Virus record (IMG/VR): IMGVR_UViG_3300045988_173544
Length of the DNA stretch: 64,000 bases
Reading direction: 5' to 3' (one strand)
From: a virus
Shown: piece after piece, positions 1-64,000 of the stretch
Layout: each line of letters opens with the position of its first letter
How positions within the stretch are numbered: position 1 is the stretch's first letter
Program-made: the position numbers and the translations under genes
The notes under the pieces: generated by a model
Told to the model about the DNA's origin: nothing
The model's input: only the letters and a program-made list of their open reading frames with translations
The model's database searches: none

Positions 1-272
1 TTCCCCTGTTATCTTCATTTTCGACATCTTCGTCCACACCTATCTTCTCTGCTATTTCTGCCAGTAATTCGCTGTTCATTTCTAAATTACATTTCGTACA
101 CGCAAGGAATGTTTCAAGGCTTGTGTTATCATCACCTATATGACCTTCCTTTATACCATTTTGTTTAAGGTAATATATATGATACTCTTATACACTTCCT
201 GTTGACCCAAAAGGTAGGCATACAGCATTTCCGGATTGTCTTTATGAGTACACATGAAGCAATCGCAGGACA

Positions 273-857
273 TTATAATTCCTCCGAATAGTCAAGAGCT
301 TCATTAATAGCTTCTTTCACCTTAGATACAGCGTCGTGGTTGAAAGGATATTCTTCAAGAATACTCCAAATACTTTCTTTACACTCCTGAATAGTACTTG
401 TTACAACATTTTTAGCATTCTCCATATCATCTAACACTTCTCTTATCTCCTTTTCTATACTTTTACAGTAATTATCTATCATAGTTAAGTCTTGCGCAGA
501 TAACCTATTAATTATATCTTCATCAAGCCCATAACGTGTTCCGTACAATTCTGAAAGAGTTAAACCATTTATTCCAAGGAAGTCTACACCATAATCTCCA
601 CCCTTATTATAAGGAAGGAATGAAAATCTGATGAAATCCTGCGCACGACTTCCAAGATTAAATGTTTCAAATATTAATGAATGCGTGTTCATTCTGTAAC
701 TGTTGATACGAACAACGTCATAAATTCGGTGATTAACTGTGTCGAAAATAAAGCGACATTCATAGTCTTGAGAATTTTTTGCTACCCTCACTGAGTGAAT
801 ATACCAAATTTTCTTCTCTTTCGTACTTATAGGTTCTCTATCTGTTATTACCGCCAC
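273..857 (-). CDS. hypothetical protein (194 aa; GTG start probable)
   Basis: ORF on - strand; TTGACA/TATACT promoter at ~880-925 upstream. Confidence 0.45.
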   Translation of the reverse strand: MAVITDREPISTKEKKIWYIHSVRVAKNSQDYECRFIFDTVNHRIYDVVRINSYRMNTHSLIFETFNLGSRAQDFIRFSFLPYNKGGDYGVDFLGINGLTLSELYGTRYGLDEDIINRLSAQDLTMIDNYCKSIEKEIREVLDDMENAKNVVTSTIQECKESIWSILEEYPFNHDAVSKVKEAINEALDYSEEL

Positions 858-921
858 AATTCATTGCCTATTATTATACCTGCAATTACAGTATAGCATA
901 TTATAAAGGATTTGTCAACTT

Positions 922-1128
922 TTAGTCGTCCTCTACTTCCATCTCAATCCCTATGAGATAGTACCGTGGAGTCATTCTGATACGTGTACCGCAATTTTCA
1001 CAAGTGAAGGTGGATAAATCCTCCTCATCATTCCATGGTATTTCGTAAACTTCTTTAAAAATACTAAAACCGCATTCAGGGCATTCGCCGGAATAGGTAT
1101 CCGAGTCTAGTTTCTTCATGTACGTCAT
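922..1128 (-). CDS. small zinc-ribbon protein (CPECG...CENCG)
   Basis: ORF; GGAGAG RBS before ATG at 1128; consensus promoter at ~1150-1185. Confidence 0.55.
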   Translation of the reverse strand: MTYMKKLDSDTYSGECPECGFSIFKEVYEIPWNDEEDLSTFTCENCGTRIRMTPRYYLIGIEMEVEDD

Positions 1129-1273
1129 CTTACACTCTCCTGCAATCAATTATAGTACAATCAATCAAAATTGTCAACTTAGCAATCAATATAAAAGAAA
1201 AGGCTAAGTGTTATCCTAGCCGACTTTTGCAGTTAATCAATAAAAGAGTATAAGTATAGATAATATATGTAAT

Positions 1274-1573
1274 TTATTTGTAGAAATAATATCTTACGTG
1301 ACTACAATCAATAAATTCCTCGCAAAGTTCTTTTGTGGGAGGATTTTTCCTAAGATACCTGCCGATTTCAAGATACCGCTGGAAAGTTCTGATTGTATCG
1401 GAGTCCACAGCTAAAAAGACATAATCAATAACGTTATAGGAATTGTATATCTTCTTATAAAATGCTCCATTCGGGATAGCCATTCGATAACGTCTTACTT
1501 TACGGGCGGAAGCTCTCTTCCCTCCTCTTATACGAAGCTTATACCCTGGGTGTTTCCTGTAGGAACGGGACAT
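1274..1573 (-). CDS. hypothetical basic protein (99 aa)
   Basis: ORF on - strand. Confidence 0.45.
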   Translation of the reverse strand: MSRSYRKHPGYKLRIRGGKRASARKVRRYRMAIPNGAFYKKIYNSYNVIDYVFLAVDSDTIRTFQRYLEIGRYLRKNPPTKELCEEFIDCSHVRYYFYK

Positions 1574-1635
1574 TTTATAACTCCACCTAATAATGTAAGT
1601 TAAATGTTAACTTTTGCGAAAAATATAATCAATTT

Positions 1636-2448
1636 TTACTTATTTTCGTTAATTTCTTTCAAAATTTCGTCAACTTCTTCAGAAGAAAGACTAAAAGATT
1701 GAGCAACACTCATGATAGCCATTTTGAATGCGTCCATATCTTCAATGTTATCTCTGTGCATGATTGTACCTATCGCACGTTGAAGAACTCTCTTACGTTC
1801 GTCCATTGAACCGGAGTTAATCACACATATCTCTAAGTCTTTCATTTTCTTGATATACTTCTCAAGTTCATACTTTATGTATTTCAAGGTGTTTTCATCA
1901 TGGCTGTACATGGCAACCACATGGTTATAATCAGTAGAGATAATAGGACGATGAGTTTCAAATTCAACATCGTCAACTTCAACTCCATCACCTTTCTCTG
2001 TGTGGGTTGTTTTAATCCATAGCTCTTCTGTATGCTCAACCATACCGCCAAAAGTATCTAGTAGCCAGTCCACAACACGTGGAAAATCTCTAAGAACATT
2101 ACATACTGCTAAACAAGGAGAATGTACCGCCTGATTTTCACCTATTGTGATAGTCGCAGGTAATTTCTCAACAGTAGTTTTGTTTGCACGAATTACTTTG
2201 TGTATCTTAGTTATTTCGTTAATTCCTGTTTGTGTTTCTGCCATTGTCTGTAACATACCTTGAGTTTTTGTAGGTCTTACAACGTTCATATTAACGCTGT
2301 TCACATATCTATTATAACACAAGTTTTTATTATTGTCAACCCTTTTGAAAGGATTTCCTACAACTCTTTCAAATATTTCACCTAAACGTGCTAGAAAGCC
2401 CGTAGATGAGTTTTCTGTTCTCTTGTTGTACTTCATTCTTCTCTTCAT
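1636..2448 (-). CDS. hypothetical protein (270 aa)
   Basis: long ORF on - strand, RBS-like GAGGAG upstream. Confidence 0.6.
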   Translation of the reverse strand: MKRRMKYNKRTENSSTGFLARLGEIFERVVGNPFKRVDNNKNLCYNRYVNSVNMNVVRPTKTQGMLQTMAETQTGINEITKIHKVIRANKTTVEKLPATITIGENQAVHSPCLAVCNVLRDFPRVVDWLLDTFGGMVEHTEELWIKTTHTEKGDGVEVDDVEFETHRPIISTDYNHVVAMYSHDENTLKYIKYELEKYIKKMKDLEICVINSGSMDERKRVLQRAIGTIMHRDNIEDMDAFKMAIMSVAQSFSLSSEEVDEILKEINENK

Positions 2449-2500
2449 AATCTCCTCTTGTTTGACCTATTAGAAGGCTCTCCTTAAAGATTTAATCACA

Positions 2501-2767
2501 CTACTGCTTGTAACCTTCCAATTGCTCTAATTCTTGTCCATTAAATGTATTTAATTTATTCCAGATTTCAGTAACTTTCTTCAAAGCTTCGTAACGTGTT
2601 TCTTCTCCGTAAACCTCGTAGCTTCCAAAGCTATCGTAGGTTGTTTTACAGCCTTCACCGCAATCCTGACATCTTGCGTAGCCTATATATCCACTACTCA
2701 TAAGGATTGCACTTGTTTTAATATTTGTGCTTCCGCACTTTTTACATGGTGTAAGTTTCTTAGGCAT
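2501..2767 (-). CDS. hypothetical Cys-rich (CxxC x2) protein, TAG stop
   Basis: ORF; metal-binding Cys pairs. Confidence 0.5.
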   Translation of the reverse strand: MPKKLTPCKKCGSTNIKTSAILMSSGYIGYARCQDCGEGCKTTYDSFGSYEVYGEETRYEALKKVTEIWNKLNTFNGQELEQLEGYKQ

Positions 2768-3158
2768 GTGTTCTCCTATCTAAAACTACGGTTTCCTTTT
2801 TCAGGAGTGGAGCGTCTTTATCACCTTTTAAGTATGAGTGGATATAGGTTTTACCCACAACATCTTCTCCGGAGATACCTTTTCCAATACTTTCAGGGTT
2901 ATGTAGATTTCTCCAGTGTCCTCTAACTATCCAAGAGAAAGAATATTCTATCTTACGTCCTGAATTAGTAATCCTTTGTACCTTTTTAGAGAGTTCATTA
3001 TCATTCCTTAATATTATGAACAGTGATTTAAAAGGGTATTTACTAACTTCTTTAGTTTTAGGATTTCGCATGTGTAGATATTTGTTACCTTTCGGTTTTT
3101 CAGAGTAACAGTTAAACATACGTTTTTTCCTGATTTTCCAAACAATTGAACACATCAA
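2760..3158 (-). CDS. hypothetical protein (start uncertain)
   Basis: ORF overlapping upstream gene end. Confidence 0.35.
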   Translation of the reverse strand: MMCSIVWKIRKKRMFNCYSEKPKGNKYLHMRNPKTKEVSKYPFKSLFIILRNDNELSKKVQRITNSGRKIEYSFSWIVRGHWRNLHNPESIGKGISGEDVVGKTYIHSYLKGDKDAPLLKKETVVLDRRTHA

Positions 3159-3786
3159 GAACTGAACCTACAGAAGTAGCTACATGTAATAAGTATGCGT
3201 ATTTGTTACTTTCCTCTATACTTTCTGCGGATGAATTGAAATCGGGGATTACGGAAGGTGATAATTTAGGGGTTAATTTTGTAATCCCCTCTAACTCATC
3301 ACACTCTACCTGTATAGCTAGCACATCTTTCATTTGAAAATTCGTCATAACTATACCTTGAATAATTATAGCTCTGTTTGAAAACGGTAGCACGAGAACA
3401 AATTCTGCTAATCCTCCACTTCTTTTTAACATTTTCGTATCCCTGTTTACTGTAACTATTACAAATACGGGGTGGTCAACACTCAGCACCTTATTGTCCT
3501 CTATTACCCATGATATTTCCTGTGTATTTAATGAACGTACTAATTTAGTAGGTTTGTTATTAAATGCTGTTGTGAAAACATTATTCAGGCGTATATTATT
3601 GTCGTTTAACTTCTGCGAAATACTAACTACCCTGTCTTTATGGCAATCAGCAATATTGTATATCCTAGCAGACATAAGATATTCCATAATATTATCATGA
3701 GAAATACCTTTTGTGTAAGACTTGATATTTTTCAAATAATATTTAACAAACTCGTTGAATATCTTATTACTAAGTTCTACGGACAT
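3112..3786 (-). CDS. hypothetical protein (224 aa)
   Basis: ORF; promoter 3823..3851 and AGGAGG RBS upstream. Confidence 0.6.
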   Translation of the reverse strand: MSVELSNKIFNEFVKYYLKNIKSYTKGISHDNIMEYLMSARIYNIADCHKDRVVSISQKLNDNNIRLNNVFTTAFNNKPTKLVRSLNTQEISWVIEDNKVLSVDHPVFVIVTVNRDTKMLKRSGGLAEFVLVLPFSNRAIIIQGIVMTNFQMKDVLAIQVECDELEGITKLTPKLSPSVIPDFNSSAESIEESNKYAYLLHVATSVGSVLDVFNCLENQEKTYV

Positions 3787-3822
3787 GTTCCGCCTCCTAT
3801 AGAATTAACTGCTTACATATCC

Positions 3823-3851
3823 ATTATAACACAAGTTATTAAGTTTGTCAA
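3823..3851 (-). promoter_or_regulatory. consensus sigma70 promoter (TTGACA-17-TATAAT) of the repeated early-promoter family
   Basis: on - strand: TTGACA (3846-3851) 17-nt spacer TATAAT (3823-3828). Confidence 0.7.
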
Positions 3852-4033
3852 CTTTTTTGAGGATACTCTGATTTACGTAACTTAATAAGATTGTCGTAAG
3901 ACTTCATTATAAGGTCTTTGAACTCTTTGTGCATATTAAGAACTTGTAATTCTTCTATGTAAAGTTGCAGGTAATTACCGTCCTCAAATAAAGACACCCC
4001 ATATTGTTGTTTAATTAATTTCTTCGTGGTCAT
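3848..4033 (-). CDS. hypothetical small protein (61 aa)
   Basis: ORF. Confidence 0.4.
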   Translation of the reverse strand: MTTKKLIKQQYGVSLFEDGNYLQLYIEELQVLNMHKEFKDLIMKSYDNLIKLRKSEYPQKS

Positions 4034-4436
4034 GCTCTGTATCCTCTATAGCACGCAGGAACACTTTGGTGCTTATAAAATAAGTATCTCCGTGAGAGGA
4101 TTTAAGTAATATAGGGGTAATTCTGCTTCCTACATTTAACCCTGTAACTTTAAATAACTCCCCATTAATAGTTAAACTCATGCCCCAGTGTTCTTTTTTT
4201 AATCCGTAATTAGCGCAGTATTTTTCCCACACTGCTTTACGTTCTTCTTGTATCTTGTCTTGAACAATAGGATTATTAATAATTGCCTGAATAGTGAAAG
4301 CCATTGAAACATTATTAAACTTAATCTTTCCTATCTTGAATTTTAGTCCGGCATTCGCACCTATTTGTTCTAATATATTCTCTAACTGATTTAAAAGCTG
4401 TTTTACGTTCGTATCATTAAACTTACTGTATATCAT
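4011..4436 (-). CDS. hypothetical protein (141 aa)
   Basis: ORF; promoter motif at ~4480. Confidence 0.55.
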   Translation of the reverse strand: MIYSKFNDTNVKQLLNQLENILEQIGANAGLKFKIGKIKFNNVSMAFTIQAIINNPIVQDKIQEERKAVWEKYCANYGLKKEHWGMSLTINGELFKVTGLNVGSRITPILLKSSHGDTYFISTKVFLRAIEDTEHDHEEIN

Positions 4437-4688
4437 AACTTTCCCTTCTCCTTTATTCCAGTATATAATAAAATAGAAAGTTTGTCAACTTTCATGCGCT
4501 TTTAAGGGCAACAAAAAACCACCGCTACTCTACTATGACTAAATAATTAAAGTATTTATTGCGATGGTTTCCTGTTGTTTGATAGATAAACACGGAAGGA
4601 CATTCCATGTTTTGTAAGCTTGAGATACGAACTTCTTACTTACATCTCTATTGTAACATATAAGTAGATTTTTGTCAACTGTTCTGTC

Positions 4689-4988
4689 TTATTTGTTGAA
4701 TTTCTGAACCGCAGACTCTCTGATAGCACGGAAATTTTCGATAAGCTCCTTGTTATCTTTTACGTATTCAGAGATTGCACGTTCAACGATTTCGTATTGA
4801 GGTCTGCCGAACAAATCTGAAAGAGTTTTTACACCTTCAATCTTGTCTTTAGAAATCTCCAATACAACACGAGTTCTACCTTCTGTTACTGCTGAACCTT
4901 TAGTTTTAGTAGCTTCTGCCGTTGAGGTGAGTTCTACTGTTTCTTCCACTGTTTTAGCTGTTTTAGCTGTTTTGCTTGCTTTTGTCAT
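4689..4988 (-). CDS. hypothetical protein; Lys/Thr-rich N-terminal tail plus C-terminal helix, possible RHH/ParG-like DNA binder
   Basis: ORF; AAAGGAGAAACAG RBS before ATG at 4988; promoter at ~5040. Confidence 0.5.
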   Translation of the reverse strand: MTKASKTAKTAKTVEETVELTSTAEATKTKGSAVTEGRTRVVLEISKDKIEGVKTLSDLFGRPQYEIVERAISEYVKDNKELIENFRAIRESAVQKFNK

Positions 4989-5200
4989 GTCTGTTTCTCC
5001 TTTAATTAAGTACATATTTATTATAGCACATTAACATGTTTTTGTCAACTGTTTTAAGTCATATATGTTAAGGAGTATTAAGATTTATTACTATTAGAAA
5101 GATATTTTAACCCAGATATAAGAAAAAGGCTATATTCAATGGGGAACTGAATAAAGCCTATTAAGAACGATTTTAGTTAAAAAATATTAGTTTTGGGAGT

Positions 5201-5416
5201 TTAGTTGTTGTTTAATAACTTTCTTGACTCTCCGAGCATTCTACGCACCTCTGTGTCAGAGAACTTCTGCATTGTAACTTTCCATGCTTCGTATTCTTTT
5301 AATCCTATACCTTCTGCTACTAACTTTTTCATGTTGTTATATAGCTCTCTTAACATATCATCTCTTGTCATGTGTTCGCTAACCTCTTTGTTTCGTTTGC
5401 TAAATAAGTATAACAT
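5201..5416 (-). CDS. hypothetical small protein (71 aa)
   Basis: ORF; promoter motif at ~5430. Confidence 0.5.
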   Translation of the reverse strand: MLYLFSKRNKEVSEHMTRDDMLRELYNNMKKLVAEGIGLKEYEAWKVTMQKFSDTEVRRMLGESRKLLNNN

Positions 5417-5443
5417 GAAAAATTCTGTTTGTCAACTTTACAA

Positions 5444-6115
5444 TCAATTTTTTGCTAAGATGTCGTCTATATCTGATTTTGAGAGTAAATCTGTCTTATA
5501 TTTATCTTTCAAATCAATATTATTTCGGACAAAATCTTCCATGCTCTTTGAAAAATATACAGGTAAATCATTCTTTAATGTTTCCGTAGCTTCTTCAAGA
5601 GCAAACTTAACCTCTTTTATCCAACAGATATACCATGTATTTTTGAACACTTGGTCAAAATCTTCATTGTTATCTATAACAAGAGATGTTTCTACTTCCA
5701 GAATTTTATCATCTGAATACAGGTAGTTAGAGCTTGTTTGAAAAAGTAATTCTTCCGGATTATCTAAATCTTCCTCGAAAAATTCTTTAGTCTTGTACAA
5801 AACAACTCTTATAGAAGATTTTGAGAGTAAGTGTATTCGTAGGCAATAGGATTTCTTCGTGATAGGAGCTTCCCAACTTATATAGAACTCCGGTTTTCTC
5901 TTATCAACCATTCTGGTCAACTCATCACCTACAGCCACGTATTCCCATGCGTCCCAGTTAAGCTTCAAGAGTTTTTTCGAGAACTTTAGAGCTTTGTCGT
6001 AAACTTCTTCACTGGTATATTTCTTGTACTTTGGAGTAGTTTCCATGTATTGAAAATCTCTATTAAGTACAAGGTTTATTGATTTCAAGTTACTTTTAGG
6101 GACTTCTAAAGTCAT
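5444..6115 (-). CDS. hypothetical protein (223 aa)
   Basis: ORF; conserved UTR AGGAGATACGAACA-ATG; promoter 6156..6184. Confidence 0.6.
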   Translation of the reverse strand: MTLEVPKSNLKSINLVLNRDFQYMETTPKYKKYTSEEVYDKALKFSKKLLKLNWDAWEYVAVGDELTRMVDKRKPEFYISWEAPITKKSYCLRIHLLSKSSIRVVLYKTKEFFEEDLDNPEELLFQTSSNYLYSDDKILEVETSLVIDNNEDFDQVFKNTWYICWIKEVKFALEEATETLKNDLPVYFSKSMEDFVRNNIDLKDKYKTDLLSKSDIDDILAKN

Positions 6116-6155
6116 TGTTCGTATCTCCTGTCTATCTTTAACTGCTTACATATTT

Positions 6156-6184
6156 ATTATAACACATGATAATAATTTTGTCAA
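6156..6184 (-). promoter_or_regulatory. consensus sigma70 promoter, early family
   Basis: TTGACA (6179-6184 on -) 17 nt TATAAT (6156-6161). Confidence 0.7.
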
Positions 6185-6880
6185 CTATTTTGAAGGCTTT
6201 TTAATTTTCTCCTGATAGGACGGTGTTTTCTTCACTGCTTCGTAATAGTTTTCTCTGTATTCTTTGTCGTTGTTTCGTCTTTCCTTACGTCTTTCCTTAC
6301 GTCTTGCTTCAATCTGCTTACGGAGTTCTTTATACCTATCAGTATTTTTATACTTCTCGTAATATTTCTTACGTGAACGTATCTTATTCTCCTCACGGCA
6401 TTCATCACAGCAAAAATATGTCCTAATTGCGGATTTAAACTTTTTACCGCACGCTTTACAAGTGTATTCCCTAGGCTCGCCAACAAGCTTTTTAGCTTTT
6501 TCAGCCCTCTTTGCTTTAGTAACCGTTTCATAATATTCTTTCTGGTACTCCTTCTTAGTTTTCTTAGGAGCTTTTTCCGGTTTTGGTTGAACCGGCGGTT
6601 TCCTATTAAAGATTATATCATTAAATCCGTCATATACAGGGTTGTCGTTTCGGAATGTTACGCTTACAAATCCGGTATCAACTGCTTTCCGTGCAACTGC
6701 TTCAAAATTCACCTCTATTTCATTATCTACCTGAACCGTTGATACTACTTTGTATTGTTTCCGATTAAACCTGAAAACATCTTTTCCTTCGTCATACTTC
6801 AAACCTTTAACATGGAATAGTAATAACGGTAATACTTTAGAAATATCTTGTGTTTCTGTTACTGTTGCCATTTGTTTCAC
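6185..6880 (-). CDS. hypothetical protein with extremely Lys/Arg-rich C-terminal half and Cys cluster (nucleic-acid binding likely)
   Basis: ORF composition. Confidence 0.55.
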   Translation of the reverse strand: MKQMATVTETQDISKVLPLLLFHVKGLKYDEGKDVFRFNRKQYKVVSTVQVDNEIEVNFEAVARKAVDTGFVSVTFRNDNPVYDGFNDIIFNRKPPVQPKPEKAPKKTKKEYQKEYYETVTKAKRAEKAKKLVGEPREYTCKACGKKFKSAIRTYFCCDECREENKIRSRKKYYEKYKNTDRYKELRKQIEARRKERRKERRNNDKEYRENYYEAVKKTPSYQEKIKKPSK

Positions 6881-6894
6881 CTCTTGTTTAACTG

Positions 6895-7869
6895 TTAGTC
6901 TTTTTCGTAATATATTACATGAGTGCTATCTAAGGCTAGGTAATAATGTCCATTTCCGCACCCAACGTATTCCTCTGAATACCACGCTTTATTTTTCTCT
7001 GCGTCATATTCAAAGCTTACATCATAGCCATTTGACCCTTTACATTGGTAGCTAGTCTTATTCTTCAATGCTTCTGCTATGTTTTGTCTGATATGTTCAG
7101 TTTTAGCATTATCCCAACGACTTTTATGAAAAATCATGGTTTTAATCTTAGCTTTATTTATCCACTCAAAATCTCTCGTAAAGCTGTCTACAGAAAATAC
7201 GGGGGTATTGTAAAAAGCTGTAGATACTTTTATATCTGCTTGAAGGTATCTTAAGGCGTTATCATCTACACGTACATAGAAGAACTCTTTAAGAAATTCG
7301 ATTGTTTCCTTGTCAACACCCTTTTCTTCAAGAATTTTAACTATTTCAGAGTAAACTTCAAGATTTTCTTCAATATCTTTATCTATATCTTTGCCCCCTC
7401 TACCAAAGGCAAAGTTATCATATAATTTTTTGACGTAGTCATATCCGAGAGCTTTATAGATAGTAACCTCTTTGTTGACATTATCCCATAATCCGCTTTC
7501 GTTAAGGTATTTAAGGATTTTCTCACAATCTTTATCAAAAACCACATTTTCAGGTATGCTCTTGGTAGTTAGAAGTTTTACACCTACAACTCTCTGGTTG
7601 TAGTCATTTAAAGGAAAACCCCTTCTACAACTTCCTTTTTTAAATCTGCAAGGAGTTCCATTAAGACTTACAAAAAGTCTGTATTGAGCAGTTTTATTAA
7701 CAACCTGCGCACCTATTTTGTTCGCCAGAATTACCTCATAGTAAAGGTTTCTGTCAGACTTGTATTCTTCTTTAGTTGCTGTAATAAAGTCTGCAAGAGC
7801 TTTATCCAACTTACTAATATCCTCTTTGAAAACATCTTTCGTTTCTGGTATGAAAATAACGTCTGTCAT
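6895..7869 (-). CDS. hypothetical protein (324 aa)
   Basis: ORF; promoter 7908..7936. Confidence 0.6.
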   Translation of the reverse strand: MTDVIFIPETKDVFKEDISKLDKALADFITATKEEYKSDRNLYYEVILANKIGAQVVNKTAQYRLFVSLNGTPCRFKKGSCRRGFPLNDYNQRVVGVKLLTTKSIPENVVFDKDCEKILKYLNESGLWDNVNKEVTIYKALGYDYVKKLYDNFAFGRGGKDIDKDIEENLEVYSEIVKILEEKGVDKETIEFLKEFFYVRVDDNALRYLQADIKVSTAFYNTPVFSVDSFTRDFEWINKAKIKTMIFHKSRWDNAKTEHIRQNIAEALKNKTSYQCKGSNGYDVSFEYDAEKNKAWYSEEYVGCGNGHYYLALDSTHVIYYEKD

Positions 7870-7907
7870 TGTTCGTATCTCCTGTTATGTTATCTATCTA
7901 TATCTCT

Positions 7908-7936
7908 ATTATAACACATGATAAGAAAAATGTCAA
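7908..7936 (-). promoter_or_regulatory. consensus sigma70 promoter whose -35 lies inside a 9-bp-arm inverted repeat (7929-7953)
   Basis: TTGACA/TATAAT 17-nt spacing; the IR followed by a T-run doubles as terminator of the upstream gene. Confidence 0.65.
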
Positions 7937-7965
7937 CTATTTTAGTTGACATTTAGTTACAAAAG

Positions 7966-8568
7966 TTAACAATATTGGAGAGTTTTTCGGGGTTTTAAAA
8001 CTTGGTTTAGCTTAGATTTCTTAGCTTTTCTAACATATTGTAAGAACTCATATCTAAGCTCTTTTTCATTACTGTATAAAACTCTTGTAGGTAATATGTA
8101 TTTACGTTCCAGAAGGATTTTATCACCTTTAGAGATTACACATGTAGCTTCATCTCTTGCCTGTTTGAATGTGGTTTTAATTGTAACAAGCTTGTTGTAG
8201 TATTTGAAGGAAAATTCATACTTTGGCAATAATTGCTTAAACTGCTCTATTGTCAGGTCGAGGAGAATTGTTCTTCCGAACTTCTTACCTTCTTCATCTC
8301 TGAATAATACTCCGGCTCTTTTCGGTCTGCCGTCCTGCAAATCAATCTCATACAAATCAATTCTATATCTACCAATCATTTCACTTGATGAGATGTATTT
8401 ATTATTCAGTTCGATATATCTATCCAATCCCATTATAGGGCAATATTTACGAAAATTAAGTTCATACTTCTCTAAAGAGGTCATGAAATTTTCGAGAGTG
8501 AGGAGAAGATTTAACTCCTCCCCTCGTTCCCTATATGGGAGATACGTCTTGTAAGATTTTATAGTCAT
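7966..8568 (-). CDS. hypothetical protein (200 aa)
   Basis: ORF. Confidence 0.55.
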   Translation of the reverse strand: MTIKSYKTYLPYRERGEELNLLLTLENFMTSLEKYELNFRKYCPIMGLDRYIELNNKYISSSEMIGRYRIDLYEIDLQDGRPKRAGVLFRDEEGKKFGRTILLDLTIEQFKQLLPKYEFSFKYYNKLVTIKTTFKQARDEATCVISKGDKILLERKYILPTRVLYSNEKELRYEFLQYVRKAKKSKLNQVLKPRKTLQYC

Positions 8569-8576
8569 TTGTGTTA

Positions 8577-9065
8577 TTATCCTTCAAGTTTATTGATAAG
8601 TTCTACAAGGTCAGGTCTTAGGATTAAATCCCATTCTGCGTTAGCGTTGAAACATCTTCTGCCACTTCCGCATTCAAAGTCTACATAATCTTCACCTTTC
8701 ACACCCATGATTTCTTCGATTTTTTCACGGTCATCGTCTGAAAGAGCTTCGTATAATTCGTTTGTTTCGTATCTGTAACTGTCATCGTCGTATGGATAAT
8801 ACAGGTTGTTCATCTCGGCTTCGTCGCATGCGTCCTCCCACCAGTCGTCCAAACCAAGGGTAGTAGAACCGCTTGCAACTGCCCCCTTCCATAATTCTTC
8901 ATCTGCTTCTTTTTGACTGTCAATTTGTTCTTGTGTCAAAGTACGCATAGTGTGTCCAACAGCACCTTTAAAATTTTCACTATCCTCGAAAGTGTATTCA
9001 AGGATTGCTAATTCTCCGTCGATAACTCCGACGATTGCATTGTGCTTTGTTTCATTGTCTGCCAT
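8577..9065 (-). CDS. hypothetical acidic protein (162 aa)
   Basis: ORF; conserved UTR/RBS; promoter ~9125. Confidence 0.6.
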   Translation of the reverse strand: MADNETKHNAIVGVIDGELAILEYTFEDSENFKGAVGHTMRTLTQEQIDSQKEADEELWKGAVASGSTTLGLDDWWEDACDEAEMNNLYYPYDDDSYRYETNELYEALSDDDREKIEEIMGVKGEDYVDFECGSGRRCFNANAEWDLILRPDLVELINKLEG

Positions 9066-9247
9066 ATTCGTATCTCCTATATTATTTAACTGCTTACATA
9101 TTCATTATAACACATGAAAGAAAAAATGTCAACTGTTTTAGTCGACATTTTCTTAATATTTCTTAACACTTTTTTATGCTTCTAATATCTGCTCTAATTC
9201 TGCATTTACGCTTTTATATATTTCTTGTTCTTGTTTCTGCATGAACT

Positions 9248-10033
9248 CTATATCTTCCATGCGTATTTCAAAAGCATTAAGCCCTTTTTCCTTAACTTCT
9301 TCAAGGCTTTTAAGTGTTTTTTCATCAGGGTTAAAACAACCACCAATAGGGATAATTCCGTCCCCTCAAAAGAGCCTAAAAATACTCCTATAATGCCAAA
9401 AGGGTTATCGTTCAAGAATTTTCGTCTTTCCGCCGGTGTCTGTAATTTCTCAAATTCATCTAATTTATCCTCTGGAAAATTATCGTCTATAAACTTGAAT
9501 ACATCTTCTTGATTATCATGCTCTTTAATGATATTGTAATCCCCGAAAAATTTACTAAGAATTACAATCCCTTCAAAGAGTTCATCTAAATTAAGTATGT
9601 CTTGGTTAAAAGACATAGCTATCATCTGTTTGAAAAGAATTTTATACATGGAGCGTTTATTATGTACTCCGTCTGTAAACCCTTGGTTAATCATGGCGCA
9701 TACAGTTAAAGTTTGTGCTACTTCTCTAGGTAGTTCAAGAGTATTAGAAAATTCTCCTACTACGCCGTCAAACGCTATTATAGGAATTTCAATCATACGT
9801 CCAGATAGAGCATATTCACCACGTATTTTATAATATTCTCTTAACTTATCTGGAAAACTTTGTGTGTTCTTAATTGTTTCAGATGATAGCATATCCACTG
9901 CGCTTGCAAAAAGACTATCTCTTGCGCTTACACATCTTGCTACGAGGTCATTTTGCCCATTTGTTTCCGCTTTCCTGCGTTCTTTATCCGCCATAAGAGC
10001 GTCCGTAACTAAAAACACGCACTTTTTACACAC
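9248..10033 (-). CDS. hypothetical protein (261 aa)
   Basis: ORF. Confidence 0.5.
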   Translation of the reverse strand: MCKKCVFLVTDALMADKERRKAETNGQNDLVARCVSARDSLFASAVDMLSSETIKNTQSFPDKLREYYKIRGEYALSGRMIEIPIIAFDGVVGEFSNTLELPREVAQTLTVCAMINQGFTDGVHNKRSMYKILFKQMIAMSFNQDILNLDELFEGIVILSKFFGDYNIIKEHDNQEDVFKFIDDNFPEDKLDEFEKLQTPAERRKFLNDNPFGIIGVFLGSFEGTELSLLVVVLTLMKKHLKALKKLRKKGLMLLKYAWKI

Positions 10034-10218
10034 TCTTCAAAGCCATACCTAAATATTGATATAGGTATATCAACTGTTCCAAAAGGGTACTGTCTATCCA
10101 AATCGTACATTGTGTTAGGTTGTTCACTAAAATATCTCATGATTAAGTCAGTGCATAAAGGTACATACGGTGTTTCTATAAGTACCCCTTGTTGATTTTG
10201 TTGTTCATTTAAGTTCAT
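10009..10218 (-). CDS. hypothetical small protein
   Basis: ORF. Confidence 0.4.
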   Translation of the reverse strand: MNLNEQQNQQGVLIETPYVPLCTDLIMRYFSEQPNTMYDLDRQYPFGTVDIPISIFRYGFEECVKSACF

Positions 10219-10256
10219 CTAATTACCTCTTTATTGTTTATTATTCCCACACGTAT

Positions 10257-10631
10257 TTATAGGTTATATACACCTAGAGTTCTTAAACCGTCCTCTAACA
10301 TAGCTAAGTTATTTTTAGAGCCTGTTAGACTTATTGTCGCTGTTCTTTCACCTTTGTTTATAAAATGCAATAAATATTCACCCTTGGTTTTTGCCGGCTC
10401 TATAGACATTTCATCAACATTGTGTAGTATTACACTGTCAGTAAGGACATAGCATATATGACCGTCAACATTACCTGTAAGAGAGCGTGGATATTGGCAA
10501 ATAACTGCAATTCTATTGTAGTAGTAAAAATCATCTTTATCTACTTTAAAACCCTTGCGGTAATGTTTTTTAGCATATATTGTTAAACTTTTCGTCCCTT
10601 TATCGGAACGTTTTTCTGTATAGAAAGCCAT
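10257..10631 (-). CDS. hypothetical protein (124 aa)
   Basis: ORF. Confidence 0.5.
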   Translation of the reverse strand: MAFYTEKRSDKGTKSLTIYAKKHYRKGFKVDKDDFYYYNRIAVICQYPRSLTGNVDGHICYVLTDSVILHNVDEMSIEPAKTKGEYLLHFINKGERTATISLTGSKNNLAMLEDGLRTLGVYNL

Positions 10632-10716
10632 TTTTTCCCCTATAACCTCTTTGTTATCTGTACATTTTCAAACTGCGCAACAAAAGTTTTGTTGAGCTTC
10701 CAATTATTTATAAATC

Positions 10717-11136
10717 TCAATTCGCATGAATTATTATAAAGCTGTGTGAGTTCGGACATGTTATGAATTTCATAACCAATTTCAAGAGCTTTTTAACATC
10801 TTCCGTATCTTCCAGTATGTAAGTTTTATGGCAACCGTCATAAGCTACGGCAAGCCCTTTAATAACTTCGGTAGTACCATTTTCTCTTTTAACATGATAC
10901 TCTAAGCTGTCATCTACAAGGATATTGTTTCCGTTAGGGTCTTTTACAGTTTCAAATTCTGTGAACTCTTCCAGACCTTCTTCCCAGTCAGACTCGTCGT
11001 AATCTTCCCATTCTTCACTACGGTCGCTATTGACTTCATTTAATATTTGTTGAACATCCCATAATTTCACGTCCTGACTATCGGAATATTCATTTTTCTT
11101 ACGTATTTCTTCCCAGTATCTGATTAAGTATTTCAC
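10717..11136 (-). CDS. hypothetical acidic protein (139 aa)
   Basis: ORF; conserved UTR; promoter ~11200. Confidence 0.55.
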   Translation of the reverse strand: MKYLIRYWEEIRKKNEYSDSQDVKLWDVQQILNEVNSDRSEEWEDYDESDWEEGLEEFTEFETVKDPNGNNILVDDSLEYHVKRENGTTEVIKGLAVAYDGCHKTYILEDTEDVKKLLKLVMKFITCPNSHSFIIIHAN

Positions 11137-11211
11137 TGCCGCTGTTCGTATCTCCTATTGTTTAACTGCTTGCATGATTATTATACCACAATATTTTCTG
11201 TTTGTCAACTA

Positions 11212-11490
11212 TTAAACTGGAAATATAGACAAAAGGGTATAAGTTTCTTCATTGATTTCACGTACATCTACAGGTGTAGCTTCCGGATTATCGTTATCTA
11301 TCAGAAAAGCTTTATAAATATATTCAGGTGTTCTCAACCCCTCATTATTTACTTTTAGCATGAAAGCTTGAAGAGAATACACTTCACCTTCTTGCTCCGC
11401 TATTTCTATCCATTTCTCATTATCTGTAGTTGCTTCTGTGAAACGTAGTCCATAGAATACTAATTCTTTGCTTCCTAAAATTCTTGCCAT
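11212..11490 (-). CDS. hypothetical protein (92 aa)
   Basis: ORF; conserved UTR. Confidence 0.55.
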   Translation of the reverse strand: MARILGSKELVFYGLRFTEATTDNEKWIEIAEQEGEVYSLQAFMLKVNNEGLRTPEYIYKAFLIDNDNPEATPVDVREINEETYTLLSIFPV

Positions 11491-11664
11491 TGTTCGTATC
11501 TCCTATATTGTTACTGCTTTAAAAAGTGTAACCAGTTCCGAACTACCAGCTCCTTGTGCTGTTTCTCTACCGTATCCTTTAGGTTGGGCGGTGAACTGGT
11601 TACATGATTATTATAACACATTAAAATAATTTTGTCAACTCTTTAAGGAGATATGTTACATTTC

Positions 11665-12099
11665 TTAATAATTGCTTCTTTTCCGCTTATACTTAGTCTT
11701 AGTATGTCTGCCATTAGCGTAATCTTCATTTTGGAGCTTTAATACGTCCGTAATCCCATTTCTAAGGATTTTATAAGTATTTGCTTCCATAAGTACAGGA
11801 CGTGATGTATAAGGCTTAGAGAATATTACCTGAATAAGCGGATTTTCAAACTCTCTAGTGTACGCTATAGAGTACACTGTAGTTAGAAATAGCACTAAAT
11901 CACCAACTCTTAAGTTATATGTGAAATCCTTGTCGGATAATTCAACCCCTACAGTATGCGGTAATTTTATAAGTTTACCGTCATCATCTCTCATGTGGTC
12001 GGATTTACCCAGATATACCTCTGAATAGCCTTTATCTCTTATATCTCTTGCTACTGTTCGTAGGAGCTTCTGTGTATTAATCTCTATGGTCATCAGCAA
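11665..12099 (-). CDS. hypothetical protein (144 aa)
   Basis: ORF. Confidence 0.5.
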   Translation of the reverse strand: MLMTIEINTQKLLRTVARDIRDKGYSEVYLGKSDHMRDDDGKLIKLPHTVGVELSDKDFTYNLRVGDLVLFLTTVYSIAYTREFENPLIQVIFSKPYTSRPVLMEANTYKILRNGITDVLKLQNEDYANGRHTKTKYKRKRSNY

Positions 12100-12605
12100 G
12101 GATATTCCCTATGAACTACTACCTCTACAGGTAACGTCATTTGCTTCGGTGCAACTTCTGCAAACTGTTTAGTGTGTTTCAGCTTCTGCAACACTATTCT
12201 AATATTTTTAGTGAAAGTATAGAAGTGTGTATATCTGAAATGATTGCCGGTGTAATGTACACCTGAATATTCAAGTAGGAGCAACTGTAAGTCCTGTAGA
12301 TTGAATTTGAAGAGAGTTTTAAGGAAAAGTACCGTATCTATGTTAAAAGTGCTTAGAAAAGCCTTGTACGCTTTCTTATCTTCGTTTTCTAAGTTTCTTA
12401 ATAATTCAGCCGTCTTAGATTTCAGTAAAGACTTACTCCAGTATGAAAGAGGGGCATGCCCTTTACGATAGGCATTATAACCACCGCTTGTTTGTCTGTG
12501 TCCTCTGTCGTAGCCTTTATCCTGCTGACTATTGTCGCTACTAAATTCAGGGCTTCTCCTGAACATTGACGGATAAAGAGTTTTCTTAGTTGTTGTCTGT
12601 GTCAT
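12093..12605 (-). CDS. hypothetical protein (start at GAGGAG-preceded ATG 12605)
   Basis: ORF; RBS. Confidence 0.5.
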   Translation of the reverse strand: MTQTTTKKTLYPSMFRRSPEFSSDNSQQDKGYDRGHRQTSGGYNAYRKGHAPLSYWSKSLLKSKTAELLRNLENEDKKAYKAFLSTFNIDTVLFLKTLFKFNLQDLQLLLLEYSGVHYTGNHFRYTHFYTFTKNIRIVLQKLKHTKQFAEVAPKQMTLPVEVVVHREYPC

Positions 12606-12921
12606 AATAGATACGCTCCTCATGCCCTTGCGCAAGTATTTTATCTTTAATATCCATAATTGAGATATAAGGAACATTAAGAAAATACTTTTCAAGATAT
12701 TTGTACTTACACCCCAACGCTTTAAGCAACCGCCAATAAGTATTTTGAATGTTACGATACTTCTTTTTAAGCTCTTTGTAACGTATATCTTTGGCTAAGC
12801 ATGAATGCTCTAGCTGTGTAATACGTTTACGCATGTAGGGTAGGTCAGACCGGCTCATACAAGGTAGAGTGTCCTTGTTATAGTATGATTGATGTTCTTT
12901 GTCGTACTGATTTTTACCCAT
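12586..12921 (-). CDS. hypothetical protein (111 aa)
   Basis: ORF; promoter ~12955. Confidence 0.5.
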   Translation of the reverse strand: MGKNQYDKEHQSYYNKDTLPCMSRSDLPYMRKRITQLEHSCLAKDIRYKELKKKYRNIQNTYWRLLKALGCKYKYLEKYFLNVPYISIMDIKDKILAQGHEERIYYDTDNN

Positions 12922-12967
12922 TGTCTTGCTTTAATTATAACACATTATTGAGAATTTGTCAACTGTT

Positions 12968-13201
12968 TTAACGTGATATGACAAAGTATTCTCCACAAGT
13001 TAAACAATCCGCTACGGCTTCGTAATATTCCTTAATTTCCTGCGGTGCTTCCTTATGCTCGTTTACTATATTGAAGAGGTCTGTTAATTCATCATCTCTA
13101 AGGGCATATTCCGCTAAAGAGGATATAATCTCCGTAGGTAGTGCTTGTACGCTGTCTAAAGTTTGCGCTTCATGTTCTTTTTCTATGATAAATACTGTCA
13201 T
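12968..13201 (-). CDS. hypothetical small acidic protein
   Basis: ORF. Confidence 0.45.
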   Translation of the reverse strand: MTVFIIEKEHEAQTLDSVQALPTEIISSLAEYALRDDELTDLFNIVNEHKEAPQEIKEYYEAVADCLTCGEYFVISR

Positions 13202-13491
13202 ATTATACTCTCCTCTGGTATTTTAATAAATCCTTTTCTTAAGCAAAAGCGCATTTTCTGTGAAAATTCCTCTACGTCTTTTTCAATAGCTTCGCTTTCC
13301 CTATTCAATTCTTCCTCTAATGACGGTATTGAATATGCTTCAAGAAAATATTTACTATTTGCAAACTTGTTTACGATAAGCGCACGATATTCTGTACGCT
13401 CACCCTTACTACTGGTTATTTTCACTTGAAAAATTCTTATTACTTTAAGAAACATATTTTCATAGTTTTCTAATGCTTCAAATTTATTCAT
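13198..13491 (-). CDS. hypothetical protein (97 aa)
   Basis: ORF. Confidence 0.5.
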   Translation of the reverse strand: MNKFEALENYENMFLKVIRIFQVKITSSKGERTEYRALIVNKFANSKYFLEAYSIPSLEEELNRESEAIEKDVEEFSQKMRFCLRKGFIKIPEESII

Positions 13492-13500
13492 GATACTCTC

Positions 13501-13923
13501 CTATAATAACCTGTAGTAATACTCTGTTCCATTAAGAGGAGTGTAATAAGACCATGTTTTACCTAACTCATAATCATTAAGTTGCTCATCATCTCGTAAG
13601 AAATCACGGTCGTTGCGTTCTGCTACCTCTGCTGTAACAACTTCAATGGATATGGAGTTATTATTACTGTCTACGATATAAAACTCATCATTTGCGCTCG
13701 CTGTATCACACTCAATAGACTTAATGTTGTCTAGGTCAGTATTATAGCATTGAATGTCATCATTTTTCAATACATTGTAGTTATCTGCAAGATATTGCAT
13801 TGTAACTAAGATATTGTCAACCTCATCAGAGTTCAGTGAATAAGAACTGCCGGAGTTATCTACGACAAGGTTAATTCCGCCGTACTCTATCGATAGCTTC
13901 TTTGTAGGTAATAATTCTTTCAT
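13501..13923 (-). CDS. hypothetical protein (140 aa)
   Basis: ORF; conserved UTR. Confidence 0.55.
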   Translation of the reverse strand: MKELLPTKKLSIEYGGINLVVDNSGSSYSLNSDEVDNILVTMQYLADNYNVLKNDDIQCYNTDLDNIKSIECDTASANDEFYIVDSNNNSISIEVVTAEVAERNDRDFLRDDEQLNDYELGKTWSYYTPLNGTEYYYRLL

Positions 13924-13963
13924 TGTTCGTATCTCCTGTATCTGCTACTTACTCAACATTTCT

Positions 13964-14293
13964 TTAGAAAGAAATTCTCACTTGAAAAATTCTGTCAGTT
14001 TCCGGAGTTAGATTTTCCTGTTTAATAAACTCTTCTAAATCGGCAATACTGTTATCTCTGTCGCCGTATTCGTCAACATCAGACAAATTTTCCTTCAACT
14101 CGTATAAAAAGTCGAAGATTTCACTAGCAAGGATTTCAACATCTTGACCGCTTTCAGGATAATGGTCTATGATTAATTGTGCAAGGTTGCTTGCATTACC
14201 TACTGTGTAGAGAGTGGTTACAGTCCAACAAGACTGCCCTTTGTCATTTACTCTTTCATCTGTTGCTTCTTTAATAAAAACTTGTGTACTCAT
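13964..14293 (-). CDS. hypothetical protein (109 aa)
   Basis: ORF; conserved UTR; promoter ~14350. Confidence 0.55.
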   Translation of the reverse strand: MSTQVFIKEATDERVNDKGQSCWTVTTLYTVGNASNLAQLIIDHYPESGQDVEILASEIFDFLYELKENLSDVDEYGDRDNSIADLEEFIKQENLTPETDRIFQVRISF

Positions 14294-14381
14294 TGTTCGT
14301 ATCTCCTATATTGTTATCTACTCTTTTATTATAACACATGAAAATATTTTTGTCAACTGTTTTGTTAAACTTTTCTTAACA

Positions 14382-14819
14382 TTACTTAATATCGCTTAGT
14401 TCATTGACAAACTTACGATTAAGATTTCTAATAAGGTCGAAATCAGCTTCTGTGAAATCAGGGTCAAATACCGTGATTGCAAAGTTACAATAATTCGGCT
14501 CTTCCTGCTGTACATTCCAGTAGTCGTATCCGCTTACATCATAGGAAATGGATACTGCAAACTTACCATAATCCTTATTGTACTCTTCTCTTTCGCAAAT
14601 TTCCTCAAACTTACCGTATTGCTTACGGTTAAGTTCCAAGGTATCCACGTTTCCGTCCTGCATATCCAAAAAATCCACGAAAGCGTTTAAGTGTCCTTTT
14701 TCATCACGTTCCATGTATTTGTTGTATAATCCGCTGTCGGAGTTATAAATACAGTCGTGGTCTATCTTTTCAATAAGTTCGTTAAAAACTTCTTCTGTAA
14801 AATTCTTTTGTTTAGTCAT
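14382..14819 (-). CDS. hypothetical protein (145 aa)
   Basis: ORF; conserved UTR; promoter ~14860. Confidence 0.55.
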   Translation of the reverse strand: MTKQKNFTEEVFNELIEKIDHDCIYNSDSGLYNKYMERDEKGHLNAFVDFLDMQDGNVDTLELNRKQYGKFEEICEREEYNKDYGKFAVSISYDVSGYDYWNVQQEEPNYCNFAITVFDPDFTEADFDLIRNLNRKFVNELSDIK

Positions 14820-14878
14820 TGTTCGTATCTCCTATATTGTTATTATAACACATGATAATATTTTTGTCAAGTGTTTTA

Positions 14879-15301
14879 TTAAAATAGTTCAATTCCTTCG
14901 CTGTAGTCCTTTTTGTCCTGTGCAAATACTGTAAATTCTCCGCTTTCTACTTCCATATTGTACTCGTATCTGTCCGGTGAAAAAGCTAAATTAACTGTTA
15001 TATCAGTATCATGCGTAATTTTAACAGTGAAAGTCAGACATGCGGAATTGCTTATCATTGATAGGTATGTCCCATGGTCTTTATATTTCGACTTTGCTTC
15101 TATTTCTGTAAAAAGCAACAACCGCTTAAAAAGCCCTTCAATATCTACATTATGTATGTCATCAGATAAGGCTCTGACAGAGGTTAAGATATTATTAAGT
15201 AGAAATACGGAGTGTTTTAACTCCTTCTTAACTGCTTCAATTACTAAGAAGGATAAAATCCCCTGCTTTTCTGCATTTACCAAAACTTCATTAACTTTCA
15301 T
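14879..15301 (-). CDS. hypothetical protein (140 aa)
   Basis: ORF; conserved UTR. Confidence 0.55.
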   Translation of the reverse strand: MKVNEVLVNAEKQGILSFLVIEAVKKELKHSVFLLNNILTSVRALSDDIHNVDIEGLFKRLLLFTEIEAKSKYKDHGTYLSMISNSACLTFTVKITHDTDITVNLAFSPDRYEYNMEVESGEFTVFAQDKKDYSEGIELF

Positions 15302-15419
15302 AGTGTTCGTATCTCCTATATTGTTATCTATCTATACTTTTATTATAACACATGAAAAAGGAAATGTCAACTCTTTTATCGACATTTCCTTTACATTTCG
15401 TAACAAATAGAAGATAGAT

Positions 15420-15773
15420 TTATTTAATAATGTTTTCTACATACTCTCTAGGGTATGTTTCACATTCTTCCTCGTCATCATCTACATGTGTCCAAGCCAT
15501 ATTCCAGAGGATATACTGTTCCTGTTCTTCTCTGGTGAAAGTTCTACCTTGCTCCTCTATTCCAATATCTTTAAAGGCTTTTTCGATAATTTCATCAGAG
15601 TATTGTTCAAACTGCTTTTTAATAATAGGGTCTTTTGATACTTCCTCTACTGCAAGGTCGTTCTCCCCTATTGTTGCTATACTTTCAACTTGCTCCAAGG
15701 TCATGAATAGTTCTACATAACCGCTTCCGTAGCTAATACATACAAATTCATTCTGTTTATCTATTGCTGTCAT
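15420..15773 (-). CDS. hypothetical acidic protein (117 aa)
   Basis: ORF; conserved UTR; promoter ~15830. Confidence 0.55.
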   Translation of the reverse strand: MTAIDKQNEFVCISYGSGYVELFMTLEQVESIATIGENDLAVEEVSKDPIIKKQFEQYSDEIIEKAFKDIGIEEQGRTFTREEQEQYILWNMAWTHVDDDEEECETYPREYVENIIK

Positions 15774-15839
15774 TGTTCGTATCTCCTGTGTTGTCTACTC
15801 TTTTATTATAACACATGATAATAATTTTGTCAACTGTTT

Positions 15840-16136
15840 TTAGTTGATAGGGTCAAATCCACCTGAAACAATAGTCTTATTCCTATGGTCTACTGGTATA
15901 TAACAGTGTGTATCAGGGTCAAAAGTCTGAAAATCTGTGTTCGTATTCATCAACCTAACCATGTCAAACAAGGAATATTCACCCCTAGCAAGTTTTACAG
16001 CTTCCCTATAAGTTAAGTCGTTTTCCGACAATATCTTGTGTTCTTTCATGTACTCTGTAAACTCATCTAAGTTTAAGACTAGGACTGTTACATAGTTTCT
16101 GTCTATTTCAGGTTCATTTTCTTTTAAATCTACCAT
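15840..16136 (-). CDS. hypothetical protein (98 aa)
   Basis: ORF; conserved UTR; promoter ~16200. Confidence 0.55.
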   Translation of the reverse strand: MVDLKENEPEIDRNYVTVLVLNLDEFTEYMKEHKILSENDLTYREAVKLARGEYSLFDMVRLMNTNTDFQTFDPDTHCYIPVDHRNKTIVSGGFDPIN

Positions 16137-16239
16137 TGTTCATATCTCCTATATTGTTTAACTGCTTACATGATTATTATAACACATGATAATATTTTTG
16201 TCAACTATTTTATTCCGGCTAGTGTAACATACCTTAACA

Positions 16240-16479
16240 TTAATATTCCCAAGAGTCTATAAACTCTATGTCGCCAATATTTTCGTCTACATAATCCTCT
16301 AGTTCATGATATTTGAACTCTTCGGGGTCTACGGAAATATCCAGTTCATACTTAAAATCTTCCGCATACACGCAAACGACATCTTCTATACCATTTACGT
16401 TATCCGTGATTTCATCTACGATTTCGTCAAAGTCTTCACCTTGCGCTTTTACAATTACTCTGTTGATTACTTTTGCCAT
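16240..16479 (-). CDS. hypothetical acidic protein (79 aa)
   Basis: ORF; conserved UTR; promoter ~16545. Confidence 0.55.
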   Translation of the reverse strand: MAKVINRVIVKAQGEDFDEIVDEITDNVNGIEDVVCVYAEDFKYELDISVDPEEFKYHELEDYVDENIGDIEFIDSWEY

Positions 16480-16573
16480 TGTTCACATCTCCTATATTGT
16501 TTGCTTACATGATTATTATAACACATGATAATAATTTTGTCAACTCTTCTATTAAAGAGTATGTTAATATTTC

Positions 16574-17179
16574 TTAACATTCCCCCGCTATTTTTCTCTT
16601 TAGAGAAGAGTTAGAAAATATTACTTCTCTAGCTTCTTCCCTGTCTTTATTTAACCCCTCATAAAAGGTATTTAATAAGGATTTCTTAAATAACTCTACT
16701 AAAGAATTAGCTAGCTCCTTATCATCAAGAATGAATGTTCCAGTAGGGAATGTAGCTTCTCCTAGCATATTCTTAACAGTAGCGGTTTTAGAAAACAGGT
16801 ATTTATAAAGCACATTACTGCTATCAGGAAATAAGCGTATATTAACCTCTACAAGCTCATTGTTATTAAAGAGAGGGTGTGTATGAGAAGGTGCATTCTC
16901 TCCGAAAAGTATTTCTAAACTTCCTTTAAGTTCAGTATTATAGTACATTCCAGAATAAGTTATTCTTATAACATTCTTATAATATCCATAAGGATTATAA
17001 GTATTATCTACCTTAGTTCCTTGTACAGTTCCGTTTATAAGTCTGACTGTATAAGCTGTATCACAAGATAATTCAGCTTCAAGAGAGTTATATACTTCTT
17101 CTGCTAATTTACTGATTTCATAAGGATTGCACCCATTCTTATCAGTTTTTAAAAATTCATTTCCATTACTGTCTTTCAT
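16574..17179 (-). CDS. hypothetical protein (201 aa)
   Basis: ORF; conserved UTR; promoter ~17265. Confidence 0.55.
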   Translation of the reverse strand: MKDSNGNEFLKTDKNGCNPYEISKLAEEVYNSLEAELSCDTAYTVRLINGTVQGTKVDNTYNPYGYYKNVIRITYSGMYYNTELKGSLEILFGENAPSHTHPLFNNNELVEVNIRLFPDSSNVLYKYLFSKTATVKNMLGEATFPTGTFILDDKELANSLVELFKKSLLNTFYEGLNKDREEAREVIFSNSSLKRKIAGEC

Positions 17180-17271
17180 AATGTTCGTATCTCCTATATT
17201 TATTGTGTTACTGCTTTCCTTAACTGCTTACATATTAATTATAACACAAGTTATTAAGTTTGTCAAGTGTT

Positions 17272-17601
17272 TTAGTTAAGAAATCCTTGAGCTGTTAAAC
17301 ATTCGATATGGTACTTCCTTAATGTCTTAGAACGTACAAGTCTGTATGTACTGGATTGTGAGTTTCTGTATGTTTCCTTAAAGGTAAATACTTTTCTAGG
17401 ATTGAAAGTATCGTTTATATAGGCTTTTATAGTATCGGGATGTATAAGAGCAAAATCGTCTAATAAACAACCTTCCTTAACCTTAATAGGAATGTATCCT
17501 TTAGCTTTTAGTTTCTCAACACATTCCTTAACTGGTTCTGTGTAATAAACTTCATTACAATAGTCTTGTATAGCTTTCATAGCTTCGTTGCTTGCTGTCA
17601 T
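17272..17601 (-). CDS. hypothetical protein (109 aa)
   Basis: ORF; promoter ~17670. Confidence 0.55.
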   Translation of the reverse strand: MTASNEAMKAIQDYCNEVYYTEPVKECVEKLKAKGYIPIKVKEGCLLDDFALIHPDTIKAYINDTFNPRKVFTFKETYRNSQSSTYRLVRSKTLRKYHIECLTAQGFLN

Positions 17602-18188
17602 AATTTCACTGTCTCCTATTTGTTATTATTTGTTACTTACATATTTATTATAACACATGAAAGAGAGTTTGTCAACCCTCTTTCACTTCTTTTCGTAACA
17701 TTTCTTAATAATTATAAGGACTATAACACAAGATAAAGGGAATGTGAGAAATGAGGGAATAAGTACAGGAGCTTATATTATACTAAGGAGAGTATATACC
17801 TTTAGAGCATAAGTAAGAGGTAAGAGGTAAGTATAGAAAATAGGCATTGATAGGGTTATTTTCTAGTAGTGGAAATGTATATCTATTTCCACTGCGAAAA
17901 ATTAGAGGTAAAATTTCCCTGAAATCCAGTCGTAGAGCGGGTTTCGGGGATTTTAGTTTTGGGGGATTTTTACTACTACCTAGAGGTAGTAATAGGTGAG
18001 GGATAAGGGATAAGGGATAGTGGATAAGGGATAGTTGAGTAGTTGAGTAGTTGTTCAACTAATATACTTTGTGAGGTATAGGTGAAAGTGAATAATGCTT
18101 GTGAGGTATATGTATATGTATATGTATATGTTTGTGAGGTATAGGTAGGGTGAAGAATGCCTTTGAGTAATACCTGATGAGCATAGGT

Positions 18189-18360
18189 GAGTGTGGAGAA
18201 AAAAAGATAGACAGGGGTAGGAATATGGGGATATGGGGATATGAGAAAAAGTGAGTGTGGAGAAAAAAAGATAGACAGGGGTAGGAATATGGGGATATGA
18301 GAGTGTGGAGAAAAAAAGATAGACAGGGGTAGGAATATGGGGATATGAGAAAAAGTGAGT
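18189..18360. repeat. three tandem ~58-bp direct repeats (gagtgtggagaaaaaaagatagacaggggtaggaatatggggatatg...)
   Basis: read directly. Confidence 0.85.
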
Positions 18361-18408
18361 ATGGGTGAGATAGAGTTGAGGGTCGTTTAGACACAGACCC
18401 CCACTTCT

Positions 18409-18500
18409 CCCCAGATTTTTTATCTCCCTTACACTTCCCATGCTTCCTATACTCCCCAGATTTTTTATCTCCCTTACACTTCCCATGCTTCCTATACTCC
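18409..18500. repeat. two tandem ~46-bp direct repeats (ccccagattttttatctcccttacacttcccatgcttcctatact)
   Basis: read directly. Confidence 0.85.
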
Positions 18501-18734
18501 CCATACTTCCCGTGCTTCCTATATTCCCTATATTCCCTATACTACACCTACATACACCTCATACCTTTTAAGCATACCTAATCCCTTATTATACATTTCA
18601 GGTATATTTCCTTTTCCTCTCCCTTTATTTTCCTCTGTAAAATACCGGAGGAAAAATTTTCTGTTTAGATTTTCTAGCAGGATATATCCTGCTAGAAACT
18701 TTTTAAGAACCGCTAAAATTTCTTTACAAAAAGA

Positions 18735-18763
18735 TTGACAAATTCACCGGCATGTGGTAAAAT
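18735..18763 (+). promoter_or_regulatory. + strand promoter of the TTGACAA...TGnTAAAATAGTATC family (copy 1 of 7)
   Basis: TTGACA 17 nt TAAAAT with TG extension; copies at 18816, 20893, 22063, 23503, 23963, 25136. Confidence 0.6.
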
Positions 18764-19243
18764 AGTATCTTATTCTCATATATTAAGTAATGTTACAATA
18801 AGGGGGAAAGGGTTGACAAACAGGGGAGTATGTGGTAAAATAGTATCCTTTCTCCTAGTTGCAATCATTCTTCCAATCATTATTTTTCAATTCCGCATAT
18901 ACATAGGTGCGGGCTCAATCCCCGATAAAGGTACATCTCCAATCAAAGCAATCATTCTATACCTTCCCATACATATATGGAGAGAAGGTATAAATCATTA
19001 AGTATATGTACAATCAAATCAATCGAGGTATGCTTCTTAGGTATGCCTTGTAAGTATATATATACAATCAAATCAATCATTCATTCATGAGGGGTAGGGT
19101 TGCTCAATCCTTTTAGAGTACGTGAAAATGCTCAAAAATTTTTCCGGAAATTTACAAAACTTTAATGTGGAAAGAATATGCTCAATCCCTGTAGTAGAGC
19201 GGGTTTCGGGCGGTTTCGGGGCTTGTATTTTCTTAATATCAAT

Positions 19244-19480
19244 TTATCCCTCAAGCCCACCCTTCTGTTCCTTACTTAATTCAATTAATCCTTTTGTTGC
19301 AACCTTTAAAAGATACAGGTAATAACTCATCTTATCATTCCCTATCTTCTTTTTATGCGCAAGTGCTTCCTCTAATAAGTTATTTATTATTACACTCAAC
19401 TTATCATCTTCTCCTAACATACCCTTTATCTCTTCAAGGATATTACTATCAATCGATAATGATACTGTTACTTTACTCAT
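19244..19480 (-). CDS. ribbon-helix-helix (CopG/Arc-like) transcriptional regulator
   Basis: N-terminal MSKVTVSLSIDSNILEEIK beta-strand/helix pattern; AGGAGA RBS. Confidence 0.5.
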   Translation of the reverse strand: MSKVTVSLSIDSNILEEIKGMLGEDDKLSVIINNLLEEALAHKKKIGNDKMSYYLYLLKVATKGLIELSKEQKGGLEG

Positions 19481-19496
19481 ACGTGTTTCTCCTATT

Positions 19497-19558
19497 CCTA
19501 ATAGTTTTCTCATGTTAGTTTTCTCATGTTAGTTTTCTCATGTTAGAAAACTATTAGG
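19497..19558. promoter_or_regulatory. operator-like element: 3 x 14-bp direct repeats (ttttctcatgttag) flanked by a perfect 14-bp inverted repeat (cctaatagttttct / agaaaactattagg)
   Basis: directly upstream of the RHH regulator start. Confidence 0.55.
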
Positions 19559-19564
19559 AATTAT

Positions 19565-20059
19565 TTAAAAAGGATTAATCAATCCTAACATTACAGTTTT
19601 GCTCAATTTCTCATCAGGGTCATAAGAAAATAGTATGCTTTCAATCATACTTATAACATCTTCCCCTATCCCCTCATACTCTCTGTCATCACCTTCAATA
19701 ATTCCGCCATTACTATCATATATAGTATGTATTAACGTCTTATTCCCTAACCTTACAATCACATCATAATTATCCGTCCTATAATCCGCCAAGGATACAT
19801 CTACTATATAATCCTTTGTACAATCATTTTTCTTATTATAAACAATCAATTTTATAACTGCTCTATCTAATATATCCCCCTCTTCTACTCTTTCATCTTC
19901 CCTATACTCCTGTAAAAGGAGTTTTGCTTCAAGTACAAGGTCATCTGTTACCCATGTTTTCAATCCCCCTGCTTCCAAAGTTCTTAAAACTGTTAAATCA
20001 TTCCCATTAATATTAAGTTTCTTTACTGTGCTTACTGCATAAGTATTTCTTACTGTCAT
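19565..20059 (-). CDS. hypothetical protein (164 aa)
   Basis: ORF; conserved UTR. Confidence 0.55.
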   Translation of the reverse strand: MTVRNTYAVSTVKKLNINGNDLTVLRTLEAGGLKTWVTDDLVLEAKLLLQEYREDERVEEGDILDRAVIKLIVYNKKNDCTKDYIVDVSLADYRTDNYDVIVRLGNKTLIHTIYDSNGGIIEGDDREYEGIGEDVISMIESILFSYDPDEKLSKTVMLGLINPF

Positions 20060-20139
20060 GTGTTCGTATCTCCCATATTACTATTTGTTACAATCAAATT
20101 AAATCATTATTATTAACGCACCAGAAAAGGTGAGGGTAA

Positions 20140-20811
20140 TTAATACCCCCACTCAATCAATAACTCTGACAGCTTTTGAAGTTCATCAGGAATTAAAACT
20201 CTGTTGAAATACTGTTGTGTTCTCTTACATTCCCTGTATGCTCTCTGTGCTTTTCTTAAGTCTTTAATTTCATACCCGAACATCTCGCAGAACTCTTGCA
20301 AATCTTCAACTTCATCTGCGCTTTCTTTATCCCTTAAAAAACATGCCAGTATTTCAACATCTGCTGAACGTGTGCCATTCACATAATTCCAGATACTGTC
20401 ATGAAATACTGCTTTATAGTCCACTCCGTTAATTCTTAAGCGTACATTATACTTATTATAATTGCCATGTTCTGTCGGTGTTACTGTGTCCTGCTCTACT
20501 TCCATTTCCTGAATAGGGAATAATTCTGTTAATATTTCCCACTGTTCGTTTTTATCTGTGTTTTCTGCATATTCAAGGAATTTCAAGCGGTCATTTAATA
20601 ATGCTACATTATCGCAACTGCTGTATCTAGGGCATTTTTCGCATTCATCAAGTAATGCTTCAAACTCTTCCCTTGTTCCGCCGTTAAATACTGCGTTGTT
20701 TAATCTGCTTGTGTCCTTGCCTTCTTCAATGTCGCAAGGTCTTAAAATTTCGTTGTTAGTGTTTGTCATGTTTCTGTTTCCTTTCGTTTTATCTATCAAC
20801 TTATCTATCAA
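20140..20811 (-). CDS. hypothetical Cys-containing protein (223 aa)
   Basis: ORF; promoter ~20855. Confidence 0.55.
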   Translation of the reverse strand: MIDKLIDKTKGNRNMTNTNNEILRPCDIEEGKDTSRLNNAVFNGGTREEFEALLDECEKCPRYSSCDNVALLNDRLKFLEYAENTDKNEQWEILTELFPIQEMEVEQDTVTPTEHGNYNKYNVRLRINGVDYKAVFHDSIWNYVNGTRSADVEILACFLRDKESADEVEDLQEFCEMFGYEIKDLRKAQRAYRECKRTQQYFNRVLIPDELQKLSELLIEWGY

Positions 20812-20926
20812 CTTATCATACCTTTATTATAACACATGAAAAAATTCTTGTCAACTGTTTGAAAGAATATTTTACAAAACTTAACAAAAGGGTTGACAAA
20901 TAAGCTGGCATGTGTTAAAATAGTAT

Positions 20927-20982
20927 CCCTCATATACTAGCAAGGGCATGGAGTTCTTATACTTCCCATGCCCTGCATTTAT
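20927..20982 (+). ncRNA. candidate ~56-nt sRNA: + strand promoter (20893-20920) followed at once by a GC hairpin plus T-tract
   Basis: promoter-to-terminator unit; hairpin agggcatgg...ccatgccct then gcatttatt. Confidence 0.4.
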
Positions 20983-21007
20983 TATTGATAGATTAGAAAG
21001 GAATTAT

Positions 21008-21493
21008 TTAATCTGCCTTTGTTAAGCCCTGCACTATGTCTATGGCTTGCAAGAATTTCATGCCTGCTTTTACTGCTTCCAGTTGCTCTTCTGATTGTAT
21101 AAGAGGGGTTTTTGTTCTGACAATTTCTTTACTTGTATCTGATAGGCTGTTAAATAGCTTTTCAAATGCCTTTACTTCTTCCTCAACTTGTCTTGCGCCG
21201 TCCTCTCTGCGCTGTACAATAAGTTTGTTGTAAAGCTCGTCTTTTACTTCTTTAGGTTCCTGTAACTTTTCAATAGCTTCTATTAACACTGTTTCATACT
21301 GGAAACATTCCCATGTTCTGTTATAGTAGCATGCTTTGCTTATAGGGTTTTCACCTTGTGGGAAATATTCATCACCTCTGAAACATACATGTCTAAAGCC
21401 GTAACTTGTATCTTGTCCGAAACATGTAAAGCTAAATTTTCTACCGTCTGCAATTGCTTCAAATACTTTTCTTCCGTAAAATTTTCTTGCCAT
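21008..21493 (-). CDS. hypothetical protein (161 aa)
   Basis: ORF; promoter ~21560. Confidence 0.55.
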   Translation of the reverse strand: MARKFYGRKVFEAIADGRKFSFTCFGQDTSYGFRHVCFRGDEYFPQGENPISKACYYNRTWECFQYETVLIEAIEKLQEPKEVKDELYNKLIVQRREDGARQVEEEVKAFEKLFNSLSDTSKEIVRTKTPLIQSEEQLEAVKAGMKFLQAIDIVQGLTKAD

Positions 21494-21589
21494 AATTAAG
21501 TTATCCTTTCGTTTTATCTATCTACATTTTTATTATAACACATTAAAATATTTTTGTCAACTGTTTAATGTTATATCCTGTTACATTTC

Positions 21590-21919
21590 TTAACATGCCA
21601 TGCTGTTGCAAATATCTTCATATTCTTCAAGCTCTGCTTCTGTTAAATGCTGGCATGCATAGTCGTTAATAGCTTCCTTAAGCTGTTCCCCTGTTACTGC
21701 TAGCCCTGTATCTCTACCATTAAGGTTTTCGATATGAACATTTTCTGCTTCTCGCATAAGCTCTGCCAAATTACTTGTTATATCTTCTTTAAGCTCTTTG
21801 AGTGCTTCGTCATATTCTTGCTCTGTAACATAGGAGTAACTTTTCAAAAAGTCTTTTTTATTAAGTATTAAAAAGTCGCCTGCTTTTTCTAAGTCTGTCA
21901 AAATTTCTGTATCTGCCAT
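21590..21919 (-). CDS. hypothetical acidic protein (109 aa)
   Basis: ORF; promoter ~21980. Confidence 0.55.
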   Translation of the reverse strand: MADTEILTDLEKAGDFLILNKKDFLKSYSYVTEQEYDEALKELKEDITSNLAELMREAENVHIENLNGRDTGLAVTGEQLKEAINDYACQHLTEAELEEYEDICNSMAC

Positions 21920-22062
21920 GGTTCTGTTCCTTTCGTTTTATCTATCAACATTCTTATTATAACACATTAAAAAATTTTTGTCAACTCTTTTAAATCAATT
22001 TCTGTAACATATCTTAACATTCAATCAAATCAATCATTTGTAAAGTTATGTAACAAAAGGGT

Positions 22063-22090
22063 TGACAAATAAATAATCATGTGATAAAAT
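22063..22090 (+). promoter_or_regulatory. + strand promoter (family copy) driving a candidate ~160-nt ncRNA (22100-22260) paralogous to 24000-24180
   Basis: TTGACA/TAAAAT; shared downstream motifs gaaaattttcaggc, ttttgggggtg, ggggcttgc. Confidence 0.5.
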
Positions 22091-22232
22091 AGTATCTGTA
22101 AAGCATGCTCAATCCTTCTGAAAAATTTTCAGGCATGCTCAAAATCTTTACCCCTATAAATACCCCTCTAATACCTATAAATAGGGGCTTTGGGGGTGAA
22201 ATGGGGCTTGCCAATACCCAACCACTCCAAAC

Positions 22233-22268
22233 AAATAAAAGCCCTGTAATCAAATCAATTACAAGGCT
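22233..22268 (-). terminator. rho-independent terminator of gene 22304..22669
   Basis: 10-bp hairpin followed by TTTTATTT on - strand. Confidence 0.6.
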
Positions 22269-22303
22269 GTGATAACAAAAGAAAGTTTCATGATAAATCT
22301 TTT

Positions 22304-22669
22304 TTAATAAGCATAATTACCATCAGTTATTATTTCTGCTTCTTCATAAGGTACTGTAATGTCTGTTACTTCAAAGATAATCTGATTATCTTTAAGAAAA
22401 AGAGTTACGCTTTTGTACAAGGTTAAATCATTCCCATCAAAATACATTTCTATAAATTCAAGCTCATCAGGGTTACAAACTCCGGTATAGCTATCAATTA
22501 CCCTGCTTGCTTCGTCTGCTGTATTCTCGACACAGTAACCTATTACATGCCGGCATGCATTCTCCAATGCTTCAACGTCTTTAATGCTCTTGTCCTGCAT
22601 GAATTGTACAAACTCATTATACAATCCCTGCGCCTGTTTATATACTTCTTTTGTAACATAATCAATCAT
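22304..22669 (-). CDS. hypothetical protein (121 aa)
   Basis: ORF. Confidence 0.55.
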   Translation of the reverse strand: MIDYVTKEVYKQAQGLYNEFVQFMQDKSIKDVEALENACRHVIGYCVENTADEASRVIDSYTGVCNPDELEFIEMYFDGNDLTLYKSVTLFLKDNQIIFEVTDITVPYEEAEIITDGNYAY

Positions 22670-22681
22670 TTTTAATAATCC

Positions 22682-23008
22682 TTATATTGCGTATTTCTTA
22701 ACGTTGTGCGCATACTGCTTTAAAGTTTCATAAGCCTTTTTTACTTCCGACTTTTTAAAGTCGTATGTTTCAGGGCATAACTTGTAAATTATTTCATTTA
22801 CAATCAAATGACTTGATACCTTAGTCAATCCATGCTCTTTAATCAATTGCAAACCAAACTTACTAAAAGGCTGTTGCGCATATACAATCAAGAATGCTTT
22901 AAAAATCTTTTTGAACTGTCCTTGGTACGTGTCCAGCTTGTTTACAAATTCTTTTGCCAGTGCTTTTTGTTGCTCGCATGCTAATCCGTCTTTTATAATA
23001 TTATTCAT
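22682..23008 (-). CDS. hypothetical protein (108 aa)
   Basis: ORF. Confidence 0.55.
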   Translation of the reverse strand: MNNIIKDGLACEQQKALAKEFVNKLDTYQGQFKKIFKAFLIVYAQQPFSKFGLQLIKEHGLTKVSSHLIVNEIIYKLCPETYDFKKSEVKKAYETLKQYAHNVKKYAI

Positions 23009-23085
23009 TGTCTTATTATCCTTACTTATGTTACTACTATGAGAGAAAAGAGGCGGTGCGGTTTACACCGCCTGACAATTCCACA

Positions 23086-23385
23086 TTATATTAATTCGCT
23101 GTTGCTTCTTACCGTATCCAGATATATGGACTCTTGATTAAGTAATTGCTTTAATTCAAGGGTATATTGTCTTATTTGCTTCTTACTACCGCCGTATTTA
23201 ATAACCTCAAGGCTTGGTTCTATAACCTGTGTACCGTTAGCCATGGTATATATTCCTTTGTTACCTTGCTTAATAGTACAGTCGCCGATAACTTTTGAAA
23301 TAATTTGCTCAGCCTTGGCGGTGCTGATTTCTTGTTTTAATGTATCCTTGTCAAATAATCCGATGTTTAAAGTGTGTTTTAACAT
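23086..23385 (-). CDS. hypothetical protein (99 aa)
   Basis: ORF; conserved UTR; promoter ~23445. Confidence 0.55.
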   Translation of the reverse strand: MLKHTLNIGLFDKDTLKQEISTAKAEQIISKVIGDCTIKQGNKGIYTMANGTQVIEPSLEVIKYGGSKKQIRQYTLELKQLLNQESIYLDTVRSNSELI

Positions 23386-23619
23386 GTTCGTATCTCCTTT
23401 TGTTATCTACTCTTTTATTATAACACATGAAAAAATTTTTGTCAACTGTTTAGGATAATATTTTGTAACAAAACTTTACATTAATATTTCTTAACAAACA
23501 CTTGACAAGTCATGGATTTTGTGGTAAAATAGTATCCCTTTAATATTGGTAATAAAAAAGCATGCCTGAATATCTGGCATGCTTATGGGGTTGAGAGTGA
23601 GATTTTACTAGAAAACTTT

Positions 23620-23850
23620 TTATATGTATTGATTAACAAATGGGGCTATGTATTGCTGTGTTAACTCTTCATTAGTTAAGCCCTGTATTTTATCGCTGTT
23701 TACAAGGTTATTAATAAACTCTTTAACTTTATCTATTCCGCCGACATTCTCAACAAATATGTTAAAATCGCAATAGCATTCACCTATTACATAGGATTTT
23801 AAAGTTAAAATTACTTGCTGTTTTAAGTCTGTTGTGTTTAATGCTGTCAT
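23620..23850 (-). CDS. hypothetical protein (76 aa)
   Basis: ORF; promoter ~23915; terminator hairpin 23558-23590. Confidence 0.55.
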   Translation of the reverse strand: MTALNTTDLKQQVILTLKSYVIGECYCDFNIFVENVGGIDKVKEFINNLVNSDKIQGLTNEELTQQYIAPFVNQYI

Positions 23851-23962
23851 GTCTGTTCTTCCTTTCGTTTATTTATCAACATTCTTATTATAACACATGA
23901 AAATATTTTTGTCAACTATTTATAAGTAAAATCAATCAATTGTTACAAAACTTAACATAAGG

Positions 23963-23991
23963 TTGACAAGCTCAATCAATTGTGTTAAAAT
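23963..23991 (+). promoter_or_regulatory. + strand promoter (family copy) driving a candidate ncRNA 24000-24180
   Basis: TTGACA 17 nt TAAAAT, TG extension. Confidence 0.5.
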
Positions 23992-24175
23992 AGTATCCGA
24001 AAAATAGGCATGAAAATTTTCAGGCTACCCTGAAACTTCCCCCTTTAAAAATAAGGTTGAAACCCAGTAATAACGGGGGTTTTGGGGGTGTTCGGGGCTT
24101 GCGGGAATTAAATATAATGGGGTGGGTATAAATACCCAATTAATAATAAGGGCGGAATAACCGCCCCTGAAACTT

Positions 24176-24583
24176 TTATATAAATTCTGTCAAACATCTA
24201 TCCCCTAAAACATCCTCCAGCATACTTATATCGCCTAATTCAAGCGTTTGTTTGCGCTTTAAATCTGCTTTATCTTTCATAAGGTCTATTTCAAGCTCTT
24301 TGTCTGTTGCGGGCGCTATTCTCTCAACATCAGACTTTGAATAATTTACATATTCTCTAAAGTCTTTCAACTCTCTTTTATATCTTGCAAGCCTGTTGCG
24401 GTATATGTCAAGCTCTCTTGTATATTCCCTGACTGTTTTATCAAACTTCACACGGCGCACAACTGATTGGCTAGCATAGAAATTCAATGCGCTTTCTACG
24501 TTCTTAATATCCTGCTCCGTGTCCTGTATACCCCTTTTTATATAGGATATAGTTTTGTTGAATTCTTCCTTTGCTGTTGTCAT
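24176..24583 (-). CDS. hypothetical coiled-coil protein (135 aa)
   Basis: ORF; UTR carries a GCCC-GACA-GGGC hairpin; promoter ~24665. Confidence 0.55.
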   Translation of the reverse strand: MTTAKEEFNKTISYIKRGIQDTEQDIKNVESALNFYASQSVVRRVKFDKTVREYTRELDIYRNRLARYKRELKDFREYVNYSKSDVERIAPATDKELEIDLMKDKADLKRKQTLELGDISMLEDVLGDRCLTEFI

Positions 24584-24732
24584 TGTCTTTCGTCCTTTCT
24601 ACCCTGTTGAGGGCTGTTTATCTATCTACATCATCTATATTTACATGAAATTGCATGTTTGTCAACTAATTTATTAAGAAATATTAAGGGCTGATTTTAG
24701 ATTTTTAAGCGCATGGTAATGCGCTTAACTTT

Positions 24733-24960
24733 TTAAAAGTTGCTTGGTGCAAGCCCTATAATTAAGACTAGGAATAACCACATACCAACTGCCCCGATAA
24801 ATCCTAAAAATAGGCGGTTTAATATTTCTTTATTATCCATAACCCTGTAAACGTCCTTAGGTACTCTGTATGCTTCACCGTTCTTAATAACTGTTACATA
24901 CTTAGTATATAAGTATTCTCTGAAAATTTCTCTCTTTAATTCATTCAATAATGCTTTCAT
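24733..24960 (-). CDS. hypothetical small membrane protein (C-terminal TM)
   Basis: ORF; same UTR hairpin family. Confidence 0.5.
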   Translation of the reverse strand: MKALLNELKREIFREYLYTKYVTVIKNGEAYRVPKDVYRVMDNKEILNRLFLGFIGAVGMWLFLVLIIGLAPSNF

Positions 24961-25338
24961 TGTCTTTCGTCCTTTCTGCCCTGTCGGGCTGTTTATCTAT
25001 CAACATACTTATTATATGTTAGAATTGCATGTTTGTCAACAAATTATTTTAAAAATCATTTTAAAAATCATACTTTAGTATTAGATTAAATTTTTAAGCG
25101 CATGGTAATGCGCTTAATTTTTCTTAATAAACCACTTGACAATTAATAAATATGTGATAAAATAGTATCGGGCATGAGAGCATGCCTTAATCATTCAATC
25201 AAAATACTTATAAATGATATTATGTTGTAACATTTACAGCCCTCTAGCAAGCCCATAAATCGATTTTTCTATATCAGATGATTAATCTATCCAACAGATA
25301 CAAAAAAGCCCCTTAACGGGGCTTCTATCAATCGGATT

Positions 25339-25683
25339 TTAAATCCTATCAATAACATATCTGGAAATTTGTTCCCAATCATATCTATCATTGATTGATG
25401 TTGCATGCGGTAGGGAATTAAAATAAGTACCGTTGCCCCATGAACAATTAATCAAACATGCTGGGCTTGCCTGTGTTCTTAATCCCCATGCAAGTATAAT
25501 CATATCATTAATAGGCATATATAAGAGAGCATGAGAGCCAATCATATTAATCAAATAAACTGCGTCGCCGTCTTTATTAAACTTGATATAAGCGTCTGTT
25601 TCGCCTGCGTCAATGTCAACTACTGCCTGCTTAATGCCTGCAATCAAATTTTCTTCAACTGATTTTAATGTTCTTTTAGCCAT
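25339..25683 (-). CDS. hypothetical protein (114 aa)
   Basis: ORF; same UTR hairpin family; terminator hairpin at ~25305-25330. Confidence 0.55.
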   Translation of the reverse strand: MAKRTLKSVEENLIAGIKQAVVDIDAGETDAYIKFNKDGDAVYLINMIGSHALLYMPINDMIILAWGLRTQASPACLINCSWGNGTYFNSLPHATSINDRYDWEQISRYVIDRI

Positions 25684-25793
25684 TGTGTGCCGTCCTTTCT
25701 GCCCTGTCGGGCTGTTTATCTATCAATCTATCAATCTATCTTTATTATTACACAAGATAAAATTCTTGTCAATCCCTAGAGGGGCATGCCCCT

Positions 25794-26312
25794 CTAGTTA
25801 TATTTCAATCTTTTTTCATGTGTGCTTAATGTTTTATCTAGCTTGCTTGTCTTATAGGAATTATTGAGTACCTCTTGCGGTATGATGTCAAGCCCTGCAA
25901 CTAGAGCTAACTTGTATTTACGGGCTAATTGCTTTATTAAGTATGCTTTATTAAGCGGTAGCCATTGCAAGCGGTCATTGATAACTTGATTAACGTCATA
26001 ATCGTAAGTGTGAGCCGTACCGCAATAAGTCGGTGTATGGCATGTAAAACTAGCATGTGTCATGGTACGTACTTTTAAAATATCCGTGCCATCTGATAAA
26101 ATTAAGATGTTGCAGCCGATAACAACGACTTTTAAGTGTTTATCTTTAATAAGCTGCTTTACAAGTGATTTACTTGTAAAATTGTTGTATGCTGCAACGA
26201 TGTCAAAACCGTTTGCGGTTAGTATGCCGGCATGTTTGTTGCGTAAGATGTCAAACCCTGCATTGCCGGTGTTGTAATCGCATACATTGTAAAGGTTTGT
26301 TAAGTTTTTCAT
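25794..26312 (-). CDS. hypothetical protein (172 aa)
   Basis: ORF. Confidence 0.5.
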   Translation of the reverse strand: MKNLTNLYNVCDYNTGNAGFDILRNKHAGILTANGFDIVAAYNNFTSKSLVKQLIKDKHLKVVVIGCNILILSDGTDILKVRTMTHASFTCHTPTYCGTAHTYDYDVNQVINDRLQWLPLNKAYLIKQLARKYKLALVAGLDIIPQEVLNNSYKTSKLDKTLSTHEKRLKYN

Positions 26313-26598
26313 TGTCGTATCTCCTTTTGCTTACAATACTATTTTAAACGATACAACATGAAAAGTCAAGCCCATGAGAGCATGTTTTTGTAACAAATTT
26401 TGTAAAGATTTTTGTAAAGATATTAAGGTAGGCATGGTTATATTTGAATAAGTAAAGGGCTGAAAACCAATGATAGAGGGTGTTTTAGATTAGAATATGT
26501 GCCCTCGCTAGACACCTCACAGAAATTTTCCACTTTCCCCAAAACTTCAATGGTCCCATAACCCTTACTACACCTGCATTTTAGCCCCACCTTATCTT

Positions 26599-26643
26599 CA
26601 TATACACACACATATACACACATATACACACATATACACACAT
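26599..26643. repeat. (catatacaca)n 10-bp microsatellite, about 4.5 units
   Basis: read directly. Confidence 0.85.
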
Positions 26644-26887
26644 CCTACCCCAACCTCATTTTCATATACTCCTCTTACACAGGTGTCTGCATATACATAT
26701 CTCCATGACCTCTAGTGACCCATACAGAGTTACTATTCTCACACATCCCACCTCAATATGACTCATACACATTCACAAGGGGGTACCCTAATCTCTCATA
26801 CCCTTATTTCTCAAAACCCTCAAAATTTTTTCCGGGAATTCTGAAAACTTTAATGGTCCCATAACCCTTACTATTCTTGTGTTATAG

Positions 26888-26968
26888 CTAAAATAGGTAA
26901 AATGCAAGAATACTTAACTCAACTATAAGTAACACAGCAAGCATTAATATTGCGTCAAATAAATTCAT
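26888..26968 (-). CDS. 26-aa hydrophobic peptide MNLFDAILMLAVLLIVELSILAFYLF
   Basis: tiny ORF with GGTAGGGAAG RBS; tandem paralog of the next; lies in a ~95-bp tandem duplication. Confidence 0.35.
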   Translation of the reverse strand: MNLFDAILMLAVLLIVELSILAFYLF

Positions 26969-26984
26969 CTTCCCTACCTTACTA

Positions 26985-27068
26985 TTATAGCGAGGATAGA
27001 TAAAAATACAAGAATAAGTAAAATACGGTTAACATTAACACAGTAAGCATTAACAACATATTATTCAT
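26985..27068 (-). CDS. 27-aa hydrophobic peptide MNNMLLMLTVLMLTVFYLFLYFYLSSL
   Basis: tiny ORF with GAGAAG RBS; membrane-helix-like; possible toxin or holin-like peptide. Confidence 0.35.
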   Translation of the reverse strand: MNNMLLMLTVLMLTVFYLFLYFYLSSL

Positions 27069-27099
27069 ATCTTCTCAATCGATAAACCTTTCTCTTTTA

Positions 27100-27335
27100 A
27101 GACAGAAACCGGAAGAGTTATTTAGGCTTCCCCCGGTTTCCTTATTAAATAAATGAGATTATGTTAGGCGTGCACTAGGTCTATTCCACCCTTGCTCTTA
27201 TATTAGAGAAGGGACTTGTAAACTACTAGACTAATCGCCCCGTAAGTTCGGGAGTGTATCCCCCTACCTTTACCTCTTAATATTTTATAAGGTCTGGTTA
27301 AGATTTACCTTATTTGTAGGATTGTTTATTTTACC
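27100..27335 (-). ncRNA. candidate tracrRNA-like ncRNA: own consensus promoter, ~170-nt 5' part, 15-nt anti-repeat (27151-27165) complementary to the CRISPR repeat, then hairpin 27105-27140
   Basis: promoter 27342..27370; no ORF; on the - strand aacataatctcattt is the exact reverse complement partner of the repeat core. Confidence 0.45.
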
Positions 27336-27341
27336 GTACTT

Positions 27342-27370
27342 ATTATAGCATAAACTTTTCTGTTTGTCAA
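27342..27370 (-). promoter_or_regulatory. consensus sigma70 promoter directly downstream of the TnpB-like gene
   Basis: TTGACA (27365-27370) 17 nt TATAAT (27342-27347). Confidence 0.7.
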
Positions 27371-27384
27371 CTATTTCATTCAAA

Positions 27385-28767
27385 TTATTTCTCTGCATAA
27401 TTCTTAAGGTTAATAGCAGCATTTTCATCCCTATCCATTACCATCCCGCACTTAGGGCACTTAAATACTTCATAACCTTTTTTCATCTCTTTATTCTTAT
27501 ATCCACAGTTACTACATATTTGTGAGCTTGCAAAGAACCTATCTGCTTTTATTACATTAACACCATTTCTTTCAGCTTTATACTTCAGCCAATCAAGCCA
27601 TGTACCCATACTTGTTTTCTGTATACCTTTAGCTACCTTCTTATTTTTCTTCATATTATTTATAGCAATATTTTCTACTACAATACTTTCAGGAGCTATT
27701 CTCTTTAATAAGTGAGCTACAGACTGCTTTCTATTATCTTCCTTAATATTCTCTATTTTTATCTGTGTACTTCTTAAATATCTTTCCAGTCTTCTTAACT
27801 TATTACTCTTTCTTAATCTCTTATTACCATAAGGAGTTTCTATATAATCATTATTAAGTCTTGCATGCAGCTGTAGTGTACTTATCTTTCTCTGTAATCT
27901 CTTACACTTTCTTTCATACTTTTTAACTTTCTCAGAAGTTGCAGGATTTAATACTTTAGTACCATCTGAAAGAGTTGCCAGTTTTCTACACCCTACATCT
28001 ACTCCCAATACTCCTTCTAAGTTTTGTAAGTTCAAATCATTATCTCTATATTCTGTTTTTACTGAAACAAAGAAATCTATACCATCTGTAGAAACTGTAA
28101 TATAATCTGCTAAAGTACCTTCTAATCTTCTATCCCAACCTTTTATCTTCATACCACCTTTTATTTTAGGAAGATATAACTTTCCATCTTTTATTCTTCC
28201 TACAGTAGTATAAGAACCTTTTGAAGACCATTTATGTGGTTTAGGAAATCCTTTAGCGTCAGCAGGGAATTTTAAGCTAGCTTCTTCCCCCTTCTTACTT
28301 CTCAGTTTTCTCTGCCTTTCATAGAAATCTGCTAAAATTTCTGAAGCACCATAATTACCTTTAGCGTCTTTCTTAAAATACTTCTCATTCCAAAACTTCT
28401 TATTAGCTGTATATAAAGCTCCTATAGAAGCCGGACTTACAACACAATCCAAAGCTTTTGCGTCACATTCTCTTAACCATGCATTTTCCGGAAGTTTCTT
28501 AAACTGTGTAAACTCCTTACTTATTCTTCCAAAATTCTTAATATTCTTTACTTTAGAGCTTGCTATATCATCAATATTTATATCATAATCTTCTTCATAT
28601 AATCCTTGCAATTCTCTACAGCCCCAATTATACGTAAATCTTGCAGCTGTAATATTTTTCTGCATTGCTGCTTTTTGCGCTTTATTTACGTGGATTTCTC
28701 TCTTAAACCCAATTTTACCTACACTCTCCTCTTTATCCTCTACAGGAGCTAACAACATTTCTTCCAT
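27385..28767 (-). CDS. tnpB: TnpB/Cas12f-like RuvC nuclease (IS605 OrfB family), ~460 aa
   Basis: RuvC-I GVDVG; C-terminal CSNCG...CPKCG zinc finger and RuvC-III DRDENAAINL; N-terminal FTYNWGCRELQ block; AGAGAGG RBS; dedicated promoter 28946..28974. Confidence 0.8.
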   Translation of the reverse strand: MEEMLLAPVEDKEESVGKIGFKREIHVNKAQKAAMQKNITAARFTYNWGCRELQGLYEEDYDINIDDIASSKVKNIKNFGRISKEFTQFKKLPENAWLRECDAKALDCVVSPASIGALYTANKKFWNEKYFKKDAKGNYGASEILADFYERQRKLRSKKGEEASLKFPADAKGFPKPHKWSSKGSYTTVGRIKDGKLYLPKIKGGMKIKGWDRRLEGTLADYITVSTDGIDFFVSVKTEYRDNDLNLQNLEGVLGVDVGCRKLATLSDGTKVLNPATSEKVKKYERKCKRLQRKISTLQLHARLNNDYIETPYGNKRLRKSNKLRRLERYLRSTQIKIENIKEDNRKQSVAHLLKRIAPESIVVENIAINNMKKNKKVAKGIQKTSMGTWLDWLKYKAERNGVNVIKADRFFASSQICSNCGYKNKEMKKGYEVFKCPKCGMVMDRDENAAINLKNYAEK

Positions 28768-28945
28768 ATTACCTCTCTTAATAATTTTCAGATGTAACAA
28801 AGGGAGAAGAGTCAGAGGTAAAAATTCTCCAAGGTAAAAATATTGTAAAAACCCTTAGAGAAGAAAAATAACATTTAACACATAATAAAGTCCCAACTCT
28901 TCCCCTGTGTTACACATCTAAAATCGTTCCTATCTTTATGTATCT

Positions 28946-28974
28946 ATTATAACATGAAATTGAGAGTTTGTCAA
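28946..28974 (-). promoter_or_regulatory. consensus sigma70 promoter for the TnpB-like gene
   Basis: TTGACA (28969-28974) 17 nt TATAAT (28946-28951). Confidence 0.7.
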
Positions 28975-28983
28975 CTTTTTCTA

Positions 28984-29005
28984 AGAGATAAGAAAAACCG
29001 CTCTC
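28984..29005 (-). terminator. rho-independent terminator (ccgctc-tcac-gagcgg then T-run)
   Basis: GC hairpin followed by TTTTTC on - strand. Confidence 0.65.
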
Positions 29006-29220
29006 ACGAGCGGCGTACAATCAATTAAGAAGCATAATTATATGAAAAAGTTTTGGTTTTAAGCGTTATCTATGGTGAGTTATATTGACATTGTAAGAAA
29101 AAACTTCTCCAAGAGCCATCATTAATAGGAATGGGTGTCCTTGAAACCATTGCCACAGTACAGATACTGTTAACCCATCAAAACTAAGCGTTGATGAAAA
29201 AGCTATACATAATAATACTA

Positions 29221-29493
29221 CTAACATATTCCTCCTTTATTAGGTAATTTCCCAAATCTCACACATTCCATTAACCTTAAGCCTTCAGCAGCTCTTTCTC
29301 TAGGAACTCCCGGAAATAGCGCCATAGCCTTTACAAAGAAATCTTCTCTTAATCTCTTCCCTACAGCCTTTGCCCTATTACGGTCTCTGGAAGTTATACG
29401 GTTCATCTCAACTGAGCAAGCCGGAGAACAACAACGTCTCTTACCTCTTGCTTCAAATACAGTCCCACAAATAGGACAAACTCTCTTTGTCAT
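29221..29493 (-). CDS. zinc-ribbon protein (CPICG...CSPAC), higher GC than its neighbours
   Basis: ORF. Confidence 0.5.
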   Translation of the reverse strand: MTKRVCPICGTVFEARGKRRCCSPACSVEMNRITSRDRNRAKAVGKRLREDFFVKAMALFPGVPRERAAEGLRLMECVRFGKLPNKGGIC

Positions 29494-29534
29494 ACAAATT
29501 CCCCATATTTAAGTTAATATTTATCTTATCGTTC

Positions 29535-30362
29535 TTATTTAGTATAGAAGCTCTTTAAAGCATTCTTAGTTACTTTCCTGAGACCACTTAAAGCGTCTTT
29601 GAAAGACATTGTGTCAGAAAAAGTATTTTCTATGGACTCTGCCGGAGTTCCTAATTCTATGTTGATTGTTTCCGGAGAGCTTCCTCCATAAACTGTTTCT
29701 TTTCTTAGAGAAGGAACTTTAGCTACTGTGAAGTCTTTTAAGACATATAGAAGAACATCGTCTTCTGTATTATAAGTTGCTACTAAATCTCCTTCCACAG
29801 AATAAAGAGACAGTGGACCCCAAGAAGTTTTAGCATTCCCCCAAGGACTTAAATCATCTCTTGTAACCATTCCACGGAACCTTAAAGAAGTTCTTGTAAT
29901 AAGCGTGCTCTGGCTATCATAAGATACTTGAATAAGTTTCCATGCCTGTAATCTACATAAAGCCGTCTCAAGCATTTTTCTTGAGTTGGGGATAGTTCCA
30001 AGCATTGAAGATAACATAAATGTTATATCACCTATGGTATATGTTGTTCCCGGAGTTAATATCCCTGATAAATAACCTTCAAACGTTACATACCCAAACA
30101 TTGGTTCTGATACAGGGAAATAGTTAGGGTTATACAGCATAGGTATAAATATATTAAGTCCTTGTTCTCTAGGGTCTTCTATATCTCTGAATGCTAAATC
30201 CCATTCTTTCTGAGACTTCTTATTAATAGAATTTACGGAACCTATAGATTTCTGTAATTCAACAGCTCTGCCTGAGTGAGCTTCATTACATCTTTTGTTA
30301 AACTCATCTAGTGGCATACCATTGATATACGTAATTCCATCAATAACTTCCTTAGCCATCAA
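29535..30362 (-). CDS. hypothetical protein (275 aa)
   Basis: ORF. Confidence 0.55.
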   Translation of the reverse strand: MMAKEVIDGITYINGMPLDEFNKRCNEAHSGRAVELQKSIGSVNSINKKSQKEWDLAFRDIEDPREQGLNIFIPMLYNPNYFPVSEPMFGYVTFEGYLSGILTPGTTYTIGDITFMLSSMLGTIPNSRKMLETALCRLQAWKLIQVSYDSQSTLITRTSLRFRGMVTRDDLSPWGNAKTSWGPLSLYSVEGDLVATYNTEDDVLLYVLKDFTVAKVPSLRKETVYGGSSPETINIELGTPAESIENTFSDTMSFKDALSGLRKVTKNALKSFYTK

Positions 30363-30675
30363 GGACCTCCAAATTTTCTTCGATTAATTCGTTTCTATAA
30401 TCATTTATTTCTTCAACAGCTTCATCAAAATCCTCAATAAGCTGTGAAACTATTATCTTGTATTCTCTTTGAGCTACTACTTCTTCATTATCCTCAAAGA
30501 ATACTCTAGCAAGTGTATCACTATGAGCGTCTTTGATGAGTATTTCACATTGTTTCGTAGCTTTGTTTTGGAGGAGTACTACGCCTGCGATAGAATTTTT
30601 ATCTATTACGCAGAACTGAAATTTTTCCGGTATATTAATTATTAAGAATTCTTCGTCCATTATATTCCCCACCAT
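30352..30675 (-). CDS. hypothetical acidic protein (107 aa)
   Basis: ORF. Confidence 0.5.
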   Translation of the reverse strand: MVGNIMDEEFLIINIPEKFQFCVIDKNSIAGVVLLQNKATKQCEILIKDAHSDTLARVFFEDNEEVVAQREYKIIVSQLIEDFDEAVEEINDYRNELIEENLEVLDG

Positions 30676-31235
30676 TCAGATGTATCAGAATTATGCTCCA
30701 AGGATTGATAAATACTATCCATTATCTTAAAGAACTTTCTTACATCTCCTTGAGTCCATGAAGATACAGAATTAACCCAGGATTTAGTGCTTTGAGAAGT
30801 TCTTCTAATATTTTCAGGAATTTCTGAAGAGCAAAGTAAATCATTTAATCTCTTCCATAGATTATCTAAAGATTTATTGTAGTCTATTTTACCGGAAGAC
30901 TGGCTGTATACATCTTCGAAAGTTACTTGTTTATAAGATGTTTCTTCTGGAGTATCATCCTCGATACATATTTCATTATTAGAAGTTTCATAGCTGTTAT
31001 CTGAGCAATCTTCTACAGCGATAGGTATATCACTTAAATACTCACTTAAAGAGAAATTTGGAAGGTCTGGAATTTCTGAATAAGATGAATTATTCCAATT
31101 TATTTTAGTATCCGTAACATCCATACGGTTTACTTTAAGTCTGCGTTCTAAGTTTTCTATAGCTCCTGCCATTGCTTGGACTCCTTTGATTGCATTATTT
31201 GCTGCTTCTGTTAATTCTGAAAATGCTTCGTTCAT
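30660..31235 (-). CDS. hypothetical protein (191 aa)
   Basis: ORF; promoter ~31265. Confidence 0.55.
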   Translation of the reverse strand: MNEAFSELTEAANNAIKGVQAMAGAIENLERRLKVNRMDVTDTKINWNNSSYSEIPDLPNFSLSEYLSDIPIAVEDCSDNSYETSNNEICIEDDTPEETSYKQVTFEDVYSQSSGKIDYNKSLDNLWKRLNDLLCSSEIPENIRRTSQSTKSWVNSVSSWTQGDVRKFFKIMDSIYQSLEHNSDTSEWWGI

Positions 31236-31340
31236 ACTGTTATTATATCATGTTTTAGTAATTTTGTCAACTTTTTCATAAAGTAATCCCCTCGAATTCG
31301 AGGGGATTAAGTTCACATTGATAGTATATGGAGTATAAAA

Positions 31341-32606
31341 TTACTTATCTTTAGAGTTTGTTAACTTAGAAAGAACTCCATCAACTAACTCTTCTCCAAC
31401 AGGAGTTGATTTGAGAGCTTCTAACAAACTACCTATATTTAAGCCATTCTGAGAGCTAAATACCCCAGCTGCTTTGTTAACGCCATCAGTAACATTTCCG
31501 GCATTTGCAAATATCTTAATATCTGCTTTACCAAGATTTCTAGCTTGCTCTTTACCAACTTCAGCGAGAGCTTCAACTTTCTTCTGATTGATAAGGAATT
31601 CTTGGTACTCTTTATTTTCACCAATTTTCTGAGCAAGTTCAATCTGACCGGCAACATTCGCAACTTCAAGAAGTTTCTTAGCTTCAGCGTCAGCTTTACC
31701 TTTAAGTTCAGTACCTTTAGCATTATTTGTAGCAACTTTCAATTCAGCGTCAGCGTTAAGTTCAACTTCCTGTTTAGAAGCTTCAGCATTAAGAATTTTA
31801 ACATTCTTATCAGCTGTAGCTTTAGCAACTGCGGCTTCAGCATTAACTTCAATAACGTTTTTCTCACCTTCAGCTTTAACAACATTAGCTTGTTTTTCAA
31901 TTTCAGCTGCATTAACTTCGTTAACTCTTTTAACTTCCATCTGTTTTTCAGCTGTTAACTTAGCCTGCTCTTGAACTTTCTGTTTAGCTTCTTCTTGAGC
32001 AATACCAATTTCCTGTTCTACCTTAGCTTGTCTTAAACCAACTTCTTGACGAGCTTCTTGTTGACGAAGTTTAATATCTTTTTCTGCTGAAATTTCAGCT
32101 TCATTAGCTTGTCTCATATTTAAAGCAACTGTAGTACGACTTTCCATCTCAATCTGAGATTTCTTCTTAGCCATGATGTTTTCAACAACCTCAGAACCCT
32201 TAGCGTCACTAACATTCATTAATTCAATGTTCTTAACAACACGTACGCCCCATTCTTTAAGCTGTTCTGAAACTTCGTCTGTAAATTGTCTACCGTATTT
32301 GCTTCTTTCGCACATGATTAATTCAATATCTTCTTTAGCGAGGATAGAACGTGCGGCACCCTGAACAATACCTAACAACTGTTTTACAAGTTCATCTTGA
32401 TTAGATATACGTTGAGCTGCTAATAACGGATTGTCTACTCTGAAAAATGCTTTAATATCTACTACAAAAGGTGTTTTATCCTTGTCATAAGCTTCGTAAG
32501 TAAACAGGTCAATATCAAAAATTTTAGTTGACATCTTAGTTACTGTAACACCTAAATAAGGGACCCATTGAGGAAACTGGTAATAAGTGTTCCCTGAGCT
32601 ATTCAC
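31341..32606 (-). CDS. SPFH/band-7 (flotillin-like) domain protein with Ala/Lys/Glu-rich coiled-coil C-terminus; an in-frame upstream TM-helix ORF (32661-32744) is cut off by TAG
   Basis: SPFH-type block FVVDIKAFFRVDNPLLAAQRI plus long AEKQ-repeat coiled coil; 28-codon MSILIIGGAVLFFCIVVILSLRR ORF with strong AAGGAGA RBS is in the same frame. Confidence 0.65.
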   Translation of the reverse strand: MNSSGNTYYQFPQWVPYLGVTVTKMSTKIFDIDLFTYEAYDKDKTPFVVDIKAFFRVDNPLLAAQRISNQDELVKQLLGIVQGAARSILAKEDIELIMCERSKYGRQFTDEVSEQLKEWGVRVVKNIELMNVSDAKGSEVVENIMAKKKSQIEMESRTTVALNMRQANEAEISAEKDIKLRQQEARQEVGLRQAKVEQEIGIAQEEAKQKVQEQAKLTAEKQMEVKRVNEVNAAEIEKQANVVKAEGEKNVIEVNAEAAVAKATADKNVKILNAEASKQEVELNADAELKVATNNAKGTELKGKADAEAKKLLEVANVAGQIELAQKIGENKEYQEFLINQKKVEALAEVGKEQARNLGKADIKIFANAGNVTDGVNKAAGVFSSQNGLNIGSLLEALKSTPVGEELVDGVLSKLTNSKDK

Positions 32607-32811
32607 AATCCCATCACCGTAACATTTGGTAGTTTTTCCGGTACGTACAATATGCGCCTAGTTTGTAGGTACAATGCGGCGTAATGAGAGTATTACTACT
32701 ATGCAGAAGAATAATACCGCTCCTCCAATAATAAGTATAGACATTTGTTTTCTCCTTCTTACTTGTCTACTTCCTAACAAGATTTATAATAGCATGAAGA
32801 TTAACATTTGT

Positions 32812-32841
32812 CAACTTTTTTCGTCAAGTTGACAAACAGCC
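32812..32841. promoter_or_regulatory. divergent promoter region: perfect 10-bp inverted repeat TTTGTCAACT...AGTTGACAAA carrying a TTGACA -35 box on each strand
   Basis: between the divergent SPFH (-) and AdoMetDC-like (+) genes. Confidence 0.55.
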
Positions 32842-32924
32842 AATATCATGTTATAGTTTGACATGCTCTTAACAACTACATTTTTATATCGAGAACAAGT
32901 TTAATATAAGGAGATTTATGAATA

Positions 32925-33455
32925 ATGGAACATTATGCAGGACGACACTTAATAATTGATGGCGTGTTCCGCCCCGATAAAAAAGAATTATTATCAGACC
33001 GTACAACTATATCACAATACTTAGAAGATGTGACCAAAATAACAGGGATGACTTTAGTATTTCCGCCGATAGCAATGTCTTTCCCTTTTGCTGGAGAAAC
33101 CGATAGACTTATAGAAAAACTTGAAGCAGAAGGTAAATGTGACGATAGCGCTGTTTTCCAAGAGTTTAAGAAACATATACACCAGCGCAATACTATTGGT
33201 GGAGGAGTTTCAGCTATAGCTGTATGGGTTGAAAGTCACTGCACAGTGCATTCTTGGACTGAGAAAAATTACGTAAGTATTGATTTATTCTCATGCTCCA
33301 GTTATGAATATGAGCCGGTTGTTGATTTTACAAACAAAATATTTGGCTTGGAGAAAGCAAGTTACGTTGTCGTAGACCGCATGATGGACGGTTCCGCACC
33401 ATTAATCCAACAATTCACTCTGGATGAACTTAATAAAATATCTTGTGCGGTATAA
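32925..33455 (+). CDS. pyruvoyl-dependent S-adenosylmethionine decarboxylase-like (SpeH/SpeD class 1) proenzyme
   Basis: GRHLIIDG N-terminus and VESH..HSWTE..IDLFSC self-processing/active-site pattern. Confidence 0.55.
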   Translation: MEHYAGRHLIIDGVFRPDKKELLSDRTTISQYLEDVTKITGMTLVFPPIAMSFPFAGETDRLIEKLEAEGKCDDSAVFQEFKKHIHQRNTIGGGVSAIAVWVESHCTVHSWTEKNYVSIDLFSCSSYEYEPVVDFTNKIFGLEKASYVVVDRMMDGSAPLIQQFTLDELNKISCAV

Positions 33456-34293
33456 CAATATTATCTTGAGTAATTTCAGTCCAAGAAGTTCCGTCCCAAG
33501 AATACATCTTATTCTTTAAAGTATCAAAGTACACCTTACCTACTTCTGGTGAGGTGACTTTTTTACTAGGAAGTCCACCAACATATATGTAATTTTTGTG
33601 GTTATATCTCCCCGTTGTGTTAACGTCTATAAAATTGTCATGGAGTCGTTTGTAGAACTCAAACTGTTTCTCATAAATAGTTCCGGTGTAACTTATCTTC
33701 TGGAAGTAAACACCATAATCGAAGGCGTACATAATACTATTGGTTTGGTCATAGTATTTAATAGTTTTATCCAATGTATCTATATCGTACTCGAAATCTG
33801 TATGAGGGTCCCCTGGGATATTCATCACCCTGTCAACTATATACCAATCTCTCTCATCACTCCAAGCGTATATATCAGCATATTCAGTGGTTCCGTCAAA
33901 ATACAATGCGTCAGGGTTGAACTCAATATGTGTGTTTACAACCATTGGAGGAAGACCATCTGTTTCTATGTATGTTCCATAAGGTACATACCAAGGGTCA
34001 TCCGTATCTTTTATATCATAGAAGTATAATTCCTGATGAGCTGTATCCCAATAATATTTAGTTCTGTCTATATCTTCGTATGGAACCGCAATCCCCGGCT
34101 CATCCGGTATGTATAAAATATCGTTCTGAGTTAAATCCTTATTATAAGTATTATCATAGGCAATAATGTGAGCCAATGTATCCTGCCATGGCTTCTCACA
34201 GTTAACATCAAGATTAATATACCCTGGAGTAATAGGTATGGCGTCTATATCATTGGTAGTAAAACTATTTATTTCGAATTCGTTATAGTTCAT
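33430..34293 (-). CDS. hypothetical Tyr/Asp-rich protein (287 aa)
   Basis: ORF. Confidence 0.5.
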   Translation of the reverse strand: MNYNEFEINSFTTNDIDAIPITPGYINLDVNCEKPWQDTLAHIIAYDNTYNKDLTQNDILYIPDEPGIAVPYEDIDRTKYYWDTAHQELYFYDIKDTDDPWYVPYGTYIETDGLPPMVVNTHIEFNPDALYFDGTTEYADIYAWSDERDWYIVDRVMNIPGDPHTDFEYDIDTLDKTIKYYDQTNSIMYAFDYGVYFQKISYTGTIYEKQFEFYKRLHDNFIDVNTTGRYNHKNYIYVGGLPSKKVTSPEVGKVYFDTLKNKMYSWDGTSWTEITQDNIVIPHKIFY

Positions 34294-34386
34294 TAGCCCT
34301 GCTTACTTATAGTACAACTACCTAAAAATATACTCAAGGCAAGAAACTGTCTTGAGTAACTAAACATCGGAAAGTATAAATATAAA

Positions 34387-34461
34387 TGGTTGCGGGGGAG
34401 GGAGTTGAACCCACTACTTCTGGGTTATGAGCCCAGTGTGCAACCGGTACACTTCCCCGCT
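34387..34461 (-). tRNA. tRNA-Met (CAT), initiator-like: GGG/CCC anticodon stem, CUCAUAA loop, mismatched 1:72, CCA encoded
   Basis: manual cloverleaf fold. Confidence 0.7.
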
Positions 34462-34466
34462 ATATA

Positions 34467-34811
34467 CTAATTTAAGAATTCTTTAAAATCATACGACTTG
34501 TACATTTTTCGTTTAGAAGGTCTTGTCGGAGCTTCGATAACTCGTAAATAGTTCTGCTGAACCTTATAACAATAAGATGAATAAAGTTTCGGATTATCGT
34601 TTTTAAAACGTGTTTGGTCAAAGTACGTTCTAGGTTGTGTAATGTGATGAACTCCGTAATTCCCTACGGTCACTACATCACCGGGTTTTATATGTTCTTT
34701 TAAACGCCCTTGCAGTTCTTCGATTTCCCTCTGTAAGATACGTTCCTGTTCTTTGAGGTTTACGTAATGTTGTATGTCAATCTCAAAAGCGGTGCGTTCT
34801 CTTTCGTCCAT
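34467..34811 (-). CDS. hypothetical protein (115 aa; start at MDERERT)
   Basis: ORF trimmed so it does not overlap tRNA-Ser. Confidence 0.5.
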   Translation of the reverse strand: MDERERTAFEIDIQHYVNLKEQERILQREIEELQGRLKEHIKPGDVVTVGNYGVHHITQPRTYFDQTRFKNDNPKLYSSYCYKVQQNYLRVIEAPTRPSKRKMYKSYDFKEFLN

Positions 34812-34822
34812 AATAACCTTCC

Positions 34823-34911
34823 TGGAGGAGAGCCTGAGAGTTGAACTCAAGACACATTGTGCCCGATGGGTTTAGCAAACCCTCCTAAGGACCGCCCTAG
34901 TGGTACTCTCC
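34823..34911 (-). tRNA. tRNA-Ser (GCT), class II, CCA encoded
   Basis: acceptor GGAGAGT/GCTCTCC, anticodon loop TTGCTAA, long variable arm, T-loop TTCAACT. Confidence 0.7.
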
Positions 34912-35227
34912 TTACAGAAAAGTATATCATAGTTTTTATAAAAAGTCAACTAACTTGGTAATATTTCCCTAGTTTCCTAGAGGTAGGTATTTACTGGGTT
35001 ACTTACGCTTGTCGAACTGCCCAACCTACGGTCCCATCGCTCTATGTGTTTTGTACAAGATTTTCACTTGGAGCCAACTGCATGCAGGGGTTCTTTTAAT
35101 TCACATACTACCGGCAATCGATAGAAGGGTATGACCTCCACGGGGTGACAAAATCCCGCTTTCTCATACTATGCAGACTATTACCAAGTCAGTTAACCAA
35201 TTCTTTAAATAGATTAGTTGACCTTAA

Positions 35228-35303
35228 TTGGAAGGTCGTGTGGGATTTGCACCCACGCATAATGGTTTTGCAGACCACCTCGTTAACTACTTCGACAACG
35301 ACC
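35228..35303 (-). tRNA. tRNA-Cys (GCA), U73 discriminator, CCA encoded, T-loop TGCAAAT (G55)
   Basis: perfect 7-bp acceptor AGGTCGT/ACGACCT; anticodon stem GTGGT/ACCAT. Confidence 0.65.
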
Positions 35304-35583
35304 TAAGAGTCTCAGCATATTCCCGATTTTCTTTTCTTAATCTCTCAATAGCTAACTTCTGTAATAACTCAGCTTGTTCTCGTCTTAGTTCTTGATATTC
35401 TTGACAAGTTGCTTTATCTGACGAAATACAAGTATAACTTGAGGTTGTACCCGAACCCGTCTTAAATAAGATGGGAACAATCATGATAAGTAGAAATATC
35501 AATGCTCCAATAGGGAGTAACCATATTAAATCTACGCAACTATAATTAGGTGATTTTGTTCCATCTTTATTATCAATACTCAT
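35287..35583 (-). CDS. hypothetical small membrane protein
   Basis: ORF; hydrophobic core. Confidence 0.45.
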   Translation of the reverse strand: MSIDNKDGTKSPNYSCVDLIWLLPIGALIFLLIMIVPILFKTGSGTTSSYTCISSDKATCQEYQELRREQAELLQKLAIERLRKENREYAETLRSLSK

Positions 35584-36134
35584 TGTACTACCTCCTTTAT
35601 ATCTCCCTTAAAATCACGAGTCCAATTTTCCCACGGAATGTGACCTTCGGGAATTCTTTGTTCGGGTAGGGAAGCTTCGTTTAATTTACCTAATACGTAT
35701 TTCTTGTTATGGTCAACAGCCCGACATTCACAATTCCCTTCGTATAATTCAAGGAATGATGTTATTTTTCCACATCTTGGGCAAGTGAATACTTCCCCTG
35801 TTACTGTTAATGCGCAGCACTCTAGTAAGAAATCATTTAAAGTTTCAGGATACTTAAATCCCTCGAAAGACACCACCCGCCCGTTTGATAACCTTCTAAG
35901 AATAGTTCCGTACTCGTATGATAAATAATCCTCTTTCGAAGGGCGTGTATAAAGTCCTAAATCATCCCTAGACTCCATAAGTTTCTTTTCCCAAGGAGTA
36001 TGAACTTTAGAAAAAATAGCGTCTATGAGGTTTCTCTCGGATTGATTAAATAGACTACGTCTTTGTTGTCTTAATGTAAATAACTTATGCTCTGTTAAGT
36101 CAATCCGAGGTTGATTTGGAACTTGAACTACCAT
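35580..36134 (-). CDS. hypothetical protein with CPRCG...CEC zinc motif
   Basis: ORF. Confidence 0.55.
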   Translation of the reverse strand: MVVQVPNQPRIDLTEHKLFTLRQQRRSLFNQSERNLIDAIFSKVHTPWEKKLMESRDDLGLYTRPSKEDYLSYEYGTILRRLSNGRVVSFEGFKYPETLNDFLLECCALTVTGEVFTCPRCGKITSFLELYEGNCECRAVDHNKKYVLGKLNEASLPEQRIPEGHIPWENWTRDFKGDIKEVVQ

Positions 36135-36143
36135 TACACCCTC

Positions 36144-36917
36144 CTATATGAAAGGTTTTGCTATAGCAGTTCGCACATTTTTAATGAAACTTTTAAAGAA
36201 CCCTTGTTTCCTCGGTTTCAAAACATACTTGCTTTTCTCATCTTCAATAAGATTATTGATATATGTTCGTACTTCCTCTTCTGTTGCTTGCGGGAGTGAT
36301 ACTTCTTTTGCTACATCATCTTTACCCATTTGACCAAGTTCTTGTACAAGTTTTGTCAGAGTTAAGTCGCAGAATTCATCTTCCCAGTCAGCGATGAAAT
36401 AAAATCTGTCGTGAATATTCCAGATATTATTAGTCTTTTCTTCAAAAGCTCCAAAAACTATAGGGTCTCGCTGTCTTTCTTCTACTGCAATCTGTCGTTC
36501 TGTTTCTCCAGTATAATCAGTAAATACAACATAGAACTGGTCGAAGATTTTTAAAGACTTAAGTTCAGAAATTTTTTGAACTACTTCATCTGGAATTATT
36601 CTAGGGTATTTAGATAATTCAATAATTTTAACAACTCTACCCTTAACATTGTTCAAGTAAAAAGTAATATCTTCAGATAGGACATAAGTTGAAATCCCGT
36701 GTTTAAGAAGTTCTCTTTCTTTGGTTATAACACCATAAGTGAATGCAAGTCTTTGTACAACTGCATTTTGACCTACTGCCATAGCCTTAGTTAACTCCTT
36801 CATAATAATATTCTTGAAGGAAGTAAGAAAATCGTCAGACATGTCTAACTTATGCTCTTTAACGAAGTTAAAATATTCTTGAGGGCTTAATTCCTGCTTA
36901 ATGTTCTCATTGTCCAT
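36144..36917 (-). CDS. hypothetical protein (257 aa)
   Basis: ORF; promoter ~36965. Confidence 0.55.
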   Translation of the reverse strand: MDNENIKQELSPQEYFNFVKEHKLDMSDDFLTSFKNIIMKELTKAMAVGQNAVVQRLAFTYGVITKERELLKHGISTYVLSEDITFYLNNVKGRVVKIIELSKYPRIIPDEVVQKISELKSLKIFDQFYVVFTDYTGETERQIAVEERQRDPIVFGAFEEKTNNIWNIHDRFYFIADWEDEFCDLTLTKLVQELGQMGKDDVAKEVSLPQATEEEVRTYINNLIEDEKSKYVLKPRKQGFFKSFIKNVRTAIAKPFI

Positions 36918-37066
36918 GCTTGTTCTCCTTTATGAGAGAATTATATCACAAGAAAGGCAATTTGTCAACTTTTATGTAATAATGGTCTGGATAGCCGGCT
37001 CCGCCCCGGCGACAGAGGTCCCCAAAGCCCCTATGTTACTAAGCTACACTATATCCAGATAATTAA

Positions 37067-37158
37067 TGGAGGAGAGAGTGGGATTTGAACCCACGGAGGC
37101 TTTTAGACCCCGACAGTTTTCAAGACTGCTCCAATAAGCCAGGCTCTGGCACCTCTCC
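37067..37158 (-). tRNA. tRNA-Ser (TGA), class II, CCA encoded
   Basis: manual fold. Confidence 0.75.
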
Positions 37159-37165
37159 ATAAAAA

Positions 37166-37239
37166 TTCCCCCGCTACGACTCGAACGTAGGAAATATCGG
37201 AACCAAAATCCGACGCCTTACCAGCTTGGCTACAGGGGA
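37166..37239 (-). tRNA. tRNA-Gln (TTG), U1:A72
   Basis: manual fold. Confidence 0.7.
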
Positions 37240-37248
37240 GTATAAAAA

Positions 37249-37320
37249 TACCCGGTGCTGGATTTGAACCAACGACCTCCACTTTGTAAGAGTGGCATTC
37301 TACCGCTGAATTAACCGGGC
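37249..37320 (-). tRNA. tRNA-Val (TAC)
   Basis: manual fold. Confidence 0.7.
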
Positions 37321-37325
37321 TTGAA

Positions 37326-37400
37326 TGGAGCGAGTAGAGGGAGTCGAACCCTCGCCGTCTGTTTGGAAGACAGAAATCATAACCGTTAGACCACACTCGC
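37326..37400 (-). tRNA. tRNA-Gly (TCC), CCA encoded
   Basis: manual fold; anticodon loop CTTCCAA. Confidence 0.75.
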
Positions 37401-37405
37401 AAAAT

Positions 37406-37479
37406 CACCCTCGGCAGGACTCAAACCTGCGACGTGAGACTTAGAAGGTCCCTGTTCTATTCATCTGAACTACGAGGGT
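37406..37479 (-). tRNA. tRNA-Arg (TCT), A1:U72
   Basis: manual fold. Confidence 0.65.
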
Positions 37480-37484
37480 TTATT

Positions 37485-37557
37485 AGCCCCCTAGAGGATT
37501 TGAACCCCTGACATCCACGTCCGTAGCGTGGTGTTCTTTCCGCTGAACTAAGGAGGC
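37485..37557 (-). tRNA. tRNA-Arg (ACG)
   Basis: manual fold. Confidence 0.7.
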
Positions 37558-37755
37558 TTAGTCTGAGTAATCCCTTAACTGTTCTAAAAGAACACGTTTA
37601 CCATCAGGTTTTATAAGTACGCAACCTTGAATAGGTTTGTAATTACAAGCATACCCCAGTGCGTCTGCCTTAGCATGGCATTCCCAATTACTCATAAATA
37701 CGCCAAGTCCTAAAACCAAGAGGACTGTTATTACAATCAAATTAAACTCTGCCAT
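37558..37755 (-). CDS. small membrane protein (65 aa)
   Basis: ORF with TM helix. Confidence 0.45.
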   Translation of the reverse strand: MAEFNLIVITVLLVLGLGVFMSNWECHAKADALGYACNYKPIQGCVLIKPDGKRVLLEQLRDYSD

Positions 37756-37763
37756 AATTTACC

Positions 37764-38057
37764 TCATTTATCTTCCTGAGGTGGAAATATCCAATCGTAC
37801 ACTGTATTAACTATTTTTAAAGGTAGAAATAAGAACCCTAAAATTAGTGCAAAAGGCTGCGCAAAATTTAAGAATTCTTCCGGACTCATTCCAGTGAGTA
37901 AATAAACTTCGTGGAATAAATCCTCGTTTTTCTCTACATATTCATCTATGTTGTTGAGCTTCCTTTTCAGAAGACACCAACAAATAATCCCTGAAATTAT
38001 GTAATAGTATAGAAAATACATTAACTGAGTTCCCACAGTAGATAATTCAATACCCAT
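37764..38057 (-). CDS. small membrane protein (97 aa, 2 TM)
   Basis: ORF; promoter ~38085. Confidence 0.5.
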   Translation of the reverse strand: MGIELSTVGTQLMYFLYYYIISGIICWCLLKRKLNNIDEYVEKNEDLFHEVYLLTGMSPEEFLNFAQPFALILGFLFLPLKIVNTVYDWIFPPQEDK

Positions 38058-38106
38058 AGCTCTATGTTAGCATATTTTTGAAGATTTGTCAACTTTTTAG
38101 AAATAA

Positions 38107-38182
38107 TGCCCAAGACTGGAGTCGAACCAGCAAATGTCGCAGGGTCTAAACCTACCGCCTTTACCAATTTGGCAACTCGGGC
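38107..38182 (-). tRNA. tRNA with anticodon TAG (decodes CUA, Leu) but a class-I-like 7-nt variable region
   Basis: manual fold; canonical acceptor, D and T arms. Confidence 0.55.
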
Positions 38183-38188
38183 TTTTAT

Positions 38189-38273
38189 TAGGCATGACTG
38201 GAGTCGAACCAGCATTGTTTCTAATGTGATGGATTTTAAGTCCATTGCGTTTCACCAATTTCGCCACATGCCC
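38189..38273 (-). tRNA. tRNA-Leu (TAA), class II
   Basis: manual fold; long variable arm. Confidence 0.75.
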
Positions 38274-38461
38274 TTAAATATCATACAATAGGATTACTTG
38301 AGTACCTATATCTCTCTTCCCAGGTATATGTGCTTACCTAGGGTAGTTTTAAGAGTGTTTTCTTCTGCCCATACTGAAATCTTACCAACTACAAATCTAT
38401 TTTCCAGTAGCAACGGATATTTATGCAGACAAGTTATTCGTTAAACTATGTATGATAATGG

Positions 38462-38534
38462 TGAGTGCAGAAAGGTTTGAACTTTCACCTTGTATCTTAA
38501 AAGGATACTGCTCTACCAATTGAGCTATACACTC
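38462..38534 (-). tRNA. tRNA-Lys (TTT)
   Basis: manual fold. Confidence 0.7.
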
Positions 38535-38541
38535 ATTTTAA

Positions 38542-38618
38542 TGGTGGCTCCGGTTAGATTTGAACTAACGACGCTAGCCTCTTCAGGGCTACGCTCTACC
38601 CGACTGAGCTACAGAGCC
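38542..38618 (-). tRNA. tRNA-Phe (GAA), CCA encoded
   Basis: manual fold. Confidence 0.75.
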
Positions 38619-38939
38619 TCATAGACAACTTTTACAAGCATTTCCACCGCCGTGTTTCACGCACTCCGCATACGCATTTTGTTTTAAAATATCTTTAAAA
38701 CGGTCATAATCTTTATAACAATCATTACGATTACTGTAATAAAGACGTGAAATATCAGTACCGTATAACCTAATAAACATAGGGTCAAAAACCCCGGAAT
38801 TACCGCAATAACAAGCTGCCCCAACAATATTAGAAGTTTTAACAACTGTTATACCATCGTCATGTGCTTCAAATATAGTACTTTGCGCTAATACAGGGAC
38901 TGTATATAAAAATAACATAAGTATTAAAAATTTCTTCAT
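38619..38939 (-). CDS. secreted Cys-rich protein with signal peptide (106 aa)
   Basis: ORF; MKKFLILMLFLYTVPVLA signal-like N-terminus. Confidence 0.5.
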   Translation of the reverse strand: MKKFLILMLFLYTVPVLAQSTIFEAHDDGITVVKTSNIVGAACYCGNSGVFDPMFIRLYGTDISRLYYSNRNDCYKDYDRFKDILKQNAYAECVKHGGGNACKSCL

Positions 38940-38959
38940 TATGTAATCCTCTTTAAATA

Positions 38960-39031
38960 CGCAGGTTGCATGAATTGAACATGCGACTCGTAGTTTTGGA
39001 GACTAGAATTTTACCGCTAAACTAAACCTGC
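38960..39031 (-). tRNA. tRNA-Trp (CCA), with a C:C mismatch at 27:43
   Basis: manual fold; perfect acceptor GCAGGTT/AACCTGC and T-stem GCATG/CATGC. Confidence 0.55.
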
Positions 39032-39270
39032 ATGTTATTCTTTAATCTAGGACACCAATCCGGTATCGGTAGTTCTTTGTAAGTTAAAGCAGACCTTAAA
39101 ATTGGGTATCCCCAGTTTGTCTTAACTCCAGACTCTTTGAACTTTTGTACTTCTTCCTTTGAATACTGTTTGTAGTAGCAACAATATTTTGGTCTCCCCT
39201 GGAGCATGCCATTGTGTCTGCAATATTCACAATCATTACAATCTGTAATCTCTATAATAATTTTGTTCAT
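39022..39270 (-). CDS. Cys-rich small protein (start MNKIII)
   Basis: ORF trimmed to internal Met. Confidence 0.4.
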   Translation of the reverse strand: MNKIIIEITDCNDCEYCRHNGMLQGRPKYCCYYKQYSKEEVQKFKESGVKTNWGYPILRSALTYKELPIPDWCPRLKNNMQV

Positions 39271-39285
39271 TGTCTTCCTTGTCCT

Positions 39286-39362
39286 TGGGGTGACGGGAGG
39301 GGTTTGAACCCTCAACCGCCGGAACCACAATCCGGAGCTCTAGCCAATTGAGCTACCGCCAC
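39286..39362 (-). tRNA. tRNA-His (GTG), C73, CCA encoded, no G-1 encoded
   Basis: manual fold. Confidence 0.7.
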
Positions 39363-39394
39363 AGCTTTTATATAACCTTAGTGTAAATCCACAT

Positions 39395-39553
39395 CAGGTT
39401 ATGCGTTGTGTCCTTTAACTTCCTTAGGTTCAAAACTTCTTAACCAATATAAGTCCCCATCAGTAGGGATTTTCTCAGGCATTCCAAGTTCAATACCTAA
39501 AACTTTTTCCGGTTTCTCAGATATTTGGTCTTCTATAATAACTGTATTTGTCA
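39395..39553 (-). CDS. tiny ORF (~52 aa) with its own consensus promoter at ~39575-39605
   Basis: below the ORF-track size cutoff; promoter TTGACA-17-TATAAT. Confidence 0.35.
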
Positions 39554-39608
39554 TATACTTCATTACCCTGTAATTAATTATAACATATTATTATATATTT
39601 GTCAACTT

Positions 39609-39812
39609 TTAGAAAGTACATGTTGCTATCACTAATAGAAATGATATGATTGCAAGCACAAGCATAACTGTTTTAAATGCTTCGTATATTTTCCTCTTTA
39701 AAGTACATTTACACATTTCCTGAGGGCAAATACTCCAGTAATAGCATTGTTCGCACTTATGGGTAAAATTAAGCTCACAACGTTCAATCATTTTTATTAT
39801 CTCCAGAACCAA
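39609..39812 (-). CDS. small Cys-rich membrane protein (67 aa)
   Basis: ORF; C-terminal TM. Confidence 0.45.
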   Translation of the reverse strand: MVLEIIKMIERCELNFTHKCEQCYYWSICPQEMCKCTLKRKIYEAFKTVMLVLAIISFLLVIATCTF

Positions 39813-40038
39813 TAGAGTTACACATATACCCTACAGAACTCCTTGGGTAAATTTCACTATTTATCTTCTGCAATACTTCTTCCGGAAAATAAGAGCCTTT
39901 AAAATCTCCGCCAAAGAAGTATTTTACGTAATATCTAATTCCAGCTCTATCAATATCCATAGAGTCTACATATCCCTTAATATTTAATTCCTCTATAAAT
40001 ACCCTATCGCCTATGTCATATTTAGTATTCAGTTTCAT
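39784..40038 (-). CDS. hypothetical protein (84 aa)
   Basis: ORF. Confidence 0.45.
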   Translation of the reverse strand: MKLNTKYDIGDRVFIEELNIKGYVDSMDIDRAGIRYYVKYFFGGDFKGSYFPEEVLQKINSEIYPRSSVGYMCNSIGSGDNKND

Positions 40039-40284
40039 ATTATGTATCCTTTGTTTAAGAAATAATGGAGGGAGTTTTTTAATTGCCTTGCAGGAACCAC
40101 CTGCTACGTGCCCTCCTCACGCCGTCGAACGCCGACGGTATGTGCCTTTCGTGAGTCAGTATGCCGACTACCTTTCGTACTCTCGGATACGGAGGAATTT
40201 CTACTGCCGTCTGGTTATGTTTATTTGTTCGGGAGGTCGAAACCAGAGTAAAGGACCTCACCTGCTTTTGTGCAAGGTCTCCAA

Positions 40285-40374
40285 TGGTGGGTAAGGAAGG
40301 AGTTGCACCTCCAACGGCTTGTTAGGCAACGCTTTTACAGAGCGGTCCGACCAACTGGTATTCGGCTCTTACCC
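40285..40374 (-). tRNA. tRNA-Tyr (GTA), class II, CCA encoded, T-loop TGCAACT (G55)
   Basis: perfect acceptor GGGTAAG/CTTACCC; anticodon loop CTGTAAA. Confidence 0.65.
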
Positions 40375-40398
40375 ATAGCACCGGAAAATGCTGAAAAA

Positions 40399-40474
40399 TG
40401 GTGGAACTCGTAGGACTTGCACCCACACCCTAGGACTTATGAGGTCCCCGCTCCGCTGTTTGAGCTAGAGTTCC
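40399..40474 (-). tRNA. tRNA-Met (CAT) elongator-type, CCA encoded, T-loop TGCAAGT (G55)
   Basis: perfect acceptor GGAACTC/GAGTTCC. Confidence 0.65.
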
Positions 40475-40913
40475 AGAGTACGAGTATTTTACAACCCCTC
40501 GTCTAACTGGGCGGCGCTGGTTGATATTTTAATCTCCTTCATACAATGTTCGGGCATTGTATCGAAACTCAGTTTCCCGAAAAACTAAGCCTACGCAGAA
40601 CACGGTTTACACCGAAATGGCACATCTTTAAGGTATTGCCGAGTCGAACGGCTACCTACGTGGCTCCTAACCGTAGTTAGGCGTGGCTGTGAGCGAGTTA
40701 TGAGCCCACTCTGTGCACCGTTGCACTTTCACTTAAAGACAGGTTATATTACGGTTCTTTCACCCCGCTGTCGAATAACACTCAACGACCTGCTATATTA
40801 AAACCCCTAGCAGTGGGTATGCACCAGTATATTAACCCCTACTGGCGGGTTCCTCGGAATGAGGGTTCTTTCACTACAAGAACATTGTAGTATCGCATGG
40901 GATTGGCTACAAT

Positions 40914-40985
40914 TAGGAACGGAAGGACTCGCACCTTCAACCTCTGAATTATCGGTTCAGTGCTCTACTTTTAAGCTACGCTCCT
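40914..40985 (-). tRNA. tRNA-Ile (GAT), T-loop TGCGAGT (G55)
   Basis: manual fold. Confidence 0.6.
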
Positions 40986-41181
40986 ATAGCTGGTTAGGTG
41001 TACTTTTCGTCGAACGTCGACTTTTTTCTCGATTTTTCACCTCTTCCTCAGGAGACCAGTGACCCCTGTGTATACCGCTGTTTTTCACCTACTCTTCTAC
41101 CAGATATTATAGAAGTTTCTCTTATCCCTCAAAAAGTTATCTGCTCTCTTCCTGAGTTTAGGTATACCTCTAGTAGTTTAT

Positions 41182-41255
41182 TGGGAAGGGATGGACTTGA
41201 ACCATCTACCTTGGAGGTATGAGCTCCATGTTCTGACCAGTTGAACTACCTGCCC
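41182..41255 (-). tRNA. tRNA-Met or tRNA-Ile2 (CAT)
   Basis: manual fold; T-stem GATGG/CCATC. Confidence 0.65.
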
Positions 41256-41259
41256 ATAA

Positions 41260-41334
41260 TGGCTCCAGGAGCAGGGCTCGAACCTGCAACCTACCGGTTA
41301 ACAGCCGGGCGTTCCGCCATTGAACTATCCTGGA
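41260..41334 (-). tRNA. tRNA-Asn (GTT), CCA encoded
   Basis: manual fold. Confidence 0.7.
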
Positions 41335-41506
41335 ATATGACCCCGGTGTATCGTCCCGGAGATACGCATTCTTTCCAGCTAAGGAAACTGAAACCTTTTC
41401 CAAAACCCCGCCTATAGGAATGAAACAGACGCTTGTTATTAGAGCTCATAAACAAGAGGGACTGCAATAAAATTGCTTGGTACACCTGAGTTACACATCT
41501 TAAAAC

Positions 41507-41577
41507 TGCCTCCAGAGGGACTTGAACCCCCAAAGCGGGTTTACAAAACCCGTGTTTTACCATTGAACTATAGAGGC
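41507..41577 (-). tRNA. tRNA-Thr (TGT)
   Basis: manual fold. Confidence 0.7.
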
Positions 41578-41757
41578 AAGCGAGTATAACAGAATATGCG
41601 CAATAACTGTTATACCCTAGGTTCTTATTTCGGAATATACCTTAAAACAACCGGGGCAACGCTTTCATCTCATATAAGAGCGTAGGCTACATAAGCTCTT
41701 TCTTCCTTGTCACCTAGCGGAAATAGCCGATACTAGGTCTTAGTTACCCTAATTAAG

Positions 41758-41833
41758 TGGTGGAGACTAAGGGAATTGAACCCTTCCAGTCTGCTTGCAA
41801 AGCAGTCTCGCCAGCCTTGGTACATGAGTCCCC
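41758..41833 (-). tRNA. tRNA-Ala (TGC) with G3:U70 and CCA, but a non-canonical D-arm
   Basis: acceptor GGGGACT/AGTCTCC; anticodon hairpin CTGC-TTTGCAA-GCAG. Confidence 0.5.
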
Positions 41834-42822
41834 AAATTGGGAGCAGGTGCTTTATGTTTAAGTGTTAAACGTCAGAGCTGCTCCAGACAAACATCACTAC
41901 CTTCCTTATATCCCGCTCAATTGGCGTGGCGGTGTGTTCCTAGAGTCTTGTATAGCGCTATTCAACTCTAGCGAACACTGGTTATCCAAGATAACACCGG
42001 GTTTAAAATAAGGGAACCTGCCGAGTCGAACGGCTTACTTCCACGAATATTTAGTTAACGTAGTAGATATTATACTAATACTTAAGTGTCGTGGTAAGGT
42101 AGCGCTACTATAATCAGCAACCCTTTTCATTATTATTTACAAGAGCTCTTATAAATAACAACTAGCTGAAGGTTCCTATAATTAATCTGTTAAACAGGAG
42201 TTAACGGAATTGGACCGTCAATTCCTGTTTTATACTGACTCCGTCGTCAGCCTTCATTTAATATTATCTTCGCCCTTATAAGTCTTTTTATCTGTATTCA
42301 TGATACCTACTTAAATGGCGGTGGGTACGAAGCTCGAATTTGTTTCCTAGGAGTGACAGTCCTAAGTTTTAACCGCATAAACTAACCCACCTTATAAAAT
42401 GGCAGTTCGGGGTGCCAGCCCGCCATCCCGTCGGATGACTGGTACTTGTATCATCTCGGTATACAAGTCAACCGCTGTAACGTTTTCGACCATACAACAC
42501 ATGCTGGTTAAGGTTGTGTGGATTGTCAGGAAGTTGTAAACCAGCAAACTTCCTCCAAGTTACAGTCTGTTTTGAAACTTTGTAATGGTACCCCAGCACG
42601 GTAACGCTCCGAGTGCTCCGCTGTGAAAGAGCGGTGACTTAACTTTCTGTCCCCTGGGGCAAATATGAAACTGTCAACGTGCAATAGACAACACAATTAC
42701 ATCTATGTAATTATTACCATTGTCTGTTGTTTATCAACAGTTCCATTATATCATGGATTACATAATTTGTCAACTAATCTATTCAATTGTCAAAGTGCAA
42801 TTTTGTTCTTTTACAGAACTGA

Positions 42823-42870
42823 AACACCGCTTGTTTCTTCTATTTTCTGAGTAACAAGCGGTGTTTTAAA
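42823..42870. terminator. bidirectional rho-independent terminator (13-bp stem aacaccgcttgtt / aacaagcggtgtt plus T-run)
   Basis: perfect inverted repeat followed by TTTTAAAAAA. Confidence 0.65.
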
Positions 42871-43202
42871 AAACTTCGTAAATTAATAACTTTAAGTTAA
42901 TTAACTCTTGTTACTCCCACCAGTATTATCGTCTATAATCGCATTAAAGGACGGCAACCAGCGATAACCTTGTTCCATACAAGGTTTTACTGATGTAGTT
43001 CTTTCACTATGCAGTTTTGAATACTGATTGAGTAACATTATATCACCTTTTTATGTTTCACTGTAATAATATAACCATATAATAACATGAGTTAAAATAT
43101 TTGTCAACTGTTACCGAAAATTTTATTAAGAAATGTTAACAGGACTTTCTCATGAATAACTAAATTATATCTTGGAAGGTAAAAAAGGAATGAGAGGTAA
43201 TA

Positions 43203-43625
43203 TTGGAAATAAAGTCGGTCTCAGAAAGTGCAGTATCTTTTGGGTCATACCAGAACATACTGAAAACTCTTTATAAGAAGGGCAAAATGCCTCAAGTAAA
43301 GAGAGGTTTGTACGGGGATATTCTTACTAAAGACAACGTATCTTTGGAACATTTAAAGCCCCACAGCGAAGGAGGAAAAACAATCTTATCCAACTTAGCC
43401 CTTGCGTCTAAGCAGAAAAATAACGCAAGGGGAGCGAAGCCGCTAAGCGAAGTGTTGAATTGGGAAATGGTTAATGACTATTTATCTCAATTCAATTTTC
43501 GTATTAAGGGATTTAACGGTGAAGCTTATGCTGAAATGATTAAGAAGACTGTTGAGGAACTCGGAGTTATAAATCCGAAGGAATTGGCTAAGAAAGGTAA
43601 GAAGCATTTAGATAAAATAGTCTAG
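43203..43625 (+). CDS. HNH endonuclease (free-standing, homing-type) in the tRNA island
   Basis: SLEHLKPHSEGGKT...N...N..RG HNH motif; + strand. Confidence 0.6.
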   Translation: MEIKSVSESAVSFGSYQNILKTLYKKGKMPQVKRGLYGDILTKDNVSLEHLKPHSEGGKTILSNLALASKQKNNARGAKPLSEVLNWEMVNDYLSQFNFRIKGFNGEAYAEMIKKTVEELGVINPKELAKKGKKHLDKIV

Positions 43626-43642
43626 TCATTGCGACTAGACTA
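43618..43642. terminator. bidirectional hairpin tagtctagtc-attgc-gactagacta between HNH (+) and tmRNA (-)
   Basis: perfect 10-bp stem. Confidence 0.5.
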
Positions 43643-43651
43643 TTCTGTAAA

Positions 43652-44044
43652 TGGTGGAGGTGCGGATAATCGAAATCCGGTCCTATCCGTCCTTACAACA
43701 ACTGTTGTACAAGTTTCCTTTGGTTCATCTTTTCTGTCAAGTAAAAGGAGATTGTCAAACAAAGGTTACAAGAGTTCTCCATTGACACCGTTTGCTTTTT
43801 ACTCGTTACGTGAGCGTCTGGAACGATACAGATTACTTTACGGGACTCACCGATGGCTGTGCCTGACCTATTGTAGATTACAGCTTAGTCTACGGGTCAC
43901 TTCTTAGGCAGCGATTGCTGTTCTGTAGCCGAAGTCAGCTTTGATTACGTTGTTAGCGTTTATCTTTTTGTACGATTTAAAGAGTTCATACGTCTCTACT
44001 TGCAATTGAAGCCAGGTTGCAGACAGTCAAAACCTGTCACCCCC
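43652..44044 (-). ncRNA. ssrA: tmRNA (ssrA), ~393 nt; tag reading frame 43904-43957 encodes ANNVIKADFGYRTAIAA-stop
   Basis: 5' GGGGGTG pairs with 3' CACCTCC (G3:U70) followed by ACCA; 3' domain GGAC-CGGAT-TTCGATT-ATCCG matches the tRNA-like domain of tmRNA; the internal tag ORF ends ...AIAA then TAA. Confidence 0.7.
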
Positions 44045-44315
44045 ATGTTACATAGTGTTTAACACCATCTTTATAAAAATATAGATAGCCTTCCTTATCC
44101 GCCTTACATTGACTTAGTTGTTCCCAAGTAATAGTGGTTTGTGGACTAAATTCCTTTGTACAAGGTTCATCAGATTTTTGAAAAACATCCATGCATTCAT
44201 CAAACATGTTATCTAATGTTTTCATGCTTCTGCCTACAAGCAATATTGCGAAGAATGGAATTGACAAACCTATTAAAGCACATGCAATAAATTTCAAAAC
44301 ATTTATAAGAGTCAT
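44037..44315 (-). CDS. small membrane protein (92 aa)
   Basis: ORF with N-terminal TM. Confidence 0.45.
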   Translation of the reverse strand: MTLINVLKFIACALIGLSIPFFAILLVGRSMKTLDNMFDECMDVFQKSDEPCTKEFSPQTTITWEQLSQCKADKEGYLYFYKDGVKHYVTWG

Positions 44316-44566
44316 TAATCATGAGCCTTTCTAAGTAGTAAAGCTAAGTCACTACACATTTGTTCAGTAGCGGTACTTCCAATACGATGGTTCTTTACTT
44401 TCATATCGCAATATTTAAGCGTATATAATATAGCAGCCATCACACCATCTCTGAACCCACAATACCAACACTCATCACTATCGAAGTAATGCCCGTCTGA
44501 GCTATCAAAAGCGTTTAAGAAGGTATCATATAATTCTTTAGTTGTCCTTAATTCTGAAGTTATCAA
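44315..44566 (-). CDS. hypothetical protein (83 aa)
   Basis: ORF. Confidence 0.45.
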   Translation of the reverse strand: MITSELRTTKELYDTFLNAFDSSDGHYFDSDECWYCGFRDGVMAAILYTLKYCDMKVKNHRIGSTATEQMCSDLALLLRKAHD

Positions 44567-45065
44567 AGTTCCACCTATAATTATAAAAACACGGAGATTT
44601 CCTGCTCTCTGAGCTTTACGGTCCTCTAAGCCAGTACGAGTAAGATTTCAATTCTATGTACACTGTGAATTGATTTCCTCTGTAACATCACTACAGACAG
44701 CGCTTGGGAGAAAGCCTAACAGTTCGCAATTACTTAAATATTCTTAGGTTAATTACTCCCAGAAATATCTAAATAGTTAGGGCGCTCTTCTATCTCCATT
44801 AACCAACACCCGGGTCTTTTTGTACTAATCGCTATGCACTTATTTTATCCGTGTTAATTTGTCAAGTTACAATCTTATGAAAGTGAGTACCACCCAGTTA
44901 CTCTTCCCCCTGGAACAGCCATCTTGCTTTGTTAACGTAAGCTCATCCCGTGGCATGCTTATTCGCATATAATTCATTTGAGTTATATGGTCGTTGATTA
45001 AATGTCTGAGAAACGACTAACCAACGATAAGACCTTATATCATGGTACTCACATTAATAATTATA

Positions 45066-46490
45066 TCACGTTTCTTCGGATTTGTCAACTATTTCATTGT
45101 AAATCTCCTTCATTCTTTTTAATAATACCGGTCTTTCGTTCTCAATTTTTTCGTCTAAATACTCCTGCCATAAAGTTTTCAGGATGTCCCCGACCAATTT
45201 TCCGGAAGGAATATTTAAAGTAACCATAACATCGTGCCCGTCCACTGTTAAATCTGTAACTGACGGAATATGTTTAGGGTTGAGAAGCTTGAGACAATCT
45301 TTGTACATTCTCCAGAAATACATGAAATCAGTCTTAGTTTTCATATTAGCTCTGGAGTCGGCATATTTCATCCAAATAAAGTCTTTTAAGGAAACCCCGC
45401 CTTTACCAAGCTTAATTATGAGTTTCATTAAGGACTTTTTTCCACCAATCATAGACATGTGGTTTCCTACAAGAGTTGACACGTACTTCTGGGTATCTTT
45501 CGGAAAACCCCACTTCTTCATATCAACTTCCACGAGCTTTTTACCTGTTTTATCGTGACCTACAAAACGTACTTTACCTTCATCAGATAATTCGTGTGTT
45601 ACTTTTCCAACATCATGATATAGGGCAGCAAGCTTTAAATCAAAGCTAAGATTAACTTTATCCAAAGCTTTTAAAGCGTTTAATACGTGAGTATAAACAG
45701 TCTCGTGGTGGTAATGAGCGCCATCAACACCTCTTAAAGCAGCTACAGCTGGGAAGAAATATTCCAAGAGTTCGTACTCATCCAAATATTTCACAAACCC
45801 GTAACCGTTCCCACAAATAAGTCCTTTAATTAATTCCAGAAGTACTCTTTCTTTCGGAACTGAAGGAGACTTTACCAAATCCCTCAAAGCATGTATTTTA
45901 TAATGAAGATTATCTTCAATGATTAAGTTACTTCCGGCTGCAAAACGGAGAGCTCTTAAGATACGTATAGGGTCGTCTTTAAACTTCTGAAACATATCCC
46001 CGTGCATTCTAAGAACGCCATTGTTCAAATCTTTCCAAGTGCCTGGAATAGTAAGGATTTCCCTGTTATCTTTATTTTCGGGGTCCTGTTTGCAGGTTAA
46101 GAACATTGTATTGATAGTAAAATCCCTGCGCACAGCGTCTTTATACAAATCGTGACATACAGCAATTTCACAACCGCCATATAATAAGACTGGAAAATTT
46201 CTCCCAACAACCGGTCCCATTGATAATGCGCACCCGGTGTGTTTATGTACATCATTTATACTTTTACCAGGATGTAATTCTAATGTGCAATCAACATCTC
46301 TTGGAAGAATTCCCTGTACCATATCACGAACAGCACCTCCAACCATATACAGGGTTCCCATTTCAGAGAATACTTTAGACATTTTATCAAAGCGCTCTAA
46401 AATAGCCCTGCAACTTTTCAGGTCGGACTGCTTTTCAAATAGGGCTTCATCAATACAGTAGTGTGTCTTTACAAGTCCTTTAGTCGTCAT
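45066..46490 (-). CDS. cca: tRNA nucleotidyltransferase (CCA-adding enzyme) with HD domain
   Basis: GGAVRD...DVD polymerase-beta head motif; LAALYHDVGK HD motif. Confidence 0.8.
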   Translation of the reverse strand: MTTKGLVKTHYCIDEALFEKQSDLKSCRAILERFDKMSKVFSEMGTLYMVGGAVRDMVQGILPRDVDCTLELHPGKSINDVHKHTGCALSMGPVVGRNFPVLLYGGCEIAVCHDLYKDAVRRDFTINTMFLTCKQDPENKDNREILTIPGTWKDLNNGVLRMHGDMFQKFKDDPIRILRALRFAAGSNLIIEDNLHYKIHALRDLVKSPSVPKERVLLELIKGLICGNGYGFVKYLDEYELLEYFFPAVAALRGVDGAHYHHETVYTHVLNALKALDKVNLSFDLKLAALYHDVGKVTHELSDEGKVRFVGHDKTGKKLVEVDMKKWGFPKDTQKYVSTLVGNHMSMIGGKKSLMKLIIKLGKGGVSLKDFIWMKYADSRANMKTKTDFMYFWRMYKDCLKLLNPKHIPSVTDLTVDGHDVMVTLNIPSGKLVGDILKTLWQEYLDEKIENERPVLLKRMKEIYNEIVDKSEET

Positions 46491-46554
46491 TATCTACCTC
46501 ACATGTCAGTGCTTGCATATTTATTATAACATGTTATAGACAATTTGTCAACTT

Positions 46555-46872
46555 TTATAAGTTCAACGCACCAAATAATTCATCAGCTTTTTGAAGAAAA
46601 TCCTTTAATCCTACAATAGTTCCTGTCATTTCCTCACCATTATATAAAACAATAGTAGGAGCTGTAGACACTTGATATTTCTCAATTAAAGGTTTATTGT
46701 TATCATTCTCAGCGTCTATTAAATAGATTTTCCAACCATCGCAAGGTCTTTTAGATAAGCTATCTTTTACTCTTTTACAACCGGCGCAATGTCCAGGAAT
46801 ATGGAATAACAGCGCAGTTTTTCCAGTTGTGTCAATATCTTCAATCGAAGAAAATTCTATAAAATCTGACAT
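46555..46872 (-). CDS. thioredoxin-fold protein (CAGC active site, TAPT cis-Pro motif)
   Basis: motifs in ORF. Confidence 0.6.
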   Translation of the reverse strand: MSDFIEFSSIEDIDTTGKTALLFHIPGHCAGCKRVKDSLSKRPCDGWKIYLIDAENDNNKPLIEKYQVSTAPTIVLYNGEEMTGTIVGLKDFLQKADELFGALNL

Positions 46873-46883
46873 ATTTATCTCCT

Positions 46884-47129
46884 TTATTTAACTTCACTTA
46901 TACTGTACGTACGGTAAATACAAGTCCCCTTGTCGTTATACAACGAATATACAGAACTCTTCTTATATCTACGAATAAGAAGTTTAAAATCTTCGTTACT
47001 CACGTTTTTCAGAAGCCATATTTCTGAAACAATATCAGGGTCCCCTGTAGGTTCATCCCCTACTTTATAGTAAGTCTTCCCTTGTATTCTGTATCTTTTA
47101 TAATTACCATCATTTTTAAATTTAGTCAT
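46884..47129 (-). CDS. hypothetical protein (81 aa)
   Basis: ORF. Confidence 0.45.
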   Translation of the reverse strand: MTKFKNDGNYKRYRIQGKTYYKVGDEPTGDPDIVSEIWLLKNVSNEDFKLLIRRYKKSSVYSLYNDKGTCIYRTYSISEVK

Positions 47130-48595
47130 TACGAATATTCCTTATATAATTCATCCAAGTACGCTTCCGGAAGGTCTGTCAGAGGCTTGATTTCAAACCC
47201 TCTTTTATATGGGCACCACCCATCTATAGTATATATCTGAGGGACGAGAGATTGATAAGTCATGGTATTGAATGGTAAATATATTTCCTTCAATTTATAT
47301 AAGTGATTTAACAATATATCCGGAGACCCTAAGCTTCGTTGTATAACTTTAGAAAGTATTATTAAACTTCCATCCGCATTTACGCAGCCGTCGAAAGCAC
47401 TTTCCATATTTCTTACTTTAGGAGGTATTATGGGGAAAGTGAGGAGTGATGTACAGTTCTTAAACATGGAAGACATGGATACTAAGTTTTTATTCAGCTT
47501 AGGAGGTCTTTGTAAGCTTGTACAACCAGCAAACATAAAATCTGCAACTTCTATAGACTCCTCTAAATCCGGTACTTTTAGTAAGTGGGAACACCCTTGA
47601 AACATATTTGAAGCGTCAACTAAAGATTTACCATAATTAGGTACTCTCGTCACATTCGAGCAAGAATATGCTTTACTGGCTTGGACGACTTTATTGGGGA
47701 TGTATGACCCCGTTTTCAGGTTCTTACAATTCTGGTATATACCAGAGATGTTTAATACGTTTTTAGGTAATTTTACTCCGTAGTGCAACCCTGTTCCTTC
47801 GAAAGTAGAGTGCATTTCTATGACACCTTCCGGAATTTCCGGTACAGAAGTTAAATTGGCACAGCCCGCAAACGTGCTATTCATTCTTCGTAAGTTTTTA
47901 GGAAGTTGCGTACATTCTTTGAGAAAACAACAAACTGCGAACGTTCCCATCATTGAGTCTACAGTATCCGGAATATTCCCGGTTGATTTCAAGCGAGAAC
48001 AACCGTTGTACACTTGAGGCAGCTTCTTGATACCTTTTGGATAGTTCTTACAAGGCTCTTCTAAATTAGGACAAGCTTGGAAAGTACCAAGCATTTTTTC
48101 AGTTCGTAATCCTCCTAAATCAGGTGCTTTGTAAAGACTGGAATATGCAAATGTGAAATTTAGGAAATCATCTCCATCACCTTTCTTGAACTTACCTCTA
48201 ATACTTGTTACATCAGAATTTTCGAACATCCCCGCAGATAATTTAAGTTTCTCAGGAACCTCAAATTGTCCCATTTTTAAAGAATATTGGTATAGATAAG
48301 GAGCTCTTTCTAAGTCTTTATTAACGTTCTGTACCACTATGTGATGGAAGTTACTGTTTCCCCCTAAGTATTCATTATTTTCAAACGGAACGTTGTTAAA
48401 GTCTATAACTACCACATTTCTCCCTCTCCCTTCTAAGCGAAAATAAGAACTTATACGAGTAAGAGGATTATTAGGAACTATTATACGAGGAGCTGGTTTA
48501 CCTTTATACGCAAGGATATAGTAAAGTCCATCTCTAAACTCGTAATCCCATACTTCAGGGTCAAGATATGTATGCTTCCTGTTTCTGTGCAGCAC
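47129..48595 (-). CDS. BspA-like leucine-rich repeat (LRR_5 family) protein
   Basis: tandem ~22-aa repeats F.GC..L..P.IP..V..M...F.GC. Confidence 0.6.
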   Translation of the reverse strand: MLHRNRKHTYLDPEVWDYEFRDGLYYILAYKGKPAPRIIVPNNPLTRISSYFRLEGRGRNVVVIDFNNVPFENNEYLGGNSNFHHIVVQNVNKDLERAPYLYQYSLKMGQFEVPEKLKLSAGMFENSDVTSIRGKFKKGDGDDFLNFTFAYSSLYKAPDLGGLRTEKMLGTFQACPNLEEPCKNYPKGIKKLPQVYNGCSRLKSTGNIPDTVDSMMGTFAVCCFLKECTQLPKNLRRMNSTFAGCANLTSVPEIPEGVIEMHSTFEGTGLHYGVKLPKNVLNISGIYQNCKNLKTGSYIPNKVVQASKAYSCSNVTRVPNYGKSLVDASNMFQGCSHLLKVPDLEESIEVADFMFAGCTSLQRPPKLNKNLVSMSSMFKNCTSLLTFPIIPPKVRNMESAFDGCVNADGSLIILSKVIQRSLGSPDILLNHLYKLKEIYLPFNTMTYQSLVPQIYTIDGWCPYKRGFEIKPLTDLPEAYLDELYKEYS

Positions 48596-48659
48596 TTTTA
48601 CCTTCCATAATAATATTGCTTACAGAAGTATTATAGCACATTATTTCATATTTGTCAAC

Positions 48660-58685: not shown

Positions 58686-61367
58686 CTATGGTTCTTCACC
58701 TTCTCCAGGTTCTGTGACTTCTGGAGTTTCCCATAAATCATCATCGTTCCAAGCTTCTTGAACTAATACATCAACAGTAGTTGCGCTAGCTCCATCCATT
58801 ATAACGTCTATAATTAATTCTTCACTAGCCATAAAACAAGGTAACAAGCAAGTTTCATCCCCTGTGTGTTCTGGAGCTCTCGTACAAGTTAAATCTGCGT
58901 AGCGTAGCTTGATACCTCTTATGTAGTTATCAGCTTCACCTGCCATAGGGTCAGGTATTACGTCATTATCAAATGAGAACACAACACCGCTGTTTGGCTC
59001 ATTGTTAGCGTCATAGTAGTATGTTCCAGTTACTTCAGTTGTTGAAGCAAGACCCCAGTCAACCTTGAACTTACCTGAAACTTCCAATTCTGCTAAGCTA
59101 TTTTCAATCATATAGTTTTCGATATCAGCACAACGTACTGTTAAATCATAAGTATGTTGTTCTGTTACAGGGTTTGTGCAATTAACCGTGTATACACCAT
59201 CCTCAGCTAGAGTAAATTCTTCAGTTGAATAATATCTCGTAAACTTAGGGACACCTTGACATCTTACCCCTACGTTAGAGATTTCACAACCTTTATGCTT
59301 ACGTGCTAATTCCATAGGGAATGTTAATAGTCCTGTTTCCTCGTTGAATAAATATGTTTCATCCATTGTAAATTGGACACCATCTACGTTCATTATTATT
59401 GATACAGGCTGAGTTACCAATGTTGAGTCTCCTGTGATGGCAGTACATCTAAGAGTGAAGTAAGCAGAGAATGTGTCAACTTCAATAGCAGGTTGACAGA
59501 TACCAAGAGCATGTGCTCTCCAGCTCGACATCATATCTTCAGAGATGAACTCGATTATATAATCTTTACCTGCTTCTAATTCAGGCTCTTCGCCCAACCA
59601 GTCAATCATAGTCTCATCCCATCTAATGATAGGAGAATAATCTGTGTCATTTTTAAAGAATACTCTTATGACACTTACTATACCATCATAATCAACCAAG
59701 GTATCAATCATACCTGTGTTAATCGTTGAACCTGGAGTTATTGTGAAAGAAAACTCTAAGTCAGAACTTGCTTGCGCCATTACTTCTCCAATATCTATAG
59801 AGTAGTAAGAGCAGTTTTTCTCTACAGATACAGAAAGATTTGTAGAACCTACAATATCTCTCTTGTACTTATAGATACCGTTGGTGTCAATCGGGAAGTT
59901 ATCATCTCTGATAAACCCTGTTTCGTTTTGGAAGTCTGCAAGGTCTTCATGAACTTCAATCCAAGACATTGCTGTGTTGATTTGGTTAGTCACAACGTCA
60001 TACAAGCTATTGAAGTTTGCTGTGATGTTAGTAACTTCAGTTGCTAATTGGTTAAGAACATCCTGTCTTGTGGACTCAATATCTGAATTAATTACGGCAA
60101 CATTTTGGTCAACATAACTTAATAAAGAATTTCTGTTCGCATTAATACTATCTGTTAAAGTTGTACGAACCTCTTCCAATTCTGTTTTTGTTGCCATATC
60201 AAGAACTGTTTCTCTAACGTAATCAGCGTAGGCTATTGTGTTCTTTTCAGCTAGCTGTACGTTTTCCCACATCTTCGTACATTCTTGAGTTTGTTCTGCA
60301 ACTTGGACAGAATAGTTATAAACTTTTGTAACCCCGGCTGTGAATTGCTCAGCATTCGTATCTATGTAGTTTACAGTTTCCCTCTGAATTCTTAAAAATT
60401 CTTCATGATATTGTTCATAGTAGTAATCAAGGGCGTCTTTACATTCCTGATATTTAGCGTCGATACCGGCAATCTGCTCTTCTAAATTGAGCTTAATATC
60501 CTTCATCTGTAAATAATACCATTTACAAGATTGGTCATCTCCGCCTTCAGGGTTGTAATCGCCTATAGCATAAGTTCTACATTGAGTTACATAATTAAGC
60601 ATATCAGCTTGGGCTGTAGACTCAGCTACGTGTGTATCGATAAAATACCTAATAACGACTTCCACGCTTTCTTCAGTTTCGGGAACAACAATTGGGTACT
60701 CCAAATGTACAGTACGATTATCGTTATAAGGCATTGTATAAGTAGCTGGATTAATAAGGACACCATTTTCGTATACAAACAATACCTCCTTGCTTTGACA
60801 AATACCGTTTAACACAAACTCGTTAGTTGTTTCGTAAACAGTAAAAGTTTCAGAAAGAAGTGCTGTTGAATAAGAGTCAATTCTGTCCCATTTAAAATCT
60901 TCGGTACTTTCTTGACGTCTCATGTACATATAACCAGTAGAAATATCAATATACAGAGTACCGAAAGCTCTTACTTCCCCAGTTTCGTTAGGGTCTCCGG
61001 CTTTTTGAACAATTATTCTGTCCAAATCACTCTGGGAAATCATCTTAATCCAACCGGTTGCGCCTTCACCAATCATCTTAATATACACATCACCTGTGGT
61101 TGTGCTCTGATAAAGAGTTCCTATAGGTGCTGATACATTATCTGACGGGTCAGCATATTCACCGTTAGTTATATAAGATTTATCTTTAGCTCTGTTCGGA
61201 ATAACATAAGTATGCGCATTACCATCTACATCGTAGAACTCAAGTTGGACATCCATCGGAGTTGTATTGTAGAAAATATTGTACCAAGATTGTGCGAGAT
61301 TGCTGTAATTAAATTGCACTCTTGATAGGGCTTCTGCGACTTCGGTTATGGAAATTTCTTCTGGCAT
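58686..61367 (-). CDS. large tail/baseplate structural protein (893 aa)
   Basis: long operonic ORF. Confidence 0.55.
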   Translation of the reverse strand: MPEEISITEVAEALSRVQFNYSNLAQSWYNIFYNTTPMDVQLEFYDVDGNAHTYVIPNRAKDKSYITNGEYADPSDNVSAPIGTLYQSTTTGDVYIKMIGEGATGWIKMISQSDLDRIIVQKAGDPNETGEVRAFGTLYIDISTGYMYMRRQESTEDFKWDRIDSYSTALLSETFTVYETTNEFVLNGICQSKEVLFVYENGVLINPATYTMPYNDNRTVHLEYPIVVPETEESVEVVIRYFIDTHVAESTAQADMLNYVTQCRTYAIGDYNPEGGDDQSCKWYYLQMKDIKLNLEEQIAGIDAKYQECKDALDYYYEQYHEEFLRIQRETVNYIDTNAEQFTAGVTKVYNYSVQVAEQTQECTKMWENVQLAEKNTIAYADYVRETVLDMATKTELEEVRTTLTDSINANRNSLLSYVDQNVAVINSDIESTRQDVLNQLATEVTNITANFNSLYDVVTNQINTAMSWIEVHEDLADFQNETGFIRDDNFPIDTNGIYKYKRDIVGSTNLSVSVEKNCSYYSIDIGEVMAQASSDLEFSFTITPGSTINTGMIDTLVDYDGIVSVIRVFFKNDTDYSPIIRWDETMIDWLGEEPELEAGKDYIIEFISEDMMSSWRAHALGICQPAIEVDTFSAYFTLRCTAITGDSTLVTQPVSIIMNVDGVQFTMDETYLFNEETGLLTFPMELARKHKGCEISNVGVRCQGVPKFTRYYSTEEFTLAEDGVYTVNCTNPVTEQHTYDLTVRCADIENYMIENSLAELEVSGKFKVDWGLASTTEVTGTYYYDANNEPNSGVVFSFDNDVIPDPMAGEADNYIRGIKLRYADLTCTRAPEHTGDETCLLPCFMASEELIIDVIMDGASATTVDVLVQEAWNDDDLWETPEVTEPGEGEEP

Positions 61368-61404
61368 ATTATTAACTTCCTTGTATATTCGTTTCTTATT
61401 ATAA

Positions 61405-62022
61405 TTAAGTTGTTCTGTTCTTTCTGTTGACGTCCATCAACTGACGAGCCTTCTTCAATAAAGATTTGTTTATGATAGGCGGGGTCATTCTCTCGTAACG
61501 GTAGTCATGTAAAACATCACGCACGTGAGAGAAGTTTGTTTTCAATACATCTGCCACCTTGTGCACAGACCTGTATTGAGTGTAATATTTGAAGATTTTA
61601 CGAACCATCGGAGCTTCTACAGGGTCAATAACTATTTCTCCAGCGTCATTTAGTTTATATCCGTGAGGGATACCTCCAGCTCTTTCGTCAGCTAACTCTT
61701 GAGCTTTGTCTAATATAGCATTAACCTTGTCAATAATTTCCGAAATATTGTTGTAAATCATCGAAATGAAGTCGTCTAAGGATTTAGCGTTGTACACAAG
61801 AAAGTGATAACCTTTATTTGTGTAATATTCTTTTGCCATCGCATTTGCTTCAGTATTAACAATGAGATATATTTTAGCGTCAGATTTTACCTGAAATTTA
61901 TAAATATATCCTCCCAATCCAGGGACATTTTTAAAATACCCCTTAGCAAATTTTTTGTAGGAGTCGGCTTTTCTTAATCCAGATAAATCTTTTGCGAGTG
62001 TTTTACTGACTGTTGATGGCAT
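61405..62022 (-). CDS. hypothetical protein with a region resembling the recombinase domain of large serine recombinases (GYKLNDAGEIVIDPVEAPMVRKIF)
   Basis: weak motif similarity only. Confidence 0.4.
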   Translation of the reverse strand: MPSTVSKTLAKDLSGLRKADSYKKFAKGYFKNVPGLGGYIYKFQVKSDAKIYLIVNTEANAMAKEYYTNKGYHFLVYNAKSLDDFISMIYNNISEIIDKVNAILDKAQELADERAGGIPHGYKLNDAGEIVIDPVEAPMVRKIFKYYTQYRSVHKVADVLKTNFSHVRDVLHDYRYERMTPPIINKSLLKKARQLMDVNRKNRTT

Positions 62023-62117
62023 TCCTTAGTCCTATCTCTCACGACCTTCTCCCAATAATTTAACGCACTATTAAATTATTTCGTGTAGGTGAACAATAGA
62101 GAATATTACGAGAAAAT

Positions 62118-63620
62118 ATGGCTACAATTAATAATCAAAATAGTTTATACTGGGTGTTCACTGCTTATGGAATGCAGCGCCTCGCAACATTTAATACAGA
62201 AGACCACTTATATTTATACAAAGCTAAAATCGGTAACTATGACTGGTATACCGACGAAATGCACTATTTAGGAGAAGCAGGTTATTCCGAAACTCTTTTC
62301 AGAAGATATTTTGAAGAAGGGACCGGAACTAATCTGGGAAGTGAAATACCTAACAGCACAACCTTTATAAGTAATAAATCTCTCGATAGTACAAACAAAA
62401 TTGTTACCTTATCTGTCACTATCCCTGAAGATTTTAGTGCATGTGATATTAGGGAACTTGGATTATATGAAACTATTGGTGGTGTTGATTATCTGTTCGC
62501 TATAGTTACATTCCAACCTATCCCTAAACCAACTATAGATACAAATCATAGGATAGCAGTTCAGTTTAACATTAACCTGAAGTCTGAAACTCTTTCTAAT
62601 TACTACAATAATATTACATTAGACCCTAATAACAACTATGCTACCGTAGATGAAATTGAGCAGGTTAATGAAAATTTATTATTCGTTGAAACAAATTTAG
62701 CTGAACAAATCAGTAATAACACTAACCATATTGGTCTTAATAGACCTCAACAGCTTTATGAACGTATGGAAGAAGATAAGGAAAAATACGCAAGTTTCTC
62801 TGCTTCCACAACGTTTACAAACCTCTTAAATGCAACATCTTTGGACAAGGTTAAATCATTCTGGGTATTCCAGCACACTAACGACCTTACTCAAACTGTT
62901 TCTATTGCTGATTTAAGTATTAATGGATTAAACCTAGAAACAGACCAGTTGGTAACTTTATACGATAGAGACTATCAAGGTCTTTGTTCTTACTTAGATT
63001 TCCCCGCTCCTCATTACTACAGACTAAACAGGGTTTATGATTTCGATTTATTAGATATCGACCAAGTTATTGATAACGGTGTAGGACAAGACCCAACAAT
63101 TATTTACAAAGATAGTCCGTTCACGTTCTTCTTTGTAGGAGCTCAAAATACTAACGACCACGCTTGTACTTTCATAGCTAAGGATAATGAGTTCCCTAAA
63201 ACAATTCCGGCATTCAGAATACAGGTTACTCAGGATAGAGAATTATTGTTACGTATGTATACAGATAGAGATAATTATACAGAATACGTAACAGGTGCTA
63301 ACACTGTTCCTAAAGCTGGAGAATTTTATGTAGCTACAATATCTTATGATGGTAATATTGACTACCCACATTTCAGTGCAACTATTAACGCAGGTGTTGT
63401 TAGTGGAAGTGTTAATCGTGTAGGTACTTATACTGGTATGACTAAAGTTGATTTACACATGACTCCTTATATAACAACTTCTCATGACCATACAGATTAT
63501 GTAGACTCTAAGATATGTATAATGTCTTTAGTTAAGGACAAATTATCAGACGAGTATATAAGAGCTACATCTTATGGTCTTATGGCACTTATAGGAAAGA
63601 ACCCATGCCTAATACAGTAA
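62118..63620 (+). CDS. hypothetical structural protein (500 aa), first gene of a + strand module
   Basis: ORF; strand switch at ~62050. Confidence 0.55.
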   Translation: MATINNQNSLYWVFTAYGMQRLATFNTEDHLYLYKAKIGNYDWYTDEMHYLGEAGYSETLFRRYFEEGTGTNLGSEIPNSTTFISNKSLDSTNKIVTLSVTIPEDFSACDIRELGLYETIGGVDYLFAIVTFQPIPKPTIDTNHRIAVQFNINLKSETLSNYYNNITLDPNNNYATVDEIEQVNENLLFVETNLAEQISNNTNHIGLNRPQQLYERMEEDKEKYASFSASTTFTNLLNATSLDKVKSFWVFQHTNDLTQTVSIADLSINGLNLETDQLVTLYDRDYQGLCSYLDFPAPHYYRLNRVYDFDLLDIDQVIDNGVGQDPTIIYKDSPFTFFFVGAQNTNDHACTFIAKDNEFPKTIPAFRIQVTQDRELLLRMYTDRDNYTEYVTGANTVPKAGEFYVATISYDGNIDYPHFSATINAGVVSGSVNRVGTYTGMTKVDLHMTPYITTSHDHTDYVDSKICIMSLVKDKLSDEYIRATSYGLMALIGKNPCLIQ

Positions 63621-64000
63621 CACTATCAAATGGAACACAAACATATTCAGGTACGCTTATACTAACAGACTATGGACAAAGTAGGCTGCTAGAACGTATT
63701 AATGAAAGATACTCTGAGAATGATGAAGGTGTGATGGAAGGTGACGGTAGTTTCTCTCCCTATAACCTCAATACTATTATCTTAGGTAATAAGATTAATA
63801 ATAGTTATAATAGTAGTATTACTACTATGGGTGAGGAAGGTCAAGTATTTACTATTACTGATGAGAATATTACTGTTGTAGGGAGCACTGCTAGAATTAA
63901 TACAGAACTTGAGATTAGTAACAATATGACTATCCAAGAGATAGGTGTATTTGAGTTGGTTAATGGTAGTAGAAGACTATTTGCTTATGCTTCTGGTTTC
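63605..64000 (+). CDS. hypothetical protein, partial (continues beyond the window)
   Basis: ORF starting at ATG 63605 and overlapping the previous stop. Confidence 0.45.
   Translation, partial: MPNTVTLSNGTQTYSGTLILTDYGQSRLLERINERYSENDEGVMEGDGSFSPYNLNTIILGNKINNSYNSSITTMGEEGQVFTITDENITVVGSTARINTELEISNNMTIQEIGVFELVNGSRRLFAYASGF

Follow-up and report, generated by a model that had tools for sequence, protein, structure and literature searches.

Promoter-early stem-loops (PeSLs) of T4-like phages join strong sigma-70 promoters to stem-loops (Arbiol et al. 2010, PMC2839356), and it is through them that modules are shuffled in hyperplastic regions (PMC2839356; Comeau et al. 2014, PMC4122927). The island described here, part of a 64-kb window (the whole stretch of DNA that was analysed), resembles these PeSL cassettes: both comprise repeated small cassettes with a consensus sigma-70 promoter, an A/T-rich upstream region and a stem-loop, are concentrated in hyperplastic regions rich in small ORFans and provide crossover points for cassette insertion, deletion and replacement between close relatives, and the minus-strand TATAAT promoters and terminators of the island fit closely. 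However, a PeSL lies upstream of an ORF and ends in a Shine-Dalgarno (SD) sequence and start codon, whereas the promoters that we call Q have neither before the next promoter or hairpin; three quarters of them oppose genes, they constitute a sequence class (TAAAAT + AGTATC, pyrimidine start) distinct from the coding promoters of the island, and the phage is not T4-like. Temperate phages also make short promoter-to-terminator antisense RNAs, lambda OOP and P22 sar, which are single, unique and have a defined target overlap. The Q units are like these in having a host-type promoter against the main transcription and a predicted short terminated non-coding RNA over the end or leader of the convergent message, but here about 12 units combine a common promoter with different transcribed sequences, the overlap is in most cases limited to a terminator hairpin, and some units run in the gene-sense direction.

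To define the Q sites, we searched the window for exact matches to TTGACAA-N(10-20)-TAAAATAGTATC with 100 dinucleotide shuffles as control, yielding seven matches, all on the + strand, against a shuffle mean of 0.00 (n=100). The original prediction of seven + strand promoters was thereby borne out, with seven exact copies of TTGACAA-N-TGTGnTAAAATAGTATC confined to positions 18735-25169; it had the right sites, with positions 0-3 nt off (coordinates in Table 1). All seven contain TTGACA, a spacer of 16-17 nt, TGTG and TAAAAT, each matching 11 of 12 consensus positions in addition to the TG extension, and their sequence is that of near-perfect sigma-70/sigmaA promoters of the extended -10 type. 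The minus strand carries all 34 other consensus promoters of the whole window; 33 have TATAAT (the P class), and AGTATC is found in none of the 34.

Table 1. Coordinates of promoters, elements and other features in the 64-kb window.
Feature	Position	Strand	Description	Basis
Element D	17909-17975	+	shortened relative of A, B and C: AAAATTTCCCTGAAATCC...GCGGGTTTCGGGG...TTTTGGGGG	repeat family D7
Long imperfect palindrome	18170-18640	.		MFE z = -3.0, -2.0
Q promoter 1	18735-18769	+	TTGACA-N17-TGTGGTAAAAT-AGTATC	pattern and consensus search
Q promoter 2	18813-18847	+	head of ~390-nt ORF-less stretch ending in element C	
Non-coding stretch after Q1/Q2	18848-19235	+	several hairpins, GCTCAATCC, CAATCAAATCAATC, element C	
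Element C	19133-19225	+	third in-register paralog	alignment with A and B
P promoter, example	20826-20854	-	TATAAT, drives gene	consensus promoter search
Q promoter 4	20893-20927	+	divergent from minus-strand TATAAT promoter (-35 at 20854), 39 nt apart	
Predicted tiny self-contained transcription unit after Q4	20928-20986	+		folding, sequence
Further P promoters	-35 at 21560, 21984, 23445, 23915, 25039	-		consensus promoter search
Q promoter 6	22062-22096	+	78 nt from minus-strand promoter at 21984	
Element A	22097-22272	+	core 22118-22210, ending in GGGGCTTG	MFE z = -3.0
Q promoter 7	23502-23536	+	57 nt from minus-strand promoter at 23445	
Q promoter 8	23963-23997	+	48 nt from minus-strand promoter at 23915	
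Element B	23998-24172	+	core 24011-24101, ending in GGGGCTTG	MFE z = -1.5 (modest)
Q promoter 12	25136-25169	+	16-nt spacer	
Stretch downstream of Q12	25170-25338	+		folding, motif search
Half-copies E1, E2	26515-26870	+	first part of the element: AAATTTTCC...AAAACTTYAATGGTCCCATAACCC	families D18, D20

We then compared the window with five related ~220-kb gut phages (six genomes in all), which carry 9-11 Q copies each (10 on one partial contig), only in the island. Among the 59 copies from the six genomes, representing 41 variants, TAAAAT and AGTATC are present in 59/59, while AGTATC occurs in none of the 113 P copies, all of which are gene-sense. Information content reaches 2 bits at the -35, TGTG, -10 and AGTATC and is near zero mid-spacer; since these blocks are invariant in six genomes while the spacers differ between copies and have diverged, this pattern indicates selection rather than recent copying. 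In L011, L014, L015 and L017, Q sites are found only between TnpB and a 201-aa gene; L114 and L115 contain none.

Most copies fire against the minus-strand genes, as originally proposed, but this is not a defining trait: 14 of the 59 copies, about a quarter, are gene-sense, lying after a terminator and ahead of the next TATAAT promoter, so that antisense orientation is usual only. Reading on from each Q copy to the following promoter or hairpin, we found no ribosome-binding site with a start codon.

The sequences downstream of the Q sites fall into several kinds. After Q4, the proposed promoter-terminator unit is recovered as a ~50-nt hairpin-plus-T-tract unit, in which a leader of 12 nt precedes a hairpin at 20940-20976 (MFE z = -4.05) and then ATTTATTATT, a tail that is T-rich only when read on the + strand; the stem is retained in six phages, with a loop shortened in L014 and L017. 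Q1, which has orthologs in L011, L014, L015 and L017, lies 78 nt upstream of Q2 as the first of a tandem pair, and the stretch that follows the pair has an MFE z of -2.4 on the + strand and +1.0 on the minus strand. Firing into hairpins, also part of the original prediction, holds for the copies at 23502 and 25136. Q7 points into the hairpin at 23558-23585, which we assigned as the terminator of the convergent 76-aa gene because its T-tract is on the minus strand. Q12 has a bidirectional hairpin, TTAAGCGCATGGTAATGCGCTTAA, upstream (25094-25117) and is followed by a GGGCATG/CATGCC hairpin (25170-25187), an inverted iteron-like copy (25200-25237; its minus-strand reading is TGTTAC then AACATAATATCATTTAT) and a terminator hairpin (25304-25326).

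In three Q units, the promoter is followed by one of the in-register paralogs (C, A and B) of a G-tract element of ~92 nt; they align without gaps over this length and all end at GGGGCTTG. Two ORF-less paralogs of ~160 nt had been described: these exist and share the motifs quoted for them, but the paralogs number three, the conserved unit is ~92 nt, and segment A does hold a 55-aa ORF (22105-22272), albeit with neither an SD nor a counterpart in B. The cores of A and B are followed by hairpins (22240-22268, bidirectional, and 24148-24168, respectively), and C closes with a G-U-rich hairpin and ATTTTCTT (19199-19234), of which 19199-19226 was picked up as terminator-like on the + strand. L017 has its B-like unit at a different locus, and the homology there stops right after GGGGCTTG. 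The shared conserved structure expected of the paralogs is seen as a common fold of A and B and does not extend to C, and an Rfam scan, suggested as a check, returned no match for the Q units or elements. Over 21950-22235, the block containing element A, there are 0-5 variable columns per 40 nt versus 20-30 in the flanking genes, one of which is only 50% identical in protein; recent recombination could be a partial cause. Seven of the eight variable columns of A are unpaired, and the eighth changes A-U to G-U, a pairing that forms only in + strand RNA; B shows a C-G to U-G change and the CUUY...RAAG hairpin of C a U-A to C-G double change, in relatives that are close (92-96% identity in syntenic blocks), covariation support being thin. 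Candidate small RNAs are plausible: the 20893 unit has a + strand terminator of its own with a kept stem. The recurrence of short motifs was likewise confirmed as specific to the island and the + strand, which holds 4/5 copies of GCTCAATCC, 3/3 of GGGGCTTG, 3/4 of TTTGGGGG and 5/8 CAATCAAATCAATC-like matches (7/8 if 25.4-25.5 kb is counted); E1 and E2 lie inside a G-poor non-coding block.

With modest confidence, we lean towards the view that Q is a dedicated promoter class for non-coding units, restricted to one variable ~9-kb early-gene island in this ~220-kb gut-phage lineage. It would be a second, specialised host-type class with the consensus TTGACA, 16-17 nt, TGTGnTAAAAT and AGTATC, each copy sitting in an intergenic joint beside the P promoter of a cassette, mostly back to back at 39-78 nt and sometimes in tandem upstream of P. 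Host RNA polymerase would read the Q units early in infection, along with P, and the products would comprise a ~50-nt hairpin RNA (20893 unit), three paralogous RNAs carrying the G-tract element, and short transcripts running into or through the terminator hairpins of convergent genes. We infer from the sequence that these RNAs are made and act as RNAs, possibly as structured small RNAs or as cis-antisense or insulating transcripts for the cassettes.

The sole universally conserved part of the Q units is the promoter itself, from the -35 to the base before the start and including the 6-nt discriminator, and units 9, 10 and Q1 have no downstream hairpin and run directly into the next promoter. 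At the seventh position after the -10, 36 of 41 Q variants carry a pyrimidine and 5 a purine, whereas 81 of 84 P variants, whose start context is T-R-T, carry a purine; because a purine is rare here, productive initiation at Q may be weak, and the sites could be mainly polymerase-binding DNA. On these grounds they might act mainly as DNA, binding polymerase tightly and initiating poorly with RNA as a by-product, whether as a polymerase sink, a roadblock against convergent read-through or a divergent donor of negative supercoils to P, which we consider unlikely though worth weighing. Four of the window copies (20893, 22062, 23502 and 23963) do lie 39-78 nt from P, and Q12 lies at 97 nt; Q1/Q2 have no nearby P promoter, and the three gene-sense Q sites of L007 are ~83-133 nt upstream of one. 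Against this view, the occurrence of both orientations misfits a single supercoiling or roadblock geometry. The segments after Q4, Q6, Q8 and Q2 are moreover conserved and structured, with a + strand T-tail and kept G-U pairs. In an unrelated phage contig (L002), TAAAAT/TATAAT-AGTATC-A precedes and drives ordinary SD-ATG genes, which makes the AGTATC discriminator compatible with productive promoters.

Gene content of the island is variable among relatives, with cassettes extra or missing and recombination joints at promoters, including a chimeric promoter in L017 made of the Q7 upstream flank, the Q8 spacer and element B. Under the dedicated-class reading, and by analogy with PeSLs in T4-like phages, the conserved Q promoter blocks may serve as homology patches for this shuffling. 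The same joints could instead mean that Q sites are neutral by-products of it, inverted or duplicated promoter halves left where cassettes meet, and the gene-sense copies do look recombinant, with a P-type spacer (AAAATATTTTCATGTGT) and departing from P only from the third -10 base onward. We find this improbable: TAAAAT and AGTATC are exact in every copy even though the antisense spacers have become unrecognisably different, we saw no decayed copy in the island, and the class is retained at orthologous positions in six genomes. The closest variant (TAAAATAGTATT, 1 mismatch, 26346-26335, minus strand) drives a 172-aa gene.

The island adjoins a gene for TnpB (HTH, RuvC and zinc-ribbon TNB domains), for which alone TnpB/omega-RNA of IS200/IS605 elements and the domesticated TldR derivatives (Wiegand et al., PMC10705468) are relevant. 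As in those systems, a structured RNA gene lies directly 3' of a TnpB-family gene, and a short stretch after the RNA matches other sites with a constant 5' motif; unlike them, the phage RNA comes with a consensus promoter and a terminator of its own, its matches are within the phage's own genome, and the position of the tnpB gene is shared by all four related genomes examined. We rejected TldR identity because the RuvC D-E-D residues are intact. The predicted guide RNA matches the site under copy 25136 and the iteron array. The 17-nt stretch after its scaffold (AACATAATCTCATTTAT) recurs under Q12 with TGTTAC in front, at 17/17 positions in L007, L011, L014 and L017 and 16/17 in the window, and L017 has two such copies directly after the Q12 start. 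Q units could form a control circuit for this RNA-guided nuclease: transcription from Q12 would cross the perfect TAM-plus-guide match, and the Q12 RNA, carrying the exact guide complement, could shield the site or sponge the guide RNA. Such a circuit seems very improbable as the role of the class, since the match concerns one of ~12 unit types, the remaining Q units showed no sequence link to the guide, and L015 has a changed guide but an unchanged Q12 copy.

Least probable of the readings considered is that the + strand units prime or activate replication, or trigger recombination, through stable R-loops or G-quadruplex hybrids as in ColE1 RNA II or mitochondrial CSB II: its proposed sites, the G-tract elements and the C-free palindrome arm, all lie on one strand, with five of the window's six + strand G-tract clusters in the island and its sole four-tract G-quadruplex-type motif in element B (24075-24105), but the island coincides with no turn in GC skew, the obvious origin-like feature, an iteron array beside a RecD2-type helicase, lies away from it at 49.8-50.2 kb, gene-sense Q copies and hairpin-only units misfit, and the island encodes no replication protein, PHROGs giving only three matches for its proteins, all of unknown function and two of them weak (E = 0.005-0.008). 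The ~450-bp palindrome that adjoins Q1/Q2 has a purine arm almost free of C (tandem 48-nt units) and a pyrimidine arm almost free of G (45-nt units), and is followed just before Q1 by two + strand terminator-like hairpins, at 18628-18655 and 18671-18698.

We recovered all seven copies of the promoter pattern TTGACAA-N-TAAAATAGTATC that the original prediction had reported, all on the + strand (hereafter Q; see table), confirming the observation. The pattern had a mean count of 0.00 in 100 shuffles against 7 observed, the exact 12-mer TAAAATAGTATC did not occur in the window outside the seven copies, and these copies are the sole + strand consensus promoters across 64 kb. The associated short motifs were likewise found mainly within 17.7-27 kb, on the + strand.

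Coordinates of the Q promoter copies, the ~92-nt elements and the TnpB-related features in the window
Feature	Coordinates	Strand	Remarks
Q1	18735	+	
Q2	18813	+	
Q4	20893	+	
Q6	22062	+	
Q7	23502	+	
Q8	23963	+	
Q12	25136	+	
Element A	22118-22210	+	downstream of Q6; gap-free alignment with B and C
Element B	24011-24101	+	downstream of Q8; gap-free alignment with A and C
Element C	19133-19225	+	downstream of Q1/Q2; gap-free alignment with A and B
TnpB-family gene	27385-28800	minus	Pfam Cas12f1-like_TNB, 77.6 bits
TnpB gene to RNA region	27095-28800	minus	
Iterons, GTTACAACATAATCTCATYTCYAAGTATCTTCTAAC	49809-50225	+	seven 37-nt copies, ~65 nt spacing

The window belongs to a ~214-kb phage contig (ENA metagenome assembly ERZ28659773, scaffold of 213,670 bp), has a G+C content of ~35% and encodes 23 tRNA genes and a tmRNA (34387-44044, all on the minus strand; tmRNA tag ANNVIKADFGYRTAIAA), as well as a RecD2-type helicase, a CCA-adding enzyme and a TnpB-family gene. 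A search of the GenBank phage collection returned no nucleotide match to the window, and the best identity of the helicase was 31%, to unannotated faecal phage fragments. Between 1 and 48 kb we counted 34 near-perfect host-type promoters on the minus strand, 33 of them TTGACA-N17-TGTGTTATAAT, most preceding a small gene with a Shine-Dalgarno sequence (SD), which is the usual look of an early region read by the host polymerase; this is how phage early regions are usually read, as small genes in series that each have a strong promoter. Exact-protein look-ups returned three copies of the window's own strain and were uninformative for comparison. Relatives were found via homologs of two proteins of the island, the ~9-kb variable early-gene region carrying the Q copies, yielding a partial contig (L007) and several short contigs; four complete islands came from contigs of 220-225 kb (L011, L014, L015 and L017). 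Syntenic blocks were 80-96% identical, and cassettes encoding proteins of 163, 168, 166, 200 and 358-380 aa were present or absent among relatives. Searching IMG/VR proteins with the 223-aa island protein gave no match, and with its Band_7 neighbour one distant contig, which had no island.

We then compared 59 Q copies (41 sequence variants) with 113 copies (84 variants) of the TATAAT gene promoters (P) in six genomes. All Q copies, 7/7 in the window and 59/59 across the six genomes, combine a -35 TTGACA, a spacer of 16-17 nt and a -10 TAAAAT, as in sigma-70/sigmaA promoters (TTGACA and TAnAAT, 16-18 bp apart). TGTGn precedes TAAAAT in 7/7 window copies and in nearly all of the 59, the exceptions being unit 8 (GGTGTAAAAT) and two variants with CG; this extended -10, with TG one base upstream of the hexamer, is common in Firmicutes. 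AGTATC follows the -10 in 59/59 Q copies and in 0/113 P copies, with one intermediate promoter, TTGACT-N17-TAAAATAGTATT-G, driving the 172-aa gene (26369 in the window, minus strand). Information content in Q was 0.1-0.7 bits in mid-spacer versus 1.8-2.0 bits at the -35, TGTG, -10 and AGTATC; such diverged spacers between invariant elements argue for selection on the promoter rather than for recent duplication.

The two classes also differ in orientation, location and start context. All 113 P copies are gene-sense, versus 14 of the 59 Q copies, the other 45 being antisense. The seven window copies point against the genes, as claimed, and Q is conserved as a promoter, but antisense orientation did not hold for the whole class. 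Sense copies lie between the terminator of one gene and the next P, and have a P-like spacer. All Q copies fell inside the island, between TnpB on one side and the 201-aa gene on the other, and none was found in the iteron region of relatives (L114 and L115). The start context is T-R-T in P, whereas Q has C as the 6th base after the -10 and, as a rule, a pyrimidine as the 7th; this 7th base is a purine in 81/84 P variants versus 5/41 Q variants (pyrimidine in 36/41). Without the usual purine start Q is atypical, though it may initiate nonetheless. An IMG/VR scan for the Q pattern yielded two unrelated contigs with one copy each. Since TAAAAT/TATAAT-AGTATC-A precedes SD-ATG genes in an unrelated IMG/VR contig, AGTATC does not itself block gene expression. 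The island sequences suit tests of discriminator and start-site effects on promoter output in gut Firmicutes-type hosts.

On balance, we lean towards Q being a promoter class that this phage lineage reserves for non-coding transcription and that the host polymerase reads early in infection. The phage would then keep two promoter classes strictly apart, one for genes and one for non-coding units only, the latter equally well conserved and restricted to where the early region varies most.

About 12 types of unit lie downstream of Q, and in none does an SD-ATG precede the next promoter or hairpin. A hairpin lies within 5-25 nt of the start in Q4, Q6, Q7, Q10, Q11 and Q12 and is absent in units 9, 10 and Q1; units 9 and 10 (sense) and Q1 run on into the next promoter. 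The promoter-terminator unit proposed at 20893 held up: Q4 is closed, with a 12-nt leader, a hairpin (20940-20976, z = -4.05) and a T-rich tail (ATTTATTATT), and in L014 and L017 the loop is shortened by deletion but the stem is kept. As in an intrinsic terminator, the hairpin is followed by AUUUAUUAUU on the + strand, with no T-run on the minus side; the efficiency of this predicted terminator is uncertain given the interrupted T-tail, and its loop of >8 nt made a simple terminator scan miss it on the + strand. Q7 and Q12 lead into hairpins, as had been claimed: AGCATGCC...GGCATGCT lies ~20 nt downstream of Q7 and of Q10, and the Q12 unit opens with GGGCATG-AGAG-CATGCC. Q11 leads to TTAAGCGCAT..ATGCGCTTAA, with the loop flipped in one strain. 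GCATG-type stems recur, and GCATGC (an SphI-type palindrome) is enriched in the window (18 observed versus 6.3 expected), with 11/18 copies in the island (17.7-27.4 kb). Its copies occupy hairpin stems and genes alike (e.g. ACATGCCGGCATGCA at 22545).

Q would yield one very small hairpin RNA, three RNAs that carry the ~92-nt element, and short transcripts meeting convergent terminators; if the units are transcribed, the lineage has some twelve early non-coding RNAs, among them the three members of the conserved ~92-nt family, without known relatives. A role at the DNA level, as polymerase sink, roadblock or supercoiling partner, is a less likely but credible alternative, favoured by the pyrimidine start and by the promoter alone being universal among units; if Q is not productively transcribed, these would be promoters kept purely for polymerase binding. 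Two hairpins with A-run and T-run flanks (24705-24728 and 25094-25117) are bidirectional, and two + strand terminator-like sites lie just ahead of Q1 (18628-18698); these would stop transcription in both directions, which is sensible only if the + strand is transcribed. Both hairpins are copies of the same 24-nt sequence, TTAAGCGCATGGTAATGCGCTTAA, which in L007 and L011 follows a sense Q, with a loop flipped between strains (ATTACC versus GGTAAT).

Two paralogous ORF-less segments had been noted behind the copies at 22062 and 23963; these are indeed related, but the family has three members (A, B and C). All three share the same order of parts: an A/T palindrome (GAAAATTTTC type), a CAAAAYTTTA-like motif, a variable 30 nt, a G-run cluster and a terminal GGGGCTTG. 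The end of the element was defined from L017, where B occupies another joint and its homology to the window extends through GGGGCTTG and no further. The element also occurs in shortened or half form at 17909-17975, ~26515-26570 and ~26813-26870. Across the six genomes, the block comprising P, Q6 and element A (21950-22235) has 0-5 variable columns per 40 nt, and 0 in 22192-22231; the gene to its left is replaced in relatives, and the gene to its right has 50% protein identity in L014 and L015 and 20-30 variable columns per 40 nt.

Of the 8 variable columns in the core of A, RNAalifold leaves 7 unpaired; the eighth is an A-U to G-U change, which preserves pairing in the + strand RNA only; with about half of the columns paired, we estimate that such stem avoidance would arise by chance with a probability of ~0.03. 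The proposed covariation check of A and B gave no double compensatory change in the A core, but did give compensatory changes in the shared terminator hairpin; in B, one C-G pair becomes U-G and another pair is broken. In the predicted folds, A and B share a helix in which a C-run pairs with UUUGGGGGUG, C folds differently, and a common fold for all three was rejected as none emerged. Minimum free energy z-scores on the + strand were -3.0 for A, -1.5 for B and -2.4 for the stretch containing C (+1.0 on its minus strand). The Rfam scan (release 15) of 17.5-27.5 kb that had been suggested gave no match at the gathering score, and E-value mode gave only chance-like sub-threshold matches, with tRNAs and tmRNA elsewhere in the window. 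A k-mer search for trans targets found no long complement elsewhere, except for an iteron match in the Q12 unit and 15 nt of the tRNA-Pro anticodon arm (ATAGGGGCTTTGGGG) that are identical to part of A (22181-22195).

In gene-sense order, the island is built of P, a gene, a terminator hairpin, an optional non-coding element and a back-pointing Q, with the next P 39-78 nt on. Gene content differs among the window, L007, L011, L014, L015 and L017, and L017 has a chimeric promoter joining the upstream flank of Q7 to the spacer and element of Q8, which marks the promoters as crossover points; conserved promoter blocks would double as recombination joints. Comparable units are the promoter-early stem-loop cassettes (PeSLs) of T4-like phages, strong sigma-70 promoters with stem-loops that occur in hyperplastic regions and mediate modular shuffling (PMC2839356; PMC4122927). 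Q is akin to such promoter/stem-loop cassettes and to antisense units of phage early regions: like PeSLs, its cassettes lie at crossover joints of a hyperplastic region, where close relatives differ by indels or replacements. Unlike PeSLs, which sit directly before an ORF and end in SD and start codon, no Q does so, whereas the minus-strand P promoters do hold that position. Whether or not Q is transcribed, the island would be a second example of promoter-based cassette shuffling, outside T4-like phages. That Q copies are neutral by-products of this shuffling is improbable, given their perfect retention. We also observed a near-palindrome, GTTAAGAAATGTAACA, on the minus strand at 4709, 11669, 15404, 16238, 17709, 21594, 22018 and 23956, ~20-35 nt upstream of the -35 in several gene promoters and between Q and P in relatives. 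This motif has the look of an operator bound by a dimeric regulator, and its two ends resemble those of the iteron.

The TnpB-family protein has a C-terminal zinc-ribbon (TNB) domain, and its RuvC triad is intact: D191, E278 and D361 of ISDra2 TnpB (8bf8) align with D, E and D, respectively. With its catalytic triad kept, the protein differs from the nearest described cases, the TldR repressors, which are nuclease-dead (PMC10705468). 3' of the gene come a consensus promoter of its own, with the -35 at 27370, about 160 nt of conserved, structured sequence (z = -2.25), a 17-mer (AACATAATCTCATTTAT) and, last, a terminator hairpin. Preceded by TGTTAC, AACATAATCTCATTTAT recurs under Q12 (25200-25237, minus strand), with 17/17 matches in L007, L011, L014 and L017 and 16/17 in the window, and its first 15 nt are the core of the seven iterons. 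The iteron array lies between the 152-aa and 348-aa genes, ~0.8 kb from the RecD2-type helicase, numbers 11-13 copies in relatives and is a candidate replication origin or partition site. In L015 the 17-mer stretch alone differs (AACATATCCATCATTTAT), and the 11 iterons of that genome (L115) are shifted in the same direction (GTTCC|ATCATAYCATCATTT), with the Q12 copy unchanged. In every strain TGTTAC is also present ~30 nt ahead of the start codon of TnpB, as an IS605-type insertion into an iteron-like site would leave it. In L014 (2052-4046) and L015 (2048-4042), an inserted gene separates the guide-RNA region of TnpB from the 172-aa gene and encodes 664 aa with weak T5orf172 and faint HTH_11 matches; the window lacks it.

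The TAM-flanked 17-nt guide match under Q12, the 15-nt iteron match and the joint change of guide and iterons in L015 raise a doubtful but far-reaching reading, in which the island would be a hub of early non-coding RNAs tied to a stably resident TnpB. The phage would target its own genome, Q transcripts including an exact anti-guide RNA would gate this targeting, and A, B and C would be a new regulatory RNA family; self-targeting may serve to start replication, to form ends or to compete with related phages. We hold it very improbable that the Q circuit itself is tied to TnpB; the Q feature would be weightier if this link, or an RNA function of the elements, were true. Clusters of at least 3 G-runs on the + strand fall in the island in 5/6 of the window's cases, and the sole four-run motif is in B; that Q units prime replication or recombination through R-loops or G-quadruplexes nonetheless seems the remotest of the readings.

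Several other readings of the elements were rejected. Scanning IMG/VR for TTTGGGGGTG-N3-4-GGGGCTTGC gave one contig of 60% G+C (L003) with some flank resemblance, which is unproven as we estimate that ~1 match is expected by chance. The same scan of GTDB genomes listed 95 loci in unrelated phyla with no homolog among them, these lying within coding sequence (e.g. an apparent SpoVAD-like gene in L037, from translation only) or in unrelated G-rich promoter regions. A sigma-54 reading of GGGG...GGGGCTTGC has the wrong spacing, and GGGGCTTGNNN as a -35 element has no usable -10 at the proper distance. An anti-Shine-Dalgarno role of the C/U-rich 5' ends was discarded because their duplex energies against 19 ribosome-binding regions did not surpass those of shuffles (z = -0.57), and the flanking non-coding blocks were rejected as an inverted repeat, being alike in composition only.

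Two further features flank the Q copies. On the + strand, 17981-18636 consists of ~410 nt nearly free of C followed by ~240 nt nearly free of G, with tandem units of 48 nt and 45 nt and a long imperfect palindrome centred at ~18395, inside which a contig of the window's own strain (L005) ends. On the minus strand, 26895-27060 holds a tandem pair of paralogous mini-ORFs, 24 and 26 codons long, the second with an SD and a TTGTAT-N16-TATAAT promoter; the very hydrophobic peptides predicted from them (MLLMLTVLMLTVFYLFLYFYLSSL and MNLFDAILMLAVLLIVELSILAFYLF) resemble type I toxins or small membrane peptides.

Follow-up and report, generated by a model that had tools for sequence, protein, structure and literature searches.

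Does a TnpB-like nuclease gene of a phage work with a CRISPR array that lies 22 kb away on the same genome, or do the two merely share a chromosome? The question is raised by a 64,000-nucleotide stretch of viral DNA (IMG/VR record IMGVR_UViG_3300045988_173544), hereafter the window. The original prediction, made from the sequence alone, joined the nuclease, a tracr-like RNA encoded beside it and the remote array into one interference-only system. The linkage of arrays to this nuclease family, the co-variation of anti-repeat and repeat, and a syntenic relative in which the parts adjoin all support that proposal. We put at roughly 0.78 the probability that the window encodes a phage-borne, interference-only type V CRISPR system that has an effector of the "transposon-CRISPR intermediate" grade, depends on a tracrRNA and uses an unlinked array.

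A TnpB-like nuclease with a predicted structured RNA after it

The putative effector is a TnpB-like RuvC nuclease of 460 aa, counted from its ATG (27385..28767, minus strand). Its gene has the consensus promoter that had been claimed for it (28946..28974, minus strand), with TTGACA-17-TATAAT, a TG-extended -10 and 12 of 12 positions of the sigma-70 consensus. The 5' UTR of about 170 nt (28768..28939, minus strand) contains a long-range stem between 28918-28895 and 28812-28790; this feature is missing from the short leader of the homologue in the relative L003.

The protein matches the Pfam families Cas12f1-like_TNB (8e-22) and HTH_OrfB_IS605, and its RuvC residues (D257, E365 and D447) and CxxC...CxxC zinc finger are intact. 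It passes the NCBIfam model guided_TnpB (NF040570; 171 bits, cut-off 100) and scores below the cut-offs of both IS200_TnpB (165 bits, cut-off 425) and IS607_TnpB (136 bits, cut-off 350). Sequence matches in the PDB include ISDra2 TnpB (1e-24) and LaTranC (2e-14), and the best folds for an AF2 model (pLDDT 84.8) are ISFba1 TnpB (TMt 0.82) and ISDra2 TnpB (0.77-0.79), with LaTranC next (about 0.6). Judged by sequence and modelled fold, the nuclease appears to be TnpB-sized and TnpB-folded and no expanded Cas12. The Cas12f-like, type V-F label of the original prediction had to be dropped: the NCBIfam model CRISPR_Cas12f2 gives 58 bits, where the cut-off is 450, and Cas12f chains in the PDB match at E values of 7e-4 to 1e-2 with a TM of about 0.5, below TnpB and TranC. 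The PADLOC models for Cas12f and Cas12u4 match at about 1e-33, which we attribute to generic TnpB-like similarity.

A second promoter on the same strand (27342..27370), again with 12 of 12 sigma-70 consensus positions and a TG-extended -10, begins 14 nt past the nuclease stop codon; a similar one occupies the same position in L002, L003, L014, L009 and L095. It precedes a predicted tracr-like ncRNA of about 235 nt (27098..27335, minus strand; ends inferred from the promoter and a hairpin), which has no credible ORF and lies where an omegaRNA would sit. Promoter and ORF-less structured region (first put at about 230 nt) were therefore both present as proposed. The minimum free energy of this RNA is -60.6 kcal/mol (z = -2.4; none of 200 shuffles was equally stable), and it is conserved in a 98% relative, L002. 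Near its 3' end lies the anti-repeat (27151..27166, minus strand), complementary to positions 17-32 of the minus-strand repeat, followed by a 13-bp, GC-rich, terminator-like hairpin with a weak U tract (27105..27140, minus strand). The 15-mer on which the original prediction was built, AACATAATCTCATTT at 27165-27151 on the minus strand, was confirmed, as was the hairpin. The order of anti-repeat, about 10 nt and hairpin recurs in L009 and L095. A terminator scan did not call the 3' hairpin, which is free of a clear U tract, and this counts against our reading. Rfam held no family for the ncRNA or for the repeat, and a family-wide MAFFT alignment of the ncRNAs was too divergent for covariation, so that no covariance model was built.

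A remote array whose repeats are complementary to the RNA

The CRISPR array (49809..50225, minus strand) lies 22 kb from the nuclease and ncRNA locus and comprises seven 36-bp repeats, in crRNA sense GTTAGAAGATACTTAGAGATGAGATTATGTTGTAAC, and six spacers, five of 29-30 nt and one of 18 nt. Its leader end, at 50225, is 12 nt past the stop codon of an ORF at 50238-50696, for which an exact-protein look-up returned no match. A degenerate terminal repeat (49809-49844, minus strand), shared with L103 and L104, marks the trailer end; beyond it lies a further decayed repeat (49761..49796, minus strand; 24/36), which L103 also has. We read the array on the minus strand because the co-directional arrays of relatives are homologous to it, its terminal repeat is degenerate and the anti-repeat is complementary on that strand only. 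The orientation proposed at the outset is thereby supported, with degenerate trailer repeats at the 49.8-kb end and no pairing in the antisense orientation. No promoter of the array's own was found, a second point against our reading.

Among the 50 ORFs of at least 120 aa in the window, Pfam and PADLOC detected no Cas adaptation family; the claim that cas1 and cas2 are missing holds within these 64 kb. Besides the nuclease, the only ORFs of this set with a Pfam family are those for a helicase and a CCA-adding enzyme, one for an LRR protein, and those that match AdoMet_dc and Band_7. No other Cas effector was found close to the array: a 728-aa ORF considered for this role is a RecD2-type helicase, and ORFs of 893 and 956 aa have no Cas matches. 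An 18-nt repeat segment gave single chance matches and no array, whether in IMG/VR (there as a 21-mer), among GTDB genomes or across JGI metagenomes. A nucleotide search with 20 kb of the window returned nothing from GenBank phages.

The RNA had been proposed to form a perfect 15-bp duplex with every repeat. This stands for three of the seven repeats, which contain the exact 15-mer (A-variant repeats form 15 Watson-Crick pairs with the anti-repeat); the other four read ...CATCT, and their 16 contiguous pairs consist of 13 Watson-Crick pairs and G:U wobbles. With as many as 3 mismatches allowed, the expected number of matches in the window to the 20-nt 3' half of the repeat is 0. Co-folding of ncRNA and repeat, suggested as a check, yielded a gain of -14.4 kcal/mol for the minus-strand repeat against -2.2 for the plus-strand repeat.

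We compared four systems by contiguous-run counts with a swap control, duplex-folding statistics being noisy because of large loops. The longest Watson-Crick and Watson-Crick plus G:U runs between each ncRNA and its own repeat were 13 and 16 in the window, 10 and 11 in L003, 12 and 12 in L009, and 17 and 18 in L095, whereas swapped pairs mostly gave runs of 6-8. None of 2000 ncRNA shuffles reached the length of the window's Watson-Crick run; the corresponding counts were 12 for L003, 1 for L009 and 0 for L095. Repeats in antisense orientation did not pair with the ncRNA in this test. At the level of sequence, the anti-repeat can thus be said to co-vary with a repeat that differs between systems. 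The co-folding ddG of L095 is -19.6. The L003 repeat folds into a 12-bp hairpin of its own and co-folding there does not favor tracr pairing. This, too, counts against our reading, and some members of the family may therefore do without a tracr.

A candidate solitary repeat unit (25136..25262) lies on the plus strand, opposite to the array. It consists of a promoter (25136-25163; 11/12 consensus, TG), a degenerate repeat (25196-25231; 27/36, with 18/20 in the 3' 20 nt) and, next to it, a spacer-like part (25232-25262) that has no other match within the window. The solitary repeat can form 14 of 15 pairs with the tracr anti-repeat (ddG -11.4). L009 also has a solitary repeat unit abutting a promoter. 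Such units serve regulation in other CRISPR systems.

Arrays adjoin the gene in related phages

A profile search delimited a sharply bounded family, with members at 388 bits or more and the next match at 251, and an exhaustive search placed about 25 clusters of 434-540 aa in it. The family was found here on phage contigs, some of more than 200 kb, and the eight members included in a neighbor-joining tree form one clade. Arrays adjoin the nuclease gene in L003, L004, L007, L009, L012, L095, L097 and L109, and L110 has one repeat at the contig end beside its family gene. Every family locus with enough flanking DNA carries an adjacent array; the window's own is remote, but it is homologous to those of the relatives in repeat sequence and orientation. 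Three systems besides the window have a promoter-driven ncRNA with an anti-repeat to their own repeat.

The scaffold shared by L106 and L004 has the same gene order as the window, but there the array directly follows the ncRNA and a 40-nt gap (L106) occupies the site of the window's array. The window's array therefore appears to have moved and not to have arisen by chance. L103 and L104, strains 98% identical to the window, have 24 repeats at the remote site and share 1 of 23 spacers with it. Since nearly all spacers differ, the array looks active, and since these strains keep a long regular array there, the split layout appears stable in this lineage.

The gene neighborhood (AdoMet_dc, Band_7 and a 91-aa Zn-ribbon ORF) is kept in L003 and L009 at 32-36% protein identity, the nuclease gene is single-copy within the window, and no TnpA-like Pfam family occurs among the 50 ORFs. 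We rejected a mobile IS200/IS605 or IS607 element on these grounds. No transposon end could be defined around the nuclease, and the ncRNA closes with anti-repeat, 10-nt linker and hairpin. A 257-aa ORF at 36144-36917, 7 kb from the nuclease and syntenic in relatives, matches a PHROG named "transposase".

One or more RuvC residues are lost in 8 of 26 family representatives, all with the zinc finger kept, so cleavage is not a family constant, which also counts against our reading; two of the eight, P0122 and P0170, keep arrays. In IMG/VR, phage TnpBs of 380 aa form a clade apart, likewise with adjacent arrays; its anti-repeats (9-12 nt) were unconvincing, and we did not use it as support.

Spacers and their targets

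We searched 28 spacers from the window and L103/L104 and about 35 from relatives. The database search that the original prediction had called for yielded no target: no protospacer was found in GenBank phages for 43 spacers of the window and relatives or for the 23 L103 spacers, in PLSDB plasmids for 28 spacers taken from the window, from its solitary unit and from L103, in IMG/VR for two spacer cores, or in the relatives' loci examined for all spacers. The sole signal above noise was a 23/30 match of the window spacer W_sp3 to the ribosome-binding site and start of the window's own ORF at 25794-26312, a weak hint that a related phage might be the target. Spacer turnover alongside the absence of cas1 and cas2 from the window is a further point against our reading.

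Discussion

If the window encodes an interference-only type V system, its parts would work together as follows. The nuclease would be expressed from its own promoter, and the promoter abutting its stop codon would produce a structured RNA of about 235 nt at the omegaRNA position, whose last part, in place of a guide, would be a 16-nt anti-repeat followed by a short linker and then a hairpin. The array would be transcribed on the minus strand, probably as a 3' extension of the upstream operon. Pairing of repeat positions 17-32 with the anti-repeat would rebuild the last omegaRNA stem in trans and set the downstream spacer as guide, and the RuvC site (D257/E365/D447) would then cut DNA that matches the guide, be it from competing phages or from other mobile elements.

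The same parts could instead cooperate as an RNA-guided DNA binder that regulates phage or host genes, in the manner of TldR, Cas12m or Cas12c, without cutting. The loss of RuvC residues in family members that keep the zinc finger and, in two cases, arrays is compatible with this, as are the promoter-driven solitary unit of the window and the one in L009, but the window nuclease retains its D-E-D triad. Its spacers, moreover, are diverse, turn over between strains and have no match above noise to the phage's own 64 kb, so foreign-DNA targeting fits better than self-regulation, and we consider a purely regulatory role unlikely. Less probable still is a remnant in decay, in which a rearrangement split the array from its effector and left it out of use. 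Six spacers, one of them truncated to 18 nt, against 23 in the sister strains, variant repeats and the missing array promoter would suit such a history; the long regular array that the sister strains keep at the same remote site, an anti-repeat that matches the repeats (perfectly for the A-variant) and an intact nuclease ORF with both promoters speak against it, and make it highly improbable.

Phage arrays without cas genes are common, and the array might be an orphan that serves an effector of the host, next to a TnpB of the ordinary IS200/IS605 type that has an omegaRNA of its own, the shared 15-mer being coincidental. The 22 kb between array and nuclease and a protein that passes the generic TnpB model only would agree with this, and in the wider set the ends of some repeats show motifs that host type I or III arrays typically have: L026 has an array that resembles a clostridial I-B repeat, and in L015 the repeat closes with ATTGAAAC. 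Yet arrays adjoin the gene wherever a family member has enough flank, including the syntenic relative; anti-repeat and repeat co-vary in four systems; the single-copy gene keeps its place at 32-36% identity without TnpA nearby; the predicted ncRNA appears to end in anti-repeat and hairpin and not in a guide; and the 18-nt repeat segment turned up in no array of GTDB genomes, JGI metagenomes or IMG/VR. We regard an orphan array as very improbable, and the interference-only system of the phage itself remains our preferred reading.

Among described systems, this one resembles the transposon-CRISPR intermediate (TranC) systems of Jin et al. (Cell 2025;188:6283), which PMC13565253 and bioRxiv 10.64898/2026.03.27.714800 summarize. 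There, the TranC tracrRNA is encoded at the omegaRNA/reRNA position and the crRNA repeat pairs with its 3' region ("functional RNA splitting"); CauTranC9 is given as a phage-borne example. A further mark of TranC is RNA-guided dsDNA cleavage with crRNA:tracrRNA and also with a reRNA; the window nuclease has the catalytic residues for cleavage. The window likewise combines a TnpB-sized, TnpB-folded effector with an array lacking adaptation genes and has, where an omegaRNA would lie, a putative tracr-like RNA whose anti-repeat is complementary to the repeat. It differs in the 22 kb between the array and the effector with its tracr-like RNA, and in the extra solitary repeat unit. Of the TranCs, the PDB has LaTranC alone (9jfo/9jfq), and it matches distantly (E 2e-14, TM about 0.6); the window nuclease is nearer to ISDra2 and ISFba1 TnpB than to LaTranC. 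Transposon-derived miniature type V systems have recently been described as a class; on our reading, this system is a further member of it, unusual in its split layout.

The IS200/IS605 TnpBs (ISDra2 and ISFba1; PDB 8exa, 8h1j, 8iaz) are the best match in sequence and fold; the D-E-D triad of RuvC and a C4 zinc finger are common to them and the window nuclease, and in both cases an ncRNA starts at the 3' end of the gene. Unlike them, the window gene has no transposon context and no TnpA, is syntenic across phages at 32-36% identity and encodes a protein 50-75 aa longer; and its predicted ncRNA, unlike their omegaRNA, appears to close with anti-repeat and hairpin and would carry no flank-derived guide, the guides coming from the array. 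Cas12f (V-F) and Cas12n (V-U4) are similarly miniature and tracrRNA-dependent, with an anti-repeat near the tracr 3' end and usually no adaptation genes. Cas12f, from which the scores given above separate the window nuclease, works as an asymmetric homodimer with a single sgRNA. With Cas12r, CasPhi/Cas12j and CasLambda the system shares a phage-borne, TnpB-derived nuclease, a short array, the absence of cas1 and cas2 from its vicinity and a role that has been proposed for it when mobile elements are in conflict. Cas12r of the Thermus Lalka phages has 564 aa, is independent of a tracrRNA and is encoded next to its array (bioRxiv 10.64898/2026.04.20.719267), whereas the window has a 460-aa nuclease, a tracr-like RNA and a remote array. 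The CasLambda fold matches the window nuclease model at a TM of about 0.3-0.48. CasPhi and CasLambda have 700-800 aa, are tracr-independent and come from large phages.

A bolder proposal, which we regard as a long shot, is that this lineage renews its spacers without a Cas1/Cas2 of its own and that the family displays several stages in the emergence of CRISPR from transposon RNA. The stages may include a tracr-paired repeat (window, L009, L095) as opposed to a self-folding repeat beside an omegaRNA-like RNA (L003); arrays that lie upstream of the nuclease, downstream of it or 22 kb off; solitary repeat units with a promoter to drive them; and nuclease-dead members that keep arrays. The omegaRNA-like RNA of L003 keeps its own terminal hairpin. 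If spacer gain runs by a route without Cas1, such as recombination or duplication of repeat-guide units, the mechanism of adaptation would be a new one.

On our reading, an array can lie tens of kilobases from the miniature type V effector that works with it. Some pipelines look no more than 10 kb around the nuclease (as in PMC10691335), and a search limited to this distance would therefore call the window gene a plain TnpB. The compact 460-aa nuclease, with catalytic residues that appear intact and its natural guide components mapped, makes the family useful in the search for small genome editors. The family also offers natural material on how omegaRNAs became tracrRNA and crRNA, and on how arrays without adaptation genes gain spacers. 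For the phage, the system would mean one more large phage with an RNA-guided weapon of its own, probably directed against rival mobile elements.

A TnpB-grade nuclease in an array-linked family

The 460-aa TnpB-type ORF of the original prediction is present at 27385-28767 (minus strand), as is its own consensus promoter (28974-28946, minus; sigma-70 12/12, TG-extended -10 box). Its product has Cas12f1-like_TNB zinc-ribbon (8e-22) and HTH_OrfB_IS605 domains and retains the active site residues D257, E365 and D447 and all four zinc-finger cysteines. The label Cas12f-like is unsupported, because both sequence scores and predicted fold place the protein closer to TnpB than to Cas12f. Its closest solved relatives by sequence are ISDra2 TnpB (1e-24) and an AI-designed TnpB-like nuclease, followed by ISFba1 TnpB and then LaTranC (2e-14), the solved member of the transposon-CRISPR intermediates (TranC); the Cas12f chains of solved structures match far more weakly (E 7e-4 to 1e-2). 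The sole NCBIfam model passed is the generic 'RNA-guided endonuclease TnpB family' (171 bits, cut-off 100), with Cas12f2 at 58 bits against a cut-off of 450. An AlphaFold model (pLDDT 84.8, pTM 0.80) superposes best on ISFba1 and ISDra2 TnpB (target TM 0.77-0.82), with TM ~0.6 to LaTranC and ~0.5 to Cas12f. Matches to the PADLOC Cas12f and Cas12u4 models (~1e-33) reflect common TnpB ancestry. The nuclease looks like a TnpB-grade effector turned CRISPR-associated, a type that recent literature names TranC or places in one of its numerous V-U groups. Its mRNA has a leader of ~170 nt with a 22-23-bp long-range stem (28790-28918, minus) enclosing ~80 nt, unlike the short leader of the homologue in L003, a syntenic relative.

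In a profile search with the nuclease and its nearest homologues, the family scores at least 388 bits and ordinary TnpBs at most 251. Extended exhaustively to 1.84 billion representatives, the search enlarges the family to ~25 clusters (434-540 aa). Eight of its members were placed in a neighbour-joining tree, where all fall in one clade. At every family locus with enough flank an array adjoins the nuclease gene. The order is nuclease, promoter, ~200-nt ncRNA and array in L003/L004/L007 (P0004, 36% identity); 15-repeat array, nuclease, one degenerate repeat, promoter and ncRNA in L009 (P0006); nuclease, array, promoter and ncRNA in L095 (P0122); and nuclease then array, where the contig ends, in L012, L097 and L109. 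The window, L003 and L009 share an upstream neighbourhood of AdoMet decarboxylase, a Band_7 protein, several small ORFs and a 91-aa Zn-ribbon ORF. The nuclease gene kept this place while it diverged to 32-36% identity, so it does not behave like a mobile IS and is not mobile.

The RuvC catalytic residues are lost, and the zinc finger kept, in 8/26 family representatives (P0122 at L095 10001-12262, P0170 at L109, P0181, P0182, P0186, P0187, P0190 and P0192), which suggests phage-encoded, nuclease-dead RNA-guided binders. P0122 carries D257N/E365K/D447G beside a degenerate array and has the strongest tracr:repeat pairing (17-18 bp).

Several relatives show further peculiarities. At L003 11369-11947 the repeat folds on itself as a 12-bp hairpin (-14.3 kcal/mol). 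The L003 ncRNA still has its 3' hairpin, with a 5' arm similar to the 3' arm of that repeat, and two neighbouring spacers are near-duplicates (1 mismatch); this array looks as if built by duplication, with a guide architecture unlike that of the window. In L009 the degenerate repeat (11498-11533, 27/36) separates the nuclease stop codon from the tracr promoter. Phage TnpBs of ~380 aa form a separate clade (IMG/VR L015, L016, L017, L018, L024 and L026, the last 428 aa); arrays adjoin all but L016, which stops at a contig end. The L026 repeat resembles a clostridial I-B repeat and that of L015 ends ATTGAAAC; loci of this clade held no convincing anti-repeat (runs of 9-12 nt only).

A tracr-like RNA matched to the repeat

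The second promoter, ORF-less RNA, 15-mer and GC hairpin all lie where predicted. The promoter (27370-27342, minus; sigma-70 12/12, TG-extended -10 box) begins 14 nt past the nuclease stop codon and is followed by ~235 nt without a credible ORF. The fold of this RNA (-60.6 kcal/mol, z = -2.4) is stabler than 200/200 shuffles. The anti-repeat core AACATAATCTCATTT (27165-27151, minus) is followed after 10 nt by the 13-bp hairpin (27140-27105, minus). A perfect 15-bp duplex had been claimed for every repeat; it holds for three of the seven, which contain the exact 15-mer, and fails for the four reading ...CATCT, where 13 Watson-Crick pairs are flanked by G:U wobbles (16 contiguous in total). This run was reached in 0/2000 ncRNA shuffles, and with up to 3 mismatches allowed the window would be expected to hold 0 matches to the 3' half of the repeat (20 nt). 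Co-folding, a suggested check, gained -14.4 kcal/mol when the repeat was read on the minus strand, against only -2.2 for its plus-strand reading. The match between ncRNA and repeat is not due to chance.

We counted the longest complementary run for every ncRNA and repeat pairing, swapped pairs included. Own-pair runs (Watson-Crick / with G:U) are 13/16 in the window, 10/11 in L003 (reached by 12/2000 shuffles), 12/12 in L009 (1/2000) and 17/18 in L095 (0/2000). Swapped pairs mostly give 6-8; the exception pairs the L003 ncRNA with the repeat of the window, GATACTT being common to the L003 and window repeats. The antisense orientation gave no complementarity signal in the four systems. The anti-repeat thus co-varies with the repeat across all four. 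The window, L009 and L095 have a common layout of structured 5' body, anti-repeat, ~10 nt and stable hairpin, and judging from the sequences the ncRNA promoter position is identical in L002, a 98% relative, and in L003, L014, L009 and L095. Layout, promoter place and co-variation together read as a tracrRNA signature, at the site where TnpB genes have their omegaRNA.

A remote array that turns over

The array of 36-bp repeats at 49809-50225 was confirmed, with seven repeats. Its proposed minus-strand reading agrees with the co-folding and with the trailer: the same degenerate repeat (..ACTGGGAAATG..) terminates the array beside a 348-aa gene in the window and in L103 and L104, two 98%-identical strains from different samples, and a more decayed copy lies beyond it in the window (49761-49796) and in L103. 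Such terminal repeats would mark the trailer and fit minus-strand transcription. Repeats of different systems, read along the nuclease gene, also align with one another and with the window's minus-strand repeat (~22/36 identical positions against L003, counted by eye). ORF 50238-50696 reaches its stop codon 12 nt ahead of the leader-side repeat, with no good promoter in between, so pre-crRNA probably arises by read-through from that operon.

L103 (3918-5459) and L104 (3481-5022) have 24 repeats at this site and flanking proteins 98% identical to those of the window, but only 1 of their 23 spacers is among its six. In L003-type phage the array comes directly after the ncRNA; the remote site, between 141-aa and 350-aa ORFs, is a 40-nt gap there (L106, on the L004 scaffold). 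As the remote site is shared with L103/L104, the split layout is a stable feature of the window's lineage, with array content turning over. Spacers may be gained or exchanged here with no cas1/cas2 visible in the window; the predicted absence of these genes holds for these 64 kb, whose 50 ORFs of at least 120 aa match no Cas adaptation family in Pfam or PADLOC.

Upstream of the array, with two small ORFs in between, lies a RecD2-type helicase gene (51011-53197, minus; PADLOC 'typeIV_RecD' 9e-63). The link is probably incidental because L106 has the same gene without an array after it. Within ORF 273-857, positions 400-435 match the repeat at 24/36 with both ends matching (GTTAGA...GTTGTAAC), marginally above shuffle background and possibly by chance.

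We treat a degenerate repeat on the opposite strand (25196-25231, plus; 27/36 overall, 18/20 in the 3' 20 nt) as the candidate for a solitary guide unit. An 11/12 TG-extended promoter ends 33 nt upstream of it, and it can pair with the anti-repeat at 14/15 (co-folding ddG -11.4); the spacer-like sequence after it has no second occurrence in the window. L009 has a similar lone repeat (about 17178-17214), which abuts a promoter and lies 5.7 kb downstream of the degenerate repeat beside the L009 nuclease.

Phage setting

By its features the window seems to be a piece of a large phage genome: its relatives are carried on contigs of 175-230 kb, and it gave no DNA-level match to GenBank phages. The minus strand carries nearly all genes, and most proteins are without a Pfam match; PHROGs matches include helicase, tRNA nucleotidyltransferase and weak virion/tail-fibre hits. 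The stretch from the nuclease locus to the array contains a cluster (34390-44044, minus) of 20 tRNA genes and a full-length tmRNA (43652-44044, minus; 95.5 bits), with a CCA-adding enzyme gene at 45066-46490. Past the tracr hairpin, 26330-27090 (minus) contains a tandem pair of hydrophobic ORFs of 26-27 aa (26985-27068, 26888-26968), together with a direct repeat of 45 nt (26541, 26844) and a microsatellite, (CACATATACA)n, at 26599-26640; the L003 array occupies the equivalent position. A 257-aa ORF (36144-36917, minus), syntenic in L002 and L003, matches PHROG 10081 'transposase' (1.6e-59) and no Pfam family, and a 205-aa ORF (61405-62022, minus) has weak hits (~4e-9) to PHROGs of DNA invertases and integrases.

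A probable single system and its possible role

We put the probability that nuclease, tracr-like RNA and array form one system at about 80%. The tracr-like RNA would provide an omegaRNA-type scaffold; its anti-repeat (27151-27166) would pair with repeat positions 17-32, leaving UAAC ahead of the spacer. In our mapping the duplex would replace the last omegaRNA stem and the spacer the omegaRNA guide, and the RuvC site would cut DNA matching the spacer. An unrelated orphan array plus an ordinary TnpB is contradicted by the family-wide array linkage, by the co-variation and by gene synteny across phages; moreover, an 18-nt segment of the window repeat occurs in no array of 185,579 species genomes, JGI metagenomes or IMG/VR. 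The loss of RuvC residues in 8/26 representatives keeps regulation without DNA cutting in play, yet the window protein retains these residues and we consider such a role improbable here. That the window holds a decayed remnant is unlikely, because the array of its sister strains at the same site is long and regular.

The suggested search for phage or plasmid targets yielded none: spacers of the window, sister strains and relatives had no match in GenBank phages or the compared loci, those of the window and L103 none in PLSDB plasmids, and two tried against IMG/VR none there. Against the phage's own 64 kb nothing rose above noise except window spacer 3, which matches the ribosome-binding site and start of ORF 25794-26312 at 23/30, as though derived from this gene in a related phage. 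Spacers that are diverse, fast-changing and non-self speak for action against rival phages or other mobile elements, the role demonstrated by experiment for Cas12r of Thermus phages (bioRxiv 10.64898/2026.04.20.719267).

Systems of this kind are already known, since CRISPR arrays have captured TnpB ~50 times, mostly without adaptation genes (PMC10691335), two accounts describe the omegaRNA to tracr/crRNA split of TranC systems, a phage-borne one included (PMC13565253; bioRxiv 10.64898/2026.03.27.714800), and phage-encoded TnpB-like effectors such as Cas12r work (bioRxiv 10.64898/2026.04.20.719267). As in TranC, the tracr-like RNA of the window lies at the omegaRNA site. The family may belong to a published V-U or TranC clade or to none of them; with two members from JGI data, it may be catalogued already. 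Particular here are the solitary repeat unit, an array that has moved inside a single phage lineage, the turnover of spacers where no adaptation genes are seen, and nuclease-dead members that keep their arrays. The window's own particular feature is an array 22 kb from its effector and tracr, a separation at which pipelines using 10-kb windows would miss such a system.

Follow-up and report, generated by a model that had tools for sequence, protein, structure and literature searches.

A probable amber allele of a flotillin-like SPFH gene in a large, tRNA-gene-rich phage

The window analysed here is the whole 64,000-nt stretch of virus record IMGVR_UViG_3300045988_173544 (IMG/VR), and it carries on its minus strand a flotillin-like SPFH gene that is interrupted at codon 29 by an in-frame TAG. 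The explanation that best fits the evidence, to which a probability of roughly 0.8 is assigned, is that the TAG is a genuine and evolutionarily recent amber allele (Gln29, CAG to TAG), a tolerated knock-out or strong hypomorph that is served by no decoding mechanism. Ribosomes starting at ATG 32744 would then terminate after 28 codons and release a 28-residue hydrophobic peptide, and the anchored 467-aa protein would be lost or reduced to trace levels. Rare near-cognate read-through of the UAG by tRNA-Gln would restore the wild-type protein, and re-initiation at GTG 32606 behind GGTGAT would yield a 421-aa protein without the anchor. The gene would be accessory, and the TAG allele would be carried by one clonal lineage that is seen in several metagenomes. 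The features of the locus are given below, with the type of evidence in parentheses where one is named.

31341-32744, minus strand: complete flotillin-like SPFH gene of 467 codons including the in-frame TAG (sequence, open reading frames, Pfam, Foldseek)
32661-32744, minus strand: codons 1-28, membrane anchor and beginning of the junction motif (AF2 helix, homolog conservation)
32658-32660, minus strand: amber codon 29, CAG (Gln) to TAG through a C to T transition at 32660 (alleles of relatives)
32657-32661, minus strand: CTAGG in the window against CCAGG in relatives, the changed base being the inner C of a Dcm-type CCWGG site (alignment)
31341-32657, minus strand: 438 downstream codons with the remainder of the SPFH domain, the long coiled-coil helices and the C-terminal part, free of other lesions
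32604-32618, minus strand: possible restart site made up of SD-like GGTGAT (32618-32613), a 6-nt spacer and GTG 32606-32604 (duplex energy)
32786-32814, minus strand: promoter-like TTGACA-17-TATTAT with upstream TG, 11 of 12 positions (promoter scan)

The initial annotation had reported an ATG at 32744 with a strong ribosome-binding site, opening 28 codons that end at a TAG at 32660-32658, and these coordinates are exact. The ATG (32744-32742, minus strand) starts 28 sense codons whose product is MSILIIGGAVLFFCIVVILSLRRIVPTN, an AAGGAG ribosome-binding site lies upstream of it at 32757-32752 on the same strand, and the TAG ends this ORF at the position of codon 29. After the TAG, 438 further codons continue in frame and unbroken until TAA 31343-31341, and the frame joined from ATG 32744 to this TAA comprises 467 codons with the TAG counted. 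The downstream SPFH ORF had been described as opening at GTG 32606 in the same frame, 19 codons past the stop; the frame is correct, the GTG being codon 47 of the joined gene, and the distance is 17 codons. The predicted expression signals (promoter-like site and ribosome-binding site) are intact in the TAG allele.

An S-adenosylmethionine decarboxylase-like gene (32925-33455, plus strand; PF02675) is divergent from the SPFH gene. It encodes 176 aa, is conserved in all examined relatives, and scored 55.5 bits against TIGR03330 (NCBIfam), which is under the cut-off of 75.65. The intergenic region between the two genes (32786-32857) contains two near-consensus extended -10 promoters in opposite directions, and the TTGACA boxes of these promoters form a 13-bp inverted repeat (32838-32805) that may be a shared operator.

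Membership of the joined protein in the SPFH superfamily was assessed by profile, sequence, and structure comparisons. The Band_7 profile (Pfam PF01145) matched residues 24-205 with 46.3 bits against a cut-off of 23.6 (E 6.3e-12) and was present in all close homologs, and PH stomatin was matched by phmmer at 4e-08. In the AF2 model, which is that of a monomer, the pLDDT was 80-93 across residues 1-230 and 83-93 in the N-terminal 180 residues. The proposal that the 28-codon ORF encodes the N-terminal transmembrane helix of an SPFH protein agrees with this model, in which a transmembrane helix at residues 2-20 (pLDDT 87-89) is followed directly by strands 22-24, 29-34, 39-42, and 53-55 of the SPFH fold and then by long helices at 186-281 and 291-374; codon 29 is the first residue of strand 29-34. 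Foldseek searches against the PDB returned the flotillin complex (9l3g and 9bq2), stomatin, prohibitin, HflK/C, and QmcA, all with a probability of 1.00, and the flotillin match (E 4.9e-12) was a full-length alignment of approximately 420-445 columns. Based on the Band_7 match, the homologs, the AF2 fold, and the Foldseek matches, the protein was classified as a flotillin-like SPFH scaffold, and the normal allele would encode a single 467-aa protein with a transmembrane helix at 2-20, an SPFH domain at approximately 22-180, and long coiled-coil helices.

This order of N-terminal anchor, SPFH domain, and long coiled-coil is shared with the flotillin, FloT, and YqiK proteins. Although its architecture resembles that of flotillin, the joined protein does not qualify as a FloT ortholog, as it scored 25.7 bits against the FloT equivalog NF058507 (NCBIfam), for which the cut-off is 700. 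In contrast to the bacterial flotillin-type proteins it is phage-encoded and far below that cut-off, and compared with the full-length chains of solved flotillin, stomatin, prohibitin, and HflK/C it is 14-20% identical, with at most 26% over isolated SPFH domains. Neither an NfeD nor an FtsH partner was identified beside the gene. Searches of PHROGs and PADLOC with the SPFH protein matched nothing, and consequently neither a functional category nor a tie to a known defence system was assigned.

Sequence comparison indicates that the 28-codon ORF and the downstream SPFH ORF are one gene cut by a point mutation. Their arrangement goes beyond chance because the Band_7 match begins at residue 24, upstream of the TAG, and because the homologs are continuous from residue 1. 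When annotated phages were searched with tblastn, 51 records were obtained, mostly from Vibrio Thalassavirus (T5-like, Demerecviridae), and each aligned in one piece with query residues 1-463 at approximately 46% identity. The ortholog of phage Brizo is a single CDS (gp105) with GAG (Glu) where the window has TAG, and an IMG/VR relative has ATG (Met) at this codon. More than 1000 homologs were found in a collection of 5.8 billion proteins, the best 120 of which were 452-525 aa long with a query coverage of 94-100%. Position 29 in an alignment of 44 homologs was occupied by E (35), Q (6), R (1), A (1), and M (1), and never by a stop. On either side of the TAG these homologs share the junction motif RR(I/V)VPTN-x-(V/A)H(I/V)V, with R22, H31, Y42, and G43 invariant and V25, P26, V30, and V33 nearly so. 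As is characteristic of the superfamily anchor, helix 2-20 of the ancestral allele joins strand 22-24, and the two are contiguous in 44 of 44 homologs; in the window allele the TAG separates the anchor from the SPFH domain. Comparison with orthologs had been recommended in the initial annotation, where a separate small ORF next to an SPFH gene with its own N-terminus was named as the layout that would speak against an interrupted gene. This layout was found in none of the examined relatives, the orthologs being single ORFs, and the lack of orthologs in the form of two separate genes favours a mutation. The evolved split gene, which had been one of the options, finds no support, as no relative has two ORFs and codon 47 is not conserved as a start.

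Close relatives of the window were then compared at codon 29. The top match to the joined protein (P0001) is 467 aa long, 99% identical, and has Gln at position 29. Two contigs encoding P0001 (L003 and L004) are approximately 97% identical to the window across 9-10 kb and both have CAG; inside the gene, 30-31 positions separate them from the window, comprising 26-27 synonymous differences, 3 non-synonymous differences, and the CAG/TAG difference at codon 29. The 90%-identity cluster has 33 members, and its commonest allele (P0123, on 31 contigs) equals the joined protein of the window except for Q29. Ten P0123-encoding contigs (L008-L017) all have CAG and show 14-64 differences from the window, of which 13-63 are synonymous and the other is codon 29, with dS up to 0.25. 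Together with three further contigs (L018-L020), CAG was thus read at codon 29 in L003, L004, and L008-L020, and TAG was read in the window and in L005-L007.

The last three contigs were found through the exact 421-aa ORF from GTG 32606, which is recorded on five ENA contigs. Those retrieved, L005 (a 213,670-bp scaffold, ERZ28659773 / SAMEA2467046), L006 (ERZ1690245), and L007 (ERZ1689342), come from three ENA analyses and reproduce the TAG; across the 1404 nt of the gene none of them differs from the window, and over 4.9-7.3 kb of flanking DNA the identity is 99.98-100%. Because one clonal lineage with the same TAG was recovered by different assemblies, which may share a cohort or individual, a random read error is very unlikely. 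Of the substitutions in the gene, the C to T change at codon 29 alone sets the TAG lineage apart from all 15 other sequences. When the comparison is extended to the surrounding 9.4 kb, 27 substitutions (0.29%) are found in this lineage alone, and the closest of the sampled relatives share approximately 98% identity with it. The relatives' sense codon is therefore one substitution away in an otherwise intact frame, as in a nonsense allele, and a recent nonsense mutation, the first option of the initial annotation, is supported by the near-identical genomes with CAG, the single-ORF orthologs, and this sole lineage-unique change. The latter, together with the undamaged downstream frame, suggests that, measured against the diversity of the species, the mutation is young. 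An undamaged downstream frame by itself fits a very recent mutation and equally well continued (partial) function. The phage genome is large (approximately 213-229 kb), rich in tRNA genes, and has a GC content of 35.8%. No DNA-level relatives were matched by megablast against INPHARED, and exact-pattern scans for the site in IMG/VR and in the JGI metagenomes gave zero matches, for which reason no allele frequencies were derived from these two sources.

Selection on the gene was estimated from the same sequences. The dN of 0 relative to L008-L017 is so by construction, since these loci were retrieved by exact protein identity, and the unbiased comparisons are those with L003, L004, and L018 only; the unbiased dN/dS was 0.03 relative to L003 and 0.007 relative to L018. 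Among the 15 non-TAG sequences, 102 codons are polymorphic for synonymous changes only and 5 have an amino-acid or stop change. On these values, the SPFH protein is judged to be under strong purifying selection in the phage species. Other disabling alleles were observed as well. L018 and L019, which are from two Logan runs, have TAA in place of CAA at codon 111 on a haplotype that differs from the window at 37 nt, L020 has ATA in place of the ATG start codon on yet another haplotype, and L021 has two single-base homopolymer deletions (codons 36 and 92) that are possibly assembly errors. Approximately 11 contigs are disrupted and approximately 99 intact, as counted for 15 listed of the 33 cluster members and with counts that are not independent samples. 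Judged from these alleles, loss of the gene is tolerated in the population, at least transiently. Given the very strong purifying selection a full knock-out should be costly, yet the TAG lineage has been assembled repeatedly. It is improbable that this reflects antagonistic selection, in which the gene would be beneficial in most hosts and a liability in some (for example as a defence trigger or through a superinfection cost), and the recurrent knock-outs would be escape mutants instead of drift. A first step towards TAG to Gln recoding through a suppressor tRNA outside the window is even less likely.

The best of the competing explanations, although we consider it unlikely, accepts the same mutation and holds that the gene is still functional. 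Initiation or re-initiation at GTG 32606 would yield a useful 421-aa SPFH protein, possibly beside a 28-aa membrane peptide, and the gene would effectively be split. The ribosome-binding site of this GTG had been regarded as weak, a view that the duplex energies do not support: GGTGAT, 6 nt upstream, gave -9.1 kcal/mol with the 13-nt anti-Shine-Dalgarno tail compared with -8.8 kcal/mol at the real start, and among 305 internal in-frame NTG codons from long ORFs of the window, no more than 3.3% reach this energy. Gene callers choose the GTG 32606 start (P0121, 421 aa); for a 397-aa JGI call (P0122), look-up returned no record. The short distance from the TAG, the wholly intact downstream ORF, and the persistence of the TAG lineage across several assemblies also favour a restart, and there is a general precedent in early lacI amber mutants, which make restart proteins from internal GUG/AUG codons. 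Re-initiation at codon 47 is plausible with an SD-like sequence in place and so few codons to cross, and since that sequence is a good one the TAG allele may not be null. The predicted 421-aa product, however, would be devoid of the anchor, the first three beta-strands of the model (22-24, 29-34, and 39-42), and the invariant R22, H31, Y42, and G43. Moreover, GGTGAT is encoded by conserved Tyr-Gly-Asp-Gly codons and is identical in the CAG alleles, and it is therefore regarded as a by-product and not as an adaptation. Codon 47 is variable in the homologs, where it is neither Val nor a start, no relative has a two-ORF architecture, and the TAA-111 and ATA-start alleles show plain disruption too.

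Far less probable is that the TAG is translated, either by programmed TAG to Gln decoding (code 15) or by suppressor-tRNA read-through, with the 467-aa protein being made, perhaps late in infection only. The ancestral residue is Gln, which is the code-15 assignment of TAG, and this large, tRNA-rich phage has a low GC content (35.8%) and, judging by the names of its source samples, probably comes from gut metagenomes, a setting in which recoding evolves (bioRxiv 10.1101/2021.08.26.457843). Stop-codon recoding occurs in Lak, crAss-like, and other gut phages. In the 64-kb window of the approximately 220-kb genome, to which the tRNA scan refers, ARAGORN identified 23 tRNAs and a tmRNA but no tRNA with anticodon CUA, a permissive Rfam scan of 30000-46000 added no tRNA, and no CUA tRNA was present at the loci of the relatives, the repertoire of the CAG lineage being the same over the shared part. 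These scans confirm the earlier statement that no anticodon-CUA suppressor tRNA is encoded among the tRNAs of the window. The initial annotation had also stated that other genes end in TAG. TAG is undepleted and terminates 18 of the 96 ORFs (19%) in a greedy non-overlapping set from the window. Conserved long genes are included, and among the 18 are an 893-aa ORF and a 728-aa RecD/Dda-like helicase whose PHROG alignment extends to profile position 740 of 743, and the TAG-G context of codon 29 is common to 6 of the 18 terminators. Read with the standard code, long ORFs of 956, 893, and 728 aa contain no interruption.

All same-frame ORF pairs separated by TAG in the 64-kb window were listed, and no other credible in-frame TAG was found. 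At 36146 and 13503 the two members of the pair are neighbouring genes, each with an ATG of its own and called separately in all relatives, and the pair at 18061 is low-complexity, off-frame sequence. General TAG/TGA recoding was also rejected, as stop-to-stop ORF totals rose from 19,406 to 23,568 aa with TAG as sense compared with 24,703 aa with TGA as sense, so that there is no TAG-specific gain in coding capacity. The TAG is rare and derived, every other strain having CAG, and CAG to TAG is simply the commonest path to an amber codon. Programmed amber read-through, which had been listed as an option at the outset and for which the stop and its context should be conserved, is countered by the CAG of other strains and the E/Q/R/A/M of the homologs, by the use of TAG as a normal terminator, and by the lack of a suppressor tRNA in the window. 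The decoding hypotheses are further weakened by the ochre and start-loss alleles, which cannot be rescued by amber suppression. Two related possibilities, a bypass of the T4 gene 60 type and pyrrolysine, were rejected without computation, since the codons directly after the TAG are conserved coding sequence that aligns with the homologs and since the TAG is rare, derived, and located where Gln or Glu is otherwise found.

Recoded gut phages show how such a system would differ. The case described by Borges et al. (bioRxiv 10.1101/2021.08.26.457843; PMC9523058) resembles the present one in having an in-frame TAG at a Gln position in a low-GC, tRNA-rich phage. For code-15 gut phages, a suppressor tRNA, depleted use of the reassigned stop at gene ends, and numerous in-frame stops within late genes have been described as defining (bioRxiv 10.1101/2021.08.26.457843), whereas none of these three hallmarks (in-frame TAGs, a CUA tRNA, and TAG avoidance) was found in the window. 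Here a single codon in a single lineage is concerned, with no suppressor tRNA in the window, with TAG as a normal terminator, and with no enrichment in late or lysis genes.

The window contains a cluster of 23 tRNA genes (34387-42391, minus strand) that covers 19 amino acids, a tRNA for Glu not being detected in it. Beside the cluster lies a full-length tmRNA (43652-44044, minus strand; RF00023, 95.5 bits against an Rfam gathering score of 47) with the tag peptide ANNVIKADFGYRTAIAA (ARAGORN), and a tRNA nucleotidyltransferase (CCA-adding enzyme) gene is located at 45066-46490 (PHROG 2244, E 3.6e-43). The tRNA cluster shows a presence/absence polymorphism: where the window has tRNA-Gly(UCC) at 37330-37401, L003 has approximately 745 bp (4670-5415) with an HNH-endonuclease ORF of 210 aa, and no tRNA-Gly was found in L003 with ARAGORN. 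A further accessory gene, encoding a TnpB-type RNA-guided endonuclease (27385-28800, minus strand; NF040570, 171 bits) with a Cas12f-like TNB domain, is disrupted in relative L016, where two ORFs of 50 and 408 aa result from a split.

The sequence context of the substitution was analysed with regard to its origin. Deamination of 5-methylcytosine at Dcm-type CCWGG sites gives rise to amber hotspots in lacI. In the alignment with the relatives, which read AAC-CAG-G at the site, the C to T change affects the inner cytosine of CCWGG (AAACCAGGC to AAACTAGGC), and an origin by 5-methylcytosine deamination is compatible with the data. Of the seven CCWGG sites in 10.4 kb aligned with a relative, five are unchanged in the window and a C to T change occurred at the codon-29 site only; C to T accounts for approximately 22% of all differences in any case. 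A systematic CCWGG-linked error or hotspot is not demonstrable with one of seven sites affected. The case thus resembles the lacI amber hotspots of Coulondre and Miller in the conversion of CCAGG to CTAGG at the inner C, by which CAG becomes amber, and differs from them in being a single event with no C to T excess at other CCWGG sites.

CCWGG occurs 25 times in the window compared with approximately 47 expected, an approximately two-fold depletion. GATC and GGCC are absent from the 64 kb (approximately 127 and 36 expected, respectively), and CTAG occurs 91 times compared with 138 expected. Such strong avoidance of palindromic restriction sites may hint at host restriction systems.

The least likely explanation, an artefact of sequencing, base-calling, or assembly in which the true base is C (for example a methylation-related miscall at CCAGG), could draw on the position of the altered base in CCWGG, which is prone to systematic miscalls on some platforms, and on the low coverage of two confirming contigs (2.6x and 3.8x by their names), but it is very improbable in view of the identical TAG in three other assemblies from different pipelines (ERZ28659773, ERZ1690245, and ERZ1689342), which also speaks against the sequencing error considered in the initial annotation, the CCWGG sites, of which five of seven are unchanged and this one alone shows C to T, and the ordinary, mostly synonymous transitions, with no error-like pattern, by which the window differs from its relatives.

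As an amber mutation, the Gln29 allele is ordinary in kind. Without a suppressor, classical amber mutants make a shortened protein, and ribosomes may restart at a GUG further downstream, as in the early lacI ambers. The likeness to the classical mutants (T4 and lambda 'am', and the lacI series) lies in a single C to T change that turns an early Gln codon into UAG and leaves the rest intact. Unlike them, the present case is a natural allele in metagenome assemblies, found with no laboratory selection, it affects an accessory and not an essential gene, and it implies no permissive suppressor host. The purifying selection alongside several knock-outs may conceivably reflect conditional costs of the gene. 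Three independent disabling alleles on a background of near-zero dN/dS are a mild population-genetic curiosity and do not point to a new mechanism.

For annotators, what gene callers report as a 28-codon ORF and a 421-aa (or 397-aa) "flotillin" ORF is best treated as two halves of one disabled gene and labelled as a disrupted allele, and the pair should be read neither as a small membrane peptide together with an anchorless SPFH protein nor as a sign that the genetic code is altered. Flotillin-like SPFH genes occur widely among large phages, from Vibrio Thalassavirus to metagenomic jumbo phages, and are under strong constraint there, and the natural knock-out lineages are ready material for probing the role of the SPFH protein in infection.

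Follow-up and report, generated by a model that had tools for sequence, protein, structure and literature searches.

Matched A18 and G55 at the D-loop/T-loop elbow of five tRNAs encoded by one phage

The tRNA island

The window analysed here, a stretch of 64,000 nucleotides (IMG/VR record IMGVR_UViG_3300045988_173544), represents a large phage, probably from the gut. ARAGORN located 24 tRNA genes at 34387-42391, all of them on the minus strand; the default setting gave 23 tRNAs and a tmRNA, and a relaxed threshold (-ps90) added a second tRNA-Ser, Ser(GCU). The original prediction of at least 22 tRNA genes was correct, although its list of 22 left out Pro(UGG) (36983-37058) and Asp (42316-42391). 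The Asp gene falls beyond the range covered by that prediction (34387-41833). The encoded CCA end, ascribed there to many of the genes, is present in 14 of the 24 and absent from ten, including tRNA-Ile. The CCA-adding enzyme is indeed nearby (45066-46490, minus strand; Pfam domains PolyA_pol, PolyA_pol_RNAbd, HD and tRNA_NucTran2_2), and the phage also encodes a tmRNA (43652-44044, minus strand; Rfam RF00023, 95.5 bits) with the tag ANNVIKADFGYRTAIAA.

The initiator-like tRNA(CAU) (34387-34461; RF00005, 49.5 bits) has a 1:72 mismatch, the anticodon stem GGG/CCC and a canonical GG/TTC elbow, and Ser(GCU) (34823-34909), a weak call obtained by ARAGORN only at -ps90 and giving no match in the Rfam search, has the canonical T-loop TTCAACT. 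The Ser(UGA), Gln, Val, Gly, Arg(UCU) and Arg(ACG) genes form a cluster at 37067-37558, detected by ARAGORN and Rfam, in which every member but Arg(UCU) combines GG in the D-loop with TTC in the T-loop. Canonical Leu(UAG), Leu(UAA), Lys, Phe, Trp and His genes, found by the same two programs, occupy 38107-39362 with small ORFs in between. At 41181-42391, ARAGORN and Rfam revealed a tRNA(CAU) designated Met3 and the Asn, Thr, Ala and Asp genes, separated by spacers without ORFs; the Ala gene, which has an aberrant D-arm, gave no RF00005 match. This group is the upstream portion of a stretch free of ORFs of at least 100 aa that extends to the Ile, Met2 and Tyr genes, and a promoter-like TTGACA...TATAAT is located at 42747-42777. 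The island is mosaic between strains, with variants of Asp, Phe and Trp and with Glu present or absent.

tRNAs with A18 and G55

Five of the genes have G at position 55 of the T-loop. Four of these had been noticed before with exactly the T-loops found by ARAGORN, while the fifth, Pro, had been overlooked. tRNA-Cys(GCA) (35229-35304; RF00005, 58.0 bits) has A18 at 35288, G19 at 35287 and the T-loop TGCAAAT (U54-G55-C56-A57-A58 at 35251-35247, G55 at 35250); its CCA is encoded and it is 99-100% conserved in 10 strains. The class II tRNA-Tyr(GUA) (40285-40374; 33.9 bits) has A18 at 40356, G19 at 40355, G55 at 40306, the T-loop TGCAACT and an encoded ACCA. Met2, a tRNA(CAU) of the elongator Met or Ile2 type (40399-40474; 54.5 bits), has A18 at 40457, G19 at 40456, G55 at 40420, the T-loop TGCAAGT and an encoded ACCA, and 66% of its folding ensemble is cloverleaf. 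tRNA-Ile(GAU) (40913-40986; 63.2 bits), the only one of the five without encoded CCA, has A18 at 40969, G19 at 40968, G55 at 40932 and C33 in place of U33; across strains its position 57 varies (TGCAAGT or TGCGAGT, the latter in the window), and G55 is kept. The most divergent is the candidate tRNA-Pro(UGG) at 36983-37058, called by ARAGORN only and giving no match in the RF00005 search even at E<=10, with A18 at 37040, G19 at 37039, the T-loop GGCGGAG (G54-G55-C56-G57-G58 at 37005-37001), an encoded ACCA, a cloverleaf as the minimum-free-energy fold and 100% conservation in 10 strains. Identity elements are retained: U73, the discriminator, in Cys, A73 and C1-G72 in Pro and the long variable arm in Tyr. 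Across 10 strain-level contigs, conservation of the five genes is 97-100%, compared with 89-99% for the neighbouring ORFs and down to 88-92% for the flanking spacers, although these contigs, the closest ones, are nearly identical and their conservation adds little weight.

The register of the T-loop is well supported for Ile, Met2, Tyr and Cys, since G falls at 55 in ARAGORN as well as in the Rfam covariance model, and RF00005 aligns this G to the model U55 with high posterior probability, so that an alternative register with U at 55 is not borne out. The same alignment puts A on the model G18 and G on the model G19. G55 was read correctly in the original prediction, but the partner change from G18 to A18 escaped attention, and with it G55 is no longer a lone deviation. 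A18 is present in all five G55 tRNAs of the window and G18/U55 in the 19 others (Fisher p = 2.4e-5), which indicates covariation of the 18:55 tertiary pair, and the deviation can be considered as a compensated one. The adjacent elbow pair is altered in Watson–Crick fashion, to A19:U56, in tRNA-Arg(UCU) (37406-37479; RF00005, 56 bits; G18 at 37462, A19 at 37461, U56 at 37423, T-loop TTTGAGT), which likewise had not been noted. This A19:U56 state also occurs in the tRNA arrays of L311 (an Acidobacteriota-labelled MAG) and L274 (a Pyrinomonadaceae-labelled MAG) and in Thr of L506.

The coupling extends beyond the window. Among 1909 unique tRNAs drawn from pattern-selected loci, with position 18 assigned by a GG-preferring heuristic (which is conservative for the coupling claim) and not by covariance-model alignment, the 18:55 combination was G:U in 1519, A:G in 304, A:U in 17 and G:G in 15, the mixed states being rare. 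The D-loop GG was missing in 214 of 231 G55 tRNAs versus 9 of 818 U55-C56 tRNAs, a comparison for which the selecting pattern did not include the D-loop. At position 57, canonical loops have 279 A and 695 G, whereas the G55 tRNAs shift to A (72 A and 47 G; p = 1.5e-11). Since the sequences share phylogeny, such p-values overstate the support; about five or six independent 18:55 switches can be identified.

Occurrence in related phages and beyond

G55 tRNAs were also found in relatives of this phage. Two of them, L011 and L012, share 49-53% identity with the window in the CCA enzyme and have the Ile, Met2 and Tyr genes in the same order. Met2 has the A18/G55 pair in the window and in L012 and G18/U55 in L011; Ile is A18/G55 in the window and G18/U55 in both relatives, the L012 copy having the same acceptor stem; Tyr has G55 in both, with A-G at 18-19 invariant. 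Cys is A18/G55 in L506 and canonical in the related L015.

Of 407 tRNAs in an unbiased IMG/VR sample, 3 had G55, as against 5 of 24 here, and in such unbiased sampling the A18/G55 variant makes up about 0.5% of phage tRNAs. It is clustered by genome: where one G55 tRNA is present, 9% of the other tRNAs are G55 as well, a 14-fold clustering, and some contigs are wholly or mostly G55 (15 of 15 in L119; also L321 and L293). Overall, phage tRNAs with the compensated variant number in the hundreds, and some initiator tRNAs of bacteria have it as well; in Patescibacteria MAGs, A18/G55 occurs in chromosomal initiator tRNAs, and the initiator and a second tRNA(CAU) were each found in both states. Among cultured phages, the same state is represented by tRNA-Tyr of the Microcystis phage Ma-LMM01 (NC_008562, 145177-145261; D-loop GAGTAGTCGAA, T-loop TGCAAAT), which belongs to another phage family with another host and yielded no further tRNA in the 3 kb examined. 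This gene is annotated plainly as tRNA-Tyr. We found no description of the A18-G55 elbow pair in the literature searched.

A probable exchange of an elbow contact and its possible drivers

G18 and G19 have been termed “constant” (PMC9976931) and Ψ55 “universally conserved”, and in the canonical elbow G18 is inserted between 57 and 58 of U54-U55-C56-R57-A58 and bonded to Ψ55 (PMC4810234). Cys, Tyr, Met2 and Ile combine A18 with U54-G55-C56-R57-A58, and Pro combines it with G54-G55-C56-G57-G58. Judging from the sequences, we consider it probable (about three chances in four) that the five tRNA genes are functional and that, of the two contacts by which the D-loop and T-loop form the elbow, one has been exchanged as a pair.

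T-loops outside tRNA are UGNRA (88.7%) or CGNRA, with an almost exclusively adenosine intercalator between loop positions 4 and 5 and a reported preference for UGHAA, which the A57 shift of the G55 tRNAs matches; an rRNA T-loop GGAAG exists as well (10.1101/2022.12.26.521914). The T-loops of the FMN and cobalamin riboswitches described there share with our tRNAs the U-G-N-R-A pentaloop, in which A is favoured at loop position 4, two additional nucleotides on the 3' side of the loop and the donation of an adenine by the partner loop. Since the riboswitches use this arrangement, U-G-N-R-A into which an adenine is inserted, G55 would keep the sharp turn of the T-loop and pair with A18, preserving the L-shape. 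This geometry is proposed by analogy. Here the motif is in a tRNA, the D-loop serves as its receptor, and loop position 3 is still engaged in the Watson–Crick pair G19:C56. The outer face of G19:C56 is the stacking surface for RNase P, the ribosomal L1 stalk and T-boxes (PMC4810234), and it would be unaltered in the A18/G55 tRNAs, which would explain why they are tolerated.

The five tRNAs share with canonical tRNAs (RF00005) the cloverleaf, the 7-nt anticodon and T-loops, G19:C56, G53:C61, A58 and identity nucleotides, and with canonical phage tRNAs the island setting with a CCA-adding enzyme and tmRNA, while differing at 18 (A) and 55 (G). The Levitt pair covaries between G15:C48 and A15:U48, and it is likewise a core tertiary pair with two matched states, as is 19:56 (G19:C56 or A19:U56, the latter observed here). 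However, those exchanges are of the Watson–Crick type, whereas 18:55 passes from a non-Watson–Crick G·U-type to an A·G-type pair, changing a modified “universal” nucleotide. tRNA-Pyl of Desulfitobacterium hafniense is also a natural G55 tRNA without G18-G19 and the T-Ψ-C consensus, but it has A56 instead of C56 and no G19, while the tRNAs described here keep G19:C56; its 5-nt D-loop, 3-nt variable loop, 6-bp anticodon stem and anticodon CUA also set it apart from our otherwise standard tRNAs (PMC1851642). Metazoan mitochondrial tRNAs depart from G18/G19/U55/C56 too, but they lose the elbow interaction, with changes of the ribosome and RNase P (PMC4810234), whereas in our case the interaction appears to be kept by a paired change in tRNAs using the bacterial translation system.

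A different question is what drives the accumulation of this state. One may tentatively suggest, in line with the nuclease escape raised in the original prediction and although we regard it as rather unlikely, that A18/G55 was selected to hide the phage tRNAs from a host factor reading the T-loop or elbow, for example, a defence tRNase cleaving the T-loop or enzymes of modification and quality control like TruB, TrmA and TrmH, or that a phage enzyme thereby tells its own tRNAs from those of the host. This suggestion is compatible with the structural explanation given above. The Burkholderia CDI toxin CdiA-CT E479 reportedly cleaves tRNA between T54 and Ψ55, and T5 tRNAs are said to evade anticodon nucleases via loop mutations. 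The suggestion is favoured by the clustering of otherwise rare G55 tRNAs in particular genomes, up to entire contigs, and by the wealth of tRNA end and break repair in this phage clade: in addition to the CCA/HD enzyme here, RtcB and an Rnl2-type ligase are located within the L011 tRNA island, and homologs of the 257-aa ORF of our island adjoin a Pnkp/Rnl1 fusion, RtcB and Thg1. However, the same pair toggles among chromosomal, presumably essential, Patescibacteria initiator tRNAs, the G55 tRNAs show no strong bias to particular anticodons or identities, only five of the 24 tRNAs are affected here while close relatives have canonical Met2 or Ile, and the TnpB search yielded no host clue, with no defence system tied to the host.

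The separate origin proposed in the original prediction, by which the G55 tRNAs represent a horizontally acquired block marked by higher G+C, is not supported and appears improbable. Tyr, Met2 and Ile are indeed adjacent in the ORF-free stretch of 45-48% GC (40-42 kb) in a genome of 35% GC, and the strain mosaicism of the island would suit such acquisition, but Cys (35.2 kb) and Pro (37.0 kb) sit in other sub-clusters, so that the clustering of G55 genes in the GC-rich part holds for three of the five. The raised GC of this stretch results from its being an ORF-free run of tRNAs (47-61% GC each) and spacers. Moreover, the Ile-Met2-Tyr order is shared with L011 and L012 in spite of the divergence of their CCA enzymes, the 18:55 state switches in place within the Met2 and Ile orthologs, and neither cultured phages nor IMG/VR yielded a donor for a G55 block.

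Decay into pseudogenes or non-translational tRNA-like genes, which could be suspected from the failure of the Rfam model to recognise Pro, C33 in Ile and the low score of Tyr, is the least credible possibility, because the change at position 18 is compensatory rather than random, the genes have intact stems and retain their identity nucleotides, four of the five genes exceed the Rfam gathering score of 29, all five are better conserved between strains than their spacers, Tyr keeps A18/G55 across three diverged lineages, and cellular initiator tRNAs have the same pair.

Returning to the proposed exchange of the elbow contact, its consequence for modification follows straight from the sequence, as the original prediction implied for Ψ55: U55 and G18 are absent, therefore Ψ55 and Gm18 are impossible, and such tRNAs are no substrate for TruB and offer no G18 for methylation. 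As far as sequence comparison can tell, A18/G55 seems to be an infrequent second state of the elbow, at which tRNA arrays of phages and some tRNAs of Patescibacteria have arrived repeatedly, and a purely neutral alternative state alone does not account for its 14-fold clustering within genomes. In one phage, the “universal” G18-Ψ55 contact would thus be replaced by a matched pair in five of 24 tRNAs.

Five tRNAs with A18 and G55

Five tRNA genes of the window, Cys(GCA), Pro(UGG) at 36983-37058, Tyr(GUA), a tRNA(CAU) at 40399-40474 (Met2, an elongator Met or Ile2) and Ile(GAU) at 40913-40986, all on the minus strand, carry G55 in the T-loop, and in all five the D-loop has A-G in place of G18-G19. 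With positions 18-19 in lower case, the D-loops are AAACagCG in Met2, AAAagTA in Ile, AGTagTTA in Cys, AGCTTagTA in Pro and ATACCagTTGG in Tyr. The original prediction had named four of these genes by their T-loops (TGCAAAT in Cys, TGCAACT in Tyr, TGCAAGT in Met2, TGCGAGT in Ile), and all four are real. ARAGORN returns the same loops, and the alignments of these four to RF00005, the Rfam tRNA covariance model, set G opposite the model's U55, which rejects an alternative register, A opposite its G18 and G opposite its G19. Their scores (Ile 63.2, Cys 58.0, Met2 54.5, Tyr 33.9 bits) lie above the gathering score of 29 and are not pseudogene-like. Pro, called by ARAGORN, is a fifth case, and the partner change at position 18 had been overlooked.

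In canonical tRNA, Ψ55 pairs with the D-loop G18, which is inserted between 57 and 58, and G19 pairs with C56 (PMC4810234). The remaining 19 tRNAs of the window have GG in the D-loop, except one with G-A, and A18 is coupled to G55 in 5/5 versus 0/19 cases (p = 2.4e-5; here and below, p-values are inflated because tRNA sequences are related and not independent). The G-A case, Arg(UCU) at 37406-37479 (-), has the D-loop AGATgaATA and the T-loop TTtGAGT (position 56 in lower case), where A19:U56 is a Watson-Crick replacement of G19:C56. This gene is an internal control: within the island, elbow pairs are kept up by paired changes. The A19:U56 pair occurs again in Arg(UCU/UCG) of large tRNA arrays in MAGs labelled Acidobacteriota (locus L311) and Pyrinomonadaceae (L274), as well as in locus L373 and in Thr of L506, a more distant related phage. 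It follows directly from the sequence that an A18/G55 tRNA has neither Ψ55 nor a G18 for 2'-O-methylation.

According to ARAGORN, all five genes have a 7-bp acceptor stem, a D-arm, a 5-bp anticodon stem with a 7-nt loop and a 5-bp T-stem with a 7-nt loop. The minimum-free-energy fold recovers the acceptor stem and T-arm in Pro, Cys, Met2 and Ile; in Tyr it recovers the acceptor stem and not the T-arm. Compared with the elbow consensus (G18, G19, U54, U55, C56, A58), all five depart by A18 and G55 and keep G19 and C56, while U54 and A58 are kept in all but Pro. These nucleotides are a consensus feature and not a requirement of RF00005, and tRNA membership stands. Pro is the weakest gene call of the five: it has no RF00005 match even at E<=10, and its T-loop is GGCGGAG (G54 G55 C56 G57 G58); its predicted fold is a cloverleaf and its sequence is 100% conserved in ten strains. 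U33 is present in four of the five. Ile has the anticodon loop CCGATAA, with C33 in place of the near-universal U33, and the same loop is found in the alignment with its ortholog in the diverged related contig L012. Identity nucleotides, scored against E. coli rules, are kept: U73 in Cys, A73 with C1-G72 in Pro, and a class II arm with A73 in Tyr. Decay to pseudogenes is rejected, given intact stems, four of five scores above the threshold and 97-100% conservation among strains versus 88-92% in some spacers. Strain conservation and compensatory change indirectly support the view that the five tRNAs are functional. The sequence signature is under-scored by gene finders, with Tyr at only 34 bits and Pro missed by Rfam.

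T-loops form a general RNA motif: those of FMN and cobalamin riboswitches follow U-G-N-R-A in 88.7% and CGNRA in 10.9%, nearly always with an adenosine inserted between loop positions 4 and 5, tRNA uses U-U-C-R-A, and a GGAAG T-loop is known in rRNA (10.1101/2022.12.26.521914). Four window tRNAs have pentaloops of the Y-G-N-R-A form, UGCAA in Cys, Tyr and Met2 and UGCGA in Ile, and CGCAA loops were also found (locus L293); the GGCGG of Pro is closer to the GGAAG-like rRNA class than to YGNRA. Position 18, the intercalating base in canonical tRNA (PMC4810234), is A in all window G55 tRNAs and covaries with position 55 across orthologs and in a large sample of tRNAs. U54 and A58 in four of the five are compatible with a reverse-Hoogsteen pair of loop positions 1 and 5. 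At position 57 the A:G ratio is 72:47 in G55 loops versus 279:695 in canonical ones (p = 1.5e-11), and this preference for A57 is consistent with a riboswitch-type arrangement.

By analogy, Cys, Tyr, Met2 and Ile probably carry a riboswitch-type arrangement transplanted into tRNA, a U-G-C-R-A loop combined with A at 18, the position that intercalates. A G-N-R-A sequence bends the backbone in the same sharp turn as U-N-R does. In the proposed geometry, G55 would donate hydrogen bonds to N1 of the adenine, whereas in the canonical pair G18 donated to O4 of Ψ55, so that the two bases would exchange their donor and acceptor roles. The outer G19:C56 face, the stacking surface for RNase P, the L1 stalk and T-boxes (PMC4810234), would be unchanged. 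The only feature that tRNA-Pyl, the known G55 tRNA, has in common with the window tRNAs is G55; it also lacks G19:C56, and its CUA anticodon, 6-bp anticodon stem, 3-nt variable loop, 5-nt D-loop and single nucleotide between the acceptor and D stems are absent from the five G55 tRNAs (PMC1851642).

The tRNA island and its other RNAs

In the whole window, ARAGORN called 23 tRNA genes, at 34387-42391 and on the minus strand only; a second tRNA-Ser(GCU) at 34823-34909, recovered at a slightly relaxed threshold, makes 24 in total. The original prediction had listed 22, its second Ser being recovered in this way, while Pro(UGG) and Asp (42316-42391) were missing from the list. RF00005 matches 20 of the 24 at the gathering score with default filters, Tyr being added with more permissive ones, and CCA is encoded in 14 of the 24 genes. 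The window further encodes an HD-domain CCA-adding enzyme (45066-46490) and a tmRNA (43652-44044, -; ARAGORN; Rfam 95.5 bits). The tmRNA tag is ANNVIKADFGYRTAIAA, identical in L012, and ANNVVRADFGSKAMAIAA in L011, the other diverged related contig; the window tag resembles the cyanobacterial ANNIV...A(I/V)AA tags.

The ENA contig ERZ28659773 ZELL14-1 scaffold_41 (213,670 bp) is 100% identical to the window over the tRNA region, and independent samples contribute nine more contigs at 96-100% identity. Judging by the record name, the source is probably a human-gut metagenome. Among cultured phages, megablast, blastn and tblastn found no close relative, with matches only at the level of tRNA-Asn or of 25-29% protein identity. 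A search of IMG/VR with the CCA enzyme gave no match; the relatives were obtained by exact-protein look-ups. A TnpB/IS605 OrfB-type gene (Cas12f1-like TNB domain) is present at 27385-28800 (-), and its homologs (36-38% identity), through which the host was sought, were all in related phage contigs rather than in a recognisable host genome.

A promoter-like motif, AAAAGTTGACAAAT followed by TATAAT-like hexamers, is found on the minus strand ahead of each tRNA or ORF sub-cluster (34923-34953, 36960-36984, 38084-38108, 39597-39621 and 42747-42777), and its repetition suggests sigma-70-type transcription units. One of them appears to start at ~42760 and to span Asp to Tyr, without an ORF of at least 100 aa. 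Two plus-strand genes lie in this otherwise minus-strand region: the one at 32925-33455 encodes an S-adenosylmethionine decarboxylase (Pfam E = 3e-17), and the one at 43203-43625 (+), adjoining the tmRNA, is weakly HNH-like.

The tRNA-Ala(UGC) at 41758-41833 (-) has G3:U70, a normal T-arm and an invariant D-region CATGTACCAAGGNTGGCGAG without a normal D-stem. Rfam matches it best, though weakly, to tmRNA (25.5 bits), and its orthologs in L011 (14559-14632) and L012 (17109-17190) were both missed by ARAGORN. By the compensatory changes at five pairs across lineages, it is conserved and probably functional. The GC-rich spacers have no Rfam match at E<=1 to known RNA families (GOLLD, ROOL and others). 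The 482-nt ORF-free spacer between Ala and Asp, 41834-42315 (-), folds with z = -5.0 (0/100 shuffles as good) and is 88-91% identical in eight of ten strain-level contigs and 98-100% in the other two; it is possibly a structured RNA co-transcribed with the tRNAs. The spacers 41579-41757, 41335-41505 and 34910-35228 are 98-100% conserved among strains and thermodynamically ordinary (z ~ -1). An exact 17-nt repeat, AGCCGTTCGACTCGGCA (minus strand), occurs in two separate spacers, at 40637-40653 and 42019-42035, and forms a T-arm-like hairpin (GCCG / TTCGACT / CGGC).

ARAGORN also misses L011 16526-16605, which Rfam matches to tRNA at 42.4 bits. Its acceptor, D- and T-arms are normal, but its anticodon region is too long and may contain an intron or an extended arm. 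An unannotated element of ~90 nt, with no ARAGORN call, lies between tRNA genes of the all-G55 contig L119 (9217-9307) and of Caulobacter phage CcrColossus (JX100810, 62633-62722); it is 75-82% identical among L119, Caulobacter phages, DSS3_MAL1 and Rhodococcus phage REQ2.

Occurrence in related phages and in cells

Homologs of the CCA enzyme are graded, and two of them, at 53% and 49% identity, come from L011 (209 kb) and L012, contigs with conserved synteny in which RecD2 helicase, LRR protein, CCA enzyme, tmRNA and tRNA island follow one another. The order Ile, Met2, Tyr is common to these contigs and the window. Tyr is A18/G55 in all three lineages, A-G being invariant across the alignment. 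For Met2, the window and L012 have A18/G55, and L011 has G18/U55 (AAA-GGTAG / TTCAACT). Of the three, only the window has A18/G55 in Ile; the L012 gene has an identical acceptor stem with TAGTTggCTA / TtCAAGT. In the more distant related phages, Cys has GAGTagTTA/TgCAAAC in L506 versus AAGTggTAA/TtCGAGT in locus L015. As read from these alignments, the 18:55 state switches in place inside orthologous genes, which argues against a separately acquired block. The original prediction had raised a separate origin for the G55 tRNAs as one possibility; the kept Ile-Met2-Tyr order and the toggling within orthologs speak against it. G55 tRNAs, which it suggested looking for in related phages, occur in L012 (Met2, Tyr), L011 (Tyr) and L506 (Cys).

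Two IMG/VR pattern scans (Tyr and Met), with the anticodon loop and G55 T-loop fixed and the D-loop free, gave at least 240 loci (at least 120 each), all totals being lower bounds. In the loci listed, ARAGORN called at least 1072 tRNAs, at least 223 with TGC loops, of nearly every amino-acid identity. Among the matches listed, GG is absent from the D-loop in 214/231 G55 tRNAs versus 9/818 U55-C56 tRNAs. For the 1909 unique tRNAs of all sets, again among the matches listed, with position 18 assigned by a heuristic rule that prefers GG and works against the hypothesis, positions 18:55 are G:U in 1519, A:G in 304 (a minimum, sampled via scans chosen to find G55), A:U in 17 and G:G in 15; 19:56 are G:C in 1827 and A:U in 17; and 54:58 are U:A in 1825, A:U in 44, A:A in 24, C:A in 8 and G:G in 6. 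Other T-loop variants of phage tRNAs, at IMG/VR and MAG loci within L017-L502 (e.g., L102, L107, L159, L293, L368), include A54...U58 (AGCGTTA, ATCGTTA), an apparent swap of the U54:A58 pair, and also A54...A58, C54 (CGCAAAT) and G54...G58, the last as GGCGGTA together with A18 in the D-loop.

When position 55 was left open (N) in an unbiased scan, it was T in 123/123, and the 407 neighbouring tRNAs had only one TGC and two AGC loops; this rarity places G55 at ~0.5% of phage tRNAs. Where a genome already has one G55 tRNA, the share among its other tRNAs is 9% (p = 4e-11). G55 makes up all or a large part of the tRNAs in some contigs: L119 (15/15), L142 (10/35), and L293, L321 and L368 from Verrucomicrobia-labelled or other MAGs. 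The bias of G55 towards particular tRNA identities is weak or absent, and gives no strong pointer to an anticodon nuclease.

Among cultured phages, Microcystis phage Ma-LMM01 and its relatives carry A18/G55 in their tRNA-Tyr, and several MaMV Microcystis phage records have near-identical Tyr genes without annotation. CcrColossus, Listeria AG20, Xanthomonas X1, Atu_ph07, Pectobacterium PM2 and Erwinia pEa_SNUABM_4, chosen as BLAST matches to the G55 arrays of L119, L142 and L206 or to a G55 Tyr query, proved canonical at 18:55. A single genome scan matched mostly Patescibacteria MAGs, with a conserved chromosomal cluster of tRNA(CAU), tRNA(CAU), Asp, Thr and Thr. The initiator tRNA and the second tRNA(CAU) are A18/G55 in these and G18/U55 in other Patescibacteria. 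The A18/G55 initiator, which has the 1:72 mismatch, reads AGCGGGGTGGAGCAGTagTAGCTC...GGTgCAAGTCC, and the second tRNA(CAU) reads ...CAGGTagTTAG...GGTgCAAGTCC in locus L284 versus ...CAGTTggTTAG...GGTtCAATTCC in L266. Its presence in a cellular initiator means that the variant must suit processing, charging and the ribosome.

Possible selection and significance

We put at about one in five the probability that the A18/G55 elbow is a selected "orthogonal" design, an adaptive escape in which the Ψ55/G18 signature is dropped and the G19:C56 face kept. Escape from a nuclease or a modification, which the original prediction had raised, would agree with the clustering of G55 tRNAs by genome and with the RNA-repair genes of the clade: RtcB and an Rnl2-type ligase lie within the L011 island, and a Pnkp/Rnl1 fusion, RtcB and Thg1 adjoin homologs of the island's 257-aa ORF. 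However, A18/G55 is found in cellular initiator tRNAs, G55 is spread over all tRNA identities and the 18:55 state is reversible among close relatives; thus escape is not needed to explain the variant, and we consider it unlikely as the driver. The 257-aa ORF (36144-36917, -) has no Pfam match and 395 homologs, many in phage contigs of 200-300 kb; some (L507, L509, L511) lie near a kinase-phosphatase-Rnl1 fusion, RtcB, Thg1, HAD_PNKP and DUF2828, and it may belong to a tRNA-repair neighbourhood.

Textbooks treat G18, Ψ55 and TruB, the maker of Ψ55, as nearly universal in tRNA. Ψ55 is "universally conserved" in the words of one review (PMC4810234) and G18/G19 are "constant" in another (PMC9976931), the 18-55 pair is required for fast translocation according to a reference cited in PMC4810234, and in the literature U55G turns up solely as a mutation that breaks the elbow. 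Full-text searches of the literature outside subscription journals returned no account of a tRNA class with A18-G55. A18/G55 is an apparently undescribed, compensated elbow state of ordinary tRNAs, and the window is one instance among several, ranging from complete tRNA sets in certain uncultured phage-like contigs through one cultured cyanophage to Patescibacteria initiators.

This natural compensated state points to a second viable solution for the elbow, probably the same as that of riboswitches, which would tie tRNA to the wider T-loop motif family. The A18/G55 tRNAs are a ready natural experiment on the roles of Ψ55 and G18, and may be useful as an orthogonal-tRNA scaffold. Should selection be behind the clustering by genome, a so far unrecognised host factor that reads the tRNA elbow would be implied. 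If escape were true, these tRNAs would still be ribosome-competent, would evade T-loop- or elbow-directed tRNases and would be independent of TruB, TrmA and TrmH, which would open an additional front of the tRNA arms race beside the phage repair enzymes, perhaps in Patescibacteria too.
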